Positions 1 to 64,000 of a stretch of 64,000 nucleotides of DNA are shown one piece after another. Every line of letters begins with the position of its first letter. Within the stretch, counting starts at the first letter, position 1. The position numbers were made by a program, and so were the translations under genes. This stretch comes from Spironucleus salmonicida (Eukaryota). The DNA is taken from the NCBI RefSeq assembly GCF_000497125.1, contig NC_090599.1, positions 1,240,001 through 1,304,000 on the forward strand, given 5' to 3'. The notes under the pieces are model-generated. The model saw only the letters and a program-made list of their open reading frames with translations. It was not told where the DNA came from and ran no database searches.

Positions 1-13
1 AGAGTTGTTTGTA

Positions 14-1090
14 ATGCCTAAAAAATCTCTTATACTGGCACCAATGTGTACAGTTGGAACAATTCCATTCAGAAGATTATGTATCCATTATGGAGCTGAT
101 ATTACACTATCTGAAATGGTAATTGCGCGTTCAGTAGTAAAAGGCGATTTAACAGAACTCAAAAAACTCAGAAAACATAAGGAAGAAAAGATATTTGGAA
201 TTTAACTCACCGGTGACGCATAAGAGACAGCATAGGTCGCGCTTATGATTAAAAACTTGAAGCTGGCCGATTATGTTGATTTAAATGCCGCCTGCCCCCA
301 AGATGTTGCTACAAATATAAATTGCGGGTTTGCAATTGCCAATAGACCTGGGAAAATGGGAGGAGTATTGCGCGCTTTGGATGAAACCGGAGTTAATTAT
401 AGCGTCAAGACGCGCATTGGTGATTTTAAAGGTGATAGCATCGTTGATCGCATATTTGAGAAAGAGCTTATTGGACTGAAGAATTTAAGAGCGATCGCGC
501 TACATGGCAGAACTGCAAAGTAACGCTATACTAAACTTGCAGATTGGGATGTTCTTAGCGAGGTTAATGAGAGAATTAAGACTTTAAGAGCAGAAAATGA
601 AATCAATTATGAATTCATAGGAAATGGTGATATTTACAACGTGAAAGAGGCGTTATAAGCTTTAGAATGCTGTGATAGTGTCATAATTGGTAGAGGAGCT
701 TTACAAAAGCCTTGGATTTTTAAGGAGATCAAGGAAGGTAGAGAACTAGATTTGAGTTCATAAGAGAGATTTGAGATGCTTCAGATGTTTTGTGAGTTTT
801 GCGTTGAATACTATGGTAGCGATCGCATGGGAATCGAAAAAAGTAGAGAATAATTTCTAGAGAACTGGAACTTCATGAGCAGATACGTACCATTAGGAAT
901 TTGTGACGAAATTTAGAAGCTTAACGAAAGAATTCCCGAGCATATTGGTAGAGATGATTTGGAAACGTTAATGGGGAGTTAGAAAGCATCAGATTGGGTA
1001 AAGTTAAGTGAGATGCTCTTTGGGCCAGTTCCTGAAGGATTTATGTTTTAGCCCAAACATAAAAGCAAAGGTTTTGTTGAAAATAAGTGA
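14..1090 (+). CDS. DUS3: tRNA-dihydrouridine synthase 3-like (may extend 5' of the window)
   Basis: One frame with TAR=Gln: [43 protein letters not shown]-terminal PKHKS; ends AGTGA. The frame is open back to the window edge. Confidence 0.88.
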
Positions 1091-1356
1091 CCAAAGTTAA
1101 TTTCATTTTTATCCTAATTATCGTTATAATTAATCTATTTATTATGTTAGTTAAAGAATTTCTTCGTTTTTTCTATCCAGCATGTCATTAAACTTATCTT
1201 ATAGTTCCAAAATTTAATTTTGTCCTGAATTGATACAAGATTTCATTTTCAAATTCGATTCTTACCTAGTATACTTAAATATGATTTAATATTAGTAATA
1301 AACTATATTATAATTTTATTATTTTTAATAGCTTTATATAATTTTTATACCATTTT

Positions 1357-1365
1357 CCCCACTCC
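1357..1365 (+). promoter_or_regulatory. C-rich motif (CCCCACTCC) just upstream of a start codon; similar motifs at 6861, 9681-9699, 13643, 23493, 25478, 37818, 57449
   Basis: Recurrent CCACTCC/CACTTC-like pyrimidine tract within about 20 nt of the ATG of many genes here. Confidence 0.6.
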
Positions 1366-1371
1366 AAAAAA

Positions 1372-2073
1372 ATGATAGCTCCATCTATATTATCAGCAGA
1401 TTTTGCAAACCTTTAAACTGATACACTATCAGTCCTCCCAGAAGCAGACTGGATTCATTTTGACGTCATGGATGGTCATTTTGTCCCGAATTTGACAGTT
1501 GGTCCCTGTGTCCTTAGTTCTTTGAAGAAACAAATCCCAAACGCTTTCTATGACGTCCACCTGATGGTAACTGATCCATAAACATGGGCGTTGGAGTTCA
1601 TAAAAGCAGGAGCCGATATGATTACTTTCCACGTAGAATCACAATCACTGCGTCCTGATCCCACTTCTACAAAGCCCTATCCATTGAAATCTGATATCCC
1701 AACTATTACTGAAAATTCTATTATCCTTCTCAAAAAGCTCCAAAAATCATGCAAGGCAGGTGTTGTTATCAAGCCAGAAAGTGATATAAACGATTACAAA
1801 GCCCTCTTATCTCATATAGATCTCCTCCTCATTATGTCTGTCGAGCCAGGCTTTGGGGGCCAGAAATACCAGCCCAAGTGCGCAGAGAAGGCCAAATTAG
1901 CACGCGAATTGGGCTATAAAGGCCTCATAGAAATTGATGGCGGAATCTCGAACGAAACGATTTAGCACGCGAAGGGGTGCGGAATTGACGTTTTTGTAGC
2001 CGGTAGTTACGTTTTTGGTGTTAGTGGTGAGGACAGAAAGCGCAGAATCTTGGGTTTGAAGGACTCCTAGTGA
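1372..2073 (+). CDS. RPE: Ribulose-phosphate 3-epimerase
   Basis: [55 protein letters not shown]; ends TAG-TGA. Confidence 0.95.
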
Positions 2074-2213
2074 GGGTGAAATTTTGAAATATTTATAGCA
2101 ATTAATTTTTACATATTCTTTAATAGTTTTAGAATGAAACTAATAGCTTTTCAGTTGTATGACTAAAAATTATGTTGTTTTTTATTTATCATGTTTTGCT
2201 AAGTAAAAATCCC

Positions 2214-5200
2214 TCACTTTCCACCAAATGCCTACGCTAAATTTATAACGAAGCTGGTTTGCCGATTTTTATCGACCCTCTCCTTATCGGCATCCTGCCT
2301 CGATTGTCGTACCATGATACGACTTTTTAGCATTTCATTGACTCGATTGCTTAGCTCCATTACCTTGCTAACACCTTTCCACTCTTTTCGGATTTTGTTG
2401 AAGAAAGATACTCCTACTTGGCATCCAAAATTGGTTCCATCGTCAATAAAATTGTCCTTATACGCCGAGCTCACTTTTAGTGCGAGATCCTGCACGCTGA
2501 GTGTGCGTTCCAGCGGTATATATTCCTTCTTGTCTAATTGTTCATAAATATTTCTGGATTTAGCTTCATCCTCCGTAAGGTAATGCTTCTTGCCGTCCAC
2601 TAGTTCATAAACAGCGCCATTAGGCTCAACACCAATCTTATTAGGCAGCTTTTTCCTGACAGCAGAAGATTACTAAATTTTAACGAGCTTGTCAATTTAA
2701 TTTTGGTTATTTTCTTAATATTGTTTTAACTCTTGTATATCTTCTTTTTACAACACCTTTTTAGTACCATCCGCCATAGTTTCTACATAATTGCCGTTAT
2801 CATCCATATTGATTTCTCGGCCAGGAACTAAAATCTTCTTCGAGCCGTCTTCGTTGTAAATAAATTTAACTCCATTTTCGTCTTCTACAGCATTTTTAAT
2901 AACAGACTTTACTGCCTATCTAGATGTGAACTTTGCGCTTTTGAGATTTTTTATTTCTTTCTCATTCAATTTTTTAACACTTCCATCTTTTTAAACTTCA
3001 AATACTTCACCATTCTCGTTTCTAACAAATTTTTTGTCTCCAATTTAAGCAGTTTCTCCAGTAATTGATGCCAGTTATGCTTTAACTGTATTATCATTAA
3101 GAATAGCCTCAGATTCTTCTTTGTTAAGCAATGTGGTAGTGCCATCTTGATTATATCTAATAACGCCTTCTGAAGTGACTTCCATCATCAAATTTCCATG
3201 CTTAATCAACTTCTTAACCTAACTTTTATGTTTTTTCTGACGATATATTTTGGAAAATTCAGGATCTGCCAATTTCTAGTTACCATGCTCATCAATTTCG
3301 TAAATTTCGCCATCTGCTCCTTCTTCGAAGATTTTTCCATTGATCTCTTTCTTTGACTGCTTCTATGCTATTTTTTACTTTAACCCTATAATTTTAGCAG
3401 CCGAAACAGGCTTCTTGGCGCCTGTTCTAGTATCAACTTCGTAAATCTCGCCGTCATCCCCAGTTTCGTACATTTTTCCGTCAATAACAGTCTGTTTAGC
3501 TTATGTCTTCTTCTGCTTCAAGGATGCTGCCAGCGCCCTGCTGACCTTCACCTTCCGCCCATCGGCCTGGACTGCAAACACTTCGCCACCAGCACCCTCT
3601 TCGTAGATTTATCCATCAACAATGATTTACTTTTGTAACTTCTTCTAAGCCGCCTTTTGTGCCGTAGCCTGGTCCGCTTTTTGTTTTGTGCCGTCAGGCT
3701 TTACCAGATATATCTCGCCGTCCGAGCCTTCCTCGCAAATCTGGCCGTCCACAATCACCTGTTTCTGCTAGATTTGGTGCTTCTTTTGACGTATTTCCTG
3801 CGCTTATCCAGCAGAGATTTTCTGGTGCGATCCATTAGACTGCACTGCGTAGATCTCGCCGTCCGAGCCTTCCTCGTAAATCTAACCGTCCACCAGAATC
3901 TGCTTTTACTGCTGCGTGGCCTGTTTCTACCGCTTAATTAGCTGCTGCTGCATTTTGCTGACGATTTTCTTCGTACCATTAGCGCCGGTCTCGTAAAACT
4001 CTCCGTCCGATCCCTCCTCGTATATCTTTCCGTCCATGACGACTTATTTTTCCTTTTAATGCTGTCGCTTGGCTTTCACTTCGCCGGCTCTTTTTAGGTC
4101 TATTTTGACTTTTTCACCCGTTGCAGACACCTGAAATACATCACCGTCCGAATTCTCCTCGTAAATCTCGCCATCTACTACAATTTAGCTGTCTTTTCTC
4201 TTTTGGAACGTCTCCACAGTTGCTTTATCCGCTTTTACCTTTTGGCCATTGCTCTGGATTTCGTAGATTTCGCCATCGCTGCCCTCCTCAAAGGTTTTAC
4301 CGTTAATGACCTTTTTCGCAGGCTTGCCCAAAAGCAGTTTTTCAACTTTCGACTAAACCGCAGGATTTTGCATCAGTTTTGCTTTTTGCTCCCCCGTTAT
4401 TTCGACTTATGTGCCGTCTTTACTGACCGTGAACATATGTCCTTCGTCGTCTACCACATATTCCACTCCATTAACTGTTATTTTGGACTGTTTTTGTTCA
4501 ATTTAATGATTTTCGTTGGCAATTTTAACCTTTTCTTGTTCTATTATGTCCTTATCCAACTGAACGTCCTTAATTTTGTTAATTTCTGACGAGTTCAGTT
4601 TTACCTTTTTGCCGTCTATTTCCTCGTAGTAATTACCATTTCCATCAACTGTAATTTTTCTCTTTCCTGCAGGAATTACCTTATTCCCCTGAGAGTCAAT
4701 TATAAAAATTAAACCGTCATCGGTTGCACCAGTGATTATTTACTTTAACTATGCTGCACGATTTTCAAATAAATTTTTCTTTGCTGAACCTTTATTTTCA
4801 ATATTTTATGTATCTGCTCTTTTGTACAATGAGGCTGATTATTTTCCTGATTTGGTTAAAATTGGCGGTTTACCATCTTTAAGCTTTTCACCTTAGGTAT
4901 GGTTTACAATTTTGTACTAATTGAGATTTCGGTCCAATGCAATCCTATTATTTTCAGGATCCGTACAAAAGAAATATCCATGAAGTTCATCGAAAAAGTA
5001 GGGCACATTATCGATTAAAAGTTCGTTATTACTGACTTAATAAGAAAATGATTTTTTCTAGCATAAAATTTAGCCTTTAGAGTCAACTCTATATACACCA
5101 TCGTTTTCCTAATAATAAAAACCTAACGAGTCCACTGAATAATGCTTGGTATCAGACCCTATGTAATACATTTTATCATTGACATTCACCTGTTAAAGTT

Positions 5201-6776
5201 CTGAAATATGTTATCTCTTGTTAAGTGTGTCCACCAAAACATCCTTTGGAGGAAGCATTGGTTATGTATATTTTTCCAATATTTTCATCTTAAATTCGTA
5301 TTCTCTGAAGAAGGGTGGGTTATACGGCTCAAATGTATCTAAATCTAAGTATGTTCGCTTATTATCCGTGCTAATAAAAGGCTAATTGAACTGATCTATA
5401 TTGTACTTCAAGCCATCCTCTGTAACGTAAATCCTGCCTTCGCCTTTACCGTAGCTGTCAGGAACGATCTGCCGATGCTGTGAATCTAACATATACAACT
5501 CATCGCCTACAAACCGAAACAGCTTGCCCTGGTTGTTGCGGAAATAGAATCTCTGGTGCTCATCTTCGTACCCCCAGAGCCCCTTCTTGTGCTAGCTGTA
5601 GATTCGCCCGATTACCGTATCAAGGAATGTGACCTTCCCATCATTAACGCGCTTCAGGAACCTGGCCTCCTTCCCAAGGTAAGTGATCGCTCCGTTATCG
5701 CCGAAAACGAAGGGGAGCGCACTTGAGCAGTTCCGGCCGCTAACATCCCCGAAGCCCGCAAAGGGGTCAATGATCTCGATCTTCTCTAGAACTCGTTACG
5801 CGTTCAGATCGACGATCTGAAGCCCGCTGCGGCTCGGCGCACGACTCAGAGCATGTGACTGGTTCAGCAGCTTCCCGAGCTTCTCCATGTTCTGCTCCTG
5901 GAACGCGAGCTCGGCTTGGCGCCGGAAGTTCAGGAAATTCGTGTTCATTTGGTTGATTTTTGCCTCGAATTCGGGCGTTTTGTCCAAATTAATTTCGACT
6001 TTTCGCTCCTAAATTTGAATTTTCGTGGATGCAATTTTCGTCTAATTGTCAATCTCGCGTTTCAGGCGCTCCAGCTCGGCGTTAGCCTAATCTAGTTTGC
6101 TCTCCAGAAACTTGATCTGGCTGTTTTGGTGATAAATGTCAGTTTGCAATGAATTGATATAAATTTCAACTTTTCCTTCCTATTGCAAATCCTTCAAAGC
6201 TTTGATTTTGTCCGCCTTGTACAGGACGCCCATTTTCTCAAATTCGAGGATCTGCTGGCGCTGCTGATTTAACTGCATCTGCAGATTTTCGCGCTCTGCA
6301 CTGTGTTTCTGCAGCCGGCTACTGGCAGTTTCCGTCTGCTCACAGACCTGCAATTCGGCTAATTTAGCGCGTTGCAGCAGAAGGTCCACCTGGTCGTCCG
6401 TGAGAGATCTTGAGTTTTCCGTGCTGAAGTAGGACAGTAGCTCGTGGTCGATGTCCAGCTGCAGCGTCCGCACGGCCTTCACTTTTTATTCGCTCAGAAA
6501 ATGTTTAAAAATCGGATAAATGTTTTTCGGATTTTCGTGGTCCGTCATTGGGTCGCAGTTTAGCTCAGCTTCGTTAAGTACGTAAAACGGGCGTTCTTAA
6601 ATCATCATTTCGATGTTTTCGAACATTTTTGCGATTATTAAGTCAATGCGTTTTTGGATCAGGCCTTGTAGGTGCAGCTATTACAGTTATTGAGATCCTG
6701 GTTTGGGTGATTTGATAGAGTTTTGCCTTGAGGATATCAATGGCGATTGTTTCAGAGGCGGTAGTTTTTTATCCAT
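2214..6776 (-). CDS. Large (1520 aa) hypothetical protein: N-terminal coiled coil plus tandem ~45-aa repeats (VDGxIYEEGSDGEIY)
   Basis: ORF-track fragments 6180-6482, 5796-5987 and 2232-2600 share one frame and join through TAR codons; ATG at 6776, AGTGA stop at 2214. Confidence 0.8.
3280..4330 (-). repeat. At least 8 coding tandem repeats, period ~130-140 nt
   Basis: Units such as KQILVDGQIYEEGSDGEIY, KQVIVDGQICEEGSDGEIY, KVINGKTFEEGSDGEIY. Confidence 0.85.
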
Positions 6777-6879
6777 TAGAGGAAATGATTATTTATAATA
6801 TAATTATTAGTAGTATGAAAACAAATAAATCTAGAGTATTATATAATTATTTGTATATTTCACTCCACTTTTCGTTTTA

Positions 6880-8478
6880 ATGGACAGAAGACAAGGTAAC
6901 CCTCGTACTACTAAAGACTTTAAGAAATCCAATCCTGACGCTCAGAAGAAATTCAATAAGCCAAAAGAAGACTTGCCCGACCCAAAAGAGAGAAAACTCC
7001 AGAAACGTGAGAAAAAATCGAAAGTTTATTCTTGCGACATGTCGCAGCTTCTCTAAATCTTTGAGTAAGCACGGCAAGCAAACTGCGAAAATCGTGATGA
7101 TCTACTGAAAAAGGCCTTTGCAATGCTTGAGCGTAACTTTCAGGCTGCTGCTCTTTCAAACACTGAAGGTCGTATACTATGTCTTTTCTTTGAATATGGT
7201 ACTCTCGAGCAATAAGCTAAAATCGCGTCTGAGGTATAAAAGATATTTTTCCAGGTATGTACCTCGAAGTACGGCTACCACCTTGCAATAAAAATGCTTA
7301 AAATAAATACTAACAAGCCTTAAGCCTACGTAACCTAATTAATTGAGACAGAAGTGCTACCTAACCTCACCCAGTATTCTTCTTAAGTCCAGGCTATCCA
7401 AGTTGTCAACCACATCTTCGCCAACAGCTCTTTCTACCGAATGAAGATTATGCAGCAAATCGCACCTGATCTTCTCGCAAATGAGCTCTAATTCGAACAG
7501 AACATCAAGCCAATAATGAAACTCATCAATACCGCCCTCTCTAAGGATTTAATTGCCTCACCGTTCATCCAGAAGCTGATTTCAAAAATTTTTGACGCCT
7601 ACGCGAAACTCAAGTCCCCAAAGACGATAGCAGCCTGCGAGTTCGAAATCAAAGCCATTTCCTCCCAAATCGAGCCTGCGTCGATCCTGCTGCTCATCGA
7701 CAAGCCAGACGGCGTCAAAATCGCCTGCCAGATCTACGCGCTGCAGCCCCCGAAAGCGAAGCAGCAAATCATCCACCAGCTCAAGCAGAAGCTCCTCGAG
7801 ATCTCGCTGGACCCGATCGCGAGCACGATCCTCTACTTCATGTTCATGAACACCGACGACACGAAGTTTTTGAGCGAAAATCTGCTCGTCGGGCTGCGCA
7901 AAAACGTCGCAAAAATGCAGAACAATTTGAGCATTTTCCAGTTCCTCTGCTGCGGTTTCCGGGCGATTTCGGCCAACAAAATCTTCAACGGAAACGTCAA
8001 ATTGCTCGAGGTCCTGCGGTCCGCGGAGGCGCTCTGGAACCCCTGCAAGAAGGACGTCGCGAAGCGCGAGGCCGAGGTTTTCGCGTATTTCAAGGCCGTT
8101 TTCGGCGACTATTTCACGCCCGAAAAGGTGTACGCGCTGTCGCTGGAGGACAAGAATAACGGCTTCCTGAACGCGCTTTTGGCGCCCCAGGACGTCGCGC
8201 AGAACTACTGCAAAATGCTCGACGGCGAGTACGTTTTCAGGCACAATGTGGCGCATTACGGGCTCAACATGTTCCTGAAGCAGAGCGCGGACGCTGCGCT
8301 CGTGGGCGCGTTCCTGGAGCAGTTCCAGGACGTCCCTGCTGACAACTTCGTGAAACGGGGCGCTTTCGTGCTCAAGGCGCTCAGCGCGCTCGATAAGGCG
8401 CAGATTGTCGCGTTCGTGGGGGCTAAGGGCGTCTGTGCGGACGACAAGGTGATTCAGGGGCTGCTGCAGGCCGAGTGA
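6880..8478 (+). CDS. PUF6: Pumilio-family nucleolar protein PUF6/Puf-A (CPL domain)
   Basis: Basic N-terminus, then helical repeats GRILCLFLEYGTLEQQ, TSKYGYHLAIKML, NTDDTKFL; in frame with the track ORF 7516-8478. Confidence 0.75.
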
Positions 8479-8625
8479 TGTTGAAGTGGGTGGGTTTTTG
8501 GAGGGTTTTGGGGCAACTCAGAGCAGGAAGTTATAGAATGTGACGTATTTCGAATAATATTTTTTTATGAAATTGTTGTTTATATTGTATGATATTGCTT
8601 TGTTCTCAAATCGTCGGTCGGTAAA

Positions 8626-9636
8626 ATGAACATTCACGCCCTCGCCAGAGATGTCAAAAACTACCTGTAGCCACCAAATCCATTGGCGATCTTTAAGATT
8701 ATCATGCCACTTAGTCACTCATAGGTGTAGCAGCTATGCCGTGCGTTTTAGTAGCAAACTGGATACTGCCTGAAGCGTCTTTTGACAGGCCCTAAATTCG
8801 GATTTCTCTGCATATCAGGGAGTACAGAAATAAACTCTTTAGAAAGCGTGTACGAGCGTGCGTGCGCTGTGGCAGCGCTGGAAGCAACTAGCTCTGAAAC
8901 GTTCGTTCTGACTCCACCAGCTTAATAGCTTGGCTAATTACTTTCATTTAAGCTTGATACTGAAGTTAATTCGCTTTTAAAGGCAATATTATAAGCTTAA
9001 AATGACGCTATATCCTTAGTAGAAATTATTTTTTCAGCGTCTACCAAAATGTTAATATCTATATCAGAGCTGATTAATATTCGTTATAAGTAAACACCAA
9101 TATAGTTATTATCTTAATCGTTTGGTGATTAATCAGATGCCAAATTCCTCATAGTATCTCGTTTTTCTGCTCTTTTTAGCGAGCCAGAAGTGTAGAAAAT
9201 GTCTTAATTAACTAATATTTTACACGCATCCATGAACTCTTATATTTCAAAAATACCGCTAATGCAGCTTTTTGCTAGATTATTGCTTTTGATAGATTAA
9301 GATCAGTTAGCTGGTCTTGTTAATTTAACAAACTAAAGCGAAGATCTAATCGACTTGCAAAGTTTAATCGAGAAAAAATTCCAAAAAGAAGCGGAATTAG
9401 TAGAATATGCATTTTTAATTTATATAGATTGTGCTATTAATTAAAAACGTGGGTTTGCGCGTATTTTGAGACGTGGAATAAAAGAAAATCGCGACTTTTC
9501 GATTTGTTGGGTGCTAAGTTAAAGAGGTTTATAGGATGTTAAATAATAATATAAAGAAATGTTTGGAAAGGATTGTATGAAAGAATTAAAAAGTTAGAGC
9601 TGTGGGATCTTTAAAAAAGCTATTACCATTTTATGA
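8626..9636 (+). CDS. Annexin / alpha-giardin-like protein (336 aa)
   Basis: Open with TAR=Gln; annexin-like repeats LSHSQVQQLCRAFQQQTG and VKQQYKEMFGKDCMKELKSQSCGIFKKAITIL; typical annexin length. Confidence 0.7.
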
Positions 9637-9702
9637 CGTTTATAATTTATTAATATATAATATTGTTAAGTTTATGTTTTCACTTCTTTTACCACTTCCA
9701 AA

Positions 9703-12700
9703 ATGTTCATTCCTAAAAAATTCAATGTTTCACCTGGTATTAAGGGACCAGTTAATAATTAACATTAATAAAGTTCTGATCATTTTAGAGGTTATCCTTA
9801 GCATTTTGATGATAAGTTTTAGAAGCTTATGGTTAGATCGCACACTGAATCTTTTAACTCGTTTGTATCTAATTTGTAGATTATCGCAGATACGGCACCT
9901 TTAGTACATTTTAATGAATTTAGTGTTAAATATAAATCATTATAATTAGGTATTCCTTGCTCTTATCCTTAGGTCTGCAGGGATTCCTGTATTTCATATG
10001 AGTCACCTCTTTCAGCAGTTTTAGAAATTTCATATAAAGGTGATGTAATCTACTAAACTGTTACTATTGGTACTATACCCATTATGGTTGGTGCTTAAAT
10101 TTCCCATACTGGAAGTTTAAATAGATAAACTAAACCCTTGATTGCCGAGGATGAAACCGATTTCGGAGGATATTTTATTATCAATGGCGTTGAAAAGATA
10201 TTGCGTATGCTAGTTGCAAATAGAAGAAATTATATGGTATCTATGGAACGAACAGCTTTTTATAAAAGAGGGTCTAATTTTACTAAATATGGTATTTCAT
10301 TCAAATCCGTAAGAGAAGATGAAAGAGGGCAAACACTTATATTGCATGCATTAAAGGATGGGTCAGCAACTCTTAGAGTCTTAATTGATAAACGTGAATA
10401 TTTTATCCCAGTGGCTATTCTGTTAAGAGCATTAAAGTAGACATCAGATAAAGAAATTTATACTAAAATTGTTACACTTAGAAATAAATCTGAAACTACG
10501 GAAGAAAAGGCTTAAAATTTATATATTACAGAACGTGTTTAAATGATGCTCAGAGACCATCACAAAAATTCTATTTGGAAACGTGACACGGCAGTTGAGT
10601 ATATTGGCAAAAACTTTAGAGCCATATTACCATAGTATTTCTAAGATAAATCAGATTTCGAAGCAGGAGAGTATTTCTTAAAAAGACATATTTTTTGGCA
10701 TCTAACAGATTTTGAAGATAAATATAATCTAATTATTGAATTAATTCATTAACTATATTTGCTTACTATGGGAACTATTTAACCTGATAATAATGATTCT
10801 ACTGCAAACCATGAGGTCTTGCTTCCAGGGCATTTATTAACAATGTTTATATCTGAATGTTGTGAAAACTTTTTAACGTCGGTATCCTATGCCGTATAAA
10901 AAAGATATAAACCATTAGAAGAAAAGAATAACATCTAAGAATTCATAGATAAGTATCCAATATTTAGATAAAGTAGTTTTGCTGGGGTGAAGACTCTTTT
11001 ATCTACAGGAAATTTAATCTCTACTACTGGTTTAGATTTATTGTAAATAAATGGTTTTGCAGTTACTGCGGATAGACTTAATTTTGTCCGTTTTATGGCT
11101 CACTTCAGATCAATTCATAGAGGCGCATTTTTCACTGAAATGAAAACAACCGCTGTTAGAAAGATGCTGCCTGAAAGTTTTGGATTTTTATGTGTAGTAC
11201 ATACTCCGGATGGTGGACCATGTGGTCTTCTTAATCATTTATGTTCTGGTTGTGATATCGTTTAAAAATGTGATGTTTTTGGCCAATCTACTATTGAATA
11301 GATAATTAGAAGTGCAGGATTGGTGAAATATGATGAATATGAAGGATTTGAAGGTTGCAGTAGCGTGCCCGTCATGCTGGATGGTAAATTATTAGGTTTC
11401 TTACCTGAAGTTGGACTCATAGATGATGAAGGCAGAAGTGGTCATATTTATAATTTGATTAATTAATTAAGGTTACTTAAAAGTAATGGTACTATTAGTA
11501 ATAGAACAGAAATAGTTTATATACCACATAATAATAAAATAAGAATGAAAGGTTAACTTTCATTATATACTACAGCTAGTAGATATAGTCGTAAAGTACA
11601 TAGCTTATTATCTGATAGGTTAGAATATATTGGTAGTCAAGAGTAGTTATTTTTAGACATTGCTATGCTCTAAAATGAAATAAGAGTACCATATACTACT
11701 CATTAAGAACTATCGCCTATTTCAATGCTTAGTACTGTTGCTTCATTAGTCCCATGGCCTGACCATAATTAGTCACCACGTAATATGTACGAATGCTAAA
11801 TGCTTAAACAGACAATGGGGTTCCCTGCTAGATCAATGGATTATCGCATAGAAAGTAAAAGCTACAGAATAATGACACCATAAAGACCAATGATTAGAAC
11901 TGTTATGCACGATAAGGGTGGGTTTGATACACATCCTACTGGCACAAACGTTATCGTTGGTGTTTTAGCTTATACTGGTTATGATATGGAAGATGCATGT
12001 CTAATTAATAAAGCAGCTATTGAACGTGGTGTTTTCCACGGTGTAGTTTATACCGTACATACAATGGAACTTGAGAAGGATGAATTTTTCAAAGGGCCTA
12101 TGACTCCTTCAGGAAAGCATGATTGTGATGGTCTACCTATAATAGGGTGTCATATAACTAAAGGAGATATTCTATGTTATGTTTACAATAAAACTAAAGA
12201 CAAAATCCATGAAGACATATATAGGAAAGGAGAAAGTGGTGTTATCGAAAAAGTTATTGTGTGCAAAACTACCCGCGCTCCTACTTTCGCCAGAATCGTT
12301 ATTCGTCACGATCGTTCTCCAATCATTGGGGATAAATTCGCATCTCGTCACGGTCAGAAAGGTACTCTAGGCATCAAATATCACGGCCGTGACATGCCAT
12401 TCTGTCATTCAACAGGTATGACCCCGGATCTCATCATTAATCCACATGCGTTCCCTTCAAGGATGACAATCGGCATGCTTTTAGAGTCTCTTGCAGGAAA
12501 GTACTGCGCCCAAACAGGTTAATATGCAGACGCCACTCCATTTTAATTTTCTAATGAGCGCCGCTGTCTGGATCATTATGGCCAAAATTTGGAACAGCTC
12601 GGTTATTGCAAATACGGTTCAGAATAGCTATATTCAGGCATCACCGGCGAGGCCATGACGTGCTAAATTTTCATAGGAATGGTCTATTATCAAAGGCTCA

Positions 12701-13050
12701 GACACATGGTAAACGACAAATATCAAGTGCGTGCTAGAGGGTTAGTAACGGAGGCACTGGGCTAGCCAGTTAAGGGCCGTTCTAGAGGCGGCGGGACGCG
12801 TTTCGGAGAAATGGAAAGGGACGCTCTAATTGGTCACGGAACAGCAGCTCTGTTAAGGGGCAGATTGTGCACGGAAAGCGACGGCAGAATCGTGGAGATC
12901 TGCGAGGATTGCGGCGGAATTTGGATCCAGGACGGAAAGTGCCAAGTGTGCTAAGGGGCCTTGAAGAAGTGCATCATGCCGCAGGTGTGTCTGGCGCTCG
13001 TTAGCGAGCTGAGCGGAATGGGGGTCAAAATGTCGTTTAAGGTCGAGTGA
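9703..13050 (+). CDS. RPA2: DNA-directed RNA polymerase I second-largest subunit
   Basis: [68 protein letters not shown] and C-terminal Zn ribbon; Pol I-specific signatures. Confidence 0.95.
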
Positions 13051-13085
13051 GAGGGTTTCTGGCGGTGCAGGATTAGATTTGGAGT
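12845..13085. repeat. RPA2 3' end, repeated in inverted orientation at ~34995-35236
   Basis: Direct comparison shows ~6 mismatches over the last 206 coding nt; track ORFs 12853-13215(-) and 34941-35228(+) translate almost identically. Confidence 0.92.
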
Positions 13086-13658
13086 GCTGGGAAGCGGTTT
13101 TTGGGAGATGAAAATGCAAAAAATATTGTGGGGAGATTAAATAGCACAGTCTGAAAATAAGAAAATGCGCATTTGCCAGAATGGAAAATAAGGAACTGAA
13201 GATTTTGATTGACAATTTGTGAGGTTGTTAGCAGACCAGATTCTTAAGAATTGGCTGGCTTTGCGAACCAAGAATAGAATTTTCAACTTATTGCTTTGAT
13301 CGTGATCGATTTTACAGTTTCTGATGAAAACGGAATTATGTTAGAAATAGTATTATATTAACAATATAAAAAAGAGTAAGTAAAATTATCTTAGTACCAA
13401 AAATGGTAATGAGGGCGCTATTATTAAAAGTTGAAGAAAGTATACGAAGTTTAATAAGAGTTAATTGGGTTAATTGCAAAATAGAGTTTCCATAAAGCTC
13501 GCTTTAGACCAGAGTATAGTTTGCATTACGTTTATTCTGGATGAGTAGCCTTTCAGAGTCTGTAATGAAAATGAAAATTAAATATTACGAGAAACTTAAT
13601 TTTATATTATATAGAATATTAAATATTGCATTATATGTTATTTCCCGCTTCTTCCAAG

Positions 13659-15917
13659 ATGTCATGCGACAATTCTAAGACCAACTGCTTGATCTGCTCG
13701 GATGCTACAGCCAGCAGTACATGCAATGCATGTATTCCTGGGTATGGCCTAGCTGATGATAAGTGCGATAGAGAATGTTCCTAGAATATTGGGTCTGACG
13801 GCACGTGCCAGGAAAAGGTAGACTGCTAAGGCGCACCTAACTGTGTGGACTGTTTTGGGGATACGTTTATATGCAGGATGTGCAATATCGAATCGGTTCT
13901 AGTAGGTTAGAGTTGCATTCTTAACAATTAATGTTAAACCGCAGACTCCAACTGCTTCACTTGCACCCGTTCTTCCCCAACTACGTGTGCAGCCTGCTCT
14001 GAAAATTTCGTGCTAGTGGAAGGGAGGTGTGTTCCTGATGCGTTCTGTAAGTCTGAGGGCGCCGGCAAGATCGACGGTTGCAAAGCATGCGCCAGCGCGA
14101 ACCCAGCAGTATGTGCTACTTGCTCTACAGAGTATACCCTGGTCGCGAATAAGTGTGTGAACTGCAAGACGGGCACTTCCCTCATTCCGAACTGTTCCAC
14201 GTGCGATCTGGCAGGCTCTAGGATATGCTAAGCCTGTTCGGCCGAGTATTAGTTAACCAATGGAGTGTGCACCAGCTGCACTACTGGGGTCTCGAAGATT
14301 GACAACTGCACCACCTGCTCCGCGGGAGCAGTATCCGAATGTGCTACCTGTGAGAATGAGTACTAGCTAATGCACGGCCGCTGCATAGCGAAGGACGCCT
14401 GTAAGGCCACCGACGCCAACTGTGAAACTTGTGATCCCATAGACCCGGCCAAGTGCAAGGTGTGTACCTCCGAGTATATCCTAAGTGCGGAAACGTGTGT
14501 GAACTGCAAGACGGGTAACTCGCTCATTCCAAACTGCACCGCCTGCGACCCTGCTGCCATCACTACCTGTACTGCATGCGGGGAGGATTACACTCTGAAC
14601 GATTAAAGCTGCGTTTCCAACACCGCTTGTAGGACAGTTCTCGAGAACTGTAGAACCTGCAACGCCGCTTATCCCGCGATATGCGATGCATGCAGCGACG
14701 ACTTCCAACTCGTAGAGACACAATGCGTCAGCAACGATGCCTGCAAGCAAGCGGGCAGCAAAGTTGTCCACTGCGCGACGTGCGGAGTCTCAAATCCGAG
14801 AACGTGCCTGAGCTGCGACGCCGACTACTCACTCGTCGAAGGCGCCTGCACAAACTGTCAGACTGGGGCGGCTGCCATACCCAACTGTTCACTCTGCGAC
14901 ACTTCAGATCCCGCTATCTGCAGAACCTGCGCCCCCTCCTTCACTCTCATGAAAAATTACTGCTTTTCGAAGCCTTTATGCGAATTCGGAAATCCGAACT
15001 GCACGGCCTGCGACGCTTCGGACCAATGGGTCTGTATCACTTGCAGGCCGAATTTCGACCTCATACGCGGTCAGTGCATCGACTCCCGGAACTGCAAAAG
15101 CGGCGAATTTGCTGTTGCGCGCTGCGCGAAATGCGTCATTTTCGACAGGTCGAAATGCGCGAAATGCGAAGCGGGATTTGCGCTTTTCGGGGGAAAATGC
15201 GTTGATGAGGACGCCTGTAAAGGCAGCTAAGGGGGCTGCAGCCGGTGCAGCGCTGCGAATCCGGCGGTCTGTGCAGCCTGCGAAAACGGGTTTTTACTCG
15301 TGAACGGGCGCTGCATTTCTGGCCAGGAATGCCGCACTGGCGAATTCGCTGTTGCCAACTGCGCTGCGTGCGATGTTACCGGCCCGCAGCCGACGAATTG
15401 TGGGGTCTGTGCTGATGGATTTACGCTAAAAAACAATGTCTGCATATCGCACAGTTTGTGCTTGTAGAACGTTCTGGATTGCAGAACGTGCGATAGCAAG
15501 GATTTCTCTATGTGCGGGGCGTGTTCTGATGGATTTACACTGAGTTCTGGGATGTGCGTGAATGTGCCAATTCACTGTATTGACTATAACGCAGATTCTA
15601 AGCAATGCGAGCAGTGTGGGGAATCTTATTTTAAGGCGTAAAAAGGATGCTAAAAATGTACTGAATATTGCACTCAGTGTACTTCGTTGGCACATTGCAC
15701 GTAGTGTTCTTAGGATATGTAATTGGTTGATGCGAAATGTAGTCAGAAGAATTTGTCTAGGGAGGTAGTTGTCGGTGTTAGTATTGGCTGTATAATGGCC
15801 ATCTTGCTTCTTGGTATAATTTTAATTGTTGTTTGGAAAAAGTTATAGAAGAAAATCCAACCAATCCCACCATTTTCTGCTAGTTTAGAATATGAGAATT
15901 TGGTAATAAATTAATGA
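13659..15917 (+). CDS. Cysteine-rich membrane protein (CXXC repeats, C-terminal TM; CRMP/VSP-like)
   Basis: Dozens of CXXC motifs, TM VVGVSIGCIMAILLLGIILIVVW followed by KKLQKK; alternative in-frame ATG at 13635. Confidence 0.9.
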
Positions 15918-16655
15918 ACTGAATACTTTAAAATAATTAATATTAAAAAATAATTTTAATGATCAAATGAATGTAAGACTATCTATTTTTAAGGTCAATA
16001 ATAGATATTAGAATTTACATAATTTTAATCAGCAAATTTAATAGTTTTTATTCTACTATAATAAATATTACTAATTCGAATCATCGTTAAATATTTTATC
16101 AGATTAAATGCGTTGCTTATATCCTTGTTTCAATCTAAATGAAACTTGTCATATTTGAGAACAGAATAATTCATAATATTAACATAACCAAAATATATTA
16201 TAACATTCATATATAAGTATCAAAAACTACGCAATCTAAAATAAATATAAGATAATAAATTTAAAAAAAACAAACTATATCGATTTTTAATTACTAACCT
16301 TATTTTACGATACAATTAGATAGGTTGATAATTTTTTGAGAAGCATAAAAAATTATGGCCTTAACATTTTTTCTGAGGTATATATATAAATATTATATCT
16401 ATTAATAATTTTATAACTAAAGTATTATAAATGAATATCATAATTTATTTTTACTTAGAATGAAAATCTTCGCTTAATTTAAAGAAATTATAAATTGTAC
16501 TAAGATATGAAGCGTATTTTCAAGTTAAACGAATAATATAATTATCTATACTATTTCTTTTATAAATATTAAATTAATAGAAGGTTGTTAGCAAATTAAC
16601 TATATTCTAAATTACAAACAATTACAAAAATATATGTATTTAAAAAATCTTGTAA

Positions 16656-18254
16656 TCATTCGAATAACCTTTTAGATGTTTTACTTTTCCGCTTCATGAA
16701 CGTAATACTACATATTAAATACACTATATTTATTATAATACCTGCAATAATAAATACCCAACCTTACCAAAAGGAATCATAACCTACTAAAACTTCCAGA
16801 CCGACTAATTCAAACATGGCCTCTTCGATAGAAACTACTCCAAAATATGTAGAAAATCCAAATTTACTTAATAAAACAGTAAATGAATCCTCTATGGGAT
16901 AACAGTAAGTATTGTCTTTAGATGGATATTCAAAATTATCAGTAAGACTTACCTGAATAATATCTTTATTAAATAGGTGGAATGTTTCACTTACATTTAC
17001 TTAAATTGATACAAAATTATGGGTCGAATAGATATTTTTATTTAGTTATACACACATTTACTTATGCGTTATAGTTATGTTAGCATTACCAGTAGGTGTA
17101 TGCTAAGGAGTAAACCGATATGATCCTGTAAATACAGTATTGTTAGAAAGTTTGTATATTATTGCTTAAGACATATTAGAAGGATAAGTCTAAACTAATG
17201 CCTATTATTATTAACACTCCTACATGGAATCATAGTCTGAAATTTCCCACGTAGAACAGCTTATATATCCTTATAACTCAAATGGATACGAAGTATAAAA
17301 TTATAGCTAGAAGTGTTTTCCACTTTCATCTGCTAATTCAGAAGCTGTAATCCAGTAAGATTTTTCGCTATAAATGCTGATATCACACATTGGATCCATT
17401 GGAATTTAATAAATGTATATAACATCATTAAAAAATGCTATTTTATCAGATGAAGTACAAGATTATGTGGTATCCCGTTAAGATATATCGATATTATAGA
17501 TTAAATTGAAATTTAAAGTAATTTCTTCATCTATTTCTACTCCATAGTCATTTGTATATTAATTAATGCTAGTGATACTTTTAGGAATGATTATTATGAG
17601 TTTAAGATTTATGAAATTTTCTCCTGATATTTTCAATGAAGTATCTGAGCATACCTTTTTATATTCCTCAGTTCCACTTAAGCAATCTGCTGTCTCAACA
17701 TTGAGTTCACCAAAATCAAATGAAGCTTAAGTGATATTTCTTTAAATTATAATATCTTTTTCCAAACTTAAAATATACATAACATCTGATGTAGTTGTAA
17801 CTATACACTTAGGATTAGTTTTCACAACGGCCGAGATTGAGGTAAACGACTCATACTAAATAGTTGGATCGTAAATGCACTGATTGTAGTTGTATATGAC
17901 CACTATGAGCTGCCCCACCGCCGCCGTCTGGTCCAGGTTGTTGTCCAGGAAGGTGATCATGTACGATGCGATGACGAAGGTGCTGGCGCTCTCGGCGGAG
18001 GACCCCGCTACCGGATGCAGCTCCACAACGTTGTCCTAGAACGCGTCGTAGACCACGAACTCCGACCTGAAGGTGTTGGTGCCAATCTGGATCTCGTAAA
18101 CCGCGGTCTTCCCGGTCTGCGCCCGACAGCTGATGGTCTCGTCGGCGTCCAGGATGGGGCTCGGCTGCGTCTAGAACTAGATAGAATCGGTTTATTTAAC
18201 TACTAATACGCTACTAGAACCTATTTGACAGCTGAATGCAAGAAGGATTATCAT
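16656..18254 (-). CDS. Type I membrane protein (532 aa), paralog A
   Basis: Short hydrophobic N-terminus MIILLAFSC, C-terminal TM plus basic tail; exactly colinear with 28666-30264. Confidence 0.8.
17798..18170. repeat. 373-bp block identical (inverted) to 28750-29122
   Basis: Base-by-base comparison found no mismatch; paired coordinates sum to 46920. Confidence 0.95.
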
Positions 18255-18959
18255 TTTTCTAATGTATTGATGTTTGAACTATAGAGATTGTCTTATTTTG
18301 ATCTATGTATCACAATAAATAAATAACAATTAAATAGTCTTATTTATATATTTTATCTGTAAAAAACTATACGATAATACTCATAACTAATCTATTAACA
18401 TGTAAAAAATAACTTGTGAATAAAAATTAATCAGTATTATAACAACTATACTAATGTTATGTTTATATAATAATTAAATTAATAATATAGTTATCAGTTA
18501 ATAAGCCAAATAGTAAATAACATATACAATATTAGTTTTATAAAAGAAAGATATTGATGATAATATGTTAATCATATTATTGGTTATAACTGTAAAGATT
18601 CAATTAAACAAATTGTAAAATATATAATCGATATTAATAGCTAATTTATATAAATTCTCAGTTCGTAAACGATCTATCAATAGTTTATGATTAATTATTC
18701 ATAATGTAACATGCTATGAACGATAGTATACTATATTATTATCTAAATGCGTTACATCCACCTTACTATCTTGAAACTAATTAATTTTCTATCATTCACT
18801 TACTTAAGTGATCTTACACGATTAAAAAACAACTATAGATTAGCTATTTTTCTCTTTCATAGTCATTATCGTGCTCACTAATATTATTTACTCACATTAT
18901 CAAATTTAACCGGCTTATATCATATAATAATTTCAAAAACCGCGTTGCTCTCCTGAACC

Positions 18960-21900
18960 TCACTCAACTTCAACCTAAATACTAGGGAAAACGCCCATTC
19001 CCATAATCTCCTAAAACAAGTACTTTGTGGCATACGGAAGCGTGACCTTAGCGAACTTTGCACTGGCATTACAGAGCTTGCAGTTTGGCGCGTTCTGACT
19101 CGTAATTTCGTTCAAATTCGCGTGCCAGCATATCTGCCCGCATTTCACGCACACCAAAAAGTCTGTTGCGTCGCTTGAAAACATCAGCCTGTCCCTCAAA
19201 ACGGCAGCAGTGCCATGAGCGATGAACGCATCACGCTCCATTTCACCGATTCTCATGCCTCCATACCTTTAGCGACCTTCGTTGGGTTGCCTAGTGATAG
19301 TCACTATCTGGCCAGTCGCACGAGCCGAAACTTTGTCCAAAACCATGTGCTTGAGACGCTGATAGAAAGTGGGTCCGATGAAAATTCGATAGTTCAAAAG
19401 GCTACCCGTAAAACCGCAAAACATTGCCTCGTAAGCATGTTTCTAAAACCCACAGGAATGCAAATTTTTGCACAAAAATTCTTCGTGCGAAATTCCTTCT
19501 AGAGGAGGCTCAAAAGGTGTCCCGTCGACGATTCGGCCCAAGATACAACCGAATTTCGACCCGACGCATTCCAAAAGCTGTCCAATCGTCATTCTAGATG
19601 GGATAGCGTGCGGATTGACTATTATATCAGGCGTGATGCCATCGACCGTATAAGGCAGGTCCTCGTGTCTATAAAGCATTCCAACCGTTCCTTTCTGACC
19701 GTGCCTAGAGGCGAATTTATCGCCCATTTGGGGCGGTCTAGAGGCCCGAACTCGTACTTTTGCGGAGATCTGACCGCCTTCGATTTCGCTCGACTGAGAG
19801 TTCATATGCTCCAAACAGATGCAGGCTGCATCGATGTAGCCGATTTCGTCGTTTTTGGCCAAAATTGACTTATCGACGAAAACAACTCCCGTTGACCCAG
19901 TCCTGTTATTCGCGTCCTTCAGAGGCTCTGCCTTGCCGATAATGACCTTACCGTCACGTACAGAAGCCCCAATTTTTGGCAATCCGTCCGCCTCAAGATA
20001 ATTTCGGCATTGCGGATCGATCACGTGCGTGACGCCGTCGATTGGGCGGCAAAGCTTCGGCTGATAGTCCCCGGACGACATTCCGATGTGCTGCGTTTCG
20101 CAAGTCGTCTCATGAGACTGATAGTAAGTACAGCGCATCAAACCACGGTCTACAGCAGCGTGCGACATGATCAATGAGTCCTCCTGGTTGAAACCAGTGT
20201 AAACTGCAATTGCAACGATCATGTTCTCGCCAGCTGGCAAATCGGTGAATTTGACGTATTTGAGCGTGCGGGTTTAGCACATTGGAATCTGCGGGTAGTG
20301 CATTACGTTGATCCCAGAGGTGTCGAAGCGCTTGTTGAAATTTAGTGCGTAAATTCCAATTGCCTGCTTGCCCATAGACGACTAATAGAGGTTACGAGGA
20401 GACTAGTTGTGATCAGGGAACGGGATTAACGCTGCGATCGCTGAAAGCATTAATGATGGGTGAATTTCCAGGTGTGTATATTAAGTTGGAAGGCGGGGCA
20501 GCTGAATTGATTTGTTCAGAAGCCAGAGATTCGATTTTTAGATGAGGGCGATTTCATCTTAAAGCTGCTGAAGCGAAAAGGAAATGAGGGCCTGCTCTTC
20601 TTCATATGGGTCCAAATACTCGATGAACATCTGGTGATGGCTGACAAGTTTTTCCCAGGCTTCTGACTTCGTTTTTTCGTTTAAATCTCCGCAAATATCA
20701 ATTACATCAGTGGATTTCAATGAAAGCTCTAATTTAGTGCATATTTTGTTTTCTTAGTCGTTTTCGCTGTTGACTACAAATAGCGGTCTCATAACACGTC
20801 CTTCGTCGCATGCAATAACTAATTCTTGTTGTTCTTGATTGAAACTAATACCAGTTTCAAAACTGATTTGATTTTTGCTTCTCATTCCGCGTAAGTGCTT
20901 AGCGACGCGATCTCCTAATTCACTTCTAACGCATCCTATCCATTTACCGTTTAAAAATAATTTTACGCCAGTAATTTCCTCTTCAACTCTTTAGAAAGCT
21001 TTTTCGCCATCAATACGTAAGCTATCGATAATACCCCAAATTTTTTAGAAATCACGATCTCCACCCCCAACAGTAATGTAACACTACAAGCTAAAATTTT
21101 TAACTAGGCCGACTTTAGCACCTTCTGGCGTTTCAGCAGGGCATAAATATCCAAATTATGTACCGTGGAGCATTCGTGGAGCTATAGCTTTACTACTTTC
21201 TTCAATTCCAGAGCTAGCTCTTCTAATTTAAGAAATTGCAGCAGCATAACTCAGGCGAATTAAATTTTAACTCACACCTGTTTTTAGTCCAGCTACAGCT
21301 CCTAGTTTTCCAGTTCGCCAATTTCCAGTAGCAAGACTAGAAATTATTTATTGACTTATTTATTTAAACGCAAGTTTTTCGAAGTCAATTTTTTATTCAA
21401 AAAATGAGTGCATTGATACTTTTTTATCAGCGCAACGTTTTGCTAATCCTTTCTAAAAGTCTTCATAACAACGGCGGAATAAATCAAAAAGCAATGAGCC
21501 TGTTAATTATAGTCGTTTCTGACCCCAATGATCACGATCGTCTTGAGGACGTTAATTTAAATGTGTTTTTAGAACTAATTTAGCCATATAGCCAAGGAAA
21601 CGTGATTTCTTAATTGTATCAGTAGGTTCTGTTCCCATATGTGGCATAAAGCGAGTAATTAAATGTGAACGCATACGTAGAGCTTTAGTAGAAGCTAACT
21701 CAGATTACTATAGAACATTCAATTTGAGATTTTCAGAAAGATATTCTAAAGCTTCCAAAGGTGACAAATCGCTATAAACATCCAAACTAGGTAAACAGGC
21801 TTCAATGATATCTTAATCTCCTTCTGGAGTTACAATTTTAAGTAAATCTTCGGAAGTAATAGACTCAGTAGGCTATAAAGCCGCTAACATTATGAATAAA

Positions 21901-22622
21901 TTAACAGGTGCATCAAAACCAGGCATATTTACCATGAGTAAATTCATTATGTTGTTATTTAATTTGTTCTTCATTTTGCACATTTTAACCTCCAATTTAC
22001 AATAAAGTGCTTTTTCAGGGATTGATGATACGACACGTGCCGATAATTCATTCTCGGGTGTTGTGAGTACTTAAACACGATTTGATCTATTAACTTCACT
22101 AGCAATAACAGCTTTCTCGCTTCCATTTATAATAAAATAACCACCTTCATCAAAAGGACACTCACCACATGCTATTTTCTTTTATTTTTAGTTTTTAGGA
22201 AGGTAACAAAATTTACTTCCTACAAGAATTGGCATCTTACAAAATGGCATATTCTCGGTTTACTATGATTCTTATTTTAAATGACCATTTTCAATCAATT
22301 TTTCTATAATATTTACTTGAGCAGTTAAAGGAATTTAATATGTTTCATTCTACAGACGGCAAGAATTTGGCGATGAAGATGCAAGTTACTATGCAGGAAA
22401 CACATTCTGGATACGAATTTCATAGCGATAAGAACGCATGGTTGAAGAGGAGTTTGTATCAATGACGTCATAAATGATCGGTGGAGCTTATTAAGTTATT
22501 TTTGGAATATTATCCATAAAGTTCTCAAAGGAAGATATCTGAGGCCTTGAGATTGAATTAGAGTTAAAATAGGCATCTATGACTTTCCACACATGCTCAG
22601 TCCTAAGATATGACTACTGCAT
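18960..22622 (-). CDS. RPB2: DNA-directed RNA polymerase II second-largest subunit
   Basis: [77 protein letters not shown]; motifs match RPB2 rather than RPC2. Confidence 0.95.
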
Positions 22623-22689
22623 TGATAGTGGAGCGGAAAATGAGGAAGGAAATCTTATATATTATTATATAATAACCATTTTTACCAGA

Positions 22690-23409
22690 ATGCGATATTC
22701 CTTACATAGGCAGTACCTCGGGCTCTGCAAGCCACAGAATTGGTCCAACTCTATTTTTATCACACCTTACCAGATGATTGACTTCGAGTTTCAAGCTAAA
22801 ACGCCGAATCCGGCTACCTACCAGGTGTAAGTCAAGAAGTTCACACAGAAGGTTCCGTACGTCATTCAAACCTAGAAGAAAGCCCAAATACGGCCAAAAA
22901 TCAAAATTCACATACCAGCACCTCCGCTGCAAATCGCTCAGGTTTCACCTTTCCATATAGACGAAGAGCAACTGCTTGCACGCTGGCGCACACTGCTGAG
23001 TAAAGTGGAGACCCTCCAACGTACGCTCGCATAAGTTACTAGTACGATAGCTGCCTTTTTTACTGGCCCGTAGGTTCTGCACATCGCGAGGTTCCAACTC
23101 CGACGTGACTTCTGCAATGTTTTGGATGCCAAAACGGCATTGTAGAACGATTGGTACTCAGTTGAGTATGGTTCTCTGTCTGATATGACTACACTATGCC
23201 TACGGGGTTCTGGAGTATTCGTTGAATTCTACGGAGCTAGACGAATCATTTTAGCTATTTTCGAGCTCACACTGTTCGACTTTGAATGGAATAGCGGAGG
23301 CCAGGAGTGGGTAAAGAAGGACCACCAGTAAGTAAGATTCGAACAGGACGAGTTGTAGGATTTACAAAATAAGGAAAAATTGAGGTTTCAAGTCTAGAAT
23401 CTAAAGTGA
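22690..23409 (+). CDS. Hypothetical protein (239 aa)
   Basis: Open frame with TAR=Gln, ends AAGTGA; head-to-head with RPB2. Confidence 0.65.
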
Positions 23410-23503
23410 ATAAAAATTATTATATTATGTATAATAAAAAGGGGGAAATATAATATATAAATATTATTTAATATATATCAGCATATATATTTTTCACTTC
23501 ACA

Positions 23504-24040
23504 ATGTTTAGCGAGTTTAATTCTAAAACGTTAAATTAGTAGTAAAAACTGAAGAATAAGGATATTAAATAGGTGATATAGTCGTTGGAGTCATAAAATC
23601 CTGACAAGAAGGATTTGTTTGCCGAATTAGCAACCTCTACCGTTTTCTAATTCAAAACGCCGAATAGATTTATTTTTATAGCTGACAATTCTTAGTTAAA
23701 ATATTTTTCTTATTACAACTCTTAATACGCTCCAATGCTTCGTTAACTACACAAATTCCCATCTCTACTTAAGTATGTTTACAATGATGGAGGATCATGC
23801 AGAGCACTTCTCAATGGTGCGTAATTAATGGCTCCTGGTATTCATAAGATAGATGAAACTTTGAAAGTAGGTGATATTTGTGCGCTGAGAGTTAGCGAAG
23901 ATGCAGAGGCCTTAGCGATATGCAAATTACTGTAAGACCCAGTTGAGATTATGAAACCTAACAGAGCTGGTCAGGCAACTGAAACTCTGTTTATTTTAGG
24001 CGACGGACTCTATGAACATGGAGATAAAGTTAAATGCTGA
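23504..24040 (+). CDS. MCTS1: MCT-1/TMA20 PUA-domain translation factor
   Basis: PMLRQLHKFP, DGGSCRALLNGAQLMAPGI, C-terminal ILGDGLY; 178 aa. Confidence 0.85.
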
Positions 24041-24259
24041 GTGACAGAGAAATCCTTATAAATATTATTTTGTTGTTGTAGTTTGATATAATGAACAAAA
24101 GTTTAAGTAATTCAACTGTTAGTTATTTTTATATTAGTGACAGAGTTTCACTACAAACTACTAGCTAGAGTATATTTATTATACGCTTAATTACCGTATC
24201 GCGTTAAATTATTTTATAATCTACATCGTAAAATTTTAATAAAAAGCACATATCTCCTC

Positions 24260-25270
24260 TCACTACTTTCCCTTTTGCAGTACTTCAACTTTTGCAATCA
24301 CGCTCAGGCTCTCCTCCAAAAATTTTCCCCACCACTTATCGCACTCCTTCTGTTCGATCTTCCTAATCTGCCATGTGACAGCATCCATTCTGGCCTAGAT
24401 CATTCCCCTAAAAATGAAGTATTCGAGTTGATTTTTGAACTATTCAAACTCCTATGCAAATTCCTATGCCATCTCTTAAACACCAGTTACAAGGAAAGCT
24501 TGCAAATACTATTAATAAACTCCAGAAGTAATCTACTCAATGAGCTCGTTTTCGATGCATCTAAGCCAGAAATTTGATCGAATAAACTCCTTAACTTAGC
24601 CCAAAACGCTGTAAAACGAACCATAATTGCAGCCGATTATACACTTGATCAGTGATAAAACTGGTGGGTTAGCAGACGCTAGTGCGTCTGTTTGTGAGTC
24701 AATAAGTGCCTTAAGAAGTTTCCTTGATAGGTTCGAGGCAGCTAGAAGTAAAGCAATGGATGCGAAGCCGGAGAAGTCTAGAAGCTCGTCAGATGAAAAT
24801 GTTGAAATTGATCCAATAAGGGTCTGAGACGCCTAGTGCACCTACTGGTTATTCAGAATCTATGCAAGCGCGCCGTATAGCTTTGTCTGGCTCTCTAGAT
24901 CAAAACTGAGCTTTTCGAGCTTTATGGACTGGATTGTCTACTAGAACTATGCGTAGGAAGTCTTAGACTTCGTTGCAATGAGCAACTGCGCGCGGGCCTC
25001 TGCTAGCTAGTAGCTACACTGGAGATCGGTGTTGAGTGATTTCTTACCGATTTGTGCGTAAAAATCACGTGCTTCTGTGAGAAGCATCGCATTCATGCAC
25101 TGAACGGCCGCTTCTGCCAAAATTTAAGCCACTTCTGATTCTGACGTTTATGGTTTTTTACGCTGTGCTTCGATTTGTAAGGTGAGTGCCTATACATCGA
25201 CAACTGGGAAAGGTAGTTCTGACTCATTATTGAAAAGTCGCAAGGTATTGATGACAGTGAGTGAGGTCAT
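24260..25270 (-). CDS. RPN7: PCI-domain protein, probably 26S proteasome lid subunit RPN7
   Basis: YQQYLQAF...EMAQEF...QLEYFIFRGMIQARMDAV (PCI winged helix) and SRKLLKALID; 336 aa. CSN1 cannot be excluded. Confidence 0.6.
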
Positions 25271-25490
25271 TTTAGAGGACTGGTAATTATAGCATTAATA
25301 ATATATAATAATAATATTTTATTGGATATGGAATATGTATATAAAATTATTGACTCGAATAATTTGTGTAATATAGTGTTTAAGGCATATTCAATTACTA
25401 GAATGATATTGATTCTCATAACGAACACTTTTTGTTTACAAATATAATAAATATATCATTTACAATATAGTATCCGGCCACTCCATTTTA

Positions 25491-26174
25491 ATGTAGCTTA
25501 ACGCCTCTATTCTACTTAAATAAGATAGGACTGTAAATGTAGCTCATTTCCATGTCCCTATAGAGAAATCACACGGAATGTCACTGGTGGATTAAATTAT
25601 ACGTAACCTACCGAAGAATACTAATTCTGGAACTTTATAAATAGAGGATTTTTAAATAGCCTATGAGCACCCTATTATACTTTTAGCTTAATCTCCAGCA
25701 AATGCTCGTTTGCTTATATAGTAAGCATAATAGTTATCAAGAGAAATACATCTTGCAGGGGATCCTTTTGAATCGCTATTTCTTCTATAAGAATCCTTGT
25801 TCTAATCTTAAACAAGTGTGTAATAACGAATCAAAATGCACTCAGATGTTGAAGAAAAACATTTAGCTGAATAGAAAAGAAAATTAGATGAAACAAATGC
25901 GTTAAGAAAAATACGTGAGGGTGAACTAAAAAGATAAGGAGGACAATAAGGACATGGTATAGATGAGCATACATTAAGAGAACTCAGATAAAGAGCTTTA
26001 TAATCTAGTGCTCCAGTTTTCAAAGAGGCGGATAAAGTAGAAAGTCTCTTCAAACGGGCTGATATCAGTGACGATAGTGATGATAGCGACGATAAATAGA
26101 TACACTAAGAAGCATAATAACAAATTAAGAAAAAAGTATCTTAAATTGTCATTAAGAAATCACTTAAAAGATGA
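25491..26174 (+). CDS. Coatomer delta-like protein (longin domain plus helix; no mu-homology domain)
   Basis: Longin-like N-terminus, FESLFLLQE, RIKMHSDVEEK resembling the delta-COP MxSxEE helix; 227 aa. Confidence 0.5.
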
Positions 26175-26230
26175 GATGATTCATTTTAGATTTTAAATAT
26201 TATATATTTAATTATTTAGTAAATTTTAAA

Positions 26231-27961
26231 ATGTCAGAAACTAGTATTCATAATTAGGTAGACTCTAAGAGTGAAATTATGGTCATTAATTAATCATAAG
26301 TTGAAGAAAATAGTATAATTTAAGAATCAATTCCTATTGAAACTAAATTATCTAATATCAGTTAATTAACTTAGCAGACTGAATAAGAAGTTGAAACATT
26401 ATAGATCCAACCTGTAGAATAACAACTTGTGGAAGAATAAAATAATGAAAATTTACAATAACAAGAAGACTAAGGACAATAAGATTAGTTTTAAGAATAA
26501 TAAAGTTAATAAAATAAAGATGAATCATCAATATAAACATTTAGAATTTAGTTCAATCCTTTGTATGGGTTAGATAAAACTAGAAAATAGAACATAGATG
26601 ATTATAACTAAAGAATTAACTCATATCATATAAATTAAATTAATAAAGCCAAAAAATAATATTATGAATCACAATAATAGTAAGGATAATGTTCAGAAAA
26701 GAAACAATACATTAAACCAATAAAATCTTTAGTTTTAACATTGTAAAATCCTAAAACAGTACATGCTTTAGAAATAAAAAGAGCATAAAATATAGCAAGA
26801 AGAGAGCATGATAGTAGAATTACTAATATTGAGAATCCAAATGCAATACCAGATAAGCTTGAAACTATTTATATTAAAGTCGAAAACTAAAGTAGAGAGA
26901 TTGTTGCTGTTGAAAAGAAATAATTAAAATTTGTTAATGAAACTGGGTAAATAAACCGAAACGAGGTTATATTTGACTAATGCGGTAGAGTTTATTGTAA
27001 AGGTGAGCATGGAGTATAATAAGAAGTCTAAATTATTAATGAAAATGGCGAAATTGAAACAATTGAAATTCAGTATCTAGGTAGTGAAAATTGGGATAAA
27101 ATTTGTAAAAATGCAGAATTAAATGCACTAGTCGAATGCAATGTTAATAATAAACGAATTACTGGAATTTCAGAAGAATATCTGAGAATAGCAAATAAAG
27201 CAGGTGAAATCATTCTTGTTAAAGCAATTAAAGATAAAAATGGAAAATTCTGGATATAAGATGAAAATTGTTCAGATTTTTAGCAGGAAACTGTGCAGGT
27301 TATTGATCAGCAAGGTCTTGCTGAAAATATTCAGGTAAATTATATCAAAAATTTTGTAGATTTTGAAAAACTATCTATCCTGACGAGCCAAAATTCGGAC
27401 CACAAGAAGCTTCTAAAAAACTTCTAAAATAGTTCTCCTATGAACAATTTAACACAAAAGCAAGTTTAAACAACAACAAAAAAGAAAATATAAAATCAAC
27501 GTGCTGAGCGCATTCTGGCGTACCAGCAGTAATCGAATAAATAACAAATCAAACATCTTGTAAAAAATGATGAACCTGCACCAGTTCTAGTTGTTCCAGC
27601 CCTAATATAGGATGAAGAAAAAGCCATATTACAACAGCATTAACAGCATCTTGAATCACTAGAATCGAGGAGACTCTTAAATTAAATTCAGCGTGAAGAG
27701 GATCTGATTGAACAAGGTCGTAAACTATAACGTGATATAAATTTGAAGTTTATTGATGGAAAGATATAGAAGTAGCACATAAAAGCTAGACGCTAAGAAT
27801 TGGTAGCCAGGCGTGCGGCACTGAAACGATAGAAAAAACGTGAGTACGAGCTTCAGATGTAGAATGACATGCTTCTTAGTGAGGTTCGAGAGCATAACGC
27901 ACATGAACGTTAACGGCTTGCTGCCAGGGAACTGGTTGTTCGTCTTGGCATTCATGAATGA
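26231..27961 (+). CDS. Hypothetical Gln/Glu-rich coiled-coil protein (576 aa)
   Basis: Long open frame with TAR=Gln from ATG 26231 to TGA 27959. Confidence 0.7.
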
Positions 27962-28665
27962 TCAGATTATTTTTTTTATTTTTCAGAACTTAATGGCACG
28001 ATGACTTAATTATTAATCATTTCAAATGTATTATAATATTACTAATTGCCTAGTAGGACTTCACATATGATTAATTTAAAATTTAATACTAATTTACTAT
28101 CTAATACTGGATACCTTACTGAGAATAAATACTTTCCTAGTTTTGTTAAGCTCTATAAATTATTAATTATGGATACTTTAGATACACTATATTTTTGGTT
28201 TATGTAGAAATATGTTACAGTTTCTAAAAAAAATATACAATTCAAATAGATTAGGTTTAATACCATATTATGAACGCATTAACTACCTAATATTGAGATT
28301 GCATTATTATATTATATAATTTTATTCTGTATTCACTTATTTATAATGTAACAATCTAATAATAAAACTATACATTAGGAATAACATTTATTTATTGAAA
28401 CATAGACATTAATATCTAAATTATCTTGAAAATCGTTCGAGTCAATAATAAAATATTTTCTAATATATTTCCGTTCTAATTTTTTTATATATCTTATATT
28501 TTGATTTTTTTTACATGTTAAAATAAATATATTTATTAAAATATTTATATTTATTTAATAATAGAATAATCAATAAATATGATACAAACATATATAAGAT
28601 ATGAACAAATTTATTTACTAAAAGCCTTATAATTTTATTATTTTAGTTAATTATACTTTATTAAA

Positions 28666-30264
28666 ATGATTGCTGTATTGACTTTTAGCTGTCAAATGCG
28701 TTCAGCTAGAGTTTAAATTAAAACATAAAGCGATTCTATAGAGTTCTACACGCAGCCGAGCCCCATCCTGGACGCCGACGAGACCATCAGCTGTCGGGCG
28801 CAGACCGGGAAGACCGCGGTTTACGAGATCCAGATTGGCACCAACACCTTCAGGTCGGAGTTCGTGGTCTACGACGCGTTCTAGGACAACGTTGTGGAGC
28901 TGCATCCGGTAGCGGGGTCCTCCGCCGAGAGCGCCAGCACCTTCGTCATCGCATCGTACATGATCACCTTCCTGGACAACAACCTGGACCAGACGGCGGC
29001 GGTGGGGCAGCTCATAGTGGTCATATACAACTACAATCAGTGCATTTACGATCCAACTATTTAGTATGAGTCGTTTACCTCAATCTCGGCCGTTGTGAAA
29101 ACTAATCCTAAGTGTATAGTTAAACCATCTGCATCAGTCATGTATATCCTTAATTTAGAAAACGATATAATAGTTTAGAAAAATATAACCTAGACAGATT
29201 TTGATTTTTCATCTTTCTCAGCCGAAAGCGCGAACTGTAAATCAGGTACAGACGCGTTTTAAAAACTTTGCTCCAATATTTCCCTGCAAATATCTGGTGA
29301 TAATTTTATTAGTCTACAACTCACGATCATAATACCAAAAACAATAAAAACCAAAAATAAGTATACCAACGATTATGGGGATGATGTTGATGAAGCTGTA
29401 ACTTTAAACTTTAATCTCATTTATATTATTCCTATTTCTAAACGTGATGTTACTGTAACATGTACATTATCCGACTAAGTGGGATTTTTAGAGGGTGTTG
29501 TGTATATCCACTAAATTCCTACCACACCAATATGTAATTTTGATACATATGATACGTAAACATTTTGGGTAACTGCTTCTGAACTTGCTGATGAAAGTGG
29601 AAAGAATTTCTAGCTATAATTCTATACTTAATAGGCATTTATGATCCATGGTTATTTTAGTTGTGAAACTTGGGAAATTTCAGGATATGAATCAATAGAA
29701 GAGTGTAATTTATAATTATTCTAGGTTAAAAGTTATCCTAGTAATATGTCTTAGGCTATTTCGTATAAACTATTTATTAAGAATGTTTTTTCAGGATCTT
29801 ATCGATTTAATTCAGATAATATTCCTGGTGGGGATTCAAATGCTACTATTACTTAAGGTTAAATGTGTGTTAAATTGAATAAAATTATACCAACTACACG
29901 AAATTTTATTTCAATATAGTTAAATATAAGCTAAACAGCAACATAATTTAATGAAAACAATGTATAAATAAGTCTAATAAACAGTTTCGAGTTTCCTTCC
30001 ATTGATAATACCTATTGTTTTACCATAGACAAATAATAAACATTAATTCTTAGTAAGTATGCTTTTTCAAGCTATTTTGGTGTCGTCTCAGCTGCAAGCA
30101 CATTATTGTAATTATAACAACTAGAAGTCTTAGCAGGGTACGATGTCTTCTATTAAGGGTGGATACTTATACTTGTTGCTATTGCTGTCTGTAGCATATT
30201 TATAATTATTAGGATTTTTATTTTGAAGAGATAAAATGTTAGTAATACTATTTATAAATATTGA
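28666..30264 (+). CDS. Type I membrane protein (532 aa), paralog B
   Basis: MIAVLTFSC N-terminus, TM WILILVAIAVCSIFIII; colinear with 16656-18254. Confidence 0.8.
28750..29122. repeat. 373-bp block identical (inverted) to 17798-18170
   Basis: Direct comparison. Confidence 0.95.
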
Positions 30265-31083
30265 GTTTATAATTTAGTAAGTGATATTCTATTATTAATA
30301 AATATCATTTTATATTAATTAATAATTTAATAAAACGATTTGAAAACTATTTATTTTCAACATAACGTAATTTAATTTTAAAAATATATGGTAAACATCT
30401 TCTAGCAATTGAATTTGGTTTTATAATTTTTAATAGCTTAGTTCTGATTATGATAAATTATAATTATATAATTTATTAGTGAGCATAATAATAGAAATTT
30501 TATGTCAGTATAAAGATAAATCTTATTATCTACTTCATTTTAGTTAAGGCATATGTAATAGTAAATACAAAATTTGTATTTTTCAAAATAAGTTAGATTA
30601 TATATTGAAATATAACTTATACATATTATGAATAGGAAATATTTTAGTATTCTAATAAGCTAAAATAAATCCTACATGTATTTTTTATAGAATTTTTTTA
30701 AAAGAAGATTAGTATTTTTATTGGAGTATTATGTATATATCTTTATATTAAGATAAATTTATTTTTGCATATAAAATCATTCTTAATTGTTCCTTAGTTC
30801 AATCTTATATGCAATTTAAATTCCTATTTATTCTAATTATTATTCCGTGTAAAATGTAAATTTCCATTGTATTTTCAAAATTACATCTGCAAGGTATTTA
30901 CTGTAATAACTAAATATATTATATACTTGCTTCTTCTGATTTTTTAACTACTAATTTAATAAGTGTACTTAATATAATTAAAGTTGAAACTTTTTCTGAT
31001 GATTTTTTATTTTTTATGATTTAGCAATATTTAATAAAATATTATAAAGTCCAATGATAAATATATATTAAATATTAGATGAA

Positions 31084-32415
<1,332 letters not shown>

Positions 32416-33499
32416 TTTTAGAATGGCCCACTTCCATATAAGGTTGATATGACATGTAAAATGAGAATTTGCTTAAACCAATTTGATAAATCACAAATAA
32501 AATATTAGATAATACAATATTAATTATTCGGAAATATGAATTGTTTCTATGTTTTTTGAAAAGCTATACTTTTAGTTATATTTGATTTTCTTTTTGATGA
32601 GTTTAACATTCAATTACGTTATGTTTAAGTTTTTAAAATTTATTCTATGCCTCTGATTTTCGGTTATATTATAATATATTTAAGTTTTCAATAGATATTC
32701 TTATGGTAAAACTAAGAATTATTACTTTCATTTTAAAATTATATATTAAAATAATTAAATTTATGGATTAAAATAACATAAATTAGTTGAAAATTCAACT
32801 ACGTCTTTGTATTACTTTATATAAACTTAATATTTTATTATCCATTCACAAAAATATTATAAACAGTTCATACTAAATTAATCTCTTTTTTACAAACTAA
32901 AAAGTTAATAAACTACATTAGTTGAAAATTAATCACATATGCCTATTTAAATTATAAAATATATTCTTATAAAACTATTTCCTTTTAGTTAAAATATATA
33001 TGATTCAAAATTAGATAGGATATGTTCTCAAATACTATATCCGCTTTAGCTACTATTAGAACTATACATTATGCATTTGACTTTTAAGTAAATTATCTTG
33101 AAATATTTCTATAAAAGCTAATGCCAAATATAATATGAGTAGAGCGTGATATGGTATGAAATAATTACAGACACTATTTTATAAATATAATTATCAAATT
33201 TTTAAGATAATTATATATTTTCTCTAGATATTCAAATCAATAAATTGAAGTATTTTTGTTTTATAATTAAACATTATTAATTGATTTAATTTTAATTTTA
33301 ATTTTAATTTAATTTAATTTGATAAGTTAGCAAAAACTGAAATATATGATATGCGCAAATATGATTTTTGTTATTTATTAATTACACTTTTATAGTATAT
33401 AATCTCTAAAATTTATTTGCTTTTATTACTATTTATTGTGAACTATCTTTCAATATTTTACCTTGTTGACTATACTAAAATCTTTTAGGATATTTTATA

Positions 33500-34467
33500 T
33501 GACTCACCAAATACAGAAGCCTATAACGCCAAGTATAGCAACTAACAGGGAACAACCGACAGTAGCTTCTGCAATTGTTCATCAATCTAAGTTATTATTT
33601 ATACATAGTGATCAAATTTTGATGGATCCTTCCACATAAGTATCATAACCATCATCATAAGACCATATGTTGTACTAAAGCAGAAGTTTGGTATATATAC
33701 TTTACCTTATATTAGGAAATATTACAAGTTTTGCGTTAGGGTTTACCTTTGTTATAAAAGGCACAGATGGATAAGATGCCAATGGAGCTACCAGATATAA
33801 AACTAAGTTTTTGAACAAAATTTTATCATATTTCTGTATCAGAAATATGGCATAAGGTGGATTTTACGTCGAATATTTTACATTTACCGCTTGGTATACA
33901 TTTGGTGCGCACCAACATAAACCTGGTGGACCAGTTTTCCATAGTGATGTGCGTGGGATTACCATAGCGTTACACTACTGTCAAGCATTTTTCGTAACGC
34001 AGGACTACCACACTGGATAAAATGTATTCGCACAGCGCTTGTAATTAGCTGGTTCGGTAGAGTCGCATACAGTGCACTTTGAGACTTGGATCAGGCACGC
34101 ATCATTGATTGGCTATCTAACCTCGAGTAGGAAATGTCTTACTTGCATGCCGTGATGTTTCTTGGTTGCTGCTAGAACATATGGCCCAGCTTAGAATAAG
34201 TAAGATGCTAGTTTTGCATTTCACGCACTTGTTGGATGCCGCGATATACGCTTCCGAGCACAAATTCTCAGAGCAGGCTGTACATGTATCTGGGATAAAA
34301 CCTTCGCAGTTGAGCAATGGGAAGTGCGGCCCAATAATAATTCCTAAGAACGCAGTCATAGCATACAGACACCGATTCAGCGTTGCATATCCTGCATGTA
34401 AAATCATCCCCATAGTAGTAGACCCTGAGTATATCAGCTAGTTTGGATTTGAATATTTGCCTTGCAT
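33500..34467 (-). pseudogene. Degenerate cysteine-rich membrane protein, paralog of 13659-15917
   Basis: Upstream region and GDDFTCRICNAES, TCTACSEN, NKCVKCKT align to the intact CRMP but lie in different frames with deletions and TGA stops; TM remnant near 33510-33570. Confidence 0.75.
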
Positions 34468-35030
34468 TTTGGAAGAAGTGGGAAAGAGCTGACAATGCAA
34501 TACTTAGTGTTGCGGATAATACAAAATAAAGTTCGCTAGAATATGCAATTTATAATTCAATTAGATGGCCTGAAAGGTGGATCATCCCGAATAAAGCTAG
34601 TATACGCTATAATCGTCTAAACTTAGTGTGGTGGATACCTTAATTTGCTCACATTTAGGTTTACTCATACAATGCCCATCCACATAGTAATGTTTCTCCT
34701 ACTTGTAAATATTAGTTTCCCAGTTACCATTTGACTACTAAAAGACCATAACCTCCTATTTCGCTATATAACCAGTACAACTCATAATCTCCCAATTTCA
34801 GTTTGCATGATAAACTACAAAATCAGTTACCATCCAAGCAATAGCGTAAAGATAATCCATTCTCTGCAAAGCAAGCTAATTCTTTCCGAACTTACTTTTC
34901 TAGGAACCTCCTAATCTTTAGCATCCACCGTTCAGAGGCTTTGTTGCATGTCTGCACAGTGCTTCTATTATTTGCAGCTACCAGACCGTCTCAGCATGCC
35001 AAATCTGATCCTGCACTGCCCGAAACCATC

Positions 35031-35402
35031 TCACTCGACCTTAAACGACATTTTGACCCCCATTCCGCTCAGTTCGCTAACGAGCACCAGACACACCTTA
35101 GGCATGATGCACTTCTTCAAGGCCCCTTAGCACACTTGGCACTTTCCGCCCTGGATCCAAATTCCGCCGCAATCCTCACAGATCTCCACGATTCTGCCGT
35201 CGCTTTCCGTGCACAATCTGCCCCTTAACAGAGCTGTCTTGCCATAGTTGATTACAGCATGTATCTCTATTTTCCTAACAAATAATACACTACGTTTAAT
35301 CGCCTATTAGTAACTTTATATTTTCAACCAATCACAACTAGCCCTAATCATTATAATTTTAATATGAGGTTCATTAACTTATGTATTCAATAACTGATTC
35401 AT
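35031..35402 (-). pseudogene. RPA2 C-terminal (clamp/Zn-ribbon) fragment within a 123-aa ORF
   Basis: ...[49 protein letters not shown]...KMSFKVE*; the last 68 aa are nearly identical to RPA2 and the upstream part is heavily diverged. Confidence 0.75.
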
Positions 35403-35729
35403 TTTAAAAATAATTTTTACTAGTTTTTCTATTTGTTCCCATTTAAATGCAATATATCATCATTTAACTTATTTTTAGACGTATAAACCATCGAAACTTT
35501 GACTTTTATTTAAAAACTACTATTTTTCTTATTTAAACGGTAGCGATTTAAGGCTCCATTCAGCACATTATCAATTAAACAAAATAAGCATTCAAAATGA
35601 GCTTAAACTAAAATTAATACTACTTTAAAAGTTTACTTTCTACTACTTAAACCATCAATAATAACGTTTTTTATCTCTCTCGCCATTAAAATTACACATA
35701 ATTTGAACTAATTCTTTCAATCGGAGTTA

Positions 35730-36722
35730 TCATTGTGAATTGAAATCAATTTTCCACTCCACCCCTCCAACCTTCAGAATTTGCTCTAAAAATAAACGAT
35801 TTTGCGCCAACTAAAAGAGTACCTTTTCGCGATCGAAACCATCCTGACCCAGAAAATCTGAATCGTCCAAAATCGCTTGCAAAAGCGATCGGACGGGCTT
35901 GTTTTTCTTTTGTAAAACCTCTAGATTTTAAATTTCAGTCGAATTGCGCATTTTTGCCAATTTGAGGCAATAAATGAGAATTTTCTATTTTTGTGACATT
36001 GAAATCAACTTTTCATTCCCAATCCAAGAAGTGTCAATTTGCTTTTTATTCTGTAAAAGCTGGCTCAAAATTGTCCCTGTTGCATCCTGATTCAAATTCA
36101 ATTCTAATTTTTCGCTTCTTATTTTACAATTTTTTAGAAAGGTTTTTATAACGTTCAGTTCATGTAATTTGCAGTCAATTTAGCTCTTCAGAAAGCCCAA
36201 TTCTTCGTGGCACTATTTACAAATTTTGCGATTCAAAAATTGATTTTCCGTTTCTTTTTGGTCAATTTCGCGGACCATAAAAAATTCATTGAATAATGAT
36301 TTGCCCAGAAGCTCTTTTAATAGGTTGTCTTTATTGATTTATTTTCGCTGAATTTCGATTTTTCGCTGCTCGCATTCCTGAATAATAGCTCGAAATTCAA
36401 TATTGAGTCGCTCGCGGAGTTGAACTTCTGTAAGGAATGCATTTTCGTTCCTTTTATCAGCACCTGTCTAAATAAAATTTTACATCAAATTAGCTGTTGC
36501 TAGGCGGGAGAATAAAGATGGCGAAGATGTGTCGAATTAGGAGAATTTCTAAACCTTTTGGTCTATATGTGTGTTCTCTTCTTTTAGGGCATTAATTTAC
36601 TAGCGTTAAATTGTTATAAGGTTTTGTGAATTTGATATTTATTATTACAGAGATGTAATAGTTGTCTAAAGTTGTTCATTTAAAGCGTGTGTTTGTTTGG
36701 TGAGTTTTCGATTATCTGTCAT
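35730..36722 (-). CDS. Hypothetical protein with N-terminal coiled coil (330 aa)
   Basis: Open frame from ATG 36722 (MTDNRKLTKQ) to TGA 35730 with TAR=Gln. Confidence 0.65.
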
Positions 36723-37214
36723 TTTTTGAAGAATAATAATAGTAATACGATATAATATTAGCTTAAATTTACTTAACATAATGTATTATTTAATATTTAA
36801 ATTATTTATTTATGTATATACTTACTATAGAAAATATCAAGTAGAAAACTGATATATATTAGCTTAATAAAAATTATGTGTATACGGAACTTTTAATTGA
36901 AGATATTAAACTACTTAAATACAAAATCAAAAGCAGTAAGAAAAGTTATAATATGACAGAACGTCAAAAACGTATATATTAAGTTTATAATAATATAAAT
37001 AAAGATATTTAAGATTAATAAAATTAATTAGAATTCTGTTAGTTACTTTTGAAAAAAATCTTTAAATATAGTTATAATAAAATATAACAGTAAAATTGAT
37101 TGAGTTTTTAAGCTTCTAATATTATTGATATTTTATCTTATATACGCGACAATTCAAAATATAATGAATGGTTAAAGTTTTTAATATTACACATATTATC
37201 ATCCGTAGATTAAA

Positions 37215-37772
37215 ATGAAGGTTCCTCTATCTACAAAATTTTATACAATGAGTTCAGTGGAAAATAAGAACCAAAATCCTCTTAGATCTAATTTTTACAG
37301 TTAGACACAACAACCATAAAAGTAAGTATCTAAAATAAATTATTCTTAGAATAATTAAAATATTTTTAAAGTAGAAATACCTTAGCCTAAGTTTCAATCA
37401 AATTTGGTTAATTCTTTTATACCTAAATCATAAACATGTGGTAATAATACTCCATTTATGACTATCAAATCATTAGATATATAAATGTAACCATTTATGA
37501 ATTAGCAAAAGGTGAGACCATAGTCTGCTAAACCTAGTAGAAAATCAAAAGAAGTTAATGATGAACTAACTATAACCTAATTATAAACACCAAGGAAAGT
37601 AGTTTATAAATCTTAAATTTAAACTTAAAACAGATTTTAACGAGTAAAATCAGCACAATCATTTACTCCATAATATAATGGTTCATCCAAGTGTTAGTAG
37701 GATGCTAGGGTTTAAGTTTTCTAGAATTAAACATCCTCAAGATTATCAATAGATGATTTTGAAATTATCTGA
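37215..37772 (+). CDS. Hypothetical low-complexity protein (185 aa)
   Basis: Open frame, Q/S/N-rich, contains RPQSAK. Confidence 0.55.
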
Positions 37773-37837
37773 ATTTCATATTTACTATTCGTATATTTAA
37801 TATTATAATAGTACCATTCCTATTCCCATTCCTTGAA

Positions 37838-39148
37838 ATGAACTTAACTTATTCAGTACTTTGCCATAGTTGTGGTACTGCTATCGATCCTAATCCTGCC
37901 ACACTATGCATGAATTGTTTGAAAAATTAAACTAACCTAGCTGAGCCAGTCGATGCGGAGTAAATTATTCATTTTTGCAGGTAATGTGAACGCTTTTGCA
38001 CTGAGCAGGGAAAATATGTACCAGCTGCTTTAGAATCTACTTAACTTTTAGGTATTTGTTTGAAAAAAATAAGAGGTCTAAAAGGGCTTAAAATTAAAGA
38101 TGCTGCTTTCTTATGGACTGAGCCACATTCAAAGCGTATTAAAGTTAGACTCACCCTCCAAAGAGAAATATATAATATTTTAATTGAATAGGATCATGTT
38201 TGCACTTTTACTCAACATGTCACAATGTGTGACGAATGCTAGTATACATATACTGATCATACGTGGACATATTAAGTTCAACTTAGATAGAAAACATAAC
38301 ATAAGAGAACATTCTTATATCTTGAACATGAAATTGTGAAAAATAAGGATAAATTGCATTTTACTGATGTTATTAAATAACCTGAAGGAATTGACTTCTG
38401 CTTTAAGTAAAAATCTAGCTGTAATAAATTTATAGACTTTGTCCATACCAGAGCACCTGGAATTCATCATTAAAGTGACAAAATGGTGTCTGCTGATATA
38501 AAGTCCAATACTGCATACATTAAACATTCTGTAATTTTCAACCTAGCTATTATTTCAAAAGATGATTTAGTTATTGTCCCAAAGAAGTTACGTCCTTTAA
38601 TTGGACATATTGGACCTGTATGTATAGTTTATAAAGTTAACTAACGTATTCACTTGGTTGACCCTTTAACAGGTAGTACTGGATCTTTAACTGCCGCTTA
38701 ATATTTTTCTGCATAATTTTCATCTGTTTAATCACGTAAAAATCGTATTAAAGCCTATATTTGTGAAACAGAAGAAGGTGGTATGTCTGTCCAGACTGAT
38801 ATAGATTCAGAATTGAGCGAAGTTCACTACTGTAGAAGTCATATTGTCAATGCTAAAGAGGATACATTTTGCTGGGTTTACTAAGCCGATTAAATTGATT
38901 TTAACAGTGAAAGTGAATTAAACAGGGGTTTTGAGGTTAATTAGAAATATTATATCATTAACAGGGCTTAAAACGTTGAGAAAAAGCGTAAATAGCTAAA
39001 AGATGAATGTCATGATGAAGAAATGGGATACTAGGATGATGATTACGAAGCAGTTGCTGAAATGCTCGACGAAGATGATCAAGGAGAACTTTTAGAAGAT
39101 GAAGTGCTGATAGAAGGGAATGGATATTGCCCTGATATTGATGAGTGA
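37838..39148 (+). CDS. NMD3: 60S ribosomal export adaptor NMD3
   Basis: LCHSCG...NPATLCMNC, AFLWTEPHSKRIKV, QLRQKTQHKRTFLYLE, acidic tail. Confidence 0.95.
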
Positions 39149-39157
39149 TGAGTATAA

Positions 39158-39463
39158 TCATTTGGGTACAAAAATTTCAGGGTGCTTATCTATAACATTA
39201 ATAAATTATGATAAAACTTCCTTTTATGGTTAATCTTGACATTCTTTAGCCCATATAATTTCATTCTTCATATCTAAAAGCACCATATACCACATATTTA
39301 TTACTAACTTATCACCTTTCACTGCAAAGTTTAATTCAAATTCTTATTGATCTATATCAATTAAATTTATGTCAGGCTCAATAGCCAATACTTTAACTAA
39401 CATCATTTAAACGTTATCAGATTCGGTTTCAAGTTTTGTTACAGTTTCCACAGCTTTGAACAT
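39158..39463 (-). CDS. Small protein (101 aa), possible RPA3/RPA14-like OB fold
   Basis: Size, beta-strand pattern and C-terminal helix FINVIDKHPEIF resemble RPA14. Confidence 0.45.
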
Positions 39464-40429
39464 TCTGTAAGAAGCGAAAAAATATGTTACTTACTTATAA
39501 ATAATAATATATAATTAAAACCAGTATTGCTTAATTGAAATTCTCAATTTGATTAAAATACATTTTATTTAAACCAAAATTTTAATCAAATGATAATAAA
39601 CAATATACTTATTCATTATGTGATATTTACCTTTTTAATGTTATTGATATAGGTCAATTGTTTGATATTTAATTAAGAGTACGATAATAAATTTCTCAAA
39701 ATTCTCACCCAAAATATTTAAATACAAACAATGTAAGTTACATTACCTAATAGGAGATTATATTAAAAATAAAAATATTAAGATTTATTAGTTCACTTTC
39801 TTTATTCCAAATTAAATTAAATATTTAAATTTAGTATAATATTATATATTGTATTTTGATTACTAAATTTAGTATAAATCACTGCATTAAATTTTATTTA
39901 TTTTATAGTGCGATAAGAATCCTATGATGATGTATATAACTAATGAATGTTAATATTATTTTTATATAACACTAAGTTATATGAAGAAAATCTAACTTTT
40001 GTTTTCGTTTATATTTCATACTGCAGAAATAAGTATTTAATTCAAGAAGTAGTGATATTAATAAAATTATCATGTTTAAAACAATAACACGTGATACTAT
40101 ATTTATAAATTATTGTATTGAGCTATATTAAGAGAAATATTTTATAGTAAATTTTATTATAAATATTATAAATTATTACTAATAAATTAATGAATATTAT
40201 AATTTAAATTATTTCATTAACTTAATTTTTAAATAGGATATTATAATTATAAGTTTTACTCAATTGTTAAATAATAAATACTATATTGTATGTTAAAATA
40301 ATATAGGGAGAAAAACATCATATTTATTAAGTATATTGTAATGAAGTAAAAATAAGTAACTTATTTTACAAAAACTAAAAAAATAGTTCCTAGTATAAAC
40401 ATATAAATAGCTATGGATTATTTTATTAA

Positions 40430-41293
40430 ATGAATGATGCTGGAACATGCACAAGATTCAATGCAAACTGTAAAAAAAATCATTTCTGCCCAGCAGTTGA
40501 TTCTGATACTGCATCAGTTCCATGTTTACCATGTACTGACAATATGATTCTTGGATAGGGGTGTTATTGTGTAGATTTCACAGCAATAACTAATTGTAAG
40601 GGTTGTAATGAAGCTGTATGCACGGAATGTTTATCTGGAACTTATTTAAGTAGAAATAGATGTGAAAACTGTTAGAAAGGTTGTAGCAAATGCACTAATG
40701 CTAACACATGTACAGAATGTATGAAAGGATATGATTTAGACACTACCACCGGAGTGTGTAGTTTAATATGCAATAATAACAAACAGTGTTAGGATGCTAA
40801 GTTAGGTTATTGCAATGTAATTGATAGGAAATGTGTACCATGTGATTTAAAATGCGAAATATGTGGTTCTATAGAATTGTGTTATAAGTGCAATATTGTC
40901 GATTAAATTACGACTATAAGTGGTACTTGTACTCCCTATTGTAACTCTTTAAAACATGGTTAATATTGTGACAACGGTGTTGCTAAGCCGTGTACAAATA
41001 ATATCACTTCACAATGTTTTTGTAGTGCTTCTGCAAACTGTGCTACTTGTTCAGATGACAAATCTTAGTGTGCATCATGTTTACAAAATAGTATATTAAG
41101 TAGCCCTGGAAAATGTGATCAATGTGTGAAGGGATTTGAAAAAATTGGTAACATGTGCTGGCGAAGTGCTGCTTAATCTCAAAATAAAATTGGAGGAGGA
41201 GCAATCGCAGGTATAATCATAGCCATTATAATACTAATTGGAGCTGTAGGTGGTGGTCTTGCTTATTATTTTACAAAAAGAGCTAAGAGTTGA
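40430..41293 (+). CDS. Cysteine-rich membrane protein with short basic tail (CRMP1-type)
   Basis: CXXC repeats; C-terminus [33 protein letters not shown]. Confidence 0.92.
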
Positions 41294-41838
41294 TATTAAA
41301 TATGTTATATTGATTATTTATGTATAGGCCAAATATTGATAGAATAAAATAATTATATTCACTTATTAATTTTTAATTTTTACATAATTTTAGTATTGAA
41401 GGTATGCAGCATCCATCATAATATATTTGTAGTTATCGCAATAATGTTTATTGTTATTCCTTATTAGAATAATGTAAATATGTATTAAATAGTTTATACA
41501 ATTTTAATTTTAATATTATATCCGACTTACATAAAAAAATAGTGAAATAAACTGAAATTTATTTCTTTATCATACGTTAATTAATAGATATTTTTAGTGA
41601 ACTTTAGAAGAATAATTATATTTCCTAATATAATTATTGTATTCTTATTACATCTACAGATAGTTTAAATTGGTTTCGATAAATTCGATATTTAATATAA
41701 TTATGATCGCAATTAAATTATGAAAATATATTTTCTATATACTAGTTGTATTTACTTCTGTAATGTTATTAAAACAATTTTTAATTATTCGTACATATTA
41801 ATAGTATTTATTAATTTAATACAAATAAAAATAATAAA

Positions 41839-42336
41839 ATGCCTTCGAAAAATTTAGAGTTTAGTGCCAGAGAACATAGAGAGGCTTTTTCTACGGCATT
41901 CAATGTATAGTCTAAATTTATCGAAAATTAATTTAAGCTTAACTCAATTCCTATTTTATCATTTGATTAAAGTCAATTTCTTCCTCCGTAAATTAATATT
42001 AAGTCATAATATGTATCAAGCCCAATAAATAAAAGAAACATTTTAAATAATATCTAGAAGCTTTACTAAAGAGATGACTACGACCGGCTGTTCTACTCTG
42101 TGGGCGCGGCGCCGTTTTAGCTGAAGGGGAGGGTAGACAGCCTATACCGCAGGATTCAGGAGGAGCGCGCGCAGTCACCGCTCTAGGTCCACCACAGAGC
42201 CGCAGAGCCGCCAGCCAAGAAGCTGAAGCGCTTCGTGTCTGTGCCAGGATCGCTGCATGCGTCGCCGCGCGCTATGTCCTCTATGTCGGTGCGCTCCTAC
42301 GAGCCGCGGAGCTGCCAGCAAAGTCAGGTCCAGTGA
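41839..42336 (+). CDS. Hypothetical protein (165 aa), paralog A; C-terminal half inside the inverted repeat
   Basis: MPSKNLEFSAREHREAFSTAF...; ends CAGTGA; colinear paralog at 52995-53492. Confidence 0.75.
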
Positions 42337-42345
42337 GTTCTATCT

Positions 42346-43221
42346 TCACTCGTTCTTCCCAGGCTCCAGGTCGAACATTCCCACCAGCTTCAGGTACGCA
42401 TTAACCCCGATGAGGGCTTGAAGCAAACCGCTCGCATAGTTCAGCCAGCCGACCTTGACCACTCCCTGCTTCGAGGCCAGAGCGCGGGCAACCTGCTTGT
42501 TGCTGACCGAGAGCGGCGGCAGCATGCTAAGCTGCACCTTTTTGTTCGCGGCCTACATCTGGGGCTGCGCCATAAAGCGGGTCCCGCGCACCCCAACCGG
42601 GACCGCGACGCACACGCGCAAGTCCTTCCGCTCCATCAGTACCGCAGTGCCGAAGGTCTGAATCGCGGCCTTCGAAGCCGCGTAGAGCGAGAAGAAACGG
42701 GGCGGGAACGAGGCGCACAGCGAGGACGTAATGGTATAGTTTGTGAGGGAGGGCAGCTGCAGGAAGTAGTGCGACAGCAGGATGTGGGAGGTCAGGTTTT
42801 GGGCCAGGAACTCGGCGACCTGCGCACCCGAAAAGTCTGAAAAGCGGCGGTAATGGCCGCACCCGTGCAGAGAGTGGTAGTGCTGGATCTCGCTGGCCCG
42901 CAGGTCATGCTGCCGTAAAAAGGCCTCGAAGTGGCCCTAGAAGGTCGCGGTGTCGCTATAGTCGATCTGCATGGCGTAGACATCCGCGTTGGATTCAACC
43001 CATTCCGGTAGGACCGAGGTGCTCCTCGTCAGGAGAATGATCTTGAAGCTATTCTGTAGGATTTTGATTAGCTCGAGCCCGATACCGCCGGTACCGCCAG
43101 AAATAACCGCCAGGGGCTTGGCACCAGGGGCTGACCTGTAGCTGACAGTGTTGTAAGCCGACAGCGCGAAGGTGGTGAACGCGAGGAGCGCGAGAGCGAG
43201 GAGGGCCGCCTTGTACTGCAT
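42346..43221 (-). CDS. Membrane-anchored short-chain dehydrogenase/reductase, copy A
   Basis: N-terminal hydrophobic helix, ISGGTGGIG Rossmann motif, catalytic YAASK. Confidence 0.88.
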
Positions 43222-43661
43222 TTGCACTTAGCAGCGGATTATAACATATTATCGTATATGCTGCCTCGCCGAATGGACTGCTCGGCGGCCAGGTCTCTAT
43301 GCCAAGGCCGCGTGCACACTGCCTAGCCTCGATATGGCCTATGGGTGGCATCGGCGGTATTCGCCGCATTGCATGCTAGCAGGAAGTCAGCATATAGCCC
43401 AGCTGAAGTCTTTCGCCGCGGAAGTCAGTTTGATGGCAAATCGCGGGATGGGGAGCTAGAAGTTGGCTGCACGCGGCCGAACTAACGTTCCATCGCGGTT
43501 TCAGCGCGTCTACCTCAGGCTTCCAGCGCCCTGGCCACGTTGGCAGGTTGCCGGGTGAGCGCTGCTTAACGCTGGGGCGCCAGTAGCTAACGGTGCGGGG
43601 ATACTTGAAGCCCTGAGCCACCTAAGTGGTGAATTCCCGCATCGCACTAATTGGACATTGC

Positions 43662-44201
43662 TCAGGCGGATAGGCGAATAAATACGACACTCCCAGGCAG
43701 CAGGAATTTCAGCTCGTACAATGCTAACGCCTCTGGAATCCGCCAGGCGCACGGGCGATATGAGCGTTTTGCTTGTGCCAAAATATCCTCTGGGATGTAT
43801 GGTGGATGCATCGTATTTCCGAGCCAGCCAGCTGCATAAACTCGCTGCTCTTAAAGGGGCAGCAATGGCACATAGATTGGTATGTGAACTGAAACCGGCA
43901 ATGTGTATTTCGCATGGCCGTTTAGCTTGAACTTTCGAATGTAATCACTAATGCTTATTTTGCTACTGGTTCTGACCAGCATCGAAGAGATGGATTTATG
44001 AAGTTATGTGATTGGTCGTTTAATGACAAATACATATAGTCTTTCTATTTCGATTTTTATTTCCTCCAAATCAACAGGGAATATAAAAAAATCTCTTTTT
44101 ATATTGAATTCTGTCGAAAGATACTATACAATTTTGGATGCGAGGTCTCTGACATTTATTACTAAAATATTAGATAAGCTGAAACGAATAGTATATTTCA
44201 T
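43662..44201 (-). CDS. Possible hypothetical protein (179 aa), copy A
   Basis: Mirror of 51130-51669; open frame only. Confidence 0.3.
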
Positions 44202-45740
44202 ATAGTAAAAGACTAGAGGTTAAGTGTTTTAGAAGCATTAAAATACAATTAGTTATTATTTTCATTTTTAGCTTCAGTTTAATCATATAATTTAATAGTA
44301 TTTATTCATAATAAGTCTAAATAAAAGTATTGCACTGTTCAAATTATAGTGGTATTTCATTTAAACTAATTTTTAGACAGGTATATTATAATATAGTTAC
44401 GGAGGTGACAATGCAAAAAGTATAATTTAGACTGGAATCTATCATGTTATCACAAACATTCATGAAAAATTCCTTCATGTATATATTCTAAGCTATAATT
44501 GATCCTTGCTATTATAATCTGTTTAAGATATCTAATACTACATTAAATTATTCTTATAAGAATGAAAACAAACGTTAGTACTTTTCCGGGACAGATTTTC
44601 TTCTGATAAATTTTTAATTAAATAGTAAGTTTATAGCTGGAATTGAATTTATGCTTTAATATCAGAGCATCTGTAACCAGATATAGAAGATTAATAAAAT
44701 ATAAATTTAATTTAACATTAATAATCAATTTTTCCAAAGACAGAAATTAAAGAACAGAGCATTTTACTCTGAATAAGTAAATTATAATTATAAATTTTAA
44801 TGAATATCTGCCCTTCTATTGTGTAATGATATCTGCTATCATTCAATAAGAATTCATAGATAAGGCAATAGTACTCGTTTCATATTAAACAAATTAGTAA
44901 TACGATCTAGTATTCTTAATAAATGTATTGTTCTAGTTCATTAAAACCATGTTATACTGCATTAGTACCTACTACATACGATAAATACCATTTTAATTAA
45001 AGATCATGACAATACTATTATATTATAGATTAAAAGTACTTCGATATCTTTTAGTAAATATTCCACTACTATTTTCGTGGCAAATCTAACACTTGAGGAG
45101 CTTAGATAATAATATTATCATAATAATAAATATAGTATACCTTATCCGACGATTTTTACTTGGGAGTATAATCATCTGGCGCTGAATATTCTTCATATGA
45201 CTATGGAATAATAACTTGTGTTATATTTAAACAAGTTTCATCAATATGAAAAATGATTGAATACTATCTATGTCAAATCAGATACATAATTGGGTATTAA
45301 TAATCCTATTAGATAGATGTGGAATGATATTATGACTGTGAATCTCCTGTATCTAGTTAATTTTCATATAGTGTAATAGCATTATAACCTGCCTTATGAC
45401 TAATTTTGTTTTGCTTTACCATACAATTAATTCAAATATCTTCAGGTTTATTTTAACAATCTTTCCAGTTACAGTAATGTAGCAATACGTGCAAGATGTC
45501 ATTTTGTATAGGTAACGTCTTTTATTCTAGCTAATATTTGTTGCTGTATAGTTAATATATGACCAATTGTAGCATCTATATTGTACAAACCTGGTATTCC
45601 CCTGAAGAAGCTTGGATAGTATTATTTAATTTCATTCAAAAGCCGCATAATGTCCAAATCTAAAATAAATCAAAATTAACATTAGCTTATGATCTTTAAA
45701 AGCTAGATAATAATTAAATTACATCTTTGTATTATATATT

Positions 45741-46352
45741 TCACTGAAGCTCTGGCATTTCAATACATACAAATCCGTTTTATGCTTCTCCTTCACCATC
45801 ATAGGAAAAATGAAAAGCATCCTCTTGGATTTCTGAAACTCCAAACAATACTACACTTTAAAGGCATTTAACAATGTTTAAAACACGGTCTGATGTTCCA
45901 TAAAGCAGACCTGTTTACATTTTCATTGCAAATGCTTTGCAGATTGCAAGGGCAACCTCGTGCTTCTTGACTTGCAAATGGAATTTTTTCTAGTTATTTA
46001 ATGTTTCCATGGCAAGCTTTTAAAGAATCTTAGGAAAATCATATAACTTGATATACTTTTGCTTTGGCTAAGATGGAAAAAGATCGATATTTGGTTTAAG
46101 AAATACTTATTTAAGATTAGAAATGCGAACATATATTTATGACTTCTTTTCGTTTTGGTTAGGAATATTTTATTGTTTGAGAAGAATGGTAAAAAATGCT
46201 TCAAGATAGAAGATATCTGATAAAAGATGGTTAGAAGATATTTTCTCTTAATTAAACGAGAGTTTCTATATTGCGTATATTTATTCAGGTTTAAAGTTAG
46301 GTAAGAAAATATTTAGTTTTGAAGCGTGTTCCTATTTTTGAGCAGGTTCCAT
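45741..46352 (-). CDS. Hypothetical protein (203 aa), copy A
   Basis: MEPAQKQEHASK...; pyrimidine-rich upstream motif and CAGTGA stop. Confidence 0.65.
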
Positions 46353-46445
46353 TATTAAAGGTAAATGAAGAAGGGAAAATAATAACTTAACATAAAAATA
46401 ATACTATGGGATATATAGTGACTAATTAATTTTAGATTTTACAAA

Positions 46446-46796
46446 ATGAGGTAATTCATTTAGTTAGAATTACCTTTGGAATAAAAAATTTAACAAAGAT
46501 AACATGATACAACAAATATAAAGTAGGTCTAGACCTTGAGGATGCGAAGAAAATATCATCTTTCTACTGTTATGATCGAAGATGATTTTATTGAGCTAGA
46601 ATAGGAACTAGGGTCTAAGAGCAGGTAGAGGATGAGAAATAATGTAACAACTTTGTTAAAATTGAACTATTAATAAATAAAAACTATAAGTAGTATATTT
46701 TTAAACGAAAAACTATTCATGTTTTTGAAATATATTATATTTAATATTTCACTACGAACGATAAGATAATACTTAAACTAAGAGTAAAGTCATTGA
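46446..46796 (+). pseudogene. Truncated or chimeric copy of the 48283-48885 gene (first 65 codons shared)
   Basis: Identical up to the repeat boundary at 46640, then runs into unrelated AT-rich sequence. Confidence 0.5.
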
Positions 46797-46896
46797 ATAC
46801 ATGAATAATATCAAACTATAGATAATCCTTAACTTGAATTATATTATTGCCATCACAAAAAATGATATTCTATAAACTAAAAAACAAATTATGAAA

Positions 46897-47850
46897 TCAA
46901 TCATCATCTTCATCTAAATCTTCGTCGTCCAAATCCTCAAATATTCCCTACAGACTCATATATCGTTCACCTGTATCTGGAAGAATTGTTATGACATCGC
47001 AGTCATATTTTGAAGCATATTGAATTGCTGCATAAACGTTAGCACCACTGGACACTCCTGCTAATATACCTTCTTTTCTGGCCAATAACTTTGTTGTATT
47101 TAAAGCTTGATCATCATTAATTTACATTATTTCATCAACAATATCTGGATTATATACTTATGGTATAAATCCAGTTCCAATACCTTAGATTACATGAGGC
47201 TATGGTTTACATGCTTTTTATGTCTCTAAAATTATTGCTTTTTCTGGTTCTAAAGCAATCGATTTCAATTCTGGAAATGCTGCTTTTAAAGGAATAGACG
47301 CTCCAGAAATTGTACCTCCTGTACCACAACCGACTACAAAAAATTTTGGATTAATATTATACTCTTTACACTAATTAACTAGTTCTACACCTGTTGTGCA
47401 TTCATGAGCTTTAACATTAGCCTGATTATCAAATTATCCAAGACTAATATAATTTTTATTTTCATCCATTAGTTCTTTACATTTAGCTATAGCCCCTCTA
47501 GTTCCAAGTGTGCTCTCTGTTAAAATAAGGTTCGCTCCATAGCCTTATATCAATAAACGTCTCTCAATTGACATATTTGAAGGCATAACAATAGTTAAAG
47601 GTATTTGATAAGCTGCGCACACTAATGCTAGAGCAACACCAGTATTCCCTGATGTAGGTTCAATCAGTCTGGTTTTAGGTGTTATCCTATTCTATGATAT
47701 CAGATCTTTAAGCATAGCAATTGCCACTCTATCCTTAATTGAGCCCCCAGGTGAAATAGCTTCATATTTACAAAATACCCTGCCTCCTTTAGGCAGCTAT
47801 TATAGACGAATAAGTGGAGTTTTTCCAAGTTCTTCTGTTATTAGCGTCAT
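46897..47850 (-). CDS. cysK: Cysteine synthase (O-acetylserine sulfhydrylase, CysK-type)
   Basis: [17 protein letters not shown] (PLP Lys), [52 protein letters not shown]. Confidence 0.95.
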
Positions 47851-48024
47851 TTATATGGAAAAATATATAGAATTTTGCAATATAATATATAGATATAATT
47901 ACTCATGATTACTCACAATTTCTACTTCTATAATAATGTCTCAAATATGGTTATTTGTATAATATATGAAATTAATCATAAATATATTTTATTATATAAT
48001 ATTCCATAATTTCTATGCGGTAAA

Positions 48025-48276
48025 ATGGAGTATGTAACGTCAGAAACAAAGAATGGATATTTCACTGAGAATGAATTAGTGGAACTTAGAAAAACTAAAG
48101 TTTAATAAAAAATATCTGATATTGATTATTTAGCCTAACATAGTGAAATAGAAGCAATCATTAATGATCTCTATAAAAAATTATTAGATACAAAACCAGA
48201 CTCAAAAGAAGTTTATAAATTTGTTGCAAAGTATTTCATAGAATTAAATGAAGAACGCAGTAGAGCTATGGATTGA
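48025..48276 (+). CDS. Small RIIa/dimerisation-docking domain protein (RIIAD1-like, 83 aa)
   Basis: DYLAQHSEIEAIINDLYKKLLDTKPD...FVAKYF. Confidence 0.65.
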
Positions 48277-48282
48277 GTATAT

Positions 48283-48885
48283 TCAATAATCATTAATTAC
48301 ACTATTATTTAATTTATGAATTATTTATTATTTGGAGTCTGATATTTTGGAAAATATCAAATCTTAATTTAATTAATATTATTTCGATACTACAATTGGA
48401 AAATCATAAGAACATTCTAAATTATTTCTAGCTTTTGTTCTGAAACTTAGATATTTTTTCGACAAATAACCATTTGATAGTTCATTTATTATATTTGGTA
48501 TAATCATTTACAATTAATTGCTTTTTAATATAGGCTGTGATTCTTACTAACATTACAATAGCTAATTTCCTTCGTATTATGATTTATTATTATATTTTGT
48601 AGGTAGAACTTTTTCAAATTGTATAGATGCTTTAACATTAGTATCAATTACCTAAGACGTCATCCGTTATTTTATTGTAGTAAAATTAAGATTTCTCATC
48701 CTCTACCTGCTCTTAGACCCTAGTTCCTATTCTAGCTCAATAAAATCATCTTCGATCATAACAGTAGAAAGATGATATTTTCTTCGCATCCTCAAGGTCT
48801 AGACCTACTTTATATTTGTTGTATCATGTTATCTTTGTTAAATTTTTTATTCCAAAGGTAATTCTAACTAAATGAATTACCTCAT
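48283..48885 (-). CDS. Hypothetical protein (200 aa) spanning the inner repeat boundary
   Basis: Open frame MRQFIQLELPLEQK... continuing for 135 codons into the spacer. Confidence 0.55.
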
Positions 48886-48978
48886 TTTGTAAAATCTAAA
48901 ATTAATTAGTCACTATATATCCCATAGTATTATTTTTATGTTAAGTTATTATTTTCCCTTCTTCATTTACCTTTAATA

Positions 48979-49590
48979 ATGGAACCTGCTCAAAAATAGG
49001 AACACGCTTCAAAACTAAATATTTTCTTACCTAACTTTAAACCTGAATAAATATACGCAATATAGAAACTCTCGTTTAATTAAGAGAAAATATCTTCTAA
49101 CCATCTTTTATCAGATATCTTCTATCTTGAAGCATTTTTTACCATTCTTCTCAAACAATAAAATATTCCTAACCAAAACGAAAAGAAGTCATAAATATAT
49201 GTTCGCATTTCTAATCTTAAATAAGTATTTCTTAAACCAAATATCGATCTTTTTCCATCTTAGCCAAAGCAAAAGTATATCAAGTTATATGATTTTCCTA
49301 AGATTCTTTAAAAGCTTGCCATGGAAACATTAAATAACTAGAAAAAATTCCATTTGCAAGTCAAGAAGCACGAGGTTGCCCTTGCAATCTGCAAAGCATT
49401 TGCAATGAAAATGTAAACAGGTCTGCTTTATGGAACATCAGACCGTGTTTTAAACATTGTTAAATGCCTTTAAAGTGTAGTATTGTTTGGAGTTTCAGAA
49501 ATCCAAGAGGATGCTTTTCATTTTTCCTATGATGGTGAAGGAGAAGCATAAAACGGATTTGTATGTATTGAAATGCCAGAGCTTCAGTGA
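48979..49590 (+). CDS. Hypothetical protein (203 aa), copy B
   Basis: Mirror of 45741-46352; ends CAGTGA. Confidence 0.65.
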
Positions 49591-51129
49591 AATATATAAT
49601 ACAAAGATGTAATTTAATTATTATCTAGCTTTTAAAGATCATAAGCTAATGTTAATTTTGATTTATTTTAGATTTGGACATTATGCGGCTTTTGAATGAA
49701 ATTAAATAATACTATCCAAGCTTCTTCAGGGGAATACCAGGTTTGTACAATATAGATGCTACAATTGGTCATATATTAACTATACAGCAACAAATATTAG
49801 CTAGAATAAAAGACGTTACCTATACAAAATGACATCTTGCACGTATTGCTACATTACTGTAACTGGAAAGATTGTTAAAATAAACCTGAAGATATTTGAA
49901 TTAATTGTATGGTAAAGCAAAACAAAATTAGTCATAAGGCAGGTTATAATGCTATTACACTATATGAAAATTAACTAGATACAGGAGATTCACAGTCATA
50001 ATATCATTCCACATCTATCTAATAGGATTATTAATACCCAATTATGTATCTGATTTGACATAGATAGTATTCAATCATTTTTCATATTGATGAAACTTGT
50101 TTAAATATAACACAAGTTATTATTCCATAGTCATATGAAGAATATTCAGCGCCAGATGATTATACTCCCAAGTAAAAATCGTCGGATAAGGTATACTATA
50201 TTTATTATTATGATAATATTATTATCTAAGCTCCTCAAGTGTTAGATTTGCCACGAAAATAGTAGTGGAATATTTACTAAAAGATATCGAAGTACTTTTA
50301 ATCTATAATATAATAGTATTGTCATGATCTTTAATTAAAATGGTATTTATCGTATGTAGTAGGTACTAATGCAGTATAACATGGTTTTAATGAACTAGAA
50401 CAATACATTTATTAAGAATACTAGATCGTATTACTAATTTGTTTAATATGAAACGAGTACTATTGCCTTATCTATGAATTCTTATTGAATGATAGCAGAT
50501 ATCATTACACAATAGAAGGGCAGATATTCATTAAAATTTATAATTATAATTTACTTATTCAGAGTAAAATGCTCTGTTCTTTAATTTCTGTCTTTGGAAA
50601 AATTGATTATTAATGTTAAATTAAATTTATATTTTATTAATCTTCTATATCTGGTTACAGATGCTCTGATATTAAAGCATAAATTCAATTCCAGCTATAA
50701 ACTTACTATTTAATTAAAAATTTATCAGAAGAAAATCTGTCCCGGAAAAGTACTAACGTTTGTTTTCATTCTTATAAGAATAATTTAATGTAGTATTAGA
50801 TATCTTAAACAGATTATAATAGCAAGGATCAATTATAGCTTAGAATATATACATGAAGGAATTTTTCATGAATGTTTGTGATAACATGATAGATTCCAGT
50901 CTAAATTATACTTTTTGCATTGTCACCTCCGTAACTATATTATAATATACCTGTCTAAAAATTAGTTTAAATGAAATACCACTATAATTTGAACAGTGCA
51001 ATACTTTTATTTAGACTTATTATGAATAAATACTATTAAATTATATGATTAAACTGAAGCTAAAAATGAAAATAATAACTAATTGTATTTTAATGCTTCT
51101 AAAACACTTAACCTCTAGTCTTTTACTAT

Positions 51130-51669
51130 ATGAAATATACTATTCGTTTCAGCTTATCTAATATTTTAGTAATAAATGTCAGAGACCTCGCATCCAAAAT
51201 TGTATAGTATCTTTCGACAGAATTCAATATAAAAAGAGATTTTTTTATATTCCCTGTTGATTTGGAGGAAATAAAAATCGAAATAGAAAGACTATATGTA
51301 TTTGTCATTAAACGACCAATCACATAACTTCATAAATCCATCTCTTCGATGCTGGTCAGAACCAGTAGCAAAATAAGCATTAGTGATTACATTCGAAAGT
51401 TCAAGCTAAACGGCCATGCGAAATACACATTGCCGGTTTCAGTTCACATACCAATCTATGTGCCATTGCTGCCCCTTTAAGAGCAGCGAGTTTATGCAGC
51501 TGGCTGGCTCGGAAATACGATGCATCCACCATACATCCCAGAGGATATTTTGGCACAAGCAAAACGCTCATATCGCCCGTGCGCCTGGCGGATTCCAGAG
51601 GCGTTAGCATTGTACGAGCTGAAATTCCTGCTGCCTGGGAGTGTCGTATTTATTCGCCTATCCGCCTGA
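51130..51669 (+). CDS. Possible hypothetical protein (179 aa), copy B
   Basis: MKYTIRFSLSN...VFIRLSA*; open frame only, no recognisable motif. Confidence 0.3.
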
Positions 51670-52109
51670 GCAATGTCCAATTAGTGCGATGCGGGAATTC
51701 ACCACTTAGGTGGCTCAGGGCTTCAAGTATCCCCGCACCGTTAGCTACTGGCGCCCCAGCGTTAAGCAGCGCTCACCCGGCAACCTGCCAACGTGGCCAG
51801 GGCGCTGGAAGCCTGAGGTAGACGCGCTGAAACCGCGATGGAACGTTAGTTCGGCCGCGTGCAGCCAACTTCTAGCTCCCCATCCCGCGATTTGCCATCA
51901 AACTGACTTCCGCGGCGAAAGACTTCAGCTGGGCTATATGCTGACTTCCTGCTAGCATGCAATGCGGCGAATACCGCCGATGCCACCCATAGGCCATATC
52001 GAGGCTAGGCAGTGTGCACGCGGCCTTGGCATAGAGACCTGGCCGCCGAGCAGTCCATTCGGCGAGGCAGCATATACGATAATATGTTATAATCCGCTGC
52101 TAAGTGCAA

Positions 52110-52985
52110 ATGCAGTACAAGGCGGCCCTCCTCGCTCTCGCGCTCCTCGCGTTCACCACCTTCGCGCTGTCGGCTTACAACACTGTCAGCTACAGGTCAG
52201 CCCCTGGTGCCAAGCCCCTGGCGGTTATTTCTGGCGGTACCGGCGGTATCGGGCTCGAGCTAATCAAAATCCTACAGAATAGCTTCAAGATCATTCTCCT
52301 GACGAGGAGCACCTCGGTCCTACCGGAATGGGTTGAATCCAACGCGGATGTCTACGCCATGCAGATCGACTATAGCGACACCGCAGCCTTCTAGGGCCAC
52401 TTCGAGGCCTTTTTACGGCAGCATGACCTGCGGGCCAGCGAGATCCAGCACTACCACTCTCTGCACGGGTGCGGCCATTACCGCCGCTTTTCAGACTTTT
52501 CGGGTGCGCAGGTCGCCGAGTTCCTGGCCCAAAACCTGACCTCCCACATCCTGCTGTCGCACTACTTCCTGCAGCTGCCCTCCCTCACAAACTATACCAT
52601 TACGTCCTCGCTGTGCGCCTCGTTCCCGCCCCGTTTCTTCTCGCTCTACGCGGCTTCGAAGGCCGCGATTCAGACCTTCGGCACTGCGGTACTGATGGAG
52701 CGGAAGGACTTGCGCGTGTGCGTCGCGGTCCCGGTTGGGGTGCGCGGGACCCGCTTTATGGCGCAGCCCCAGATGTAGGCCGCGAACAAAAAGGTGCAGC
52801 TTAGCATGCTGCCGCCGCTCTCGGTCAGCAACAAGCAGGTTGCCCGCGCTCTGGCCTCGAAGCAGGGCGTGGTCAAGGTCGGCTGGCTGAACCATGCGAG
52901 CGGTTTGCTTCAAGCCCTCATCGGGGTTAATGCGTACCTGAAGCTGGTGGGAATGTTCGACCTGGAGCCTGGGAAGAACGAGTGA
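52110..52985 (+). CDS. Membrane-anchored short-chain dehydrogenase/reductase, copy B
   Basis: Same as copy A; differs at two residues (TAAF vs TATF, LNH vs LNY). Confidence 0.88.
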
Positions 52986-52994
52986 AGATAGAAC

Positions 52995-53492
52995 TCACTG
53001 GACCTGACTTTGCTGGCAGCTCCGCGGCTCGTAGGAGCGCACCGACATAGAGGACATAGCGCGCGGCGACGCATGCAGCGATCCTGGCACAGACACGAAG
53101 CGCTTCAGCTTCTTGGCTGGCGGCTCTGCGGCTCTGTGGTGGACCTAGAGCGGTGACTGCGCGCGCTCCTCCTGAATCCTGCGGTATAGGCTGTCTACCC
53201 TCCCCTTCAGCTAAAACGGCGCCGCGCCCACAGAGTAGAACAGCCTGTCGTAGTCATCTCTTTGTTTAGTTTTACAAATATTTATTAGTATATTTTTCTT
53301 ATTAACAGGAGCAGATATAAACTCTGATTTAAATAAAATGCTAGAAGGAAGAAATTTACTTTCTTCAAATGCTGATATTGGAATAGAATTTAGCTTAAAT
53401 TAATTAGTTATAAATTTAGATTGTATATTAAATGCTGTTGAGAATGCGTTTCGATTCTCTCTCGAACTAAATTCAATAGTTTGAGATGGCAT
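52995..53492 (-). CDS. Hypothetical protein (165 aa), paralog B
   Basis: MPSQTIEFSSRENRNAFSTAF...; N-half diverged from and C-half identical to 41839-42336. Confidence 0.75.
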
Positions 53493-53956
53493 TTTATAAA
53501 TCTTTAGTTAAATTATTTACTCTAATAGTAAAATACTAGAAAACAAAATAAAAAATTAATGTATATAAATTACACTATTACGTTTAATACTTATTTAAAC
53601 TTTACAGGTTCATAAGTTTCATTGTGGATATCGAATAAACTTATCACAGTTTACTTTTATATTTACTTAATTTGATGATATTTTTAACTTTATTCGTATC
53701 ATAGAATAAAAATAGTTTCAGCTAACCTTTTTTTACTTTAGAAAGCATTGTAAATAAAATTTTATATTTTAATCTTACTTATATTTCATTTAAGCCTCTA
53801 GTTTAGATATTTATTAAAATAAATTGATAGGTGACAATCTTAGATAACATGACAATTTACATTGAGCATATAATTATGTGTTCTAGATATAAACGTGATA
53901 TAATCTATGATGGTAACAGTATTTATTCATCATAATATATAAACAACAATGTAATT

Positions 53957-56734
53957 TCACTCTTATGCTGGTTCATCCTTAATAATATCTTCTGCAACAT
54001 TCTCTTGTAATTATGTATGCTACTCCTCTGCACTCTTTATATTAGCAACTACTGGTGTCTATTCAACTTCCTGTTTTACATCCTCCTCTTTAACATTATC
54101 TACCACGACATGTTCAATATCTCCAGGCTTTTAGACTTCAGTATTTTTTACGCTCTCCCTCATCTTCTTATACTTCTCAGAATCTTATTGAATCTAGCAG
54201 AAATCTAACGTCATACCAATCTGGCTCCTATAAACGACACCTGCTGCATCTTTTAATACCTGACTTGCATAGCTCATCACTGGATAAGGTTTTCTCGTTA
54301 TTTTCTGAAGTTGAATTTCGCGTGTATTAGCATCATGTTTAGACTATGTATCAGCTTCGGCATACTCAATAGTTTATGCTTCATTGATTTGCTTGAATAC
54401 AGTCTAGTTTGTTTGTAATACCTAAGTGCGCTTTTACTGTATCTGATAAAGTCTAAGGGCTCTAGCTCTCAGTTCCCACTCACTACTAGTGTAACCTGGA
54501 ACAATATTACTTTCATAAAAATGGACTGGGGTTTAGATATCAACGTCTATCATATTAATATAGTCAATCTCCTTATTTTATTGGATTTAATTTGAAATAA
54601 TTAATCGTTCATCTGAGTTAAGAAGCGTCTCACTGGTAACGTTATATACTTTTCTTTTATAAATCGAGTACTTTTTATATGTATCTGACATTCCTATTTC
54701 AGCAAAAACTTGCAAAAATTCTTGACTTAAGAGTTAATCAATTGAATAGGGAGTTGAGAACACGTTCAGTTCGGAACTCCCAGTGAAATCACTTTCAGCC
54801 AGCCGTTTAATAATATACCTGGATGTCAAGTCAGCATATAAAGGGCGTCTTAAATATCCACAATTATCAATCTAAAGTTTTCTACCACCAATATTTTTGA
54901 AGACTAAAGATTCTACACCGTTACTAGGAGGCTCATCATTAACAATTTGTGCTCTGAAACATGGAAGAATATCAATAAATTAGGTCTAAAATCTTTAGAT
55001 AGTTGATTCTCTTAATTCTCTAAATTATTAAGATGCGGCCAGCCTCGCTAAGCGAGGAATATCACAGAGAAATAGCATTGGAAGATAATCTGGACTTGAA
55101 AGAGAAACTGCAAATATTGACGCAAAAAACAACATTGGTGTATTGGAAAATATTTACTTCGACTATGCAGATGAGAATGAAATCAGTTCAGGGCCTCTTG
55201 GACCAGAAATAGTTGTCATGTTAGATGAAATTTAGCTTGCAGAAGGTCTTTCTCTTGCTTGCTTATTATCAGGTAACTCTAGCTTAGGATTATTAATAAT
55301 GATCATCTAAGCAATAAACTTAAGATCTTGTGCAGTAAACAGAGAATTTGAAAATGATATGAAACCTGGCCGCGAGGATTATGGGCCAAAAGCTAGTACA
55401 GGGTCAATACCACCGAACAAACAATCTGTTGCAAAAATGTCCTCGGCATCTAATGCAGAGAAATGAGATAGATCCTTAACTTGAGATAAATCTTTCGTCT
55501 CTGTCAAAACTTAGAGTGCAAGTCGCTGGAATCTTGAATTTTCAACCCTTTCACCACCTCTACCGAACTCTTACACAAACCAGGCCCTAGCCTCAACAAG
55601 TTCATCAGATGTATATAATGGAGCGGCTGCCGAAGCATCTGGCAATACAGTAAACTAATTATCATCTATGAACGGTGATACACGTGCGTGCCAAGTTCTG
55701 AGACGAACAAGTTACTCAGAAATTCTTTGTAAAGTTGTATACAAAGCTGAAACTGCAGCAAACCTTGGATAAATTTATGCTTTTGGAACTGATTCCTTCT
55801 CTTTAAGTAAATTCTACAAAGATTGCACTGCATCTCTAAATTCCTATGAAACTTTTTTAAATTCATTGGATATTTTATTAATATCTTAAAATAATAATCC
55901 TAACTATTAAATTAAAATTGCTCTATTGATTTGATATAAAATTGTTTCTCTAGATCTTGAGCTTCGAGTCTCATCAGTGCTTGAACCTGTATCAATTGAA
56001 TAAAATGTAACTGGCATAATGGATGAGACGTAAACTGCTAACTGTTAATTTAGTTACACTTCGACTGATTTAAATAAAATTACAATGCTTTATTCTAATC
56101 CTTAGAGAGCTTAAATTGGAGGCTCTCCAATCAATGTAACACCTGCGGTTACATCTGCCAACTCCATTAACTAACGTTATCCTGATGATAACGACTGATC
56201 TGGTTTATCAGCTGATGTTTCTTTAACAAGCATGTCTCTGAAAACTAAAACATCTGAACGAGGTAATATAGAGTTTAAAGAAATTTTAAGACCATATGCA
56301 AGTTAAGTATTATTTGCTTCTAAAGCAAAAGGCCTGCAAGATTCTGTGAGTAATTATTCTAAGGCAGAGTAAACAGTATCTTAGTTAAAAATGTTATAAA
56401 TAGACTTAAAACAGTTTTAAGATAAAATCTAAGGCCTTTGTAAACATTCTTAAGTCAGATCTTAAAATGAAACAAATTCTGACATACTTGCGCCAGCAAG
56501 CCGTATAGAATGTGCAGTAATATTGTTATCAGAAATAGATAAAATTGAAACAGCAATCTCTAATAGTTAAGCCTGATCGGCCTGTGTAATTTCTGCAGAG
56601 CGTGATAAATCCTAGAAATATGATAGAATCACATACCTAGAAACAATTTCAGACAGAAAAGACTCTACCTGAGCGTCGGACTCCTGGAAGTAGCGCTAAA
56701 TTGATGACTAGAGTTGTTGTCTAGACTTTTCCAT
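53957..56734 (-). CDS. CFAP206: Cilia- and flagella-associated protein 206-like (925 aa)
   Basis: SLNSILPRSD...RQLMELADVTAGVTL, QTPVHFYES, SEWELRARAL match CFAP206 signatures. Confidence 0.7.
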
Positions 56735-56805
56735 TAAATTGCGGAACGTTTTGAGTTTATATATTATTATATATAAATTTCTTATACATTAAAAAAATCT
56801 CAAAA

Positions 56806-57384
56806 ATGACCGCAACTACTCAAGTAAATGCGATTTCACTAAAAGGTTCTACAAAAACCGTTACTGAATATTTTGCATTTGCGATTAACTAAATTCTCTA
56901 TCTACGTTAGGTGTATCCTTCTAATTGCTTTACCACAAGGCCTGCATATGATTTGCAGCTCCCGGTCGCTTAAGATGAAAAGTTAAACGCTTACCTAACG
57001 CAGGTCCTTAATATTACCGCACAGTGGCTTATGACTGGATAGGTTAAGAAGATAGTTTTGGCTATTTTAGCAGGTGAGAAGGCGATTGAGTGCTGGGAGT
57101 TCAACGTTGACTCGGATACAGCTACAAATTCAGACGCAAAGCGTGAAATTCAGGCGGTGATGAGGCAGATCACTGCATCTGTATCATTTTTACCAGTTAT
57201 TAGCGAAAAGGTTATATTTGATATTCAAGTGCATGCAGATGAAAATGCTCTACCACCTCAGGGATGGGAAACCACTAAAGAAGCTTTGATTTAAGGTTAG
57301 AGTGTCGATTTTAGAAAGTTCTAGACCGGAGTACACTCTGTAGGCACTAGGGTTGTCTACGAGGAAAGAGGTGGCGACATTTGA
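56806..57384 (+). CDS. MAD2: Spindle checkpoint HORMA protein MAD2
   Basis: ISLKGSTKTVTEYFAFAINQILYLR, ECWEF, IQAVMRQITASVSFLP. Confidence 0.93.
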
Positions 57385-57460
57385 AAAATTTCTTTTTTTA
57401 GTATATATTAAGATTTTATATGATTTTAGTAATGTTGATTAGAGATGTCCCACTCCATTA

Positions 57461-60400
57461 ATGTCTGATTTTTTTGATTAAGAACCATCCCCAGTCATTA
57501 ATAGACGTAAAAATAGACGTAAATAACTTTCATCCGATAAGTTGTTAAATACATCTGATATTCTATCAGAAACTATACAAAAGGATTAATAATAAGATAT
57601 TATTTTGCCTCCACCTTCTATATTTTAAGCTGAAATCTAATAACTAGTATAACTGGGAGATTAACCATAACCTCCACTATCAACTTTCAATCCAGAACCT
57701 CAGCAGATCTAATAAAACTAAGATAATACTCTACCACCACCTCCAACGTTTAATCACTACCATTAGCAACCTTCCAATATACCAGTGCTTGTTCCACCAC
57801 CTCAATTTCCTGCTATACAATCTTCTCCAGTTGTAAAACATTTTGAAGAAGAGTAAATCCCATCTGTGGATGAAATCTAACGTGAACCTTCTGCATCCTT
57901 TGACTGTTTCGCACCTCATGCTACAATTCAAAAATAGGAGCATTCAACTTTTTCAGCAGGAGATATTTCTGTTTAATAGCAAAGGTAGTTTATTGTTACC
58001 GAGTTGTCGAACGAAATGGAGTTCGCAGATGATAAAACAGAAAAATAAAATGAAGCTGAAGTTGCGTCTTAATAAAATGAAGAAAATGAATAATTAAAAG
58101 GCACAGTGTAATAGTATAAATAATAAGTAAGTAATGCATAAATTCAAATCGCTGAATTACGAAAAATTGCAGAAGAGCTTAAAAATTCTAATTCTGTGTT
58201 AAACGAAACGAATATTGATTTGAATCATTCTTTATAAAATTTCTAACACTAGTATTAGGACCTTTCTAATCAGAATAGTAGTTTGTAATAAGAAATTAAT
58301 TCCTTATTAAGTTAGATATCAGAATTTGGAACTGGAAAATAAAGCGATCGTTCCCTTATAAGAAATCTTGAAATTTCATTAGAGGAAAGCTAGATGTAGC
58401 GTGATTAATTAGCATTAGAACTAAAATAAATTTAGTCAGTGCAGCAAGTCAAGCAACCTGTAGAACCATAATACCCATAACCTATAAAACGTCCAAAACG
58501 TCGAATCCGTGTTTCATAAGTTTTTGAAGATGTACCTGATCTATTTCCTCTCAATTTCAATACCAATGCATAACAAATATTATCTTTCCTTGATATTAAT
58601 ATAGCCAAAGAGCGCCAAACAATTCCGAATGCTCTGCCTACTTATAGAGCACTTACACTCGCTGCCTTACGCTGGAAGTTGATTTAGACTTCACCTGAAC
58701 TTGCATTTTTAAAATCCAGTGATTTCCTCTTCCAAGAACTCCTTTTAGAAGACTTCAGCGATAACCAAATCCACGGATCTGTTACACTAGATTTAGAGCC
58801 TTTGAATGATATAAAGCTCAAATTAGCTACTGGGAAATTCGAAGAGGCAGCGATTGCAGCTTAAAATGCTGGATTTTTCGGTGTTTCATAATTAATTGCT
58901 GGAGTCGAAACAGACGCTTAAAAAGTAGCTAGCAGGCTTCCCGAGTGTTGCAGCGAACTAATGGAGCTAGTCAGCATGTTCAGAGACTTAGATGGTACTA
59001 ACAAGGCACAATTTAATCCATACAATTCAAATTTCCATTCTAATCCTTAGTAGTTCAACGGAACGATTTAACAGCCTAATATTACCCACACAGCCTAGTC
59101 AAATTCAGATTCGACGCATTCTGACAATTAAAACACTCAAAATTCCAATAACAATTCAACTTTCCACTCCATTTCGCCATCAGTTCCCTTCCACACTCTT
59201 GCACTCACAATATCACAAATCAGCCACCTTTCATTTTCTGAGCTAAAATATCGATTTGCGAACCTCATTCAATCTGCGAATAACGATTTGTACCTTTAGC
59301 AAATAATTTTAATTACCGCTTCAATTCCCTGCCATTTCAACGCGAATTTTGAATTTTCGTTCCTAAAAACCGGAAAATCGCAAACTCCCTCAAAACCGAC
59401 TCATTTCCACTAGTTTTTGCAGAAAATGCAAAAGGAGTTCCAGACGCCGCCTTTAGAGGATTTCAGGCTTACCGAAATTTACGAGTTCACGTTTGCAAAG
59501 CAAAATTTGGGCAAAGTTGGATAAAGAATGTTATGTTCGTTTTTTACGGTAGAAAATAATTTAGACGATTTAACATATAATAATACATAATAAGCACCTT
59601 CCAATGTCCTTTCCTATTTATCGTTTTTCCCACATTTGTTGGCATTTAAAGCTGCTTTTTGCGGTCTGTCTAGGAAGTAGGCATAGCAAAGTAAATAAAT
59701 AGCGAGATAAGCGCTTTTTTATGCTGAAATTTTGATCAAAAATATCACCTTTTTGATTTAATTTTAGCCTGAAAATTTGCATGAAATGGAAAATGAAATT
59801 GAAGACGAATTCTCGGTATATGAAGTTGCAGTTTTGCCTTTGAAAATTACCGAACAAACTGTTAGATACCCTATTGTATCTGCTAGTTTCCAGATTTGGA
59901 CTGGAGTGGGAAGGGCTGTAAGCAGCTATAAGAAAGAACTAAAGAACATGTTGTAAGACAACTGTTCAAGTTTGTTTGCAGGTGATTAGAGCTAGATGGA
60001 TCTATTTTATGGTAAAGAAGTAGAAATTCAAGTTGATAAATAGGAGGAAGAGGAAAATGAATTTTTTGATGCAAAAAGTGAGGAAATGAGCGGTTTGGAA
60101 GTGAACGAGGAATTTGAAGTAGAGGAAAATCTGTTCGAAAATCCGTATCTCGCAAGTGCTAGCTCCAAGAGGTTAGAGAAAGTAGCAACATAAGAGCTAA
60201 TAAAATTATAATAAGTAGCTGAAAATATTGTTTTTTAGCCTGTTTTCACGTCTGATTAGCCAGAAATTTAGCTCGAAAGTCCATGCATTCCAGAACCAGT
60301 ATTCATGTCACCATAAGTAGTCTCTGCGGATGAGCCGACATTATTTGCTGATTTTGCTGCACCATCACTCCCCGTGATTCCTTAAGCAAACCAGGAGCAA

Positions 60401-60721
60401 GTTTAGCTTACGAAAGAGAGCTCTTAAAATGACTTTTTCGCTCCTTCAACATCTAAAAGCTCCAAAAATGAAATCAAAGACGACAAGAAACAAGAAGAAA
60501 CCATTAAAGCAGATCCTGGGAAGAAGCTCAGTAAAAAATGGTCAAGCGTATATAAACGGTGGGTTATGGTCGGCGAGGATGGCAAGGAAATTGCACCAGA
60601 AGAGGACGCAATTCCACCACCACCTCCAAGTTTGGGCGTTCCCCCTCCTTCAATTGGAAGATAGGAGCAGTAGACGTAATAAAGAAGGGGTGCCGCTGGC
60701 AGGTATAAGTCAGTTTAGTGA
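57461..60721 (+). CDS. SEC16: SEC16-like COPII scaffold (1086 aa)
   Basis: Disordered Pro-rich N-terminus, LATGKFEEAAIAA, LTEIYEF, C-terminal WSSVYKRWV...IPPPPP...GRY. Confidence 0.6.
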
Positions 60722-61211
60722 GGCGAAAATTTAAAGTTTTTGGTGCAAATAATGATAAATTTAATGTTTTAAAGCTCTTTTTTGAAGATACTATTTTCAG
60801 CAATATATTGTTTTTCCTGATAGTAAGATGTAGCTTGCAAGAGTAGAGGAAATAAAAATAAAATCTAGGATGAAATAAGGAATTTTATTTAGATTAATGA
60901 AGTAAATTAAGAATATTTGCTAATTGGTGCAAACTTGACGTAGAATATGGCCATAAAATATATAATTATGCAGATTAGCAATAATACGTGACTGAATGTT
61001 ATAATTTATAAATTTATAATATAATAAATAATCAGCAGGCCTTATCTATTTTTATTAAAGCAACGTAAAGTTATAATATCTAAAATAGTTAGTTTAAAAA
61101 TATTATCAAGTTATACTTACTATAATACAAATAAAAACTTAACTAATTATTCTAATATTACTCGGAAATATAGGAGATAAAATAAATTTTAGTTATTTTC
61201 ATAATAAGATG

Positions 61212-62024
61212 TCATCTCATTATTAACCATCCGCACAGCATAATATTTATTAGTAAAAAAGAATAAAATACATAGTTTTATCGTTAATTTTTATCATGAT
61301 CTAATAAATGTAACATTGATTAATAAATATTTTAATCTAAAATTAAGAATGAATTAATAGTGTTATTTTTCCATACTACTACACCAAATCCCGGCTGTAA
61401 ATTTAATATCAACTAAGTTTAACTATCAGCTATAGCTAAAACAAAATTATCATATAATTATTCAGGTAGAATTAAATAATCACAAATAAAAATTGGTATT
61501 TTATGAGATTAAACAAGAAATGAAAAATTCTATTTTGTAACCACATAATTTTAAAGCAAAGCATATTTGTATATATCTTTAACATCTATCTAGTTATTAT
61601 AAATAATTGATGTATATCCAGAATTAATTTAGAATAGTTCGCCTGGAAGCACTTAAATAATGGCATTGTATGATTAAAAGTAATTATTAAGCTATTCTTT
61701 AGGCACAGTAATAAATATTTCATTTATACCTTTAATTAAGCCCAGCCTAATAAAAAGATCTCTGAAATGTTGGTAGTCTTTCGGTTATTCAGAAACAAAT
61801 TAACATAAATCATCCTCTATATAAGCTATTGCTGGTACATTTTCTATATGAAGTTATTAACATATATTTCCTCCGTCGCAGTTAAGCTATAAAATAGGTA
61901 TATTCAATTCTTCAATTAATAGATTAAGCTGACTTCTCGGATAATCGCAAGACAAACATGTCGCTGAATATAAAAATAACATAAATGTAATAGGTGGATT
62001 ATCCATTAACTCTAAATCATTCAT
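61212..62024 (-). CDS. Thioredoxin-fold protein with C-terminal TM (270 aa)
   Basis: FLYSATCLSC, QLNCD...C...IENVPAI; hydrophobic C-terminus. Confidence 0.6.
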
Positions 62025-62067
62025 AATTAAAACTTTATTATTATATTATAATACTTGTATCAATATA

Positions 62068-62961
62068 ATGTCAATTATAAAAGAAACCTTTCAAACCGTA
62101 TGCACAGCTTTATAAACGTATGGAATTGATTTTTTAACTCCAAAGATAATTTTACAATCATTTAATGATTCTCCTGATCCTGTAGAACTAGTTTTTCGAG
62201 CTCTTTTAGAACTTATCCTAGCACATCGCTCTCTAACCCCAGAAGCATCTAGAAAATTCATTACAAATTCAAATTCAACCCTGTCAGATTTATTGTTCTT
62301 TCTAGAATCAGATCTTAACAAACTGGGGTTTCCATTCCCACTAATTTCGTCACTAAAGTCAGTTAAATCATATTCAAAAATCTCATCCAGGGCTCTGATT
62401 GCAGCTATATTTTTCATTTTAGCTTTAGATTCCCGTATTTGTAGTGTTCTTGACGATTTTAATTCAACACCTTTATCAAATTCTACTCGTCCTAACATAG
62501 TATCAAAACTTACTCCATAACAATAGCTTTTTTCAATTCATGCAAACTACAATCATATAATATAGGCTCTCCGGTATCACCGCTCCTTTGAGTCAACAAA
62601 AAGTTCTGAGAAACTTATTCGAGCTAGGCTTATTTTATCTACTTTTTATTCAACCTTAGCTAAGGGATTATAAGAATTAAAATTTCGGGAATGTGAGTTT
62701 TATAGTAGTTTCAAGCCTTTTAAAGGGCAATTTTAAGAAATTGACTGGGTCGAACAGAAAGTAGAGGGTCTACGCATGATTTAGGTTGGAAACACCTCAG
62801 ATTTACTTGATTAGAAAGTTATTTATAAAATCTTTAATTAGATTGTGTTGGAAGGTAGCCAGATAGAAAGCGAATTAGCATAAGTAAAAAATTAGATAGA
62901 GGCAGTTTTTGGTCAATTAGGACTAGTTGAACGGTTTAAAGTCAAAGGTCTTAAAAAGTGA
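62068..62961 (+). CDS. Hypothetical protein, possibly TEDC1-like (297 aa)
   Basis: Open frame ending AAGTGA; LNKLGFP and SSRALIAAIFFIL resemble the TEDC1 N-terminal domain. Confidence 0.55.
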
Positions 62962-64000
62962 ACTGAGTGTACTGTGATATTTTCTGTATTATATCTATCA
63001 GTTTATAAATTCATATGGTTGGTATAGTAAGTAGAATAGACTACAAAACTTTCAATGAATATTTATTAAAGGTATTATAAATTTATTTTTAGTAAAAATT
63101 TGTGAGATAAAATAATATCGAAGTTTAAAATGATACTTACATTTAAGAAACAATTGTTTTTAGAAATAAATTATTTTTTAACGAGTCTAATTTATGTTCT
63201 ACATTATTTTTAACTAAAATTTATCATAAACATCATGTTGAGTAAACTGCAATTAATAATACTTTTTGTTTAACAAAATTAAAACTTTATATTTAAAGTT
63301 CTGGTATATTTATCTCTAATATCTATAGTATTTGTTTTAAGTAGAAAGTGTAGTAAATTAAACCACTTATTCGCCACTGAATATATTTAGAGTGTCATCT
63401 ATTAATGTATTTATGCCAAAATAATAAAATAAATTATTTATCATCACTTCACTCCTACTTCAACTCTTCCCATTATACTAAAAATTCACCACCTAGAACG
63501 TCTGCAATTTATTCTGCAACATCACTATGAATAATACTTTCTATCCCTATTTTTAAGCTAAAATAATTACTTTTTCTACTAATTTCTAATAATCCTTCAA
63601 AACCAATTTTCTATTTTTTGCTATCAATACTCTAAATCATTGACTTGATAATTTTGATTCCTTATTTAGTTTCAAAACTTCTAGTATTCATCCTGCTATG
63701 CACATAACAATTGATAAATAGCAAAAAAGCTGGTGTTGAGTTCCGAAATTCACACAAACTTGAACAGTCAATTTTATCTGCTAGTTAATGTAATTCTTCG
63801 GAATCAGACTAAAAGCAAAAATTTGCTGATTCGAAATAAGCCTCATAAGGTAGGAAAGGAAGCTGAATTAAACTATTTAAATCTATTTTTGAAGTTTTCA
63901 AAACAGATGAAATTTATTCTTAACATTCCTCAAATTATACAAAATATTGAAAGACTGGAGTGTAAAAACATGTAAAAAATTTAATAGATCCTGAAATTAT

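What the first reader, a model, noticed from the sequence alone, without database searches (positions are those of the whole stretch)
41839..53492. Abrupt identity-plus-GC step in mid-gene: candidate polar GC-biased conversion system
Seen: the two 165-aa paralogs are colinear without indels. Codons 1-76 are clearly diverged and ~22% GC (42001-42060); from 42068/53263 they are essentially identical and ~63% GC (42121-42180). GC then decays inward over ~1.9 kb. The 373-bp block shows the same sharp start and one-way decay, and the homogenised RPA2 tail is also GC-rich. Inference: the duplications are old and are repeatedly homogenised from fixed edges by recombination that favours G/C, rewriting codon usage and protein composition. 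I see no shared sequence motif at the edges.
Basis: partly seen in the sequence, partly recalled or inferred. Interest (0 to 1): 0.82.

Follow-up and report, generated by a model that had tools for sequence, protein, structure and literature searches.

The report
GC-rich conversion tracts, plateau not gradient
In the AT-rich genome of a fish-parasitic protist, two old mirror-image gene copies stay identical and become very rich in G and C exactly where they keep correcting each other, an unusually strong case of a known recombination bias and not a new directional system.

Summary
The step is real. A 4,573-bp inverted repeat (42068-46640 / 53263-48691, 5 mismatched bases) begins at codon 77 of two old 165-aa paralogs. 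GC3 jumps from about 0.2 to 0.8 at that point, while a third paralog stays AT-rich. The organism is Spironucleus salmonicida.

The 'polar decay' is not supported. GC3 is flat for 1.15 kb, GC steps down near 43921, and the inner 2.7 kb is identical but only 27% GC. No edge motif was found.

The best reading is GC-biased gene conversion between copies, with an old GC-saturated core and a younger extension. In the 373-bp tract, 40 of 47 third-position A/T sites became G/C (23 of 117 outside). New variants in GC-rich repeats are AT-biased (68:24). In 864 kb of this contig, 33 of 40 strong GC steps lie within 50 bp of an identity edge (1.9% expected). Some single-copy GC islands remain unexplained.

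The mechanism is known, and the link between duplicates and GC is already published for this species. The strength is unusual and bears on a question left open in 2007. This scan noted the same pattern repeatedly on other DNA of this genome.

The parts
41839..42336 (+). 165-aa paralog A (code 6), unknown function; codons 1-76 diverged and AT-rich, codons 77-165 homogenised and GC-rich
   Evidence: no Pfam family, no outside homolog among 23 candidates, no atlas hit
52995..53492 (-). 165-aa paralog B, mirror copy; 68% DNA identity to A in codons 1-76
42068..46640 (+). Arm A of the inverted repeat, 4,573 bp; 5 mismatched bases to arm B, all within the outer 878 bp
   Evidence: one collapsed short-read contig 42086-46640 in run X1
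48691..53263 (-). Arm B of the inverted repeat
   Evidence: no third DNA copy found in G000
42068..43921 (.). GC-rich core of arm A (58% GC, GC3 0.80; non-coding 43222-43661 is 54-61% GC); mirror at 51410-53263
43922..46640 (.). AT-rich inner tier of arm A (27% GC, no mismatch to B); mirror at 48691-51409; inferred younger extension
42346..43221 (-). Short-chain dehydrogenase/reductase, copy A, 291 aa (copy B at 52110-52985 +); GC3 0.63-0.90 along the gene
   Evidence: PF00106; UniRef record named S. salmonicida SDR
43662..44201 (-). 179-aa ORF (mirror 51130-51669 +) that straddles the second GC step
   Evidence: exact sequence in public collections; GC3 0.20-0.40 then 0.40-0.60
45741..46352 (-). 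203-aa ORF (mirror 48979-49590 +), duplicated and identical but GC3 0.17-0.40
48283..48885 (-). 200-aa ORF that crosses the inner junction of arm B; arm A holds only its first 65 codons (46446-46640)
   Evidence: exact sequence in public collections
46641..48690 (.). Single-copy spacer, 2,050 bp, with a cysteine-synthase-like PLP enzyme gene at 46897-47850 (-), GC3 0.08-0.28
   Evidence: PF00291 ('cysteine synthase' is my reading of the sequence)
17798..18170 (-). 373-bp identical tract (codons 29-153) in a 532-aa gene at 16656-18254 (-)
28750..29122 (+). Partner of the 373-bp tract, in the 532-aa paralog at 28666-30264 (+)
12845..13092 (+). 3' tail of the RNA polymerase I second-largest subunit gene (9703-13050), GC3 0.76
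   Evidence: PF06883 and Rpb2 domains
34989..35236 (-). Headless 248-bp inverted copy of the RPA2 tail, 95% identical; 9 of 13 differences are G/C in RPA2 and A/T in the fragment

Best explanation
Local inverted duplicates exchange sequence by non-allelic gene conversion, and mismatches are fixed preferentially as G or C. Stretches that stay near-identical keep converting, and stretches that have diverged escape. This alone yields sharp, long-lived edges, also in mid-gene. GC content then records how long a stretch has been under conversion. 42068-43921 is an old core near saturation. 43922-46640 is a younger tier, copied from the B side to the A side and ending inside the 200-aa ORF. SHOWN: the identity pattern, old paralogy outside the edge, derived and in-place GC gain, A/T-to-G/C excess, AT-biased new variants, and plateau-plus-step profiles. 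INFERRED: conversion as the physical process, heteroduplex repair bias as its cause, and the age order and direction of the two tiers.
For: (1) The third 165-aa paralog (L041) has GC3 0.07-0.27 in every full bin of its homologous part, where A/B have 0.67-0.87 past the edge. GARP residues are 0.33 and FYMINK 0.16 in the A/B C-half, against 0.19 and 0.42 in L041. (2) 373-bp tract: GC3 0.78 in both copies, against 0.21, 0.27, 0.14 in L025, L026, L028 and 0.22-0.23 outside the tract. With L025+L026 as outgroups, third-position W>S is 40 of 47 inside and 23 of 117 outside (p 5e-15); first/second-position W>S:S>W is 12:0 and 33:41 (p 2e-4). Two other outgroup pairs agree. (3) Single-copy-out variants in families of 3-11 copies at local GC >=0.6 are 68 S>W to 24 W>S, or 27:9 after removing clustered ones (p 0.004). 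A local GC-ward mutation bias at equilibrium predicts 1:1. (4) In 864 kb of C4, 33 of 40 GC steps >=0.40 and 57 of 98 steps >=0.30 lie within 50 bp of an identity edge (1.9% of random sites do). 140 of 150 unique-to-duplicate edges are GC-richer inside. 369 of 377 200-bp windows at >=65% GC are duplicated, against 201 of 1,586 below 30%. (5) Of 9 mid-gene edges between old paralogs with single-copy flanks, GC3 inside exceeds both flanks by >=0.18 in 7. (6) Non-coding DNA in the core is 54-61% GC against 17-20% in nearby single-copy intergenic DNA. (7) Two-tier reading: step beats exponential decay in 10 of 10 arms fitted. AT-rich duplicated columns carry fewer mismatches (1.4 per kb) than GC-rich ones (2.2-3.1). 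The inner tier here has no mismatch, and its junction cuts a publicly listed ORF in arm A only.
Against: (1) GC-rich DNA without a partner exists: 60 of 1,460 single-copy 60-codon windows have GC3 >=0.75 (24 ORFs). Whole-genome searches found no partner for C4:653834-660000, C4:1004000-1010000 or the GC3 0.86 half of the 532-aa gene at 6880-8478. These need lost partners or a second process. (2) 36 of 57 unique-flanked edges show no homology beyond the edge, and in several one flank stays GC-rich, so many steps could be plain juxtaposition. (3) 2 of the 9 mid-gene edges show no step in one copy (0.69 vs 0.67; 0.49 vs 0.49). (4) One arm (C4:913308) fits a broad gradient better than a step. (5) Third-position S>W inside the 373-bp tract is not lowered (3 of 6, against 13 of 26 outside). 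(6) The singleton excess would also arise if GC were now decaying. (7) No ortholog DNA from a related species and no population data were available. The sample is 6% of the genome, from one contig.
Confidence: 0.72

Rival explanations
1. GC first, duplication second. Certain loci become GC-rich by allelic recombination hotspots or regional mutation bias, and the same loci are then duplicated or copied once into a paralog.
For: Partnerless GC islands. One flank stays GC-rich at several edges, for example 649363/653833 (0.21 vs 0.63). GC in RPA2 rises before the identity edge.
Against: Both copies are AT-rich and homologous right outside the edge here and at both ends of the 373-bp tract. A one-off junction landing within about 15 bp of a pre-existing step in both cases is unlikely. 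New variants are AT-biased, which argues against mutation bias.
Confidence: 0.13
2. One reading: conversion initiates at a fixed edge and tract coverage falls off one way, possibly tied to transcription, so GC follows a polar gradient.
For: Outer ends are GC-richer in 9 of 10 inverted pairs with spacers under 2.1 kb (threshold chosen after seeing the data). One arm has a broad gradient. Contigs of one run guessed to be RNA span 42041-43152 and 43278-43990, close to the core limits (X6; a weak hint from one study, and X5 runs on to 44588).
Against: Flat GC3 in the core and a step fit better by 51 log-likelihood units. Only 12 of 25 wider-spaced pairs show the same direction. The sharp edge is the outer end here but the inner end in the 373-bp pair. 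No motif. AT-rich parts are not more mismatched.
Confidence: 0.09
3. Selection on codon usage or protein composition, or a laterally acquired GC-rich insert.
For: The best outside matches of the dehydrogenase are distant (25-32% identity), so its origin is open.
Against: The GC-rich halves are colinear with AT-rich native paralogs. Steps fall in mid-gene. Non-coding DNA follows. Highly expressed genes of this species centre on GC3 about 0.4 (PMC1805757, passages).
Confidence: 0.03
4. Assembly artefact: a falsely duplicated or polished-identical repeat.
For: Polishing can erase differences between near-identical copies (own knowledge). Contigs of X1, X5 and X6 list no arm-B letters at 42438 and 42463, though contigs drop variants.
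Against: Short-read contigs branch at 42086 and 46640. The opposite-strand inner junction appears in X1, X4 and X5, and X5 comes from a second study. Polishing cannot create the GC step.
Confidence: 0.02

Closest known systems
GC-biased arm-to-arm gene conversion in primate X/Y palindromes (PMC8981503, passages; PMC6790999, passages)
   Same: Inverted arms over 99% identical around a spacer; arms GC-richer than flanks; GC-biased replacements; arm limits move, and palindromes expand or lose an arm.
   Different: There the arms are about 46% vs 41% GC, with equilibrium near 61%, and tens of kb long (P8 arms about 38 kb). Here arms are 0.4-8 kb, 17 of 21 two-copy pairs are inverted, GC3 goes from 0.2 to 0.8-0.92, and edges cut genes.
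Regional conversion in protocadherin clusters (fugu, PMC1852091, passages)
   Same: One part of each paralog is diverged and another nearly identical, with higher GC3 in the converted part of the same gene.
   Different: The GC3 shift there is about 40 to 55-69%, in tandem arrays. Here it is about 20 to 80-92%, in inverted pairs.
Non-allelic gene conversion between human duplicates (bioRxiv 10.1101/135152, passages; review PMC3924837, passages)
   Same: Homology-dependent conversion with escape after divergence; W>S excess.
   Different: Bias estimated at 67% per mismatch, with converted regions 48.9% vs 39.6% GC. The shift here is 2.8-3.7 logit units.
Identical inverted vsp pairs of Giardia intestinalis (PMC2996952, passages) and conserved inverted pairs in Caenorhabditis (PMC1803023, abstract)
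   Same: Same geometry in a related diplomonad: identical genes head-to-head or tail-to-tail, 2-4 kb apart, with abrupt divergence points.
   Different: The Giardia pairs were read as recent duplications, and the passages I saw give no GC step. The genes here are not VSPs and the paralogy is old.
Published GC heterogeneity of S. salmonicida (PMC1805757 section 15; PMC2874811 section 7; PMC9509377 main text)
   Same: Sharp GC shifts and high-GC3 genes are reported. Duplicated regions average 44.7% vs 30.7% GC. Gene conversion is suggested for surface-protein families.
   Different: The 2007 paper says neither mutation nor selection easily explains the pattern. I saw no base-level edge test, polarised substitutions or GC-biased conversion in the parts I read.

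Membership tests
Interlocus GC-biased gene conversion in inverted repeats | Near-identical inverted arms around a unique spacer | tested here: met
   4,573 bp, 5 mismatched bases, 2,050-bp spacer; junctions seen in short-read contigs
Interlocus GC-biased gene conversion in inverted repeats | Duplication older than the arm identity implies | tested here: met
   Colinear flanks at 68% DNA identity here; 53% aa identity outside vs 99% inside the 373-bp tract
Interlocus GC-biased gene conversion in inverted repeats | Homogenised DNA is GC-richer than flanks and non-converted homologs | tested here: met
   Met for the core, the 373-bp tract and 140 of 150 edges; not met for the inner 2.7 kb of this repeat
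Interlocus GC-biased gene conversion in inverted repeats | Polarised substitutions biased A/T to G/C | tested here: met
   373-bp tract: 40 of 47 vs 23 of 117; 12:0 vs 33:41. The focal repeat has only one outgroup, so strict polarisation was not done there.
Interlocus GC-biased gene conversion in inverted repeats | Fixation bias, not mutation bias (new variants AT-biased) | tested here: met
   68:24, or 27:9 declustered; measured in other multi-copy families of C4, and decay of GC would look the same
Interlocus GC-biased gene conversion in inverted repeats | Both arms share lineage-specific changes against another species; biased resolution seen directly | not testable with these tools
   G000 has no relatives here; runs are kept as contigs only
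Polar conversion gradient from a fixed initiation site (yeast ARG4/HIS4 type; recalled, no call) | Monotonic decay from one edge | tested here: not met
   Flat GC3, step fit better in 10 of 10 arms; one broad gradient
Polar conversion gradient from a fixed initiation site (yeast ARG4/HIS4 type; recalled, no call) | Consistent direction across loci | tested here: not met
   Outer > inner in 21 of 35 pairs, p 0.13
Polar conversion gradient from a fixed initiation site (yeast ARG4/HIS4 type; recalled, no call) | Shared cis element at the edge | tested here: not met
   19 edges, k 5-8, shuffle fraction >=0.23; long or structural signals not tested
Polar conversion gradient from a fixed initiation site (yeast ARG4/HIS4 type; recalled, no call) | Mapped double-strand breaks at the edge | not testable with these tools
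   Needs break mapping
Laterally transferred GC-rich insert | GC-rich part lacks native homologs and has a close foreign donor | tested here: not met
   Native AT-rich paralogs are colinear; no close outside match for the dehydrogenase among 8,000 scored candidates

The most novel reading that the evidence does not exclude
This diplomonad resolves mismatches between duplicates towards G/C almost every time. A shift of 2.8-3.7 logit units needs about 94-98% bias per mismatch in a purely clonal two-copy system. A mammal-like 67-70% would have to be compounded some 3-5 times, for example across the several copies of a two-nucleus cell (my arithmetic). Either way, mitotic conversion between hundreds of small inverted repeats would be the main force behind the genome's GC islands. 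GC would then date how long each base has been duplicated, and even dead fragments would rewrite essential genes such as RPA2.
Probability: 0.25. Interest if true: 0.72.

Novelty: new variant of a known kind. Interest (0 to 1): 0.45.

Why it matters
The GC islands and extreme-GC3 genes of S. salmonicida were left unexplained in 2007 and 2010. The 2022 assembly paper only notes that duplicated regions are GC-richer. These loci give a base-level, testable account: the GC gain is derived, confined to homogenised tracts and looks like a fixation bias. It reaches amino-acid level in a protist without known meiosis (own knowledge). It also warns that GC, codon usage and identity-based ages of duplicates in this genome should not be read as signs of lateral transfer, selection or recent origin.

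Tried and rejected
Genetic codes 1 and 4 gave few long ORFs and code 6 fits. A gapped self-search timed out and was replaced by an ungapped one, so repeats with many indels are split or missed.

Exponential decay from the edge: rejected (I chose 10 of the 35 arms, all with outer > inner GC; the step model optimises its breakpoint, which favours it somewhat). A fixed loop-size limit as the cause of AT-rich inner arms: unlikely, because the distance between homologous sites at the step ranges from 3.1 to 11.9 kb, and inner ends of 0.68-0.71 GC occur at 3.4-3.9 kb spacers. Edge motif: none.

ORF truncation at junctions as a general age test: not discriminating. My crude gene finder missed GC-rich genes, and asymmetry occurs at all kinds of edge. 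Of 47 mid-gene edges, GC3 was higher inside in 30; 38 were dropped because a flank was itself duplicated or at least 75% alike, leaving 9. In one search the L029 reading frame was wrong, and it was corrected.

Function of the 165-aa protein: no Pfam, homolog or atlas hit. Expression: no RNA holder is on record. The two runs guessed to be RNA give no cover at 41449-41946, which is no evidence either way. I looked up only the 74-aa form of the truncated arm-A ORF, not the 116-aa form. Other chromosomes were not sampled beyond short loci, so 'genome-wide' here rests on one contig plus the published averages.

Literature: 0 papers hold 'Spironucleus salmonicida' with 'GC-biased gene conversion'. 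Two unrelated papers hold 'diplomonad' with 'biased gene conversion' (listing only). The library lacks most subscription journals, and no supplements were opened; those of the genome papers may bear on novelty.
Full report
Setting. The window is G000:C4:1240001-1304000. Long ORFs appear under genetic code 6. The dehydrogenase in the repeat matches a UniRef record named Spironucleus salmonicida at 100% by BLASTP, with one residue different from each arm. The organism is therefore this AT-rich diplomonad parasite of salmon.

Anatomy. The finding is an inverted repeat with arms at 42068-46640 and 53263-48691. The arms differ at 5 bases, all in the outer 878 bp, and enclose a 2,050-bp spacer with a PLP-enzyme gene. 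Each arm starts at codon 77 of a 165-aa gene. The first 76 codons are colinear, 68% identical and 25-27% GC. The arm then carries a short-chain dehydrogenase and ORFs of 179 and 203 aa, and ends inside a 200-aa ORF that is whole only on the B side. Short-read contigs branch at 42086 and 46640, and the inner opposite-strand junction is present in three of four runs laid, one from a second study. The repeat is not an assembly artefact.

The step is real, the decay is not. The GC change-point lies at 42081 (42066-42084) and 53251 (53246-53265), within about 15 bp of the identity edge. Beyond it GC3 is flat: 0.79, 0.82, 0.84, 0.76 over 378 codons, rho -0.01. Total GC holds near 0.58 to about 43921 and then drops to 0.27 for 2,720 bp that are still identical between arms. 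A step fits better than exponential decay by 51 log-likelihood units. It did so in 10 of 10 arms that I fitted, chosen from 35 for having a GC-richer outer end; one of them is better described by a broad gradient. Outer ends exceed inner ends in 21 of 35 inverted pairs (p 0.13; the pairs are not all independent): 9 of 10 with spacers under 2.1 kb and 12 of 25 with wider ones. The 373-bp block has its sharp edge at the inner end, a plateau of GC3 0.92 and a lower tier of 0.46. In RPA2, GC rises from about codon 850, well before the identity edge, while the partner is a headless fragment at 95% identity. No 5- to 8-mer is shared among 19 sharp edges beyond chance.

The GC is derived and in place. 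A third 165-aa paralog 60 kb away (L041) aligns across the whole protein and has GC3 0.07-0.27 where A and B have 0.67-0.87. GARP residues are 0.33 against 0.19, and FYMINK 0.16 against 0.42. For the 373-bp tract, nine full-length family members were aligned. GC3 in the tract is 0.78 in both converted copies, 0.14-0.38 in six relatives and 0.64 in one (L029, which is GC-rich over much of its length). With L025 and L026 as outgroups, 40 of 47 third-position A/T sites became G/C inside, against 23 of 117 outside. At first and second positions the ratio W>S:S>W is 12:0 inside and 33:41 outside (p 5e-15 and 2e-4). Third-position S>W is not lower inside (3 of 6 against 13 of 26). Non-coding DNA in the core is 54-61% GC against 17-20% nearby. 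This excludes a foreign insert and makes codon selection unlikely.

Wider test. I examined 864 kb of C4 (640001-1504000; 6% of the genome). Duplicated DNA is 52% GC and the rest 31%; 369 of 377 windows at 65% GC or more are duplicated, against 201 of 1,586 below 30%. Of GC steps of at least 0.40 between adjacent 300-bp windows, 33 of 40 lie within 50 bp of an identity edge; at 0.30 it is 57 of 98; 1.9% of random sites do. Of the 31 steps of at least 0.30 that lie more than 200 bp from an edge, 21 are inside duplicates and 10 in single-copy DNA. At 140 of 150 unique-to-duplicate edges GC is higher inside, and the mean profile over 106 edges goes from 0.31 to 0.53 in one 50-bp bin. 17 of 21 two-copy pairs are inverted. 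Variants seen in only one copy of 3-11 are AT-biased even at local GC of 0.6 or more: 68 S>W to 24 W>S, or 27 to 9 after removing clusters. That points to a fixation bias and not a local mutation bias, unless GC is now decaying.

What does not fit. 36 of 57 unique-flanked edges show no homology beyond the edge, and some keep a GC-rich flank on one side. Those steps may be juxtapositions, so only 9 mid-gene edges between old paralogs are diagnostic: 7 show a clear step and 2 show none in one copy. 60 of 1,460 single-copy 60-codon windows have GC3 of 0.75 or more. Three stretches searched against the whole genome held GC-rich DNA with no partner, including a 532-aa gene in this window whose GC3 ramps from 0.4 to 0.86. 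Lost partners would explain them, as the RPA2 fragment suggests, but this is not shown.

Mechanism. Conversion needs high similarity and stops once copies diverge (PMC3924837 and bioRxiv 10.1101/135152, passages). Identical patches therefore persist beside diverged ones without any edge signal. With a repair bias to G/C, the time spent under conversion sets the GC level. I read the arm as two tiers: an old core, and a younger inward extension copied from B to A. The extension has no mismatch, cuts a listed ORF only in A, and has not yet gained GC. AT-rich duplicated columns are not more mismatched than GC-rich ones (1.4 against 2.2-3.1 per kb), which a steep fall in conversion rate would predict. 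Palindrome expansion and arm loss are documented in humans (PMC6790999, passages). The age order is inference.

Comparison. It works like GC-biased conversion in primate palindrome arms (46% vs 41% GC; PMC8981503, passages) and like converted protocadherin regions (GC3 about 40 to 55-69%; PMC1852091, passages). It passes every membership test I could run for that class and fails three for a polar gradient. The geometry matches Giardia's identical inverted vsp pairs (PMC2996952, passages). For this species, sharp GC shifts were reported and called hard to explain (PMC1805757, passages and section 15). They were found weaker in S. barkhanus (PMC2874811, section 7). Duplicated regions were later given as 44.7% vs 30.7% GC, with gene conversion suggested for surface proteins (PMC9509377, parts 1-2 of 3). 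Passages of PMC3916229 and PMC8516963 added nothing on this. A search for the species with 'GC-biased gene conversion' found 0 papers, in a library that lacks most subscription journals.

Verdict. A real and unusually strong case of a known process: a shift of 2.8-3.7 logit units, reaching amino-acid level. It makes an old question about this genome testable. The polar, fixed-edge system is not supported. Earlier notes of this scan report the same pattern on other contigs; they are unchecked and not counted as evidence. Novelty: new variant of a known kind. Interest 0.45.

Noticed in passing
window 6880-8478 (+): A 532-aa gene with no partner found in G000 has GC3 ramping from 0.4 to 0.86, with a drop just after the stop (change-point about 8528). 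It looks like a tract whose partner is gone.
   Followed up: partly
window 18960-20700 (-), RPB2 3' half: GC3 rises from about 0.25 to 0.5-0.7 from codon 661 onward with no partner found.
   Followed up: partly
protein P0001 vs window 42346-43221 and 52110-52985: A database record of the dehydrogenase carries the arm-A residue at 93 and the arm-B residue at 262: a real recombinant or a collapsed-repeat consensus.
   Followed up: partly
window 42041-43990: Contigs of run X6 (guessed RNA) cover 42041-43152 and 43278-43990, close to the limits of the GC-rich core; X5 covers 42104-43213 and 43278-44588. One study only.
   Followed up: no
L025 (G000:C4:1307277-1308842): This paralog is 72% identical in protein to the converted pair within the 373-bp tract but 50-55% outside, yet AT-rich. 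It may have shared the tract once, or the region is simply more constrained.
   Followed up: no
G000:C4:647766-649197 / 671141-669710: Inverted 519-aa paralogs with two homogenised tracts (99.6% and 97.6%) split by 228 bp at about 63% identity; one copy is GC-rich beyond the tract edges.
   Followed up: partly
G000:C4:653834-658941: About 5 kb of single-copy GC-rich DNA continues from one arm of a 1.4-kb inverted repeat whose other arm has an AT-rich flank.
   Followed up: partly
G000:C4:802362-804480: Tandem array with a 27-bp period at about 60% GC; further GC-rich arrays near 841000-853000 and 1118000-1130000.
   Followed up: no
window 13250-14014 vs 34257-34900: Old inverted homology (about 60-70%) continues from the RPA2 tail into two cysteine-rich sequences, so the RPA2 fragment is part of a larger old duplication.
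   Followed up: no
window 48025-48276 (+): A small spacer ORF of about 83 aa resembles an RIIa/Dpy-30-type dimerisation helix (recalled, untested); the overlapping 123-aa ORF had no Pfam hit.
   Followed up: no

What the first reader, a model, noticed from the sequence alone, without database searches (positions are those of the whole stretch)
42068..53263. 4.57-kb near-perfect inverted repeat enclosing a 2.05-kb cysteine synthase cassette
Seen: arms 42068-46640 and 48691-53263 have no indels and duplicate the SDR and other ORFs. The spacer holds cysK and a RIIa-domain gene. No transposase or recombinase is visible. Inference: arm-to-arm recombination would flip the spacer, and such repeats can seed palindromic amplification of a gene relevant to the cysteine redox buffer of diplomonads.
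Basis: partly seen in the sequence, partly recalled or inferred. Interest (0 to 1): 0.7.

Follow-up and report, generated by a model that had tools for sequence, protein, structure and literature searches.

The report
Gene-conversion palindrome around cysteine synthase gene
A salmon parasite's chromosome carries two mirror-image 4.6-kb gene blocks around its cysteine-making gene; the blocks are real and most likely kept alike by copying between them, but nothing shows that they switch or multiply that gene.

Summary
The arms 42068-46640 and 48691-53263 are 4573 nt long, with 5 mismatches, no indels and a 2050-nt spacer. An SDR protein encoded here is 100% identical to a Spironucleus salmonicida entry. 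The genes read under code 6 (TAA/TAG = Q).

Short-read contigs of two DNA runs give the arm about 1.85x the depth of the flanks and the spacer about 1.0x. The spacer contig carries 30 nt of arm at both ends. The structure is therefore real and cysK is not amplified.

The duplication is old. Just outside the arms, the N-terminal halves of a paralogous 165-aa ORF are 68% identical, with saturated silent sites (pS 0.71, dN/dS about 0.1). GC jumps from 20% to 62% within 3-12 nt of the identity edge. A second inverted pair in the window shows the same coupling.

Best reading: an old palindrome homogenised by GC-favouring arm-to-arm conversion, with a recent AT-rich 2.7-kb inward extension and cysK as a passenger. 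No recombinase was found (0 of 67 ORFs). Spacer flipping could not be tested.

The scan noted the same phenomenon before on other DNA of this genome and in Giardia. Interest is modest.

The parts
42068..46640 (.). Left arm of the palindrome (4573 nt)
   Evidence: 5 mismatches and no indels against the right arm; one collapsed short-read contig, 42086-46640, at about 1.85x flank depth in runs X1 and X2.
48691..53263 (.). Right arm of the palindrome (4573 nt, reverse complement of the left arm; position p maps to 95331-p)
   Evidence: the right-flank contig starts at 53216 and joins this arm to the right flank with 0 differing letters.
46641..48690 (.). Unique spacer (2050 nt) holding cysK, the RIIa-like gene and the 3' part of gene X
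   Evidence: contig 46611-48720 carries 30 nt of arm at both ends. Its depth is 171.6 (X1) and 11.2 (X2), the same as the flanks; no residual similarity between the two ends of the spacer.
41827..42067 (+). Diverged outer homology, left side: N-terminal half of ORF1-L, AT-rich, about 68% identical to its right partner
   Evidence: over 76 codons pS is 0.71, pN 0.21 and dN/dS about 0.11.
53264..53504 (-). Diverged outer homology, right side: N-terminal half of ORF1-R
41839..42336 (+). ORF1-L, a 165-aa orphan protein. The arm edge and the GC step fall at about codon 77.
   Evidence: only 2 proteins in the database match, and they are the two window copies (84% identical). GC3 is 0.25 in the N-terminal part and 0.77 in the C-terminal part.
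52995..53492 (-). ORF1-R, the paralogue of ORF1-L
   Evidence: N-terminal GC3 0.12.
42346..43221 (-). SDR-L, a short-chain dehydrogenase/reductase of 291 aa with an N-terminal hydrophobic stretch
   Evidence: adh_short, E 9.7e-11; 100% identical to a UniRef S. salmonicida SDR; the other hits are 25-33% identical. GC3 0.81.
52110..52985 (+). SDR-R, the second copy. It shows 2 amino-acid differences from SDR-L in the translations (T/A and Y/H).
42071..43920 (.). GC-rich core of the left arm (56-62% GC). Its mirror lies at about 51411-53250.
   Evidence: GC change points at 42071, 43921 and 53251. GC profile.
43662..44201 (-). ORF3-L, a 179-aa orphan that spans the inner edge of the GC-rich core (mirror 51130-51669 +)
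   Evidence: this exact protein is in the public set; no family.
45741..46352 (-). ORF203-L, a 203-aa orphan in the AT-rich inner arm (mirror 48979-49590 +)
   Evidence: this exact protein is in the public set. The 272-aa and 254-aa start variants are not.
48283..48885 (-). Gene X, a 200-aa orphan. Its first 65 codons lie in the right arm and the rest in the spacer.
   Evidence: in the public protein set; contigs 48540-48825 (X5) and 48603-48848 (X6) bridge the arm edge at 48691.
46446..46796 (+). Truncated copy of gene X in the left arm. The first 65 codons are identical; then the reading runs 51 codons into unrelated spacer.
   Evidence: translations; the 116-aa product is not in the public set.
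46897..47850 (-). cysK-type cysteine synthase, 317 aa, AT-rich codons (GC3 0.18)
   Evidence: PALP, 229 bits. TIGR01139, 333 bits (cut-off 350.95); codon GC.
48025..48276 (+). 83-aa RIIa-like protein (below threshold), transcribed divergently from cysK
   Evidence: RIIa E 0.018, 15.1 bits. Atlas leads; in the public set.

Best explanation
This is an old inverted duplication in the Spironucleus salmonicida nuclear genome. Its two copies are kept almost identical by recurrent intrachromosomal (arm-to-arm) homologous repair, that is, gene conversion.

Where the copies have been converting for a long time, the outer roughly 1.85 kb that holds the 3' half of ORF1 and the SDR gene, repair favouring G/C has driven the sequence from about 20% to about 60% GC. 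That rise stops exactly where homology stops.

The inner 2.7 kb of each arm is AT-rich and free of mismatches. It is most likely a recent addition made by one long repair-synthesis event. That event would have started inside the SDR gene, copied one side's unique DNA inward, and ended at a non-homologous junction that left a truncated copy of gene X.

cysK and the small RIIa-like gene are single-copy passengers in the loop. A crossover between the arms would flip the loop but would leave every gene and its immediate neighbours unchanged, so the structure is a by-product of repair and not a switch.

Shown: the structure, the 2:1 copy number, the ancient divergence at the outer edge, the coincidence of the GC and identity edges, and the absence of a recombinase. 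Inferred: conversion as the homogenising process, its GC bias, the recent inward extension and its direction, and the passenger status of cysK.
For: (1) The structure is real. Searches give its anatomy. In one search the collapsed arm contig has depth 307.8 (X1) and 19.7 (X2), against flanks at 163.3/170.5 and 9.13/11.7 and the spacer at 171.6 and 11.2. The spacer contig ends in 30 nt of arm on both sides. Each flank contig runs into the arm with 0 differing letters, so the difference at 42085 is tied to its own flank.

(2) The duplication is old. The 76 codons of ORF1 outside the arms have pS 0.71 (dS about 2.3), pN 0.21 and dN/dS about 0.11. The adjoining 4573 nt differ at 5 sites.

(3) GC is coupled to identity. 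The GC change points lie at 42071 and 53251, against identity edges at 42068 and 53263. Within ORF1, GC3 is 0.25/0.12 before the edge and 0.77 after it, and the SDR has GC3 0.81. In-frame TAG/TAA = Q codons occur inside the GC-rich part, so that part is native DNA.

(4) There is a partial replicate in the same window. Inverted paralogous genes 16656-18254 and 28579-30264 are 55-76% identical and 22-37% GC per 100-nt window outside the tract. They share a 373-nt perfect tract (17798-18170 / 28750-29122) that reaches 64% GC. One edge of that tract lies 1-2 nt from a GC change point.

(5) More than one event occurred. All 5 mismatches lie in the outermost 879 nt, which has P = 2.6e-4 if they were spread evenly.

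(6) Published context. In this genome, duplicated regions (at least 2 kb, at least 95% identical) average 44.7% GC against 30.7% elsewhere (PMC9509377, passages). Sharp G+C shifts were noted in 2007 and ascribed to regional mutational bias (PMC1805757, passages).
Against: The inner 2.7 kb of the arms is as AT-rich as the flanks (25-26% GC; ORF203 GC3 0.26). 'Arms are GC-rich because they convert' therefore holds for only 41% of the arm and needs the added assumption of a recent extension.

In the replicate pair, the second edge of the tract lies about 109 nt from the GC change point.

No outgroup sequence exists: ORF1 has no homologue outside the window and the SDR has none above 33% identity. 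The direction of substitutions (AT to GC) was therefore not measured.

Four of the five mismatches lie 370-878 nt from unique sequence. They could be allelic or polishing assignments, which would weaken the two-event argument.

A test of the wider prediction gave nothing. The GC-rich 3' third of the RPB2 gene (18963-22679) has no near-identical shorter protein in the database; the best is 63% identical. Unannotated fragments would not be seen by that search.

The DNA runs are from a sample that may be the source of the assembly, so they are not fully independent.
Confidence: 0.65

Rival explanations
1. One recent event explains everything. A single long inverted duplication or conversion of 4.57 kb overwrote part of an older paralogue. 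There is no continuing exchange, and the GC-rich patch was already there for another reason, namely the regional mutational bias proposed in 2007.
For: There are no mismatches in the inner 3694 nt. The inner arm is AT-rich. The inner junction shows no residual homology and leaves a truncated gene copy. Andersson et al. attribute the G+C shifts to regional mutational bias (PMC1805757, passages).
Against: The event would have to end by chance within 3-12 nt of a pre-existing 40-point GC step inside an ORF. A comparable coincidence recurs at one edge of an independent pair. The mismatches are clustered in the outer 879 nt (P = 2.6e-4), which suggests tracts of different ages.
Confidence: 0.2
2. 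This is a functional device. The arms serve to invert or amplify the cysK cassette, for instance as palindromic or extrachromosomal amplification under oxidative stress.
For: Inverted repeats do mediate adaptive amplification in another parasite: Leishmania forms linear amplicons at inverted repeats (PMC4028189 and PMC4256157, search listing and abstract starts only). Cysteine synthase mRNA rises with oxygen in this species (log2 fold change 2.0 and 1.3; PMC6397501, passages).
Against: The spacer depth equals the flank depth in 2 of 2 DNA runs and no joints were reported. None of 67 ORFs matches a recombinase or transposase. Because of the mirror symmetry, inversion alters no local promoter or gene context. 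From general knowledge (recalled, not tested): when an inverted repeat seeds a large palindrome, the loop stays single per molecule. Only an unstressed culture sample was available.
Confidence: 0.05
3. Assembly artefact: a fold-back chimera or a mis-joined repeat.
For: Long-read assemblies can create false palindromes. The DNA runs that were laid may come from the same sample as the assembly.
Against: A 2050-nt unique spacer lies between the arms. The two flanks differ from each other, and each is joined to an arm in short-read contigs. Arm depth is about 1.85x. The two diverged ORF1 N-termini are both intact. The assembly paper reports PacBio reads with an N50 of 14.6 kb at 161x coverage, and normal coverage at the two largest duplicated regions that its authors checked by hand (PMC9509377, passages).
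Confidence: 0.02

Closest known systems
Primate X- and Y-chromosome palindromes maintained by GC-biased arm-to-arm gene conversion (PMC8981503, abstract and passages; PMC8600007, search listing only)
   Same: Gene-bearing inverted arms more than 99% identical around a unique spacer. The duplication is far older than the arm identity suggests. Arm GC exceeds flank GC. Arm/spacer boundaries shift over time: in five primate palindromes, part of the spacer in one species is arm in another.
   Different: The scale is 4.6 kb, not tens of kb to Mb. The GC contrast is about 40 points (20% to 62%), against about 5 points (46.3% vs 41.2%). Only the outer 41% of the arm is enriched. The organism is not known to undergo meiosis, so the exchange would be mitotic (the lack of known meiosis is recalled, not tested). 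No outgroup was available to polarise substitutions.
'Duplicated regions' of the S. salmonicida chromosome-scale assembly (PMC9509377, passages)
   Same: This repeat meets that paper's criterion (self-match of at least 2000 bp at 95% identity or more) and shares the reported tendency to higher GC (44.7% vs 30.7%).
   Different: The paper gives a genome-wide statistic. It uses 'gene conversion' once, for surface-antigen regions, and has 0 occurrences of 'inverted' or 'palindrom'. It gives no locus-level anatomy, no GC-bias mechanism and no mention of cysteine synthase (0 occurrences).
Flip-flop inverted repeats (plastid IR, yeast 2-micron circle, herpesvirus segments); recalled, not tested here
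   Same: Large identical inverted repeats flank a unique segment that homologous or site-specific recombination can invert, giving isomers with the same gene content.
   Different: No dedicated recombinase is present here (0 of 67 ORFs). The locus is chromosomal. The existence of two isomers has not been shown.
Inverted-repeat-mediated linear amplicons in Leishmania (PMC4028189 and PMC4256157; search listing and abstract starts)
   Same: A protozoan parasite with inverted repeats flanking or adjoining stress-relevant genes.
   Different: No extra copies and no novel joints were seen at this locus. The repeats here are a tight palindrome, not dispersed repeats bracketing a large region.

Membership tests
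Palindrome homogenised by arm-to-arm gene conversion | Two inverted arms more than 99% identical around a unique spacer | tested here: met
   4568 of 4573 positions are identical, with no indels and a 2050-nt spacer. Copy number is 2:1.
Palindrome homogenised by arm-to-arm gene conversion | The duplication is much older than the arm identity implies | tested here: met
   The paralogous ORF1 N-termini adjoining the arms have pS 0.71 and dN/dS about 0.11 over 76 codons. No orthologous locus from a relative was available.
Palindrome homogenised by arm-to-arm gene conversion | Arm GC is raised above flank GC | tested here: inconclusive
   The outer roughly 1.85 kb is 56-62% GC against flanks at 20-21%, with change points 3 and 12 nt from the identity edges. 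The inner 2.7 kb is 25-26% GC.
Palindrome homogenised by arm-to-arm gene conversion | Derived substitutions in the arms are skewed from AT to GC (polarised with an outgroup) | not testable with these tools
   No homologue of ORF1 outside the window, and none of the SDR above 33% identity. No genome is held for this window.
Site-specific invertible segment (Hin/Gin or FLP type) | A recombinase gene in or beside the segment | tested here: not met
   None of 67 ORFs of at least 70 aa in 41700-48800 matches a recombinase, integrase or transposase family at E <= 0.001.
Site-specific invertible segment (Hin/Gin or FLP type) | Orientation changes which gene is joined to a promoter or coding part | tested here: not met
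   The arms are identical up to the spacer edges. Either orientation therefore gives the same junction sequences. Gene X stays whole and the truncated copy merely changes sides.
Site-specific invertible segment (Hin/Gin or FLP type) | Both orientations are present in a population | not testable with these tools
   All four runs were held as contigs. Orientation needs reads that span a 4.6-kb arm.
Transposon with terminal inverted repeats (e.g. Maverick/Polinton-like) | A transposase or integrase, and insertion into a contiguous target | tested here: not met
   No such ORF. The DNA just outside the two arms is inverted-homologous to itself (ORF1 N-termini, 68% identical), not two halves of one target.
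Inverted-repeat or palindromic gene amplification | Raised copy number and novel junctions | tested here: not met
   Spacer to flank depth is 1.03 (X1) and 1.08 (X2). The table of joints is empty. Only a standard culture sample was available.
Cysteine synthase A (CysK, O-acetylserine sulfhydrylase) | PLP-dependent fold and the family-level score | tested here: inconclusive
   PALP scores 229 bits against a cut-off of 35. TIGR01139 cysK is the best model at 333 bits, which is 18 bits below its equivalog cut-off of 350.95. The gene is named cysteine synthase in PMC3916229 and PMC6397501 (passages). Activity was not assayed.
Short-chain dehydrogenase/reductase | adh_short domain with a Gly-rich cofactor motif and a Y-x-x-x-K motif | tested here: met
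   adh_short scores 42 bits against a cut-off of 26.6. GGTGGIG and YAASK can be read in the translation; the motif definitions are recalled.
RIIa dimerisation/docking domain | Pfam PF02197 at its gathering score | tested here: not met
   15.1 bits against 22.4 (E 0.018), although the alignment covers model positions 2-38 of 38. The Atlas gives leads only, with a best score of 0.88.

The most novel reading that the evidence does not exclude
The sharp kilobase-scale GC-rich islands of the S. salmonicida genome have been unexplained since 2007. On this reading they are footprints of very strong GC-biased repair between repeated copies in a cell with no known meiosis. This locus would then preserve a time series of that process: an old, GC-saturated converting core and a freshly added AT-rich arm extension. 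GC content would act as a clock for how long a segment has been part of a repeat, and palindromes would grow inward by break-induced copying. If so, the loop carrying cysK should exist in both orientations in culture.
Probability: 0.4. Interest if true: 0.6.

Novelty: new member of a known kind. Interest (0 to 1): 0.38.

Why it matters
The locus gives a clean within-gene control for the cause of GC-rich islands in an AT-rich protist genome. The same ORF is 20% GC where its two copies have diverged and 62% GC from the point where they are identical. That supports repair bias and argues against expression, gene content or foreign origin. It also suggests that duplicated and GC-rich gene parts in this parasite evolve in concert. 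For cysK the result is negative but useful: the oxygen-induced gene sits in a recombination-prone loop yet is single-copy, so its published induction needs no DNA rearrangement.

Tried and rejected
- Whole genome: none is held for this window, so repeat partners outside the window could not be sought.
- RNA evidence: no RNA holder is listed. Runs X5 and X6 are only guessed to be RNA. I report what their contigs cover and draw nothing from uncovered parts.
- Structured RNA in the GC-rich stretch 43225-43661. Rfam gave only one chance-level match in 41000-49000 (mir-BART2, E 0.47). No tRNA was found in the window. Fold z-scores were +0.38 and +0.66. Rejected.
- Foreign origin of the GC-rich patch. 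It contains in-frame TAG/TAA = Q codons, its ORF1 has no relatives anywhere, and the SDR's nearest relatives are 25-33% identical. Rejected as a recent transfer.
- Third copy of the arm: the depth is about 1.85x, not 3x.
- Loose 28-nt end on one X5 contig at 42104: not found in the window with up to 4 substitutions. Left unexplained; it may be a chimeric contig.
- Prediction test on another GC island. The GC-rich C-terminal part of RPB2 was searched among shorter proteins. No near-identical copy was found; the best hit is 63% identical. This is uninformative about unannotated fragments.
- Microhomology at the inner junction: none at positions 1-2 and 11 of 39 matches overall.
- Literature. 'biased gene conversion' with 'Spironucleus' gave 0 papers. 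'Spironucleus' with 'palindrom' gave 3 papers and with 'inverted repeat' gave 7 papers (6 listed); none is on genomic palindromes by title or abstract start. 'Giardia' with 'GC-biased gene conversion' gave 5 papers, none on palindromes by title. Supplements were not read.


Full report
OBSERVATION

The repeat finder on 38000-58000 returns a single inverted pair, 41827-46640 / 48691-53504 (4814 nt, 98%), separated by 2050 nt. The stretch 42068-46640 against the reverse complement of 48691-53263 is 4573 nt long. It has 5 mismatches (42085, 42438, 42463, 42945, 42946) and no indels.

The 241 nt outside the arms (41827-42067 / 53264-53504) hold the other 76 mismatches, so they are about 68% identical. 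Inward of 46640/48691, similarity drops to background at once: 11 of 39 positions match, and a self-BLAST finds no hit between the two ends of the spacer.

ORGANISM AND CODE

Table 11 gives almost no ORFs here. Table 6 (TAA/TAG = Q) opens ordinary genes. The 291-aa SDR in the arm is 100% identical to a UniRef entry named short-chain dehydrogenase/reductase of Spironucleus salmonicida. The proteins of the locus lie on a contig of 1,696,856 nt.

IS THE STRUCTURE REAL?

No genome is held for this window, so I laid contigs of public runs on 40000-55500. Two DNA runs, X1 and X2, come from one sample that may be the source of the assembly. Each gives the same four pieces:
- a left-flank contig running to 42115;
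- one collapsed arm contig, 42086-46640;
- a spacer contig, 46611-48720;
- a right-flank contig starting at 53216.

Mean word depths for X1 / X2 are: flanks 163.3 and 170.5 / 9.13 and 11.7; arm 307.8 / 19.7; spacer 171.6 / 11.2. The arm is therefore present about 1.85 times per flank and the spacer once.

The spacer contig carries 30 nt of arm at each end. Each flank contig enters the arm with no differing letter, which ties the C/A difference at 42085 to its own flank. No joints were reported. The palindrome is real and cysK is not amplified in this sample. These contigs cannot give the orientation of the spacer.

GENE CONTENT

Each arm holds, from the outside inward:
- the 3' half of a 165-aa orphan, ORF1 (41839-42336 + / 53492-52995 -), for which a search of 5.8 billion proteins finds only these two copies, 84% identical to each other;
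- an SDR (43221-42346 - / 52110-52985 +; adh_short E 1e-10; all other relatives 25-33% identical);
- a 179-aa orphan, ORF3, and a 203-aa orphan, both present letter for letter in the public protein set;
- the first 65 codons of a 200-aa orphan, 'gene X'.

Gene X continues into the right end of the spacer (48885-48283 -) and is in the public set. The left copy reads 51 more codons into unrelated sequence and is not in the public set.

The spacer holds two further genes. One is cysK (47850-46897 -; PALP 229 bits; best NCBIfam model cysK TIGR01139 at 333 bits, 18 bits under its cut-off). The other is an 83-aa gene whose RIIa label is sub-threshold (15.1 bits against 22.4; Atlas leads at 0.88).

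Of 67 stop-to-stop ORFs of at least 70 aa between 41700 and 48800, only the SDR and cysK ORFs pass a Pfam threshold, and none matches a transposase or recombinase. There is no tRNA in the window and no credible Rfam match in 41000-49000.

Contigs from two runs guessed to be RNA (X5, X6) cover cysK, SDR plus the ORF1 3' end, ORF3 with the GC-rich stretch next to it, ORF203, the RIIa-like gene, and the right arm/spacer edge inside gene X. I treat this as weak support for those gene models only.

THE DUPLICATION IS OLD BUT THE ARMS ARE YOUNG

The 76 ORF1 codons outside the arms differ at 71% of synonymous sites and 21% of non-synonymous sites (dS about 2.3, dN/dS about 0.11). Both copies have therefore been evolving under purifying selection for a very long time. 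Yet from codon 77 onward they are identical, and they stay so for 4.57 kb. That requires homogenisation after the duplication.

All five mismatches lie in the outermost 879 nt, which has P = 2.6e-4 under even spread. The inner 3694 nt were therefore reset more recently than the outer rim, and at least two events with different end points are implied. One caveat applies: four of the five sites lie too far from unique sequence for short reads to phase, so they could be allelic or polishing assignments.

GC CONTENT TRACKS IDENTITY

GC content steps from 20% to 62% at 42071, 3 nt from the identity edge at 42068. It steps from 62% to 21% at 53251, 12 nt from the edge at 53263 (profile). Within ORF1, GC3 is 0.25 (left) and 0.12 (right) before the edge and 0.77 after it. 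The SDR has GC3 0.81, whereas cysK in the spacer has 0.18.

The GC-rich part uses TAG/TAA as glutamine codons in frame and has no close relatives elsewhere. It is native DNA, not a recent import.

The window holds a partial replicate. Genes 16656-18254 (-) and 28579-30264 (+) are inverted paralogues, mostly 55-76% identical and 22-37% GC per 100-nt window. They share a 373-nt perfectly identical tract (17798-18170 / 28750-29122) that reaches 64% GC. One edge of the tract lies 1-2 nt from a GC change point and the other about 109 nt from one.

A third pair is the 3' end of an RNA polymerase second-largest-subunit gene (12845-13092) and an inverted fragment at 34989-35236. These are 94.8% identical and 53-55% GC. 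The two pairs are collinear in mirror order, which suggests the remains of a much older palindrome.

The assembly paper reports the same tendency genome-wide: duplicated regions are 44.7% GC against 30.7% elsewhere (PMC9509377, passages). The 2007 survey described sharp G+C shifts and ascribed them to regional mutational bias (PMC1805757, passages).

WHAT DOES NOT FIT SIMPLY

The GC-rich part ends at about 43921. The inner 2.7 kb of each arm is 25-26% GC, like the flanks, although it is perfectly identical between the arms. If conversion raises GC, this part cannot have been converting for long.

It can be read as one recent long repair-synthesis tract. On that reading the tract began in the old homologous core, somewhere inward of 42946. 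It then copied one side's unique sequence across and ended at a junction without homology (46640|46641), leaving a truncated gene X.

Which side was the template is not settled. The right copy gives the longer ORF, which is in the public set, so right-to-left copying is the simpler reading. Shifting arm/spacer boundaries are documented for primate X palindromes (PMC8981503, passages).

MECHANISM AND FUNCTION

My best reading (0.65) is an old inverted duplication homogenised by recurrent arm-to-arm conversion with a G/C-favouring repair bias. It would have a young inward extension and carry cysK and its neighbour as passengers.

A crossover between the arms would invert the loop. Because the arms are identical up to the spacer edges, both isomers have the same junction sequences and the same intact genes, so no switch results.

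The published oxygen induction of cysteine synthase (log2 fold change 2.0 and 1.3; PMC6397501, passages) is at the RNA level. The gene itself is an old bacterial acquisition of the diplomonad lineage (PMC6934886, passages), which fits its AT-rich codons.

The rivals are:
- a single recent event landing by chance on a pre-existing GC patch (0.2);
- a functional inversion or amplification device (0.05), for which Leishmania's inverted-repeat amplicons are the model (PMC4028189 and PMC4256157, listing only), but for which depth, joints and ORF content give no support here;
- an assembly artefact (0.02).

TESTS THAT GAVE NOTHING

The GC-rich stretch 43225-43661 between the SDR and ORF3 shows no excess RNA structure (z +0.38 and +0.66). 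A 28-nt loose end on one X5 contig at 42104 is not in the window. I also predicted that the GC-rich 3' third of RPB2 would have a near-identical partial copy; the search found none among shorter proteins, the best being 63% identical. That neither supports nor excludes an unannotated fragment.

NOVELTY

Palindromes kept identical by GC-biased conversion are well known in primates. The higher GC of duplicated regions in this genome is published. I found no paper combining 'biased gene conversion' with 'Spironucleus' (0 papers). Among the hits for 'Spironucleus' with 'palindrom' (3 papers) or 'inverted repeat' (7 papers, 6 listed), none is on Spironucleus palindromes by title or abstract start.

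Earlier notes of this scan describe the same phenomenon on other DNA of this genome (e1-7274174, e1-7142305) and in Giardia (e1-617462). What this locus adds is the two-age arm and the within-ORF GC step. I rate it a new member of a known kind, with interest 0.38.

Noticed in passing
window 12730-18305 and 28606-35339: These look like the remains of a much older, larger palindrome: mirrored, collinear similarity around a roughly 10-kb centre. It comprises 12730-14014 against 35339-34257 and 16752-18305 against 30168-28606. The region is mostly 37-65% identical at protein level. Only two patches are still near-identical, and both are GC-rich: 17798-18170 / 28750-29122 (373 nt, 100%) and 12845-13092 / 34989-35236 (94.8%).
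   Followed up: partly
window 9703-13050 (+) and 18963-22679 (-): Two RNA polymerase second-largest-subunit genes lie convergently 6 kb apart, and both have GC-rich 3' ends. One has Rpa2-type weak features and the other is RPB2-type with domains 4 and 5. The first has an inverted 3'-end fragment at 34989-35339. For the second, no near-identical shorter protein was found; the best is 63% identical.
   Followed up: partly
window 43225-43661 (mirror 51670-52106): A GC-rich (56-62%) stretch of about 440 nt lies between the SDR start and the ORF3 stop. No convincing ORF family was found. It is covered by contigs of the two runs guessed to be RNA, has no Rfam match and shows no excess fold stability.
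   Followed up: yes
window 42104 (run X5 contig): One contig of a run guessed to be RNA continues leftward from 42104 with 28 AT-rich letters. These match neither flank nor anything else in the window. It may be a chimeric contig or a junction with DNA outside the window.
   Followed up: partly
window 2217-6776 (-): A 1520-aa ORF carries a long array of repeats of about 47 aa, of the type '...DG.IYEEGSDGE.Y...' (DNA repeat period 141-144 nt). Pfam gives only a weak, repeated I-TevI DNA-binding-domain match.
   Followed up: no
window 40430-41293 (+) and 13635-15914 (+): Two cysteine-rich, CxxC-type membrane proteins with C-terminal transmembrane anchors, of the surface-protein kind described for this parasite. 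The larger one is GC-rich (0.50) and has 342-nt internal repeats.
   Followed up: no
P0026: A 439-aa RPB2 C-terminal fragment, 63% identical to the window's RPB2, sits on a 14.5-kb contig of a public run. It is far closer than all other hits (43-49%), so an unsequenced relative of this parasite may be present in public data.
   Followed up: no
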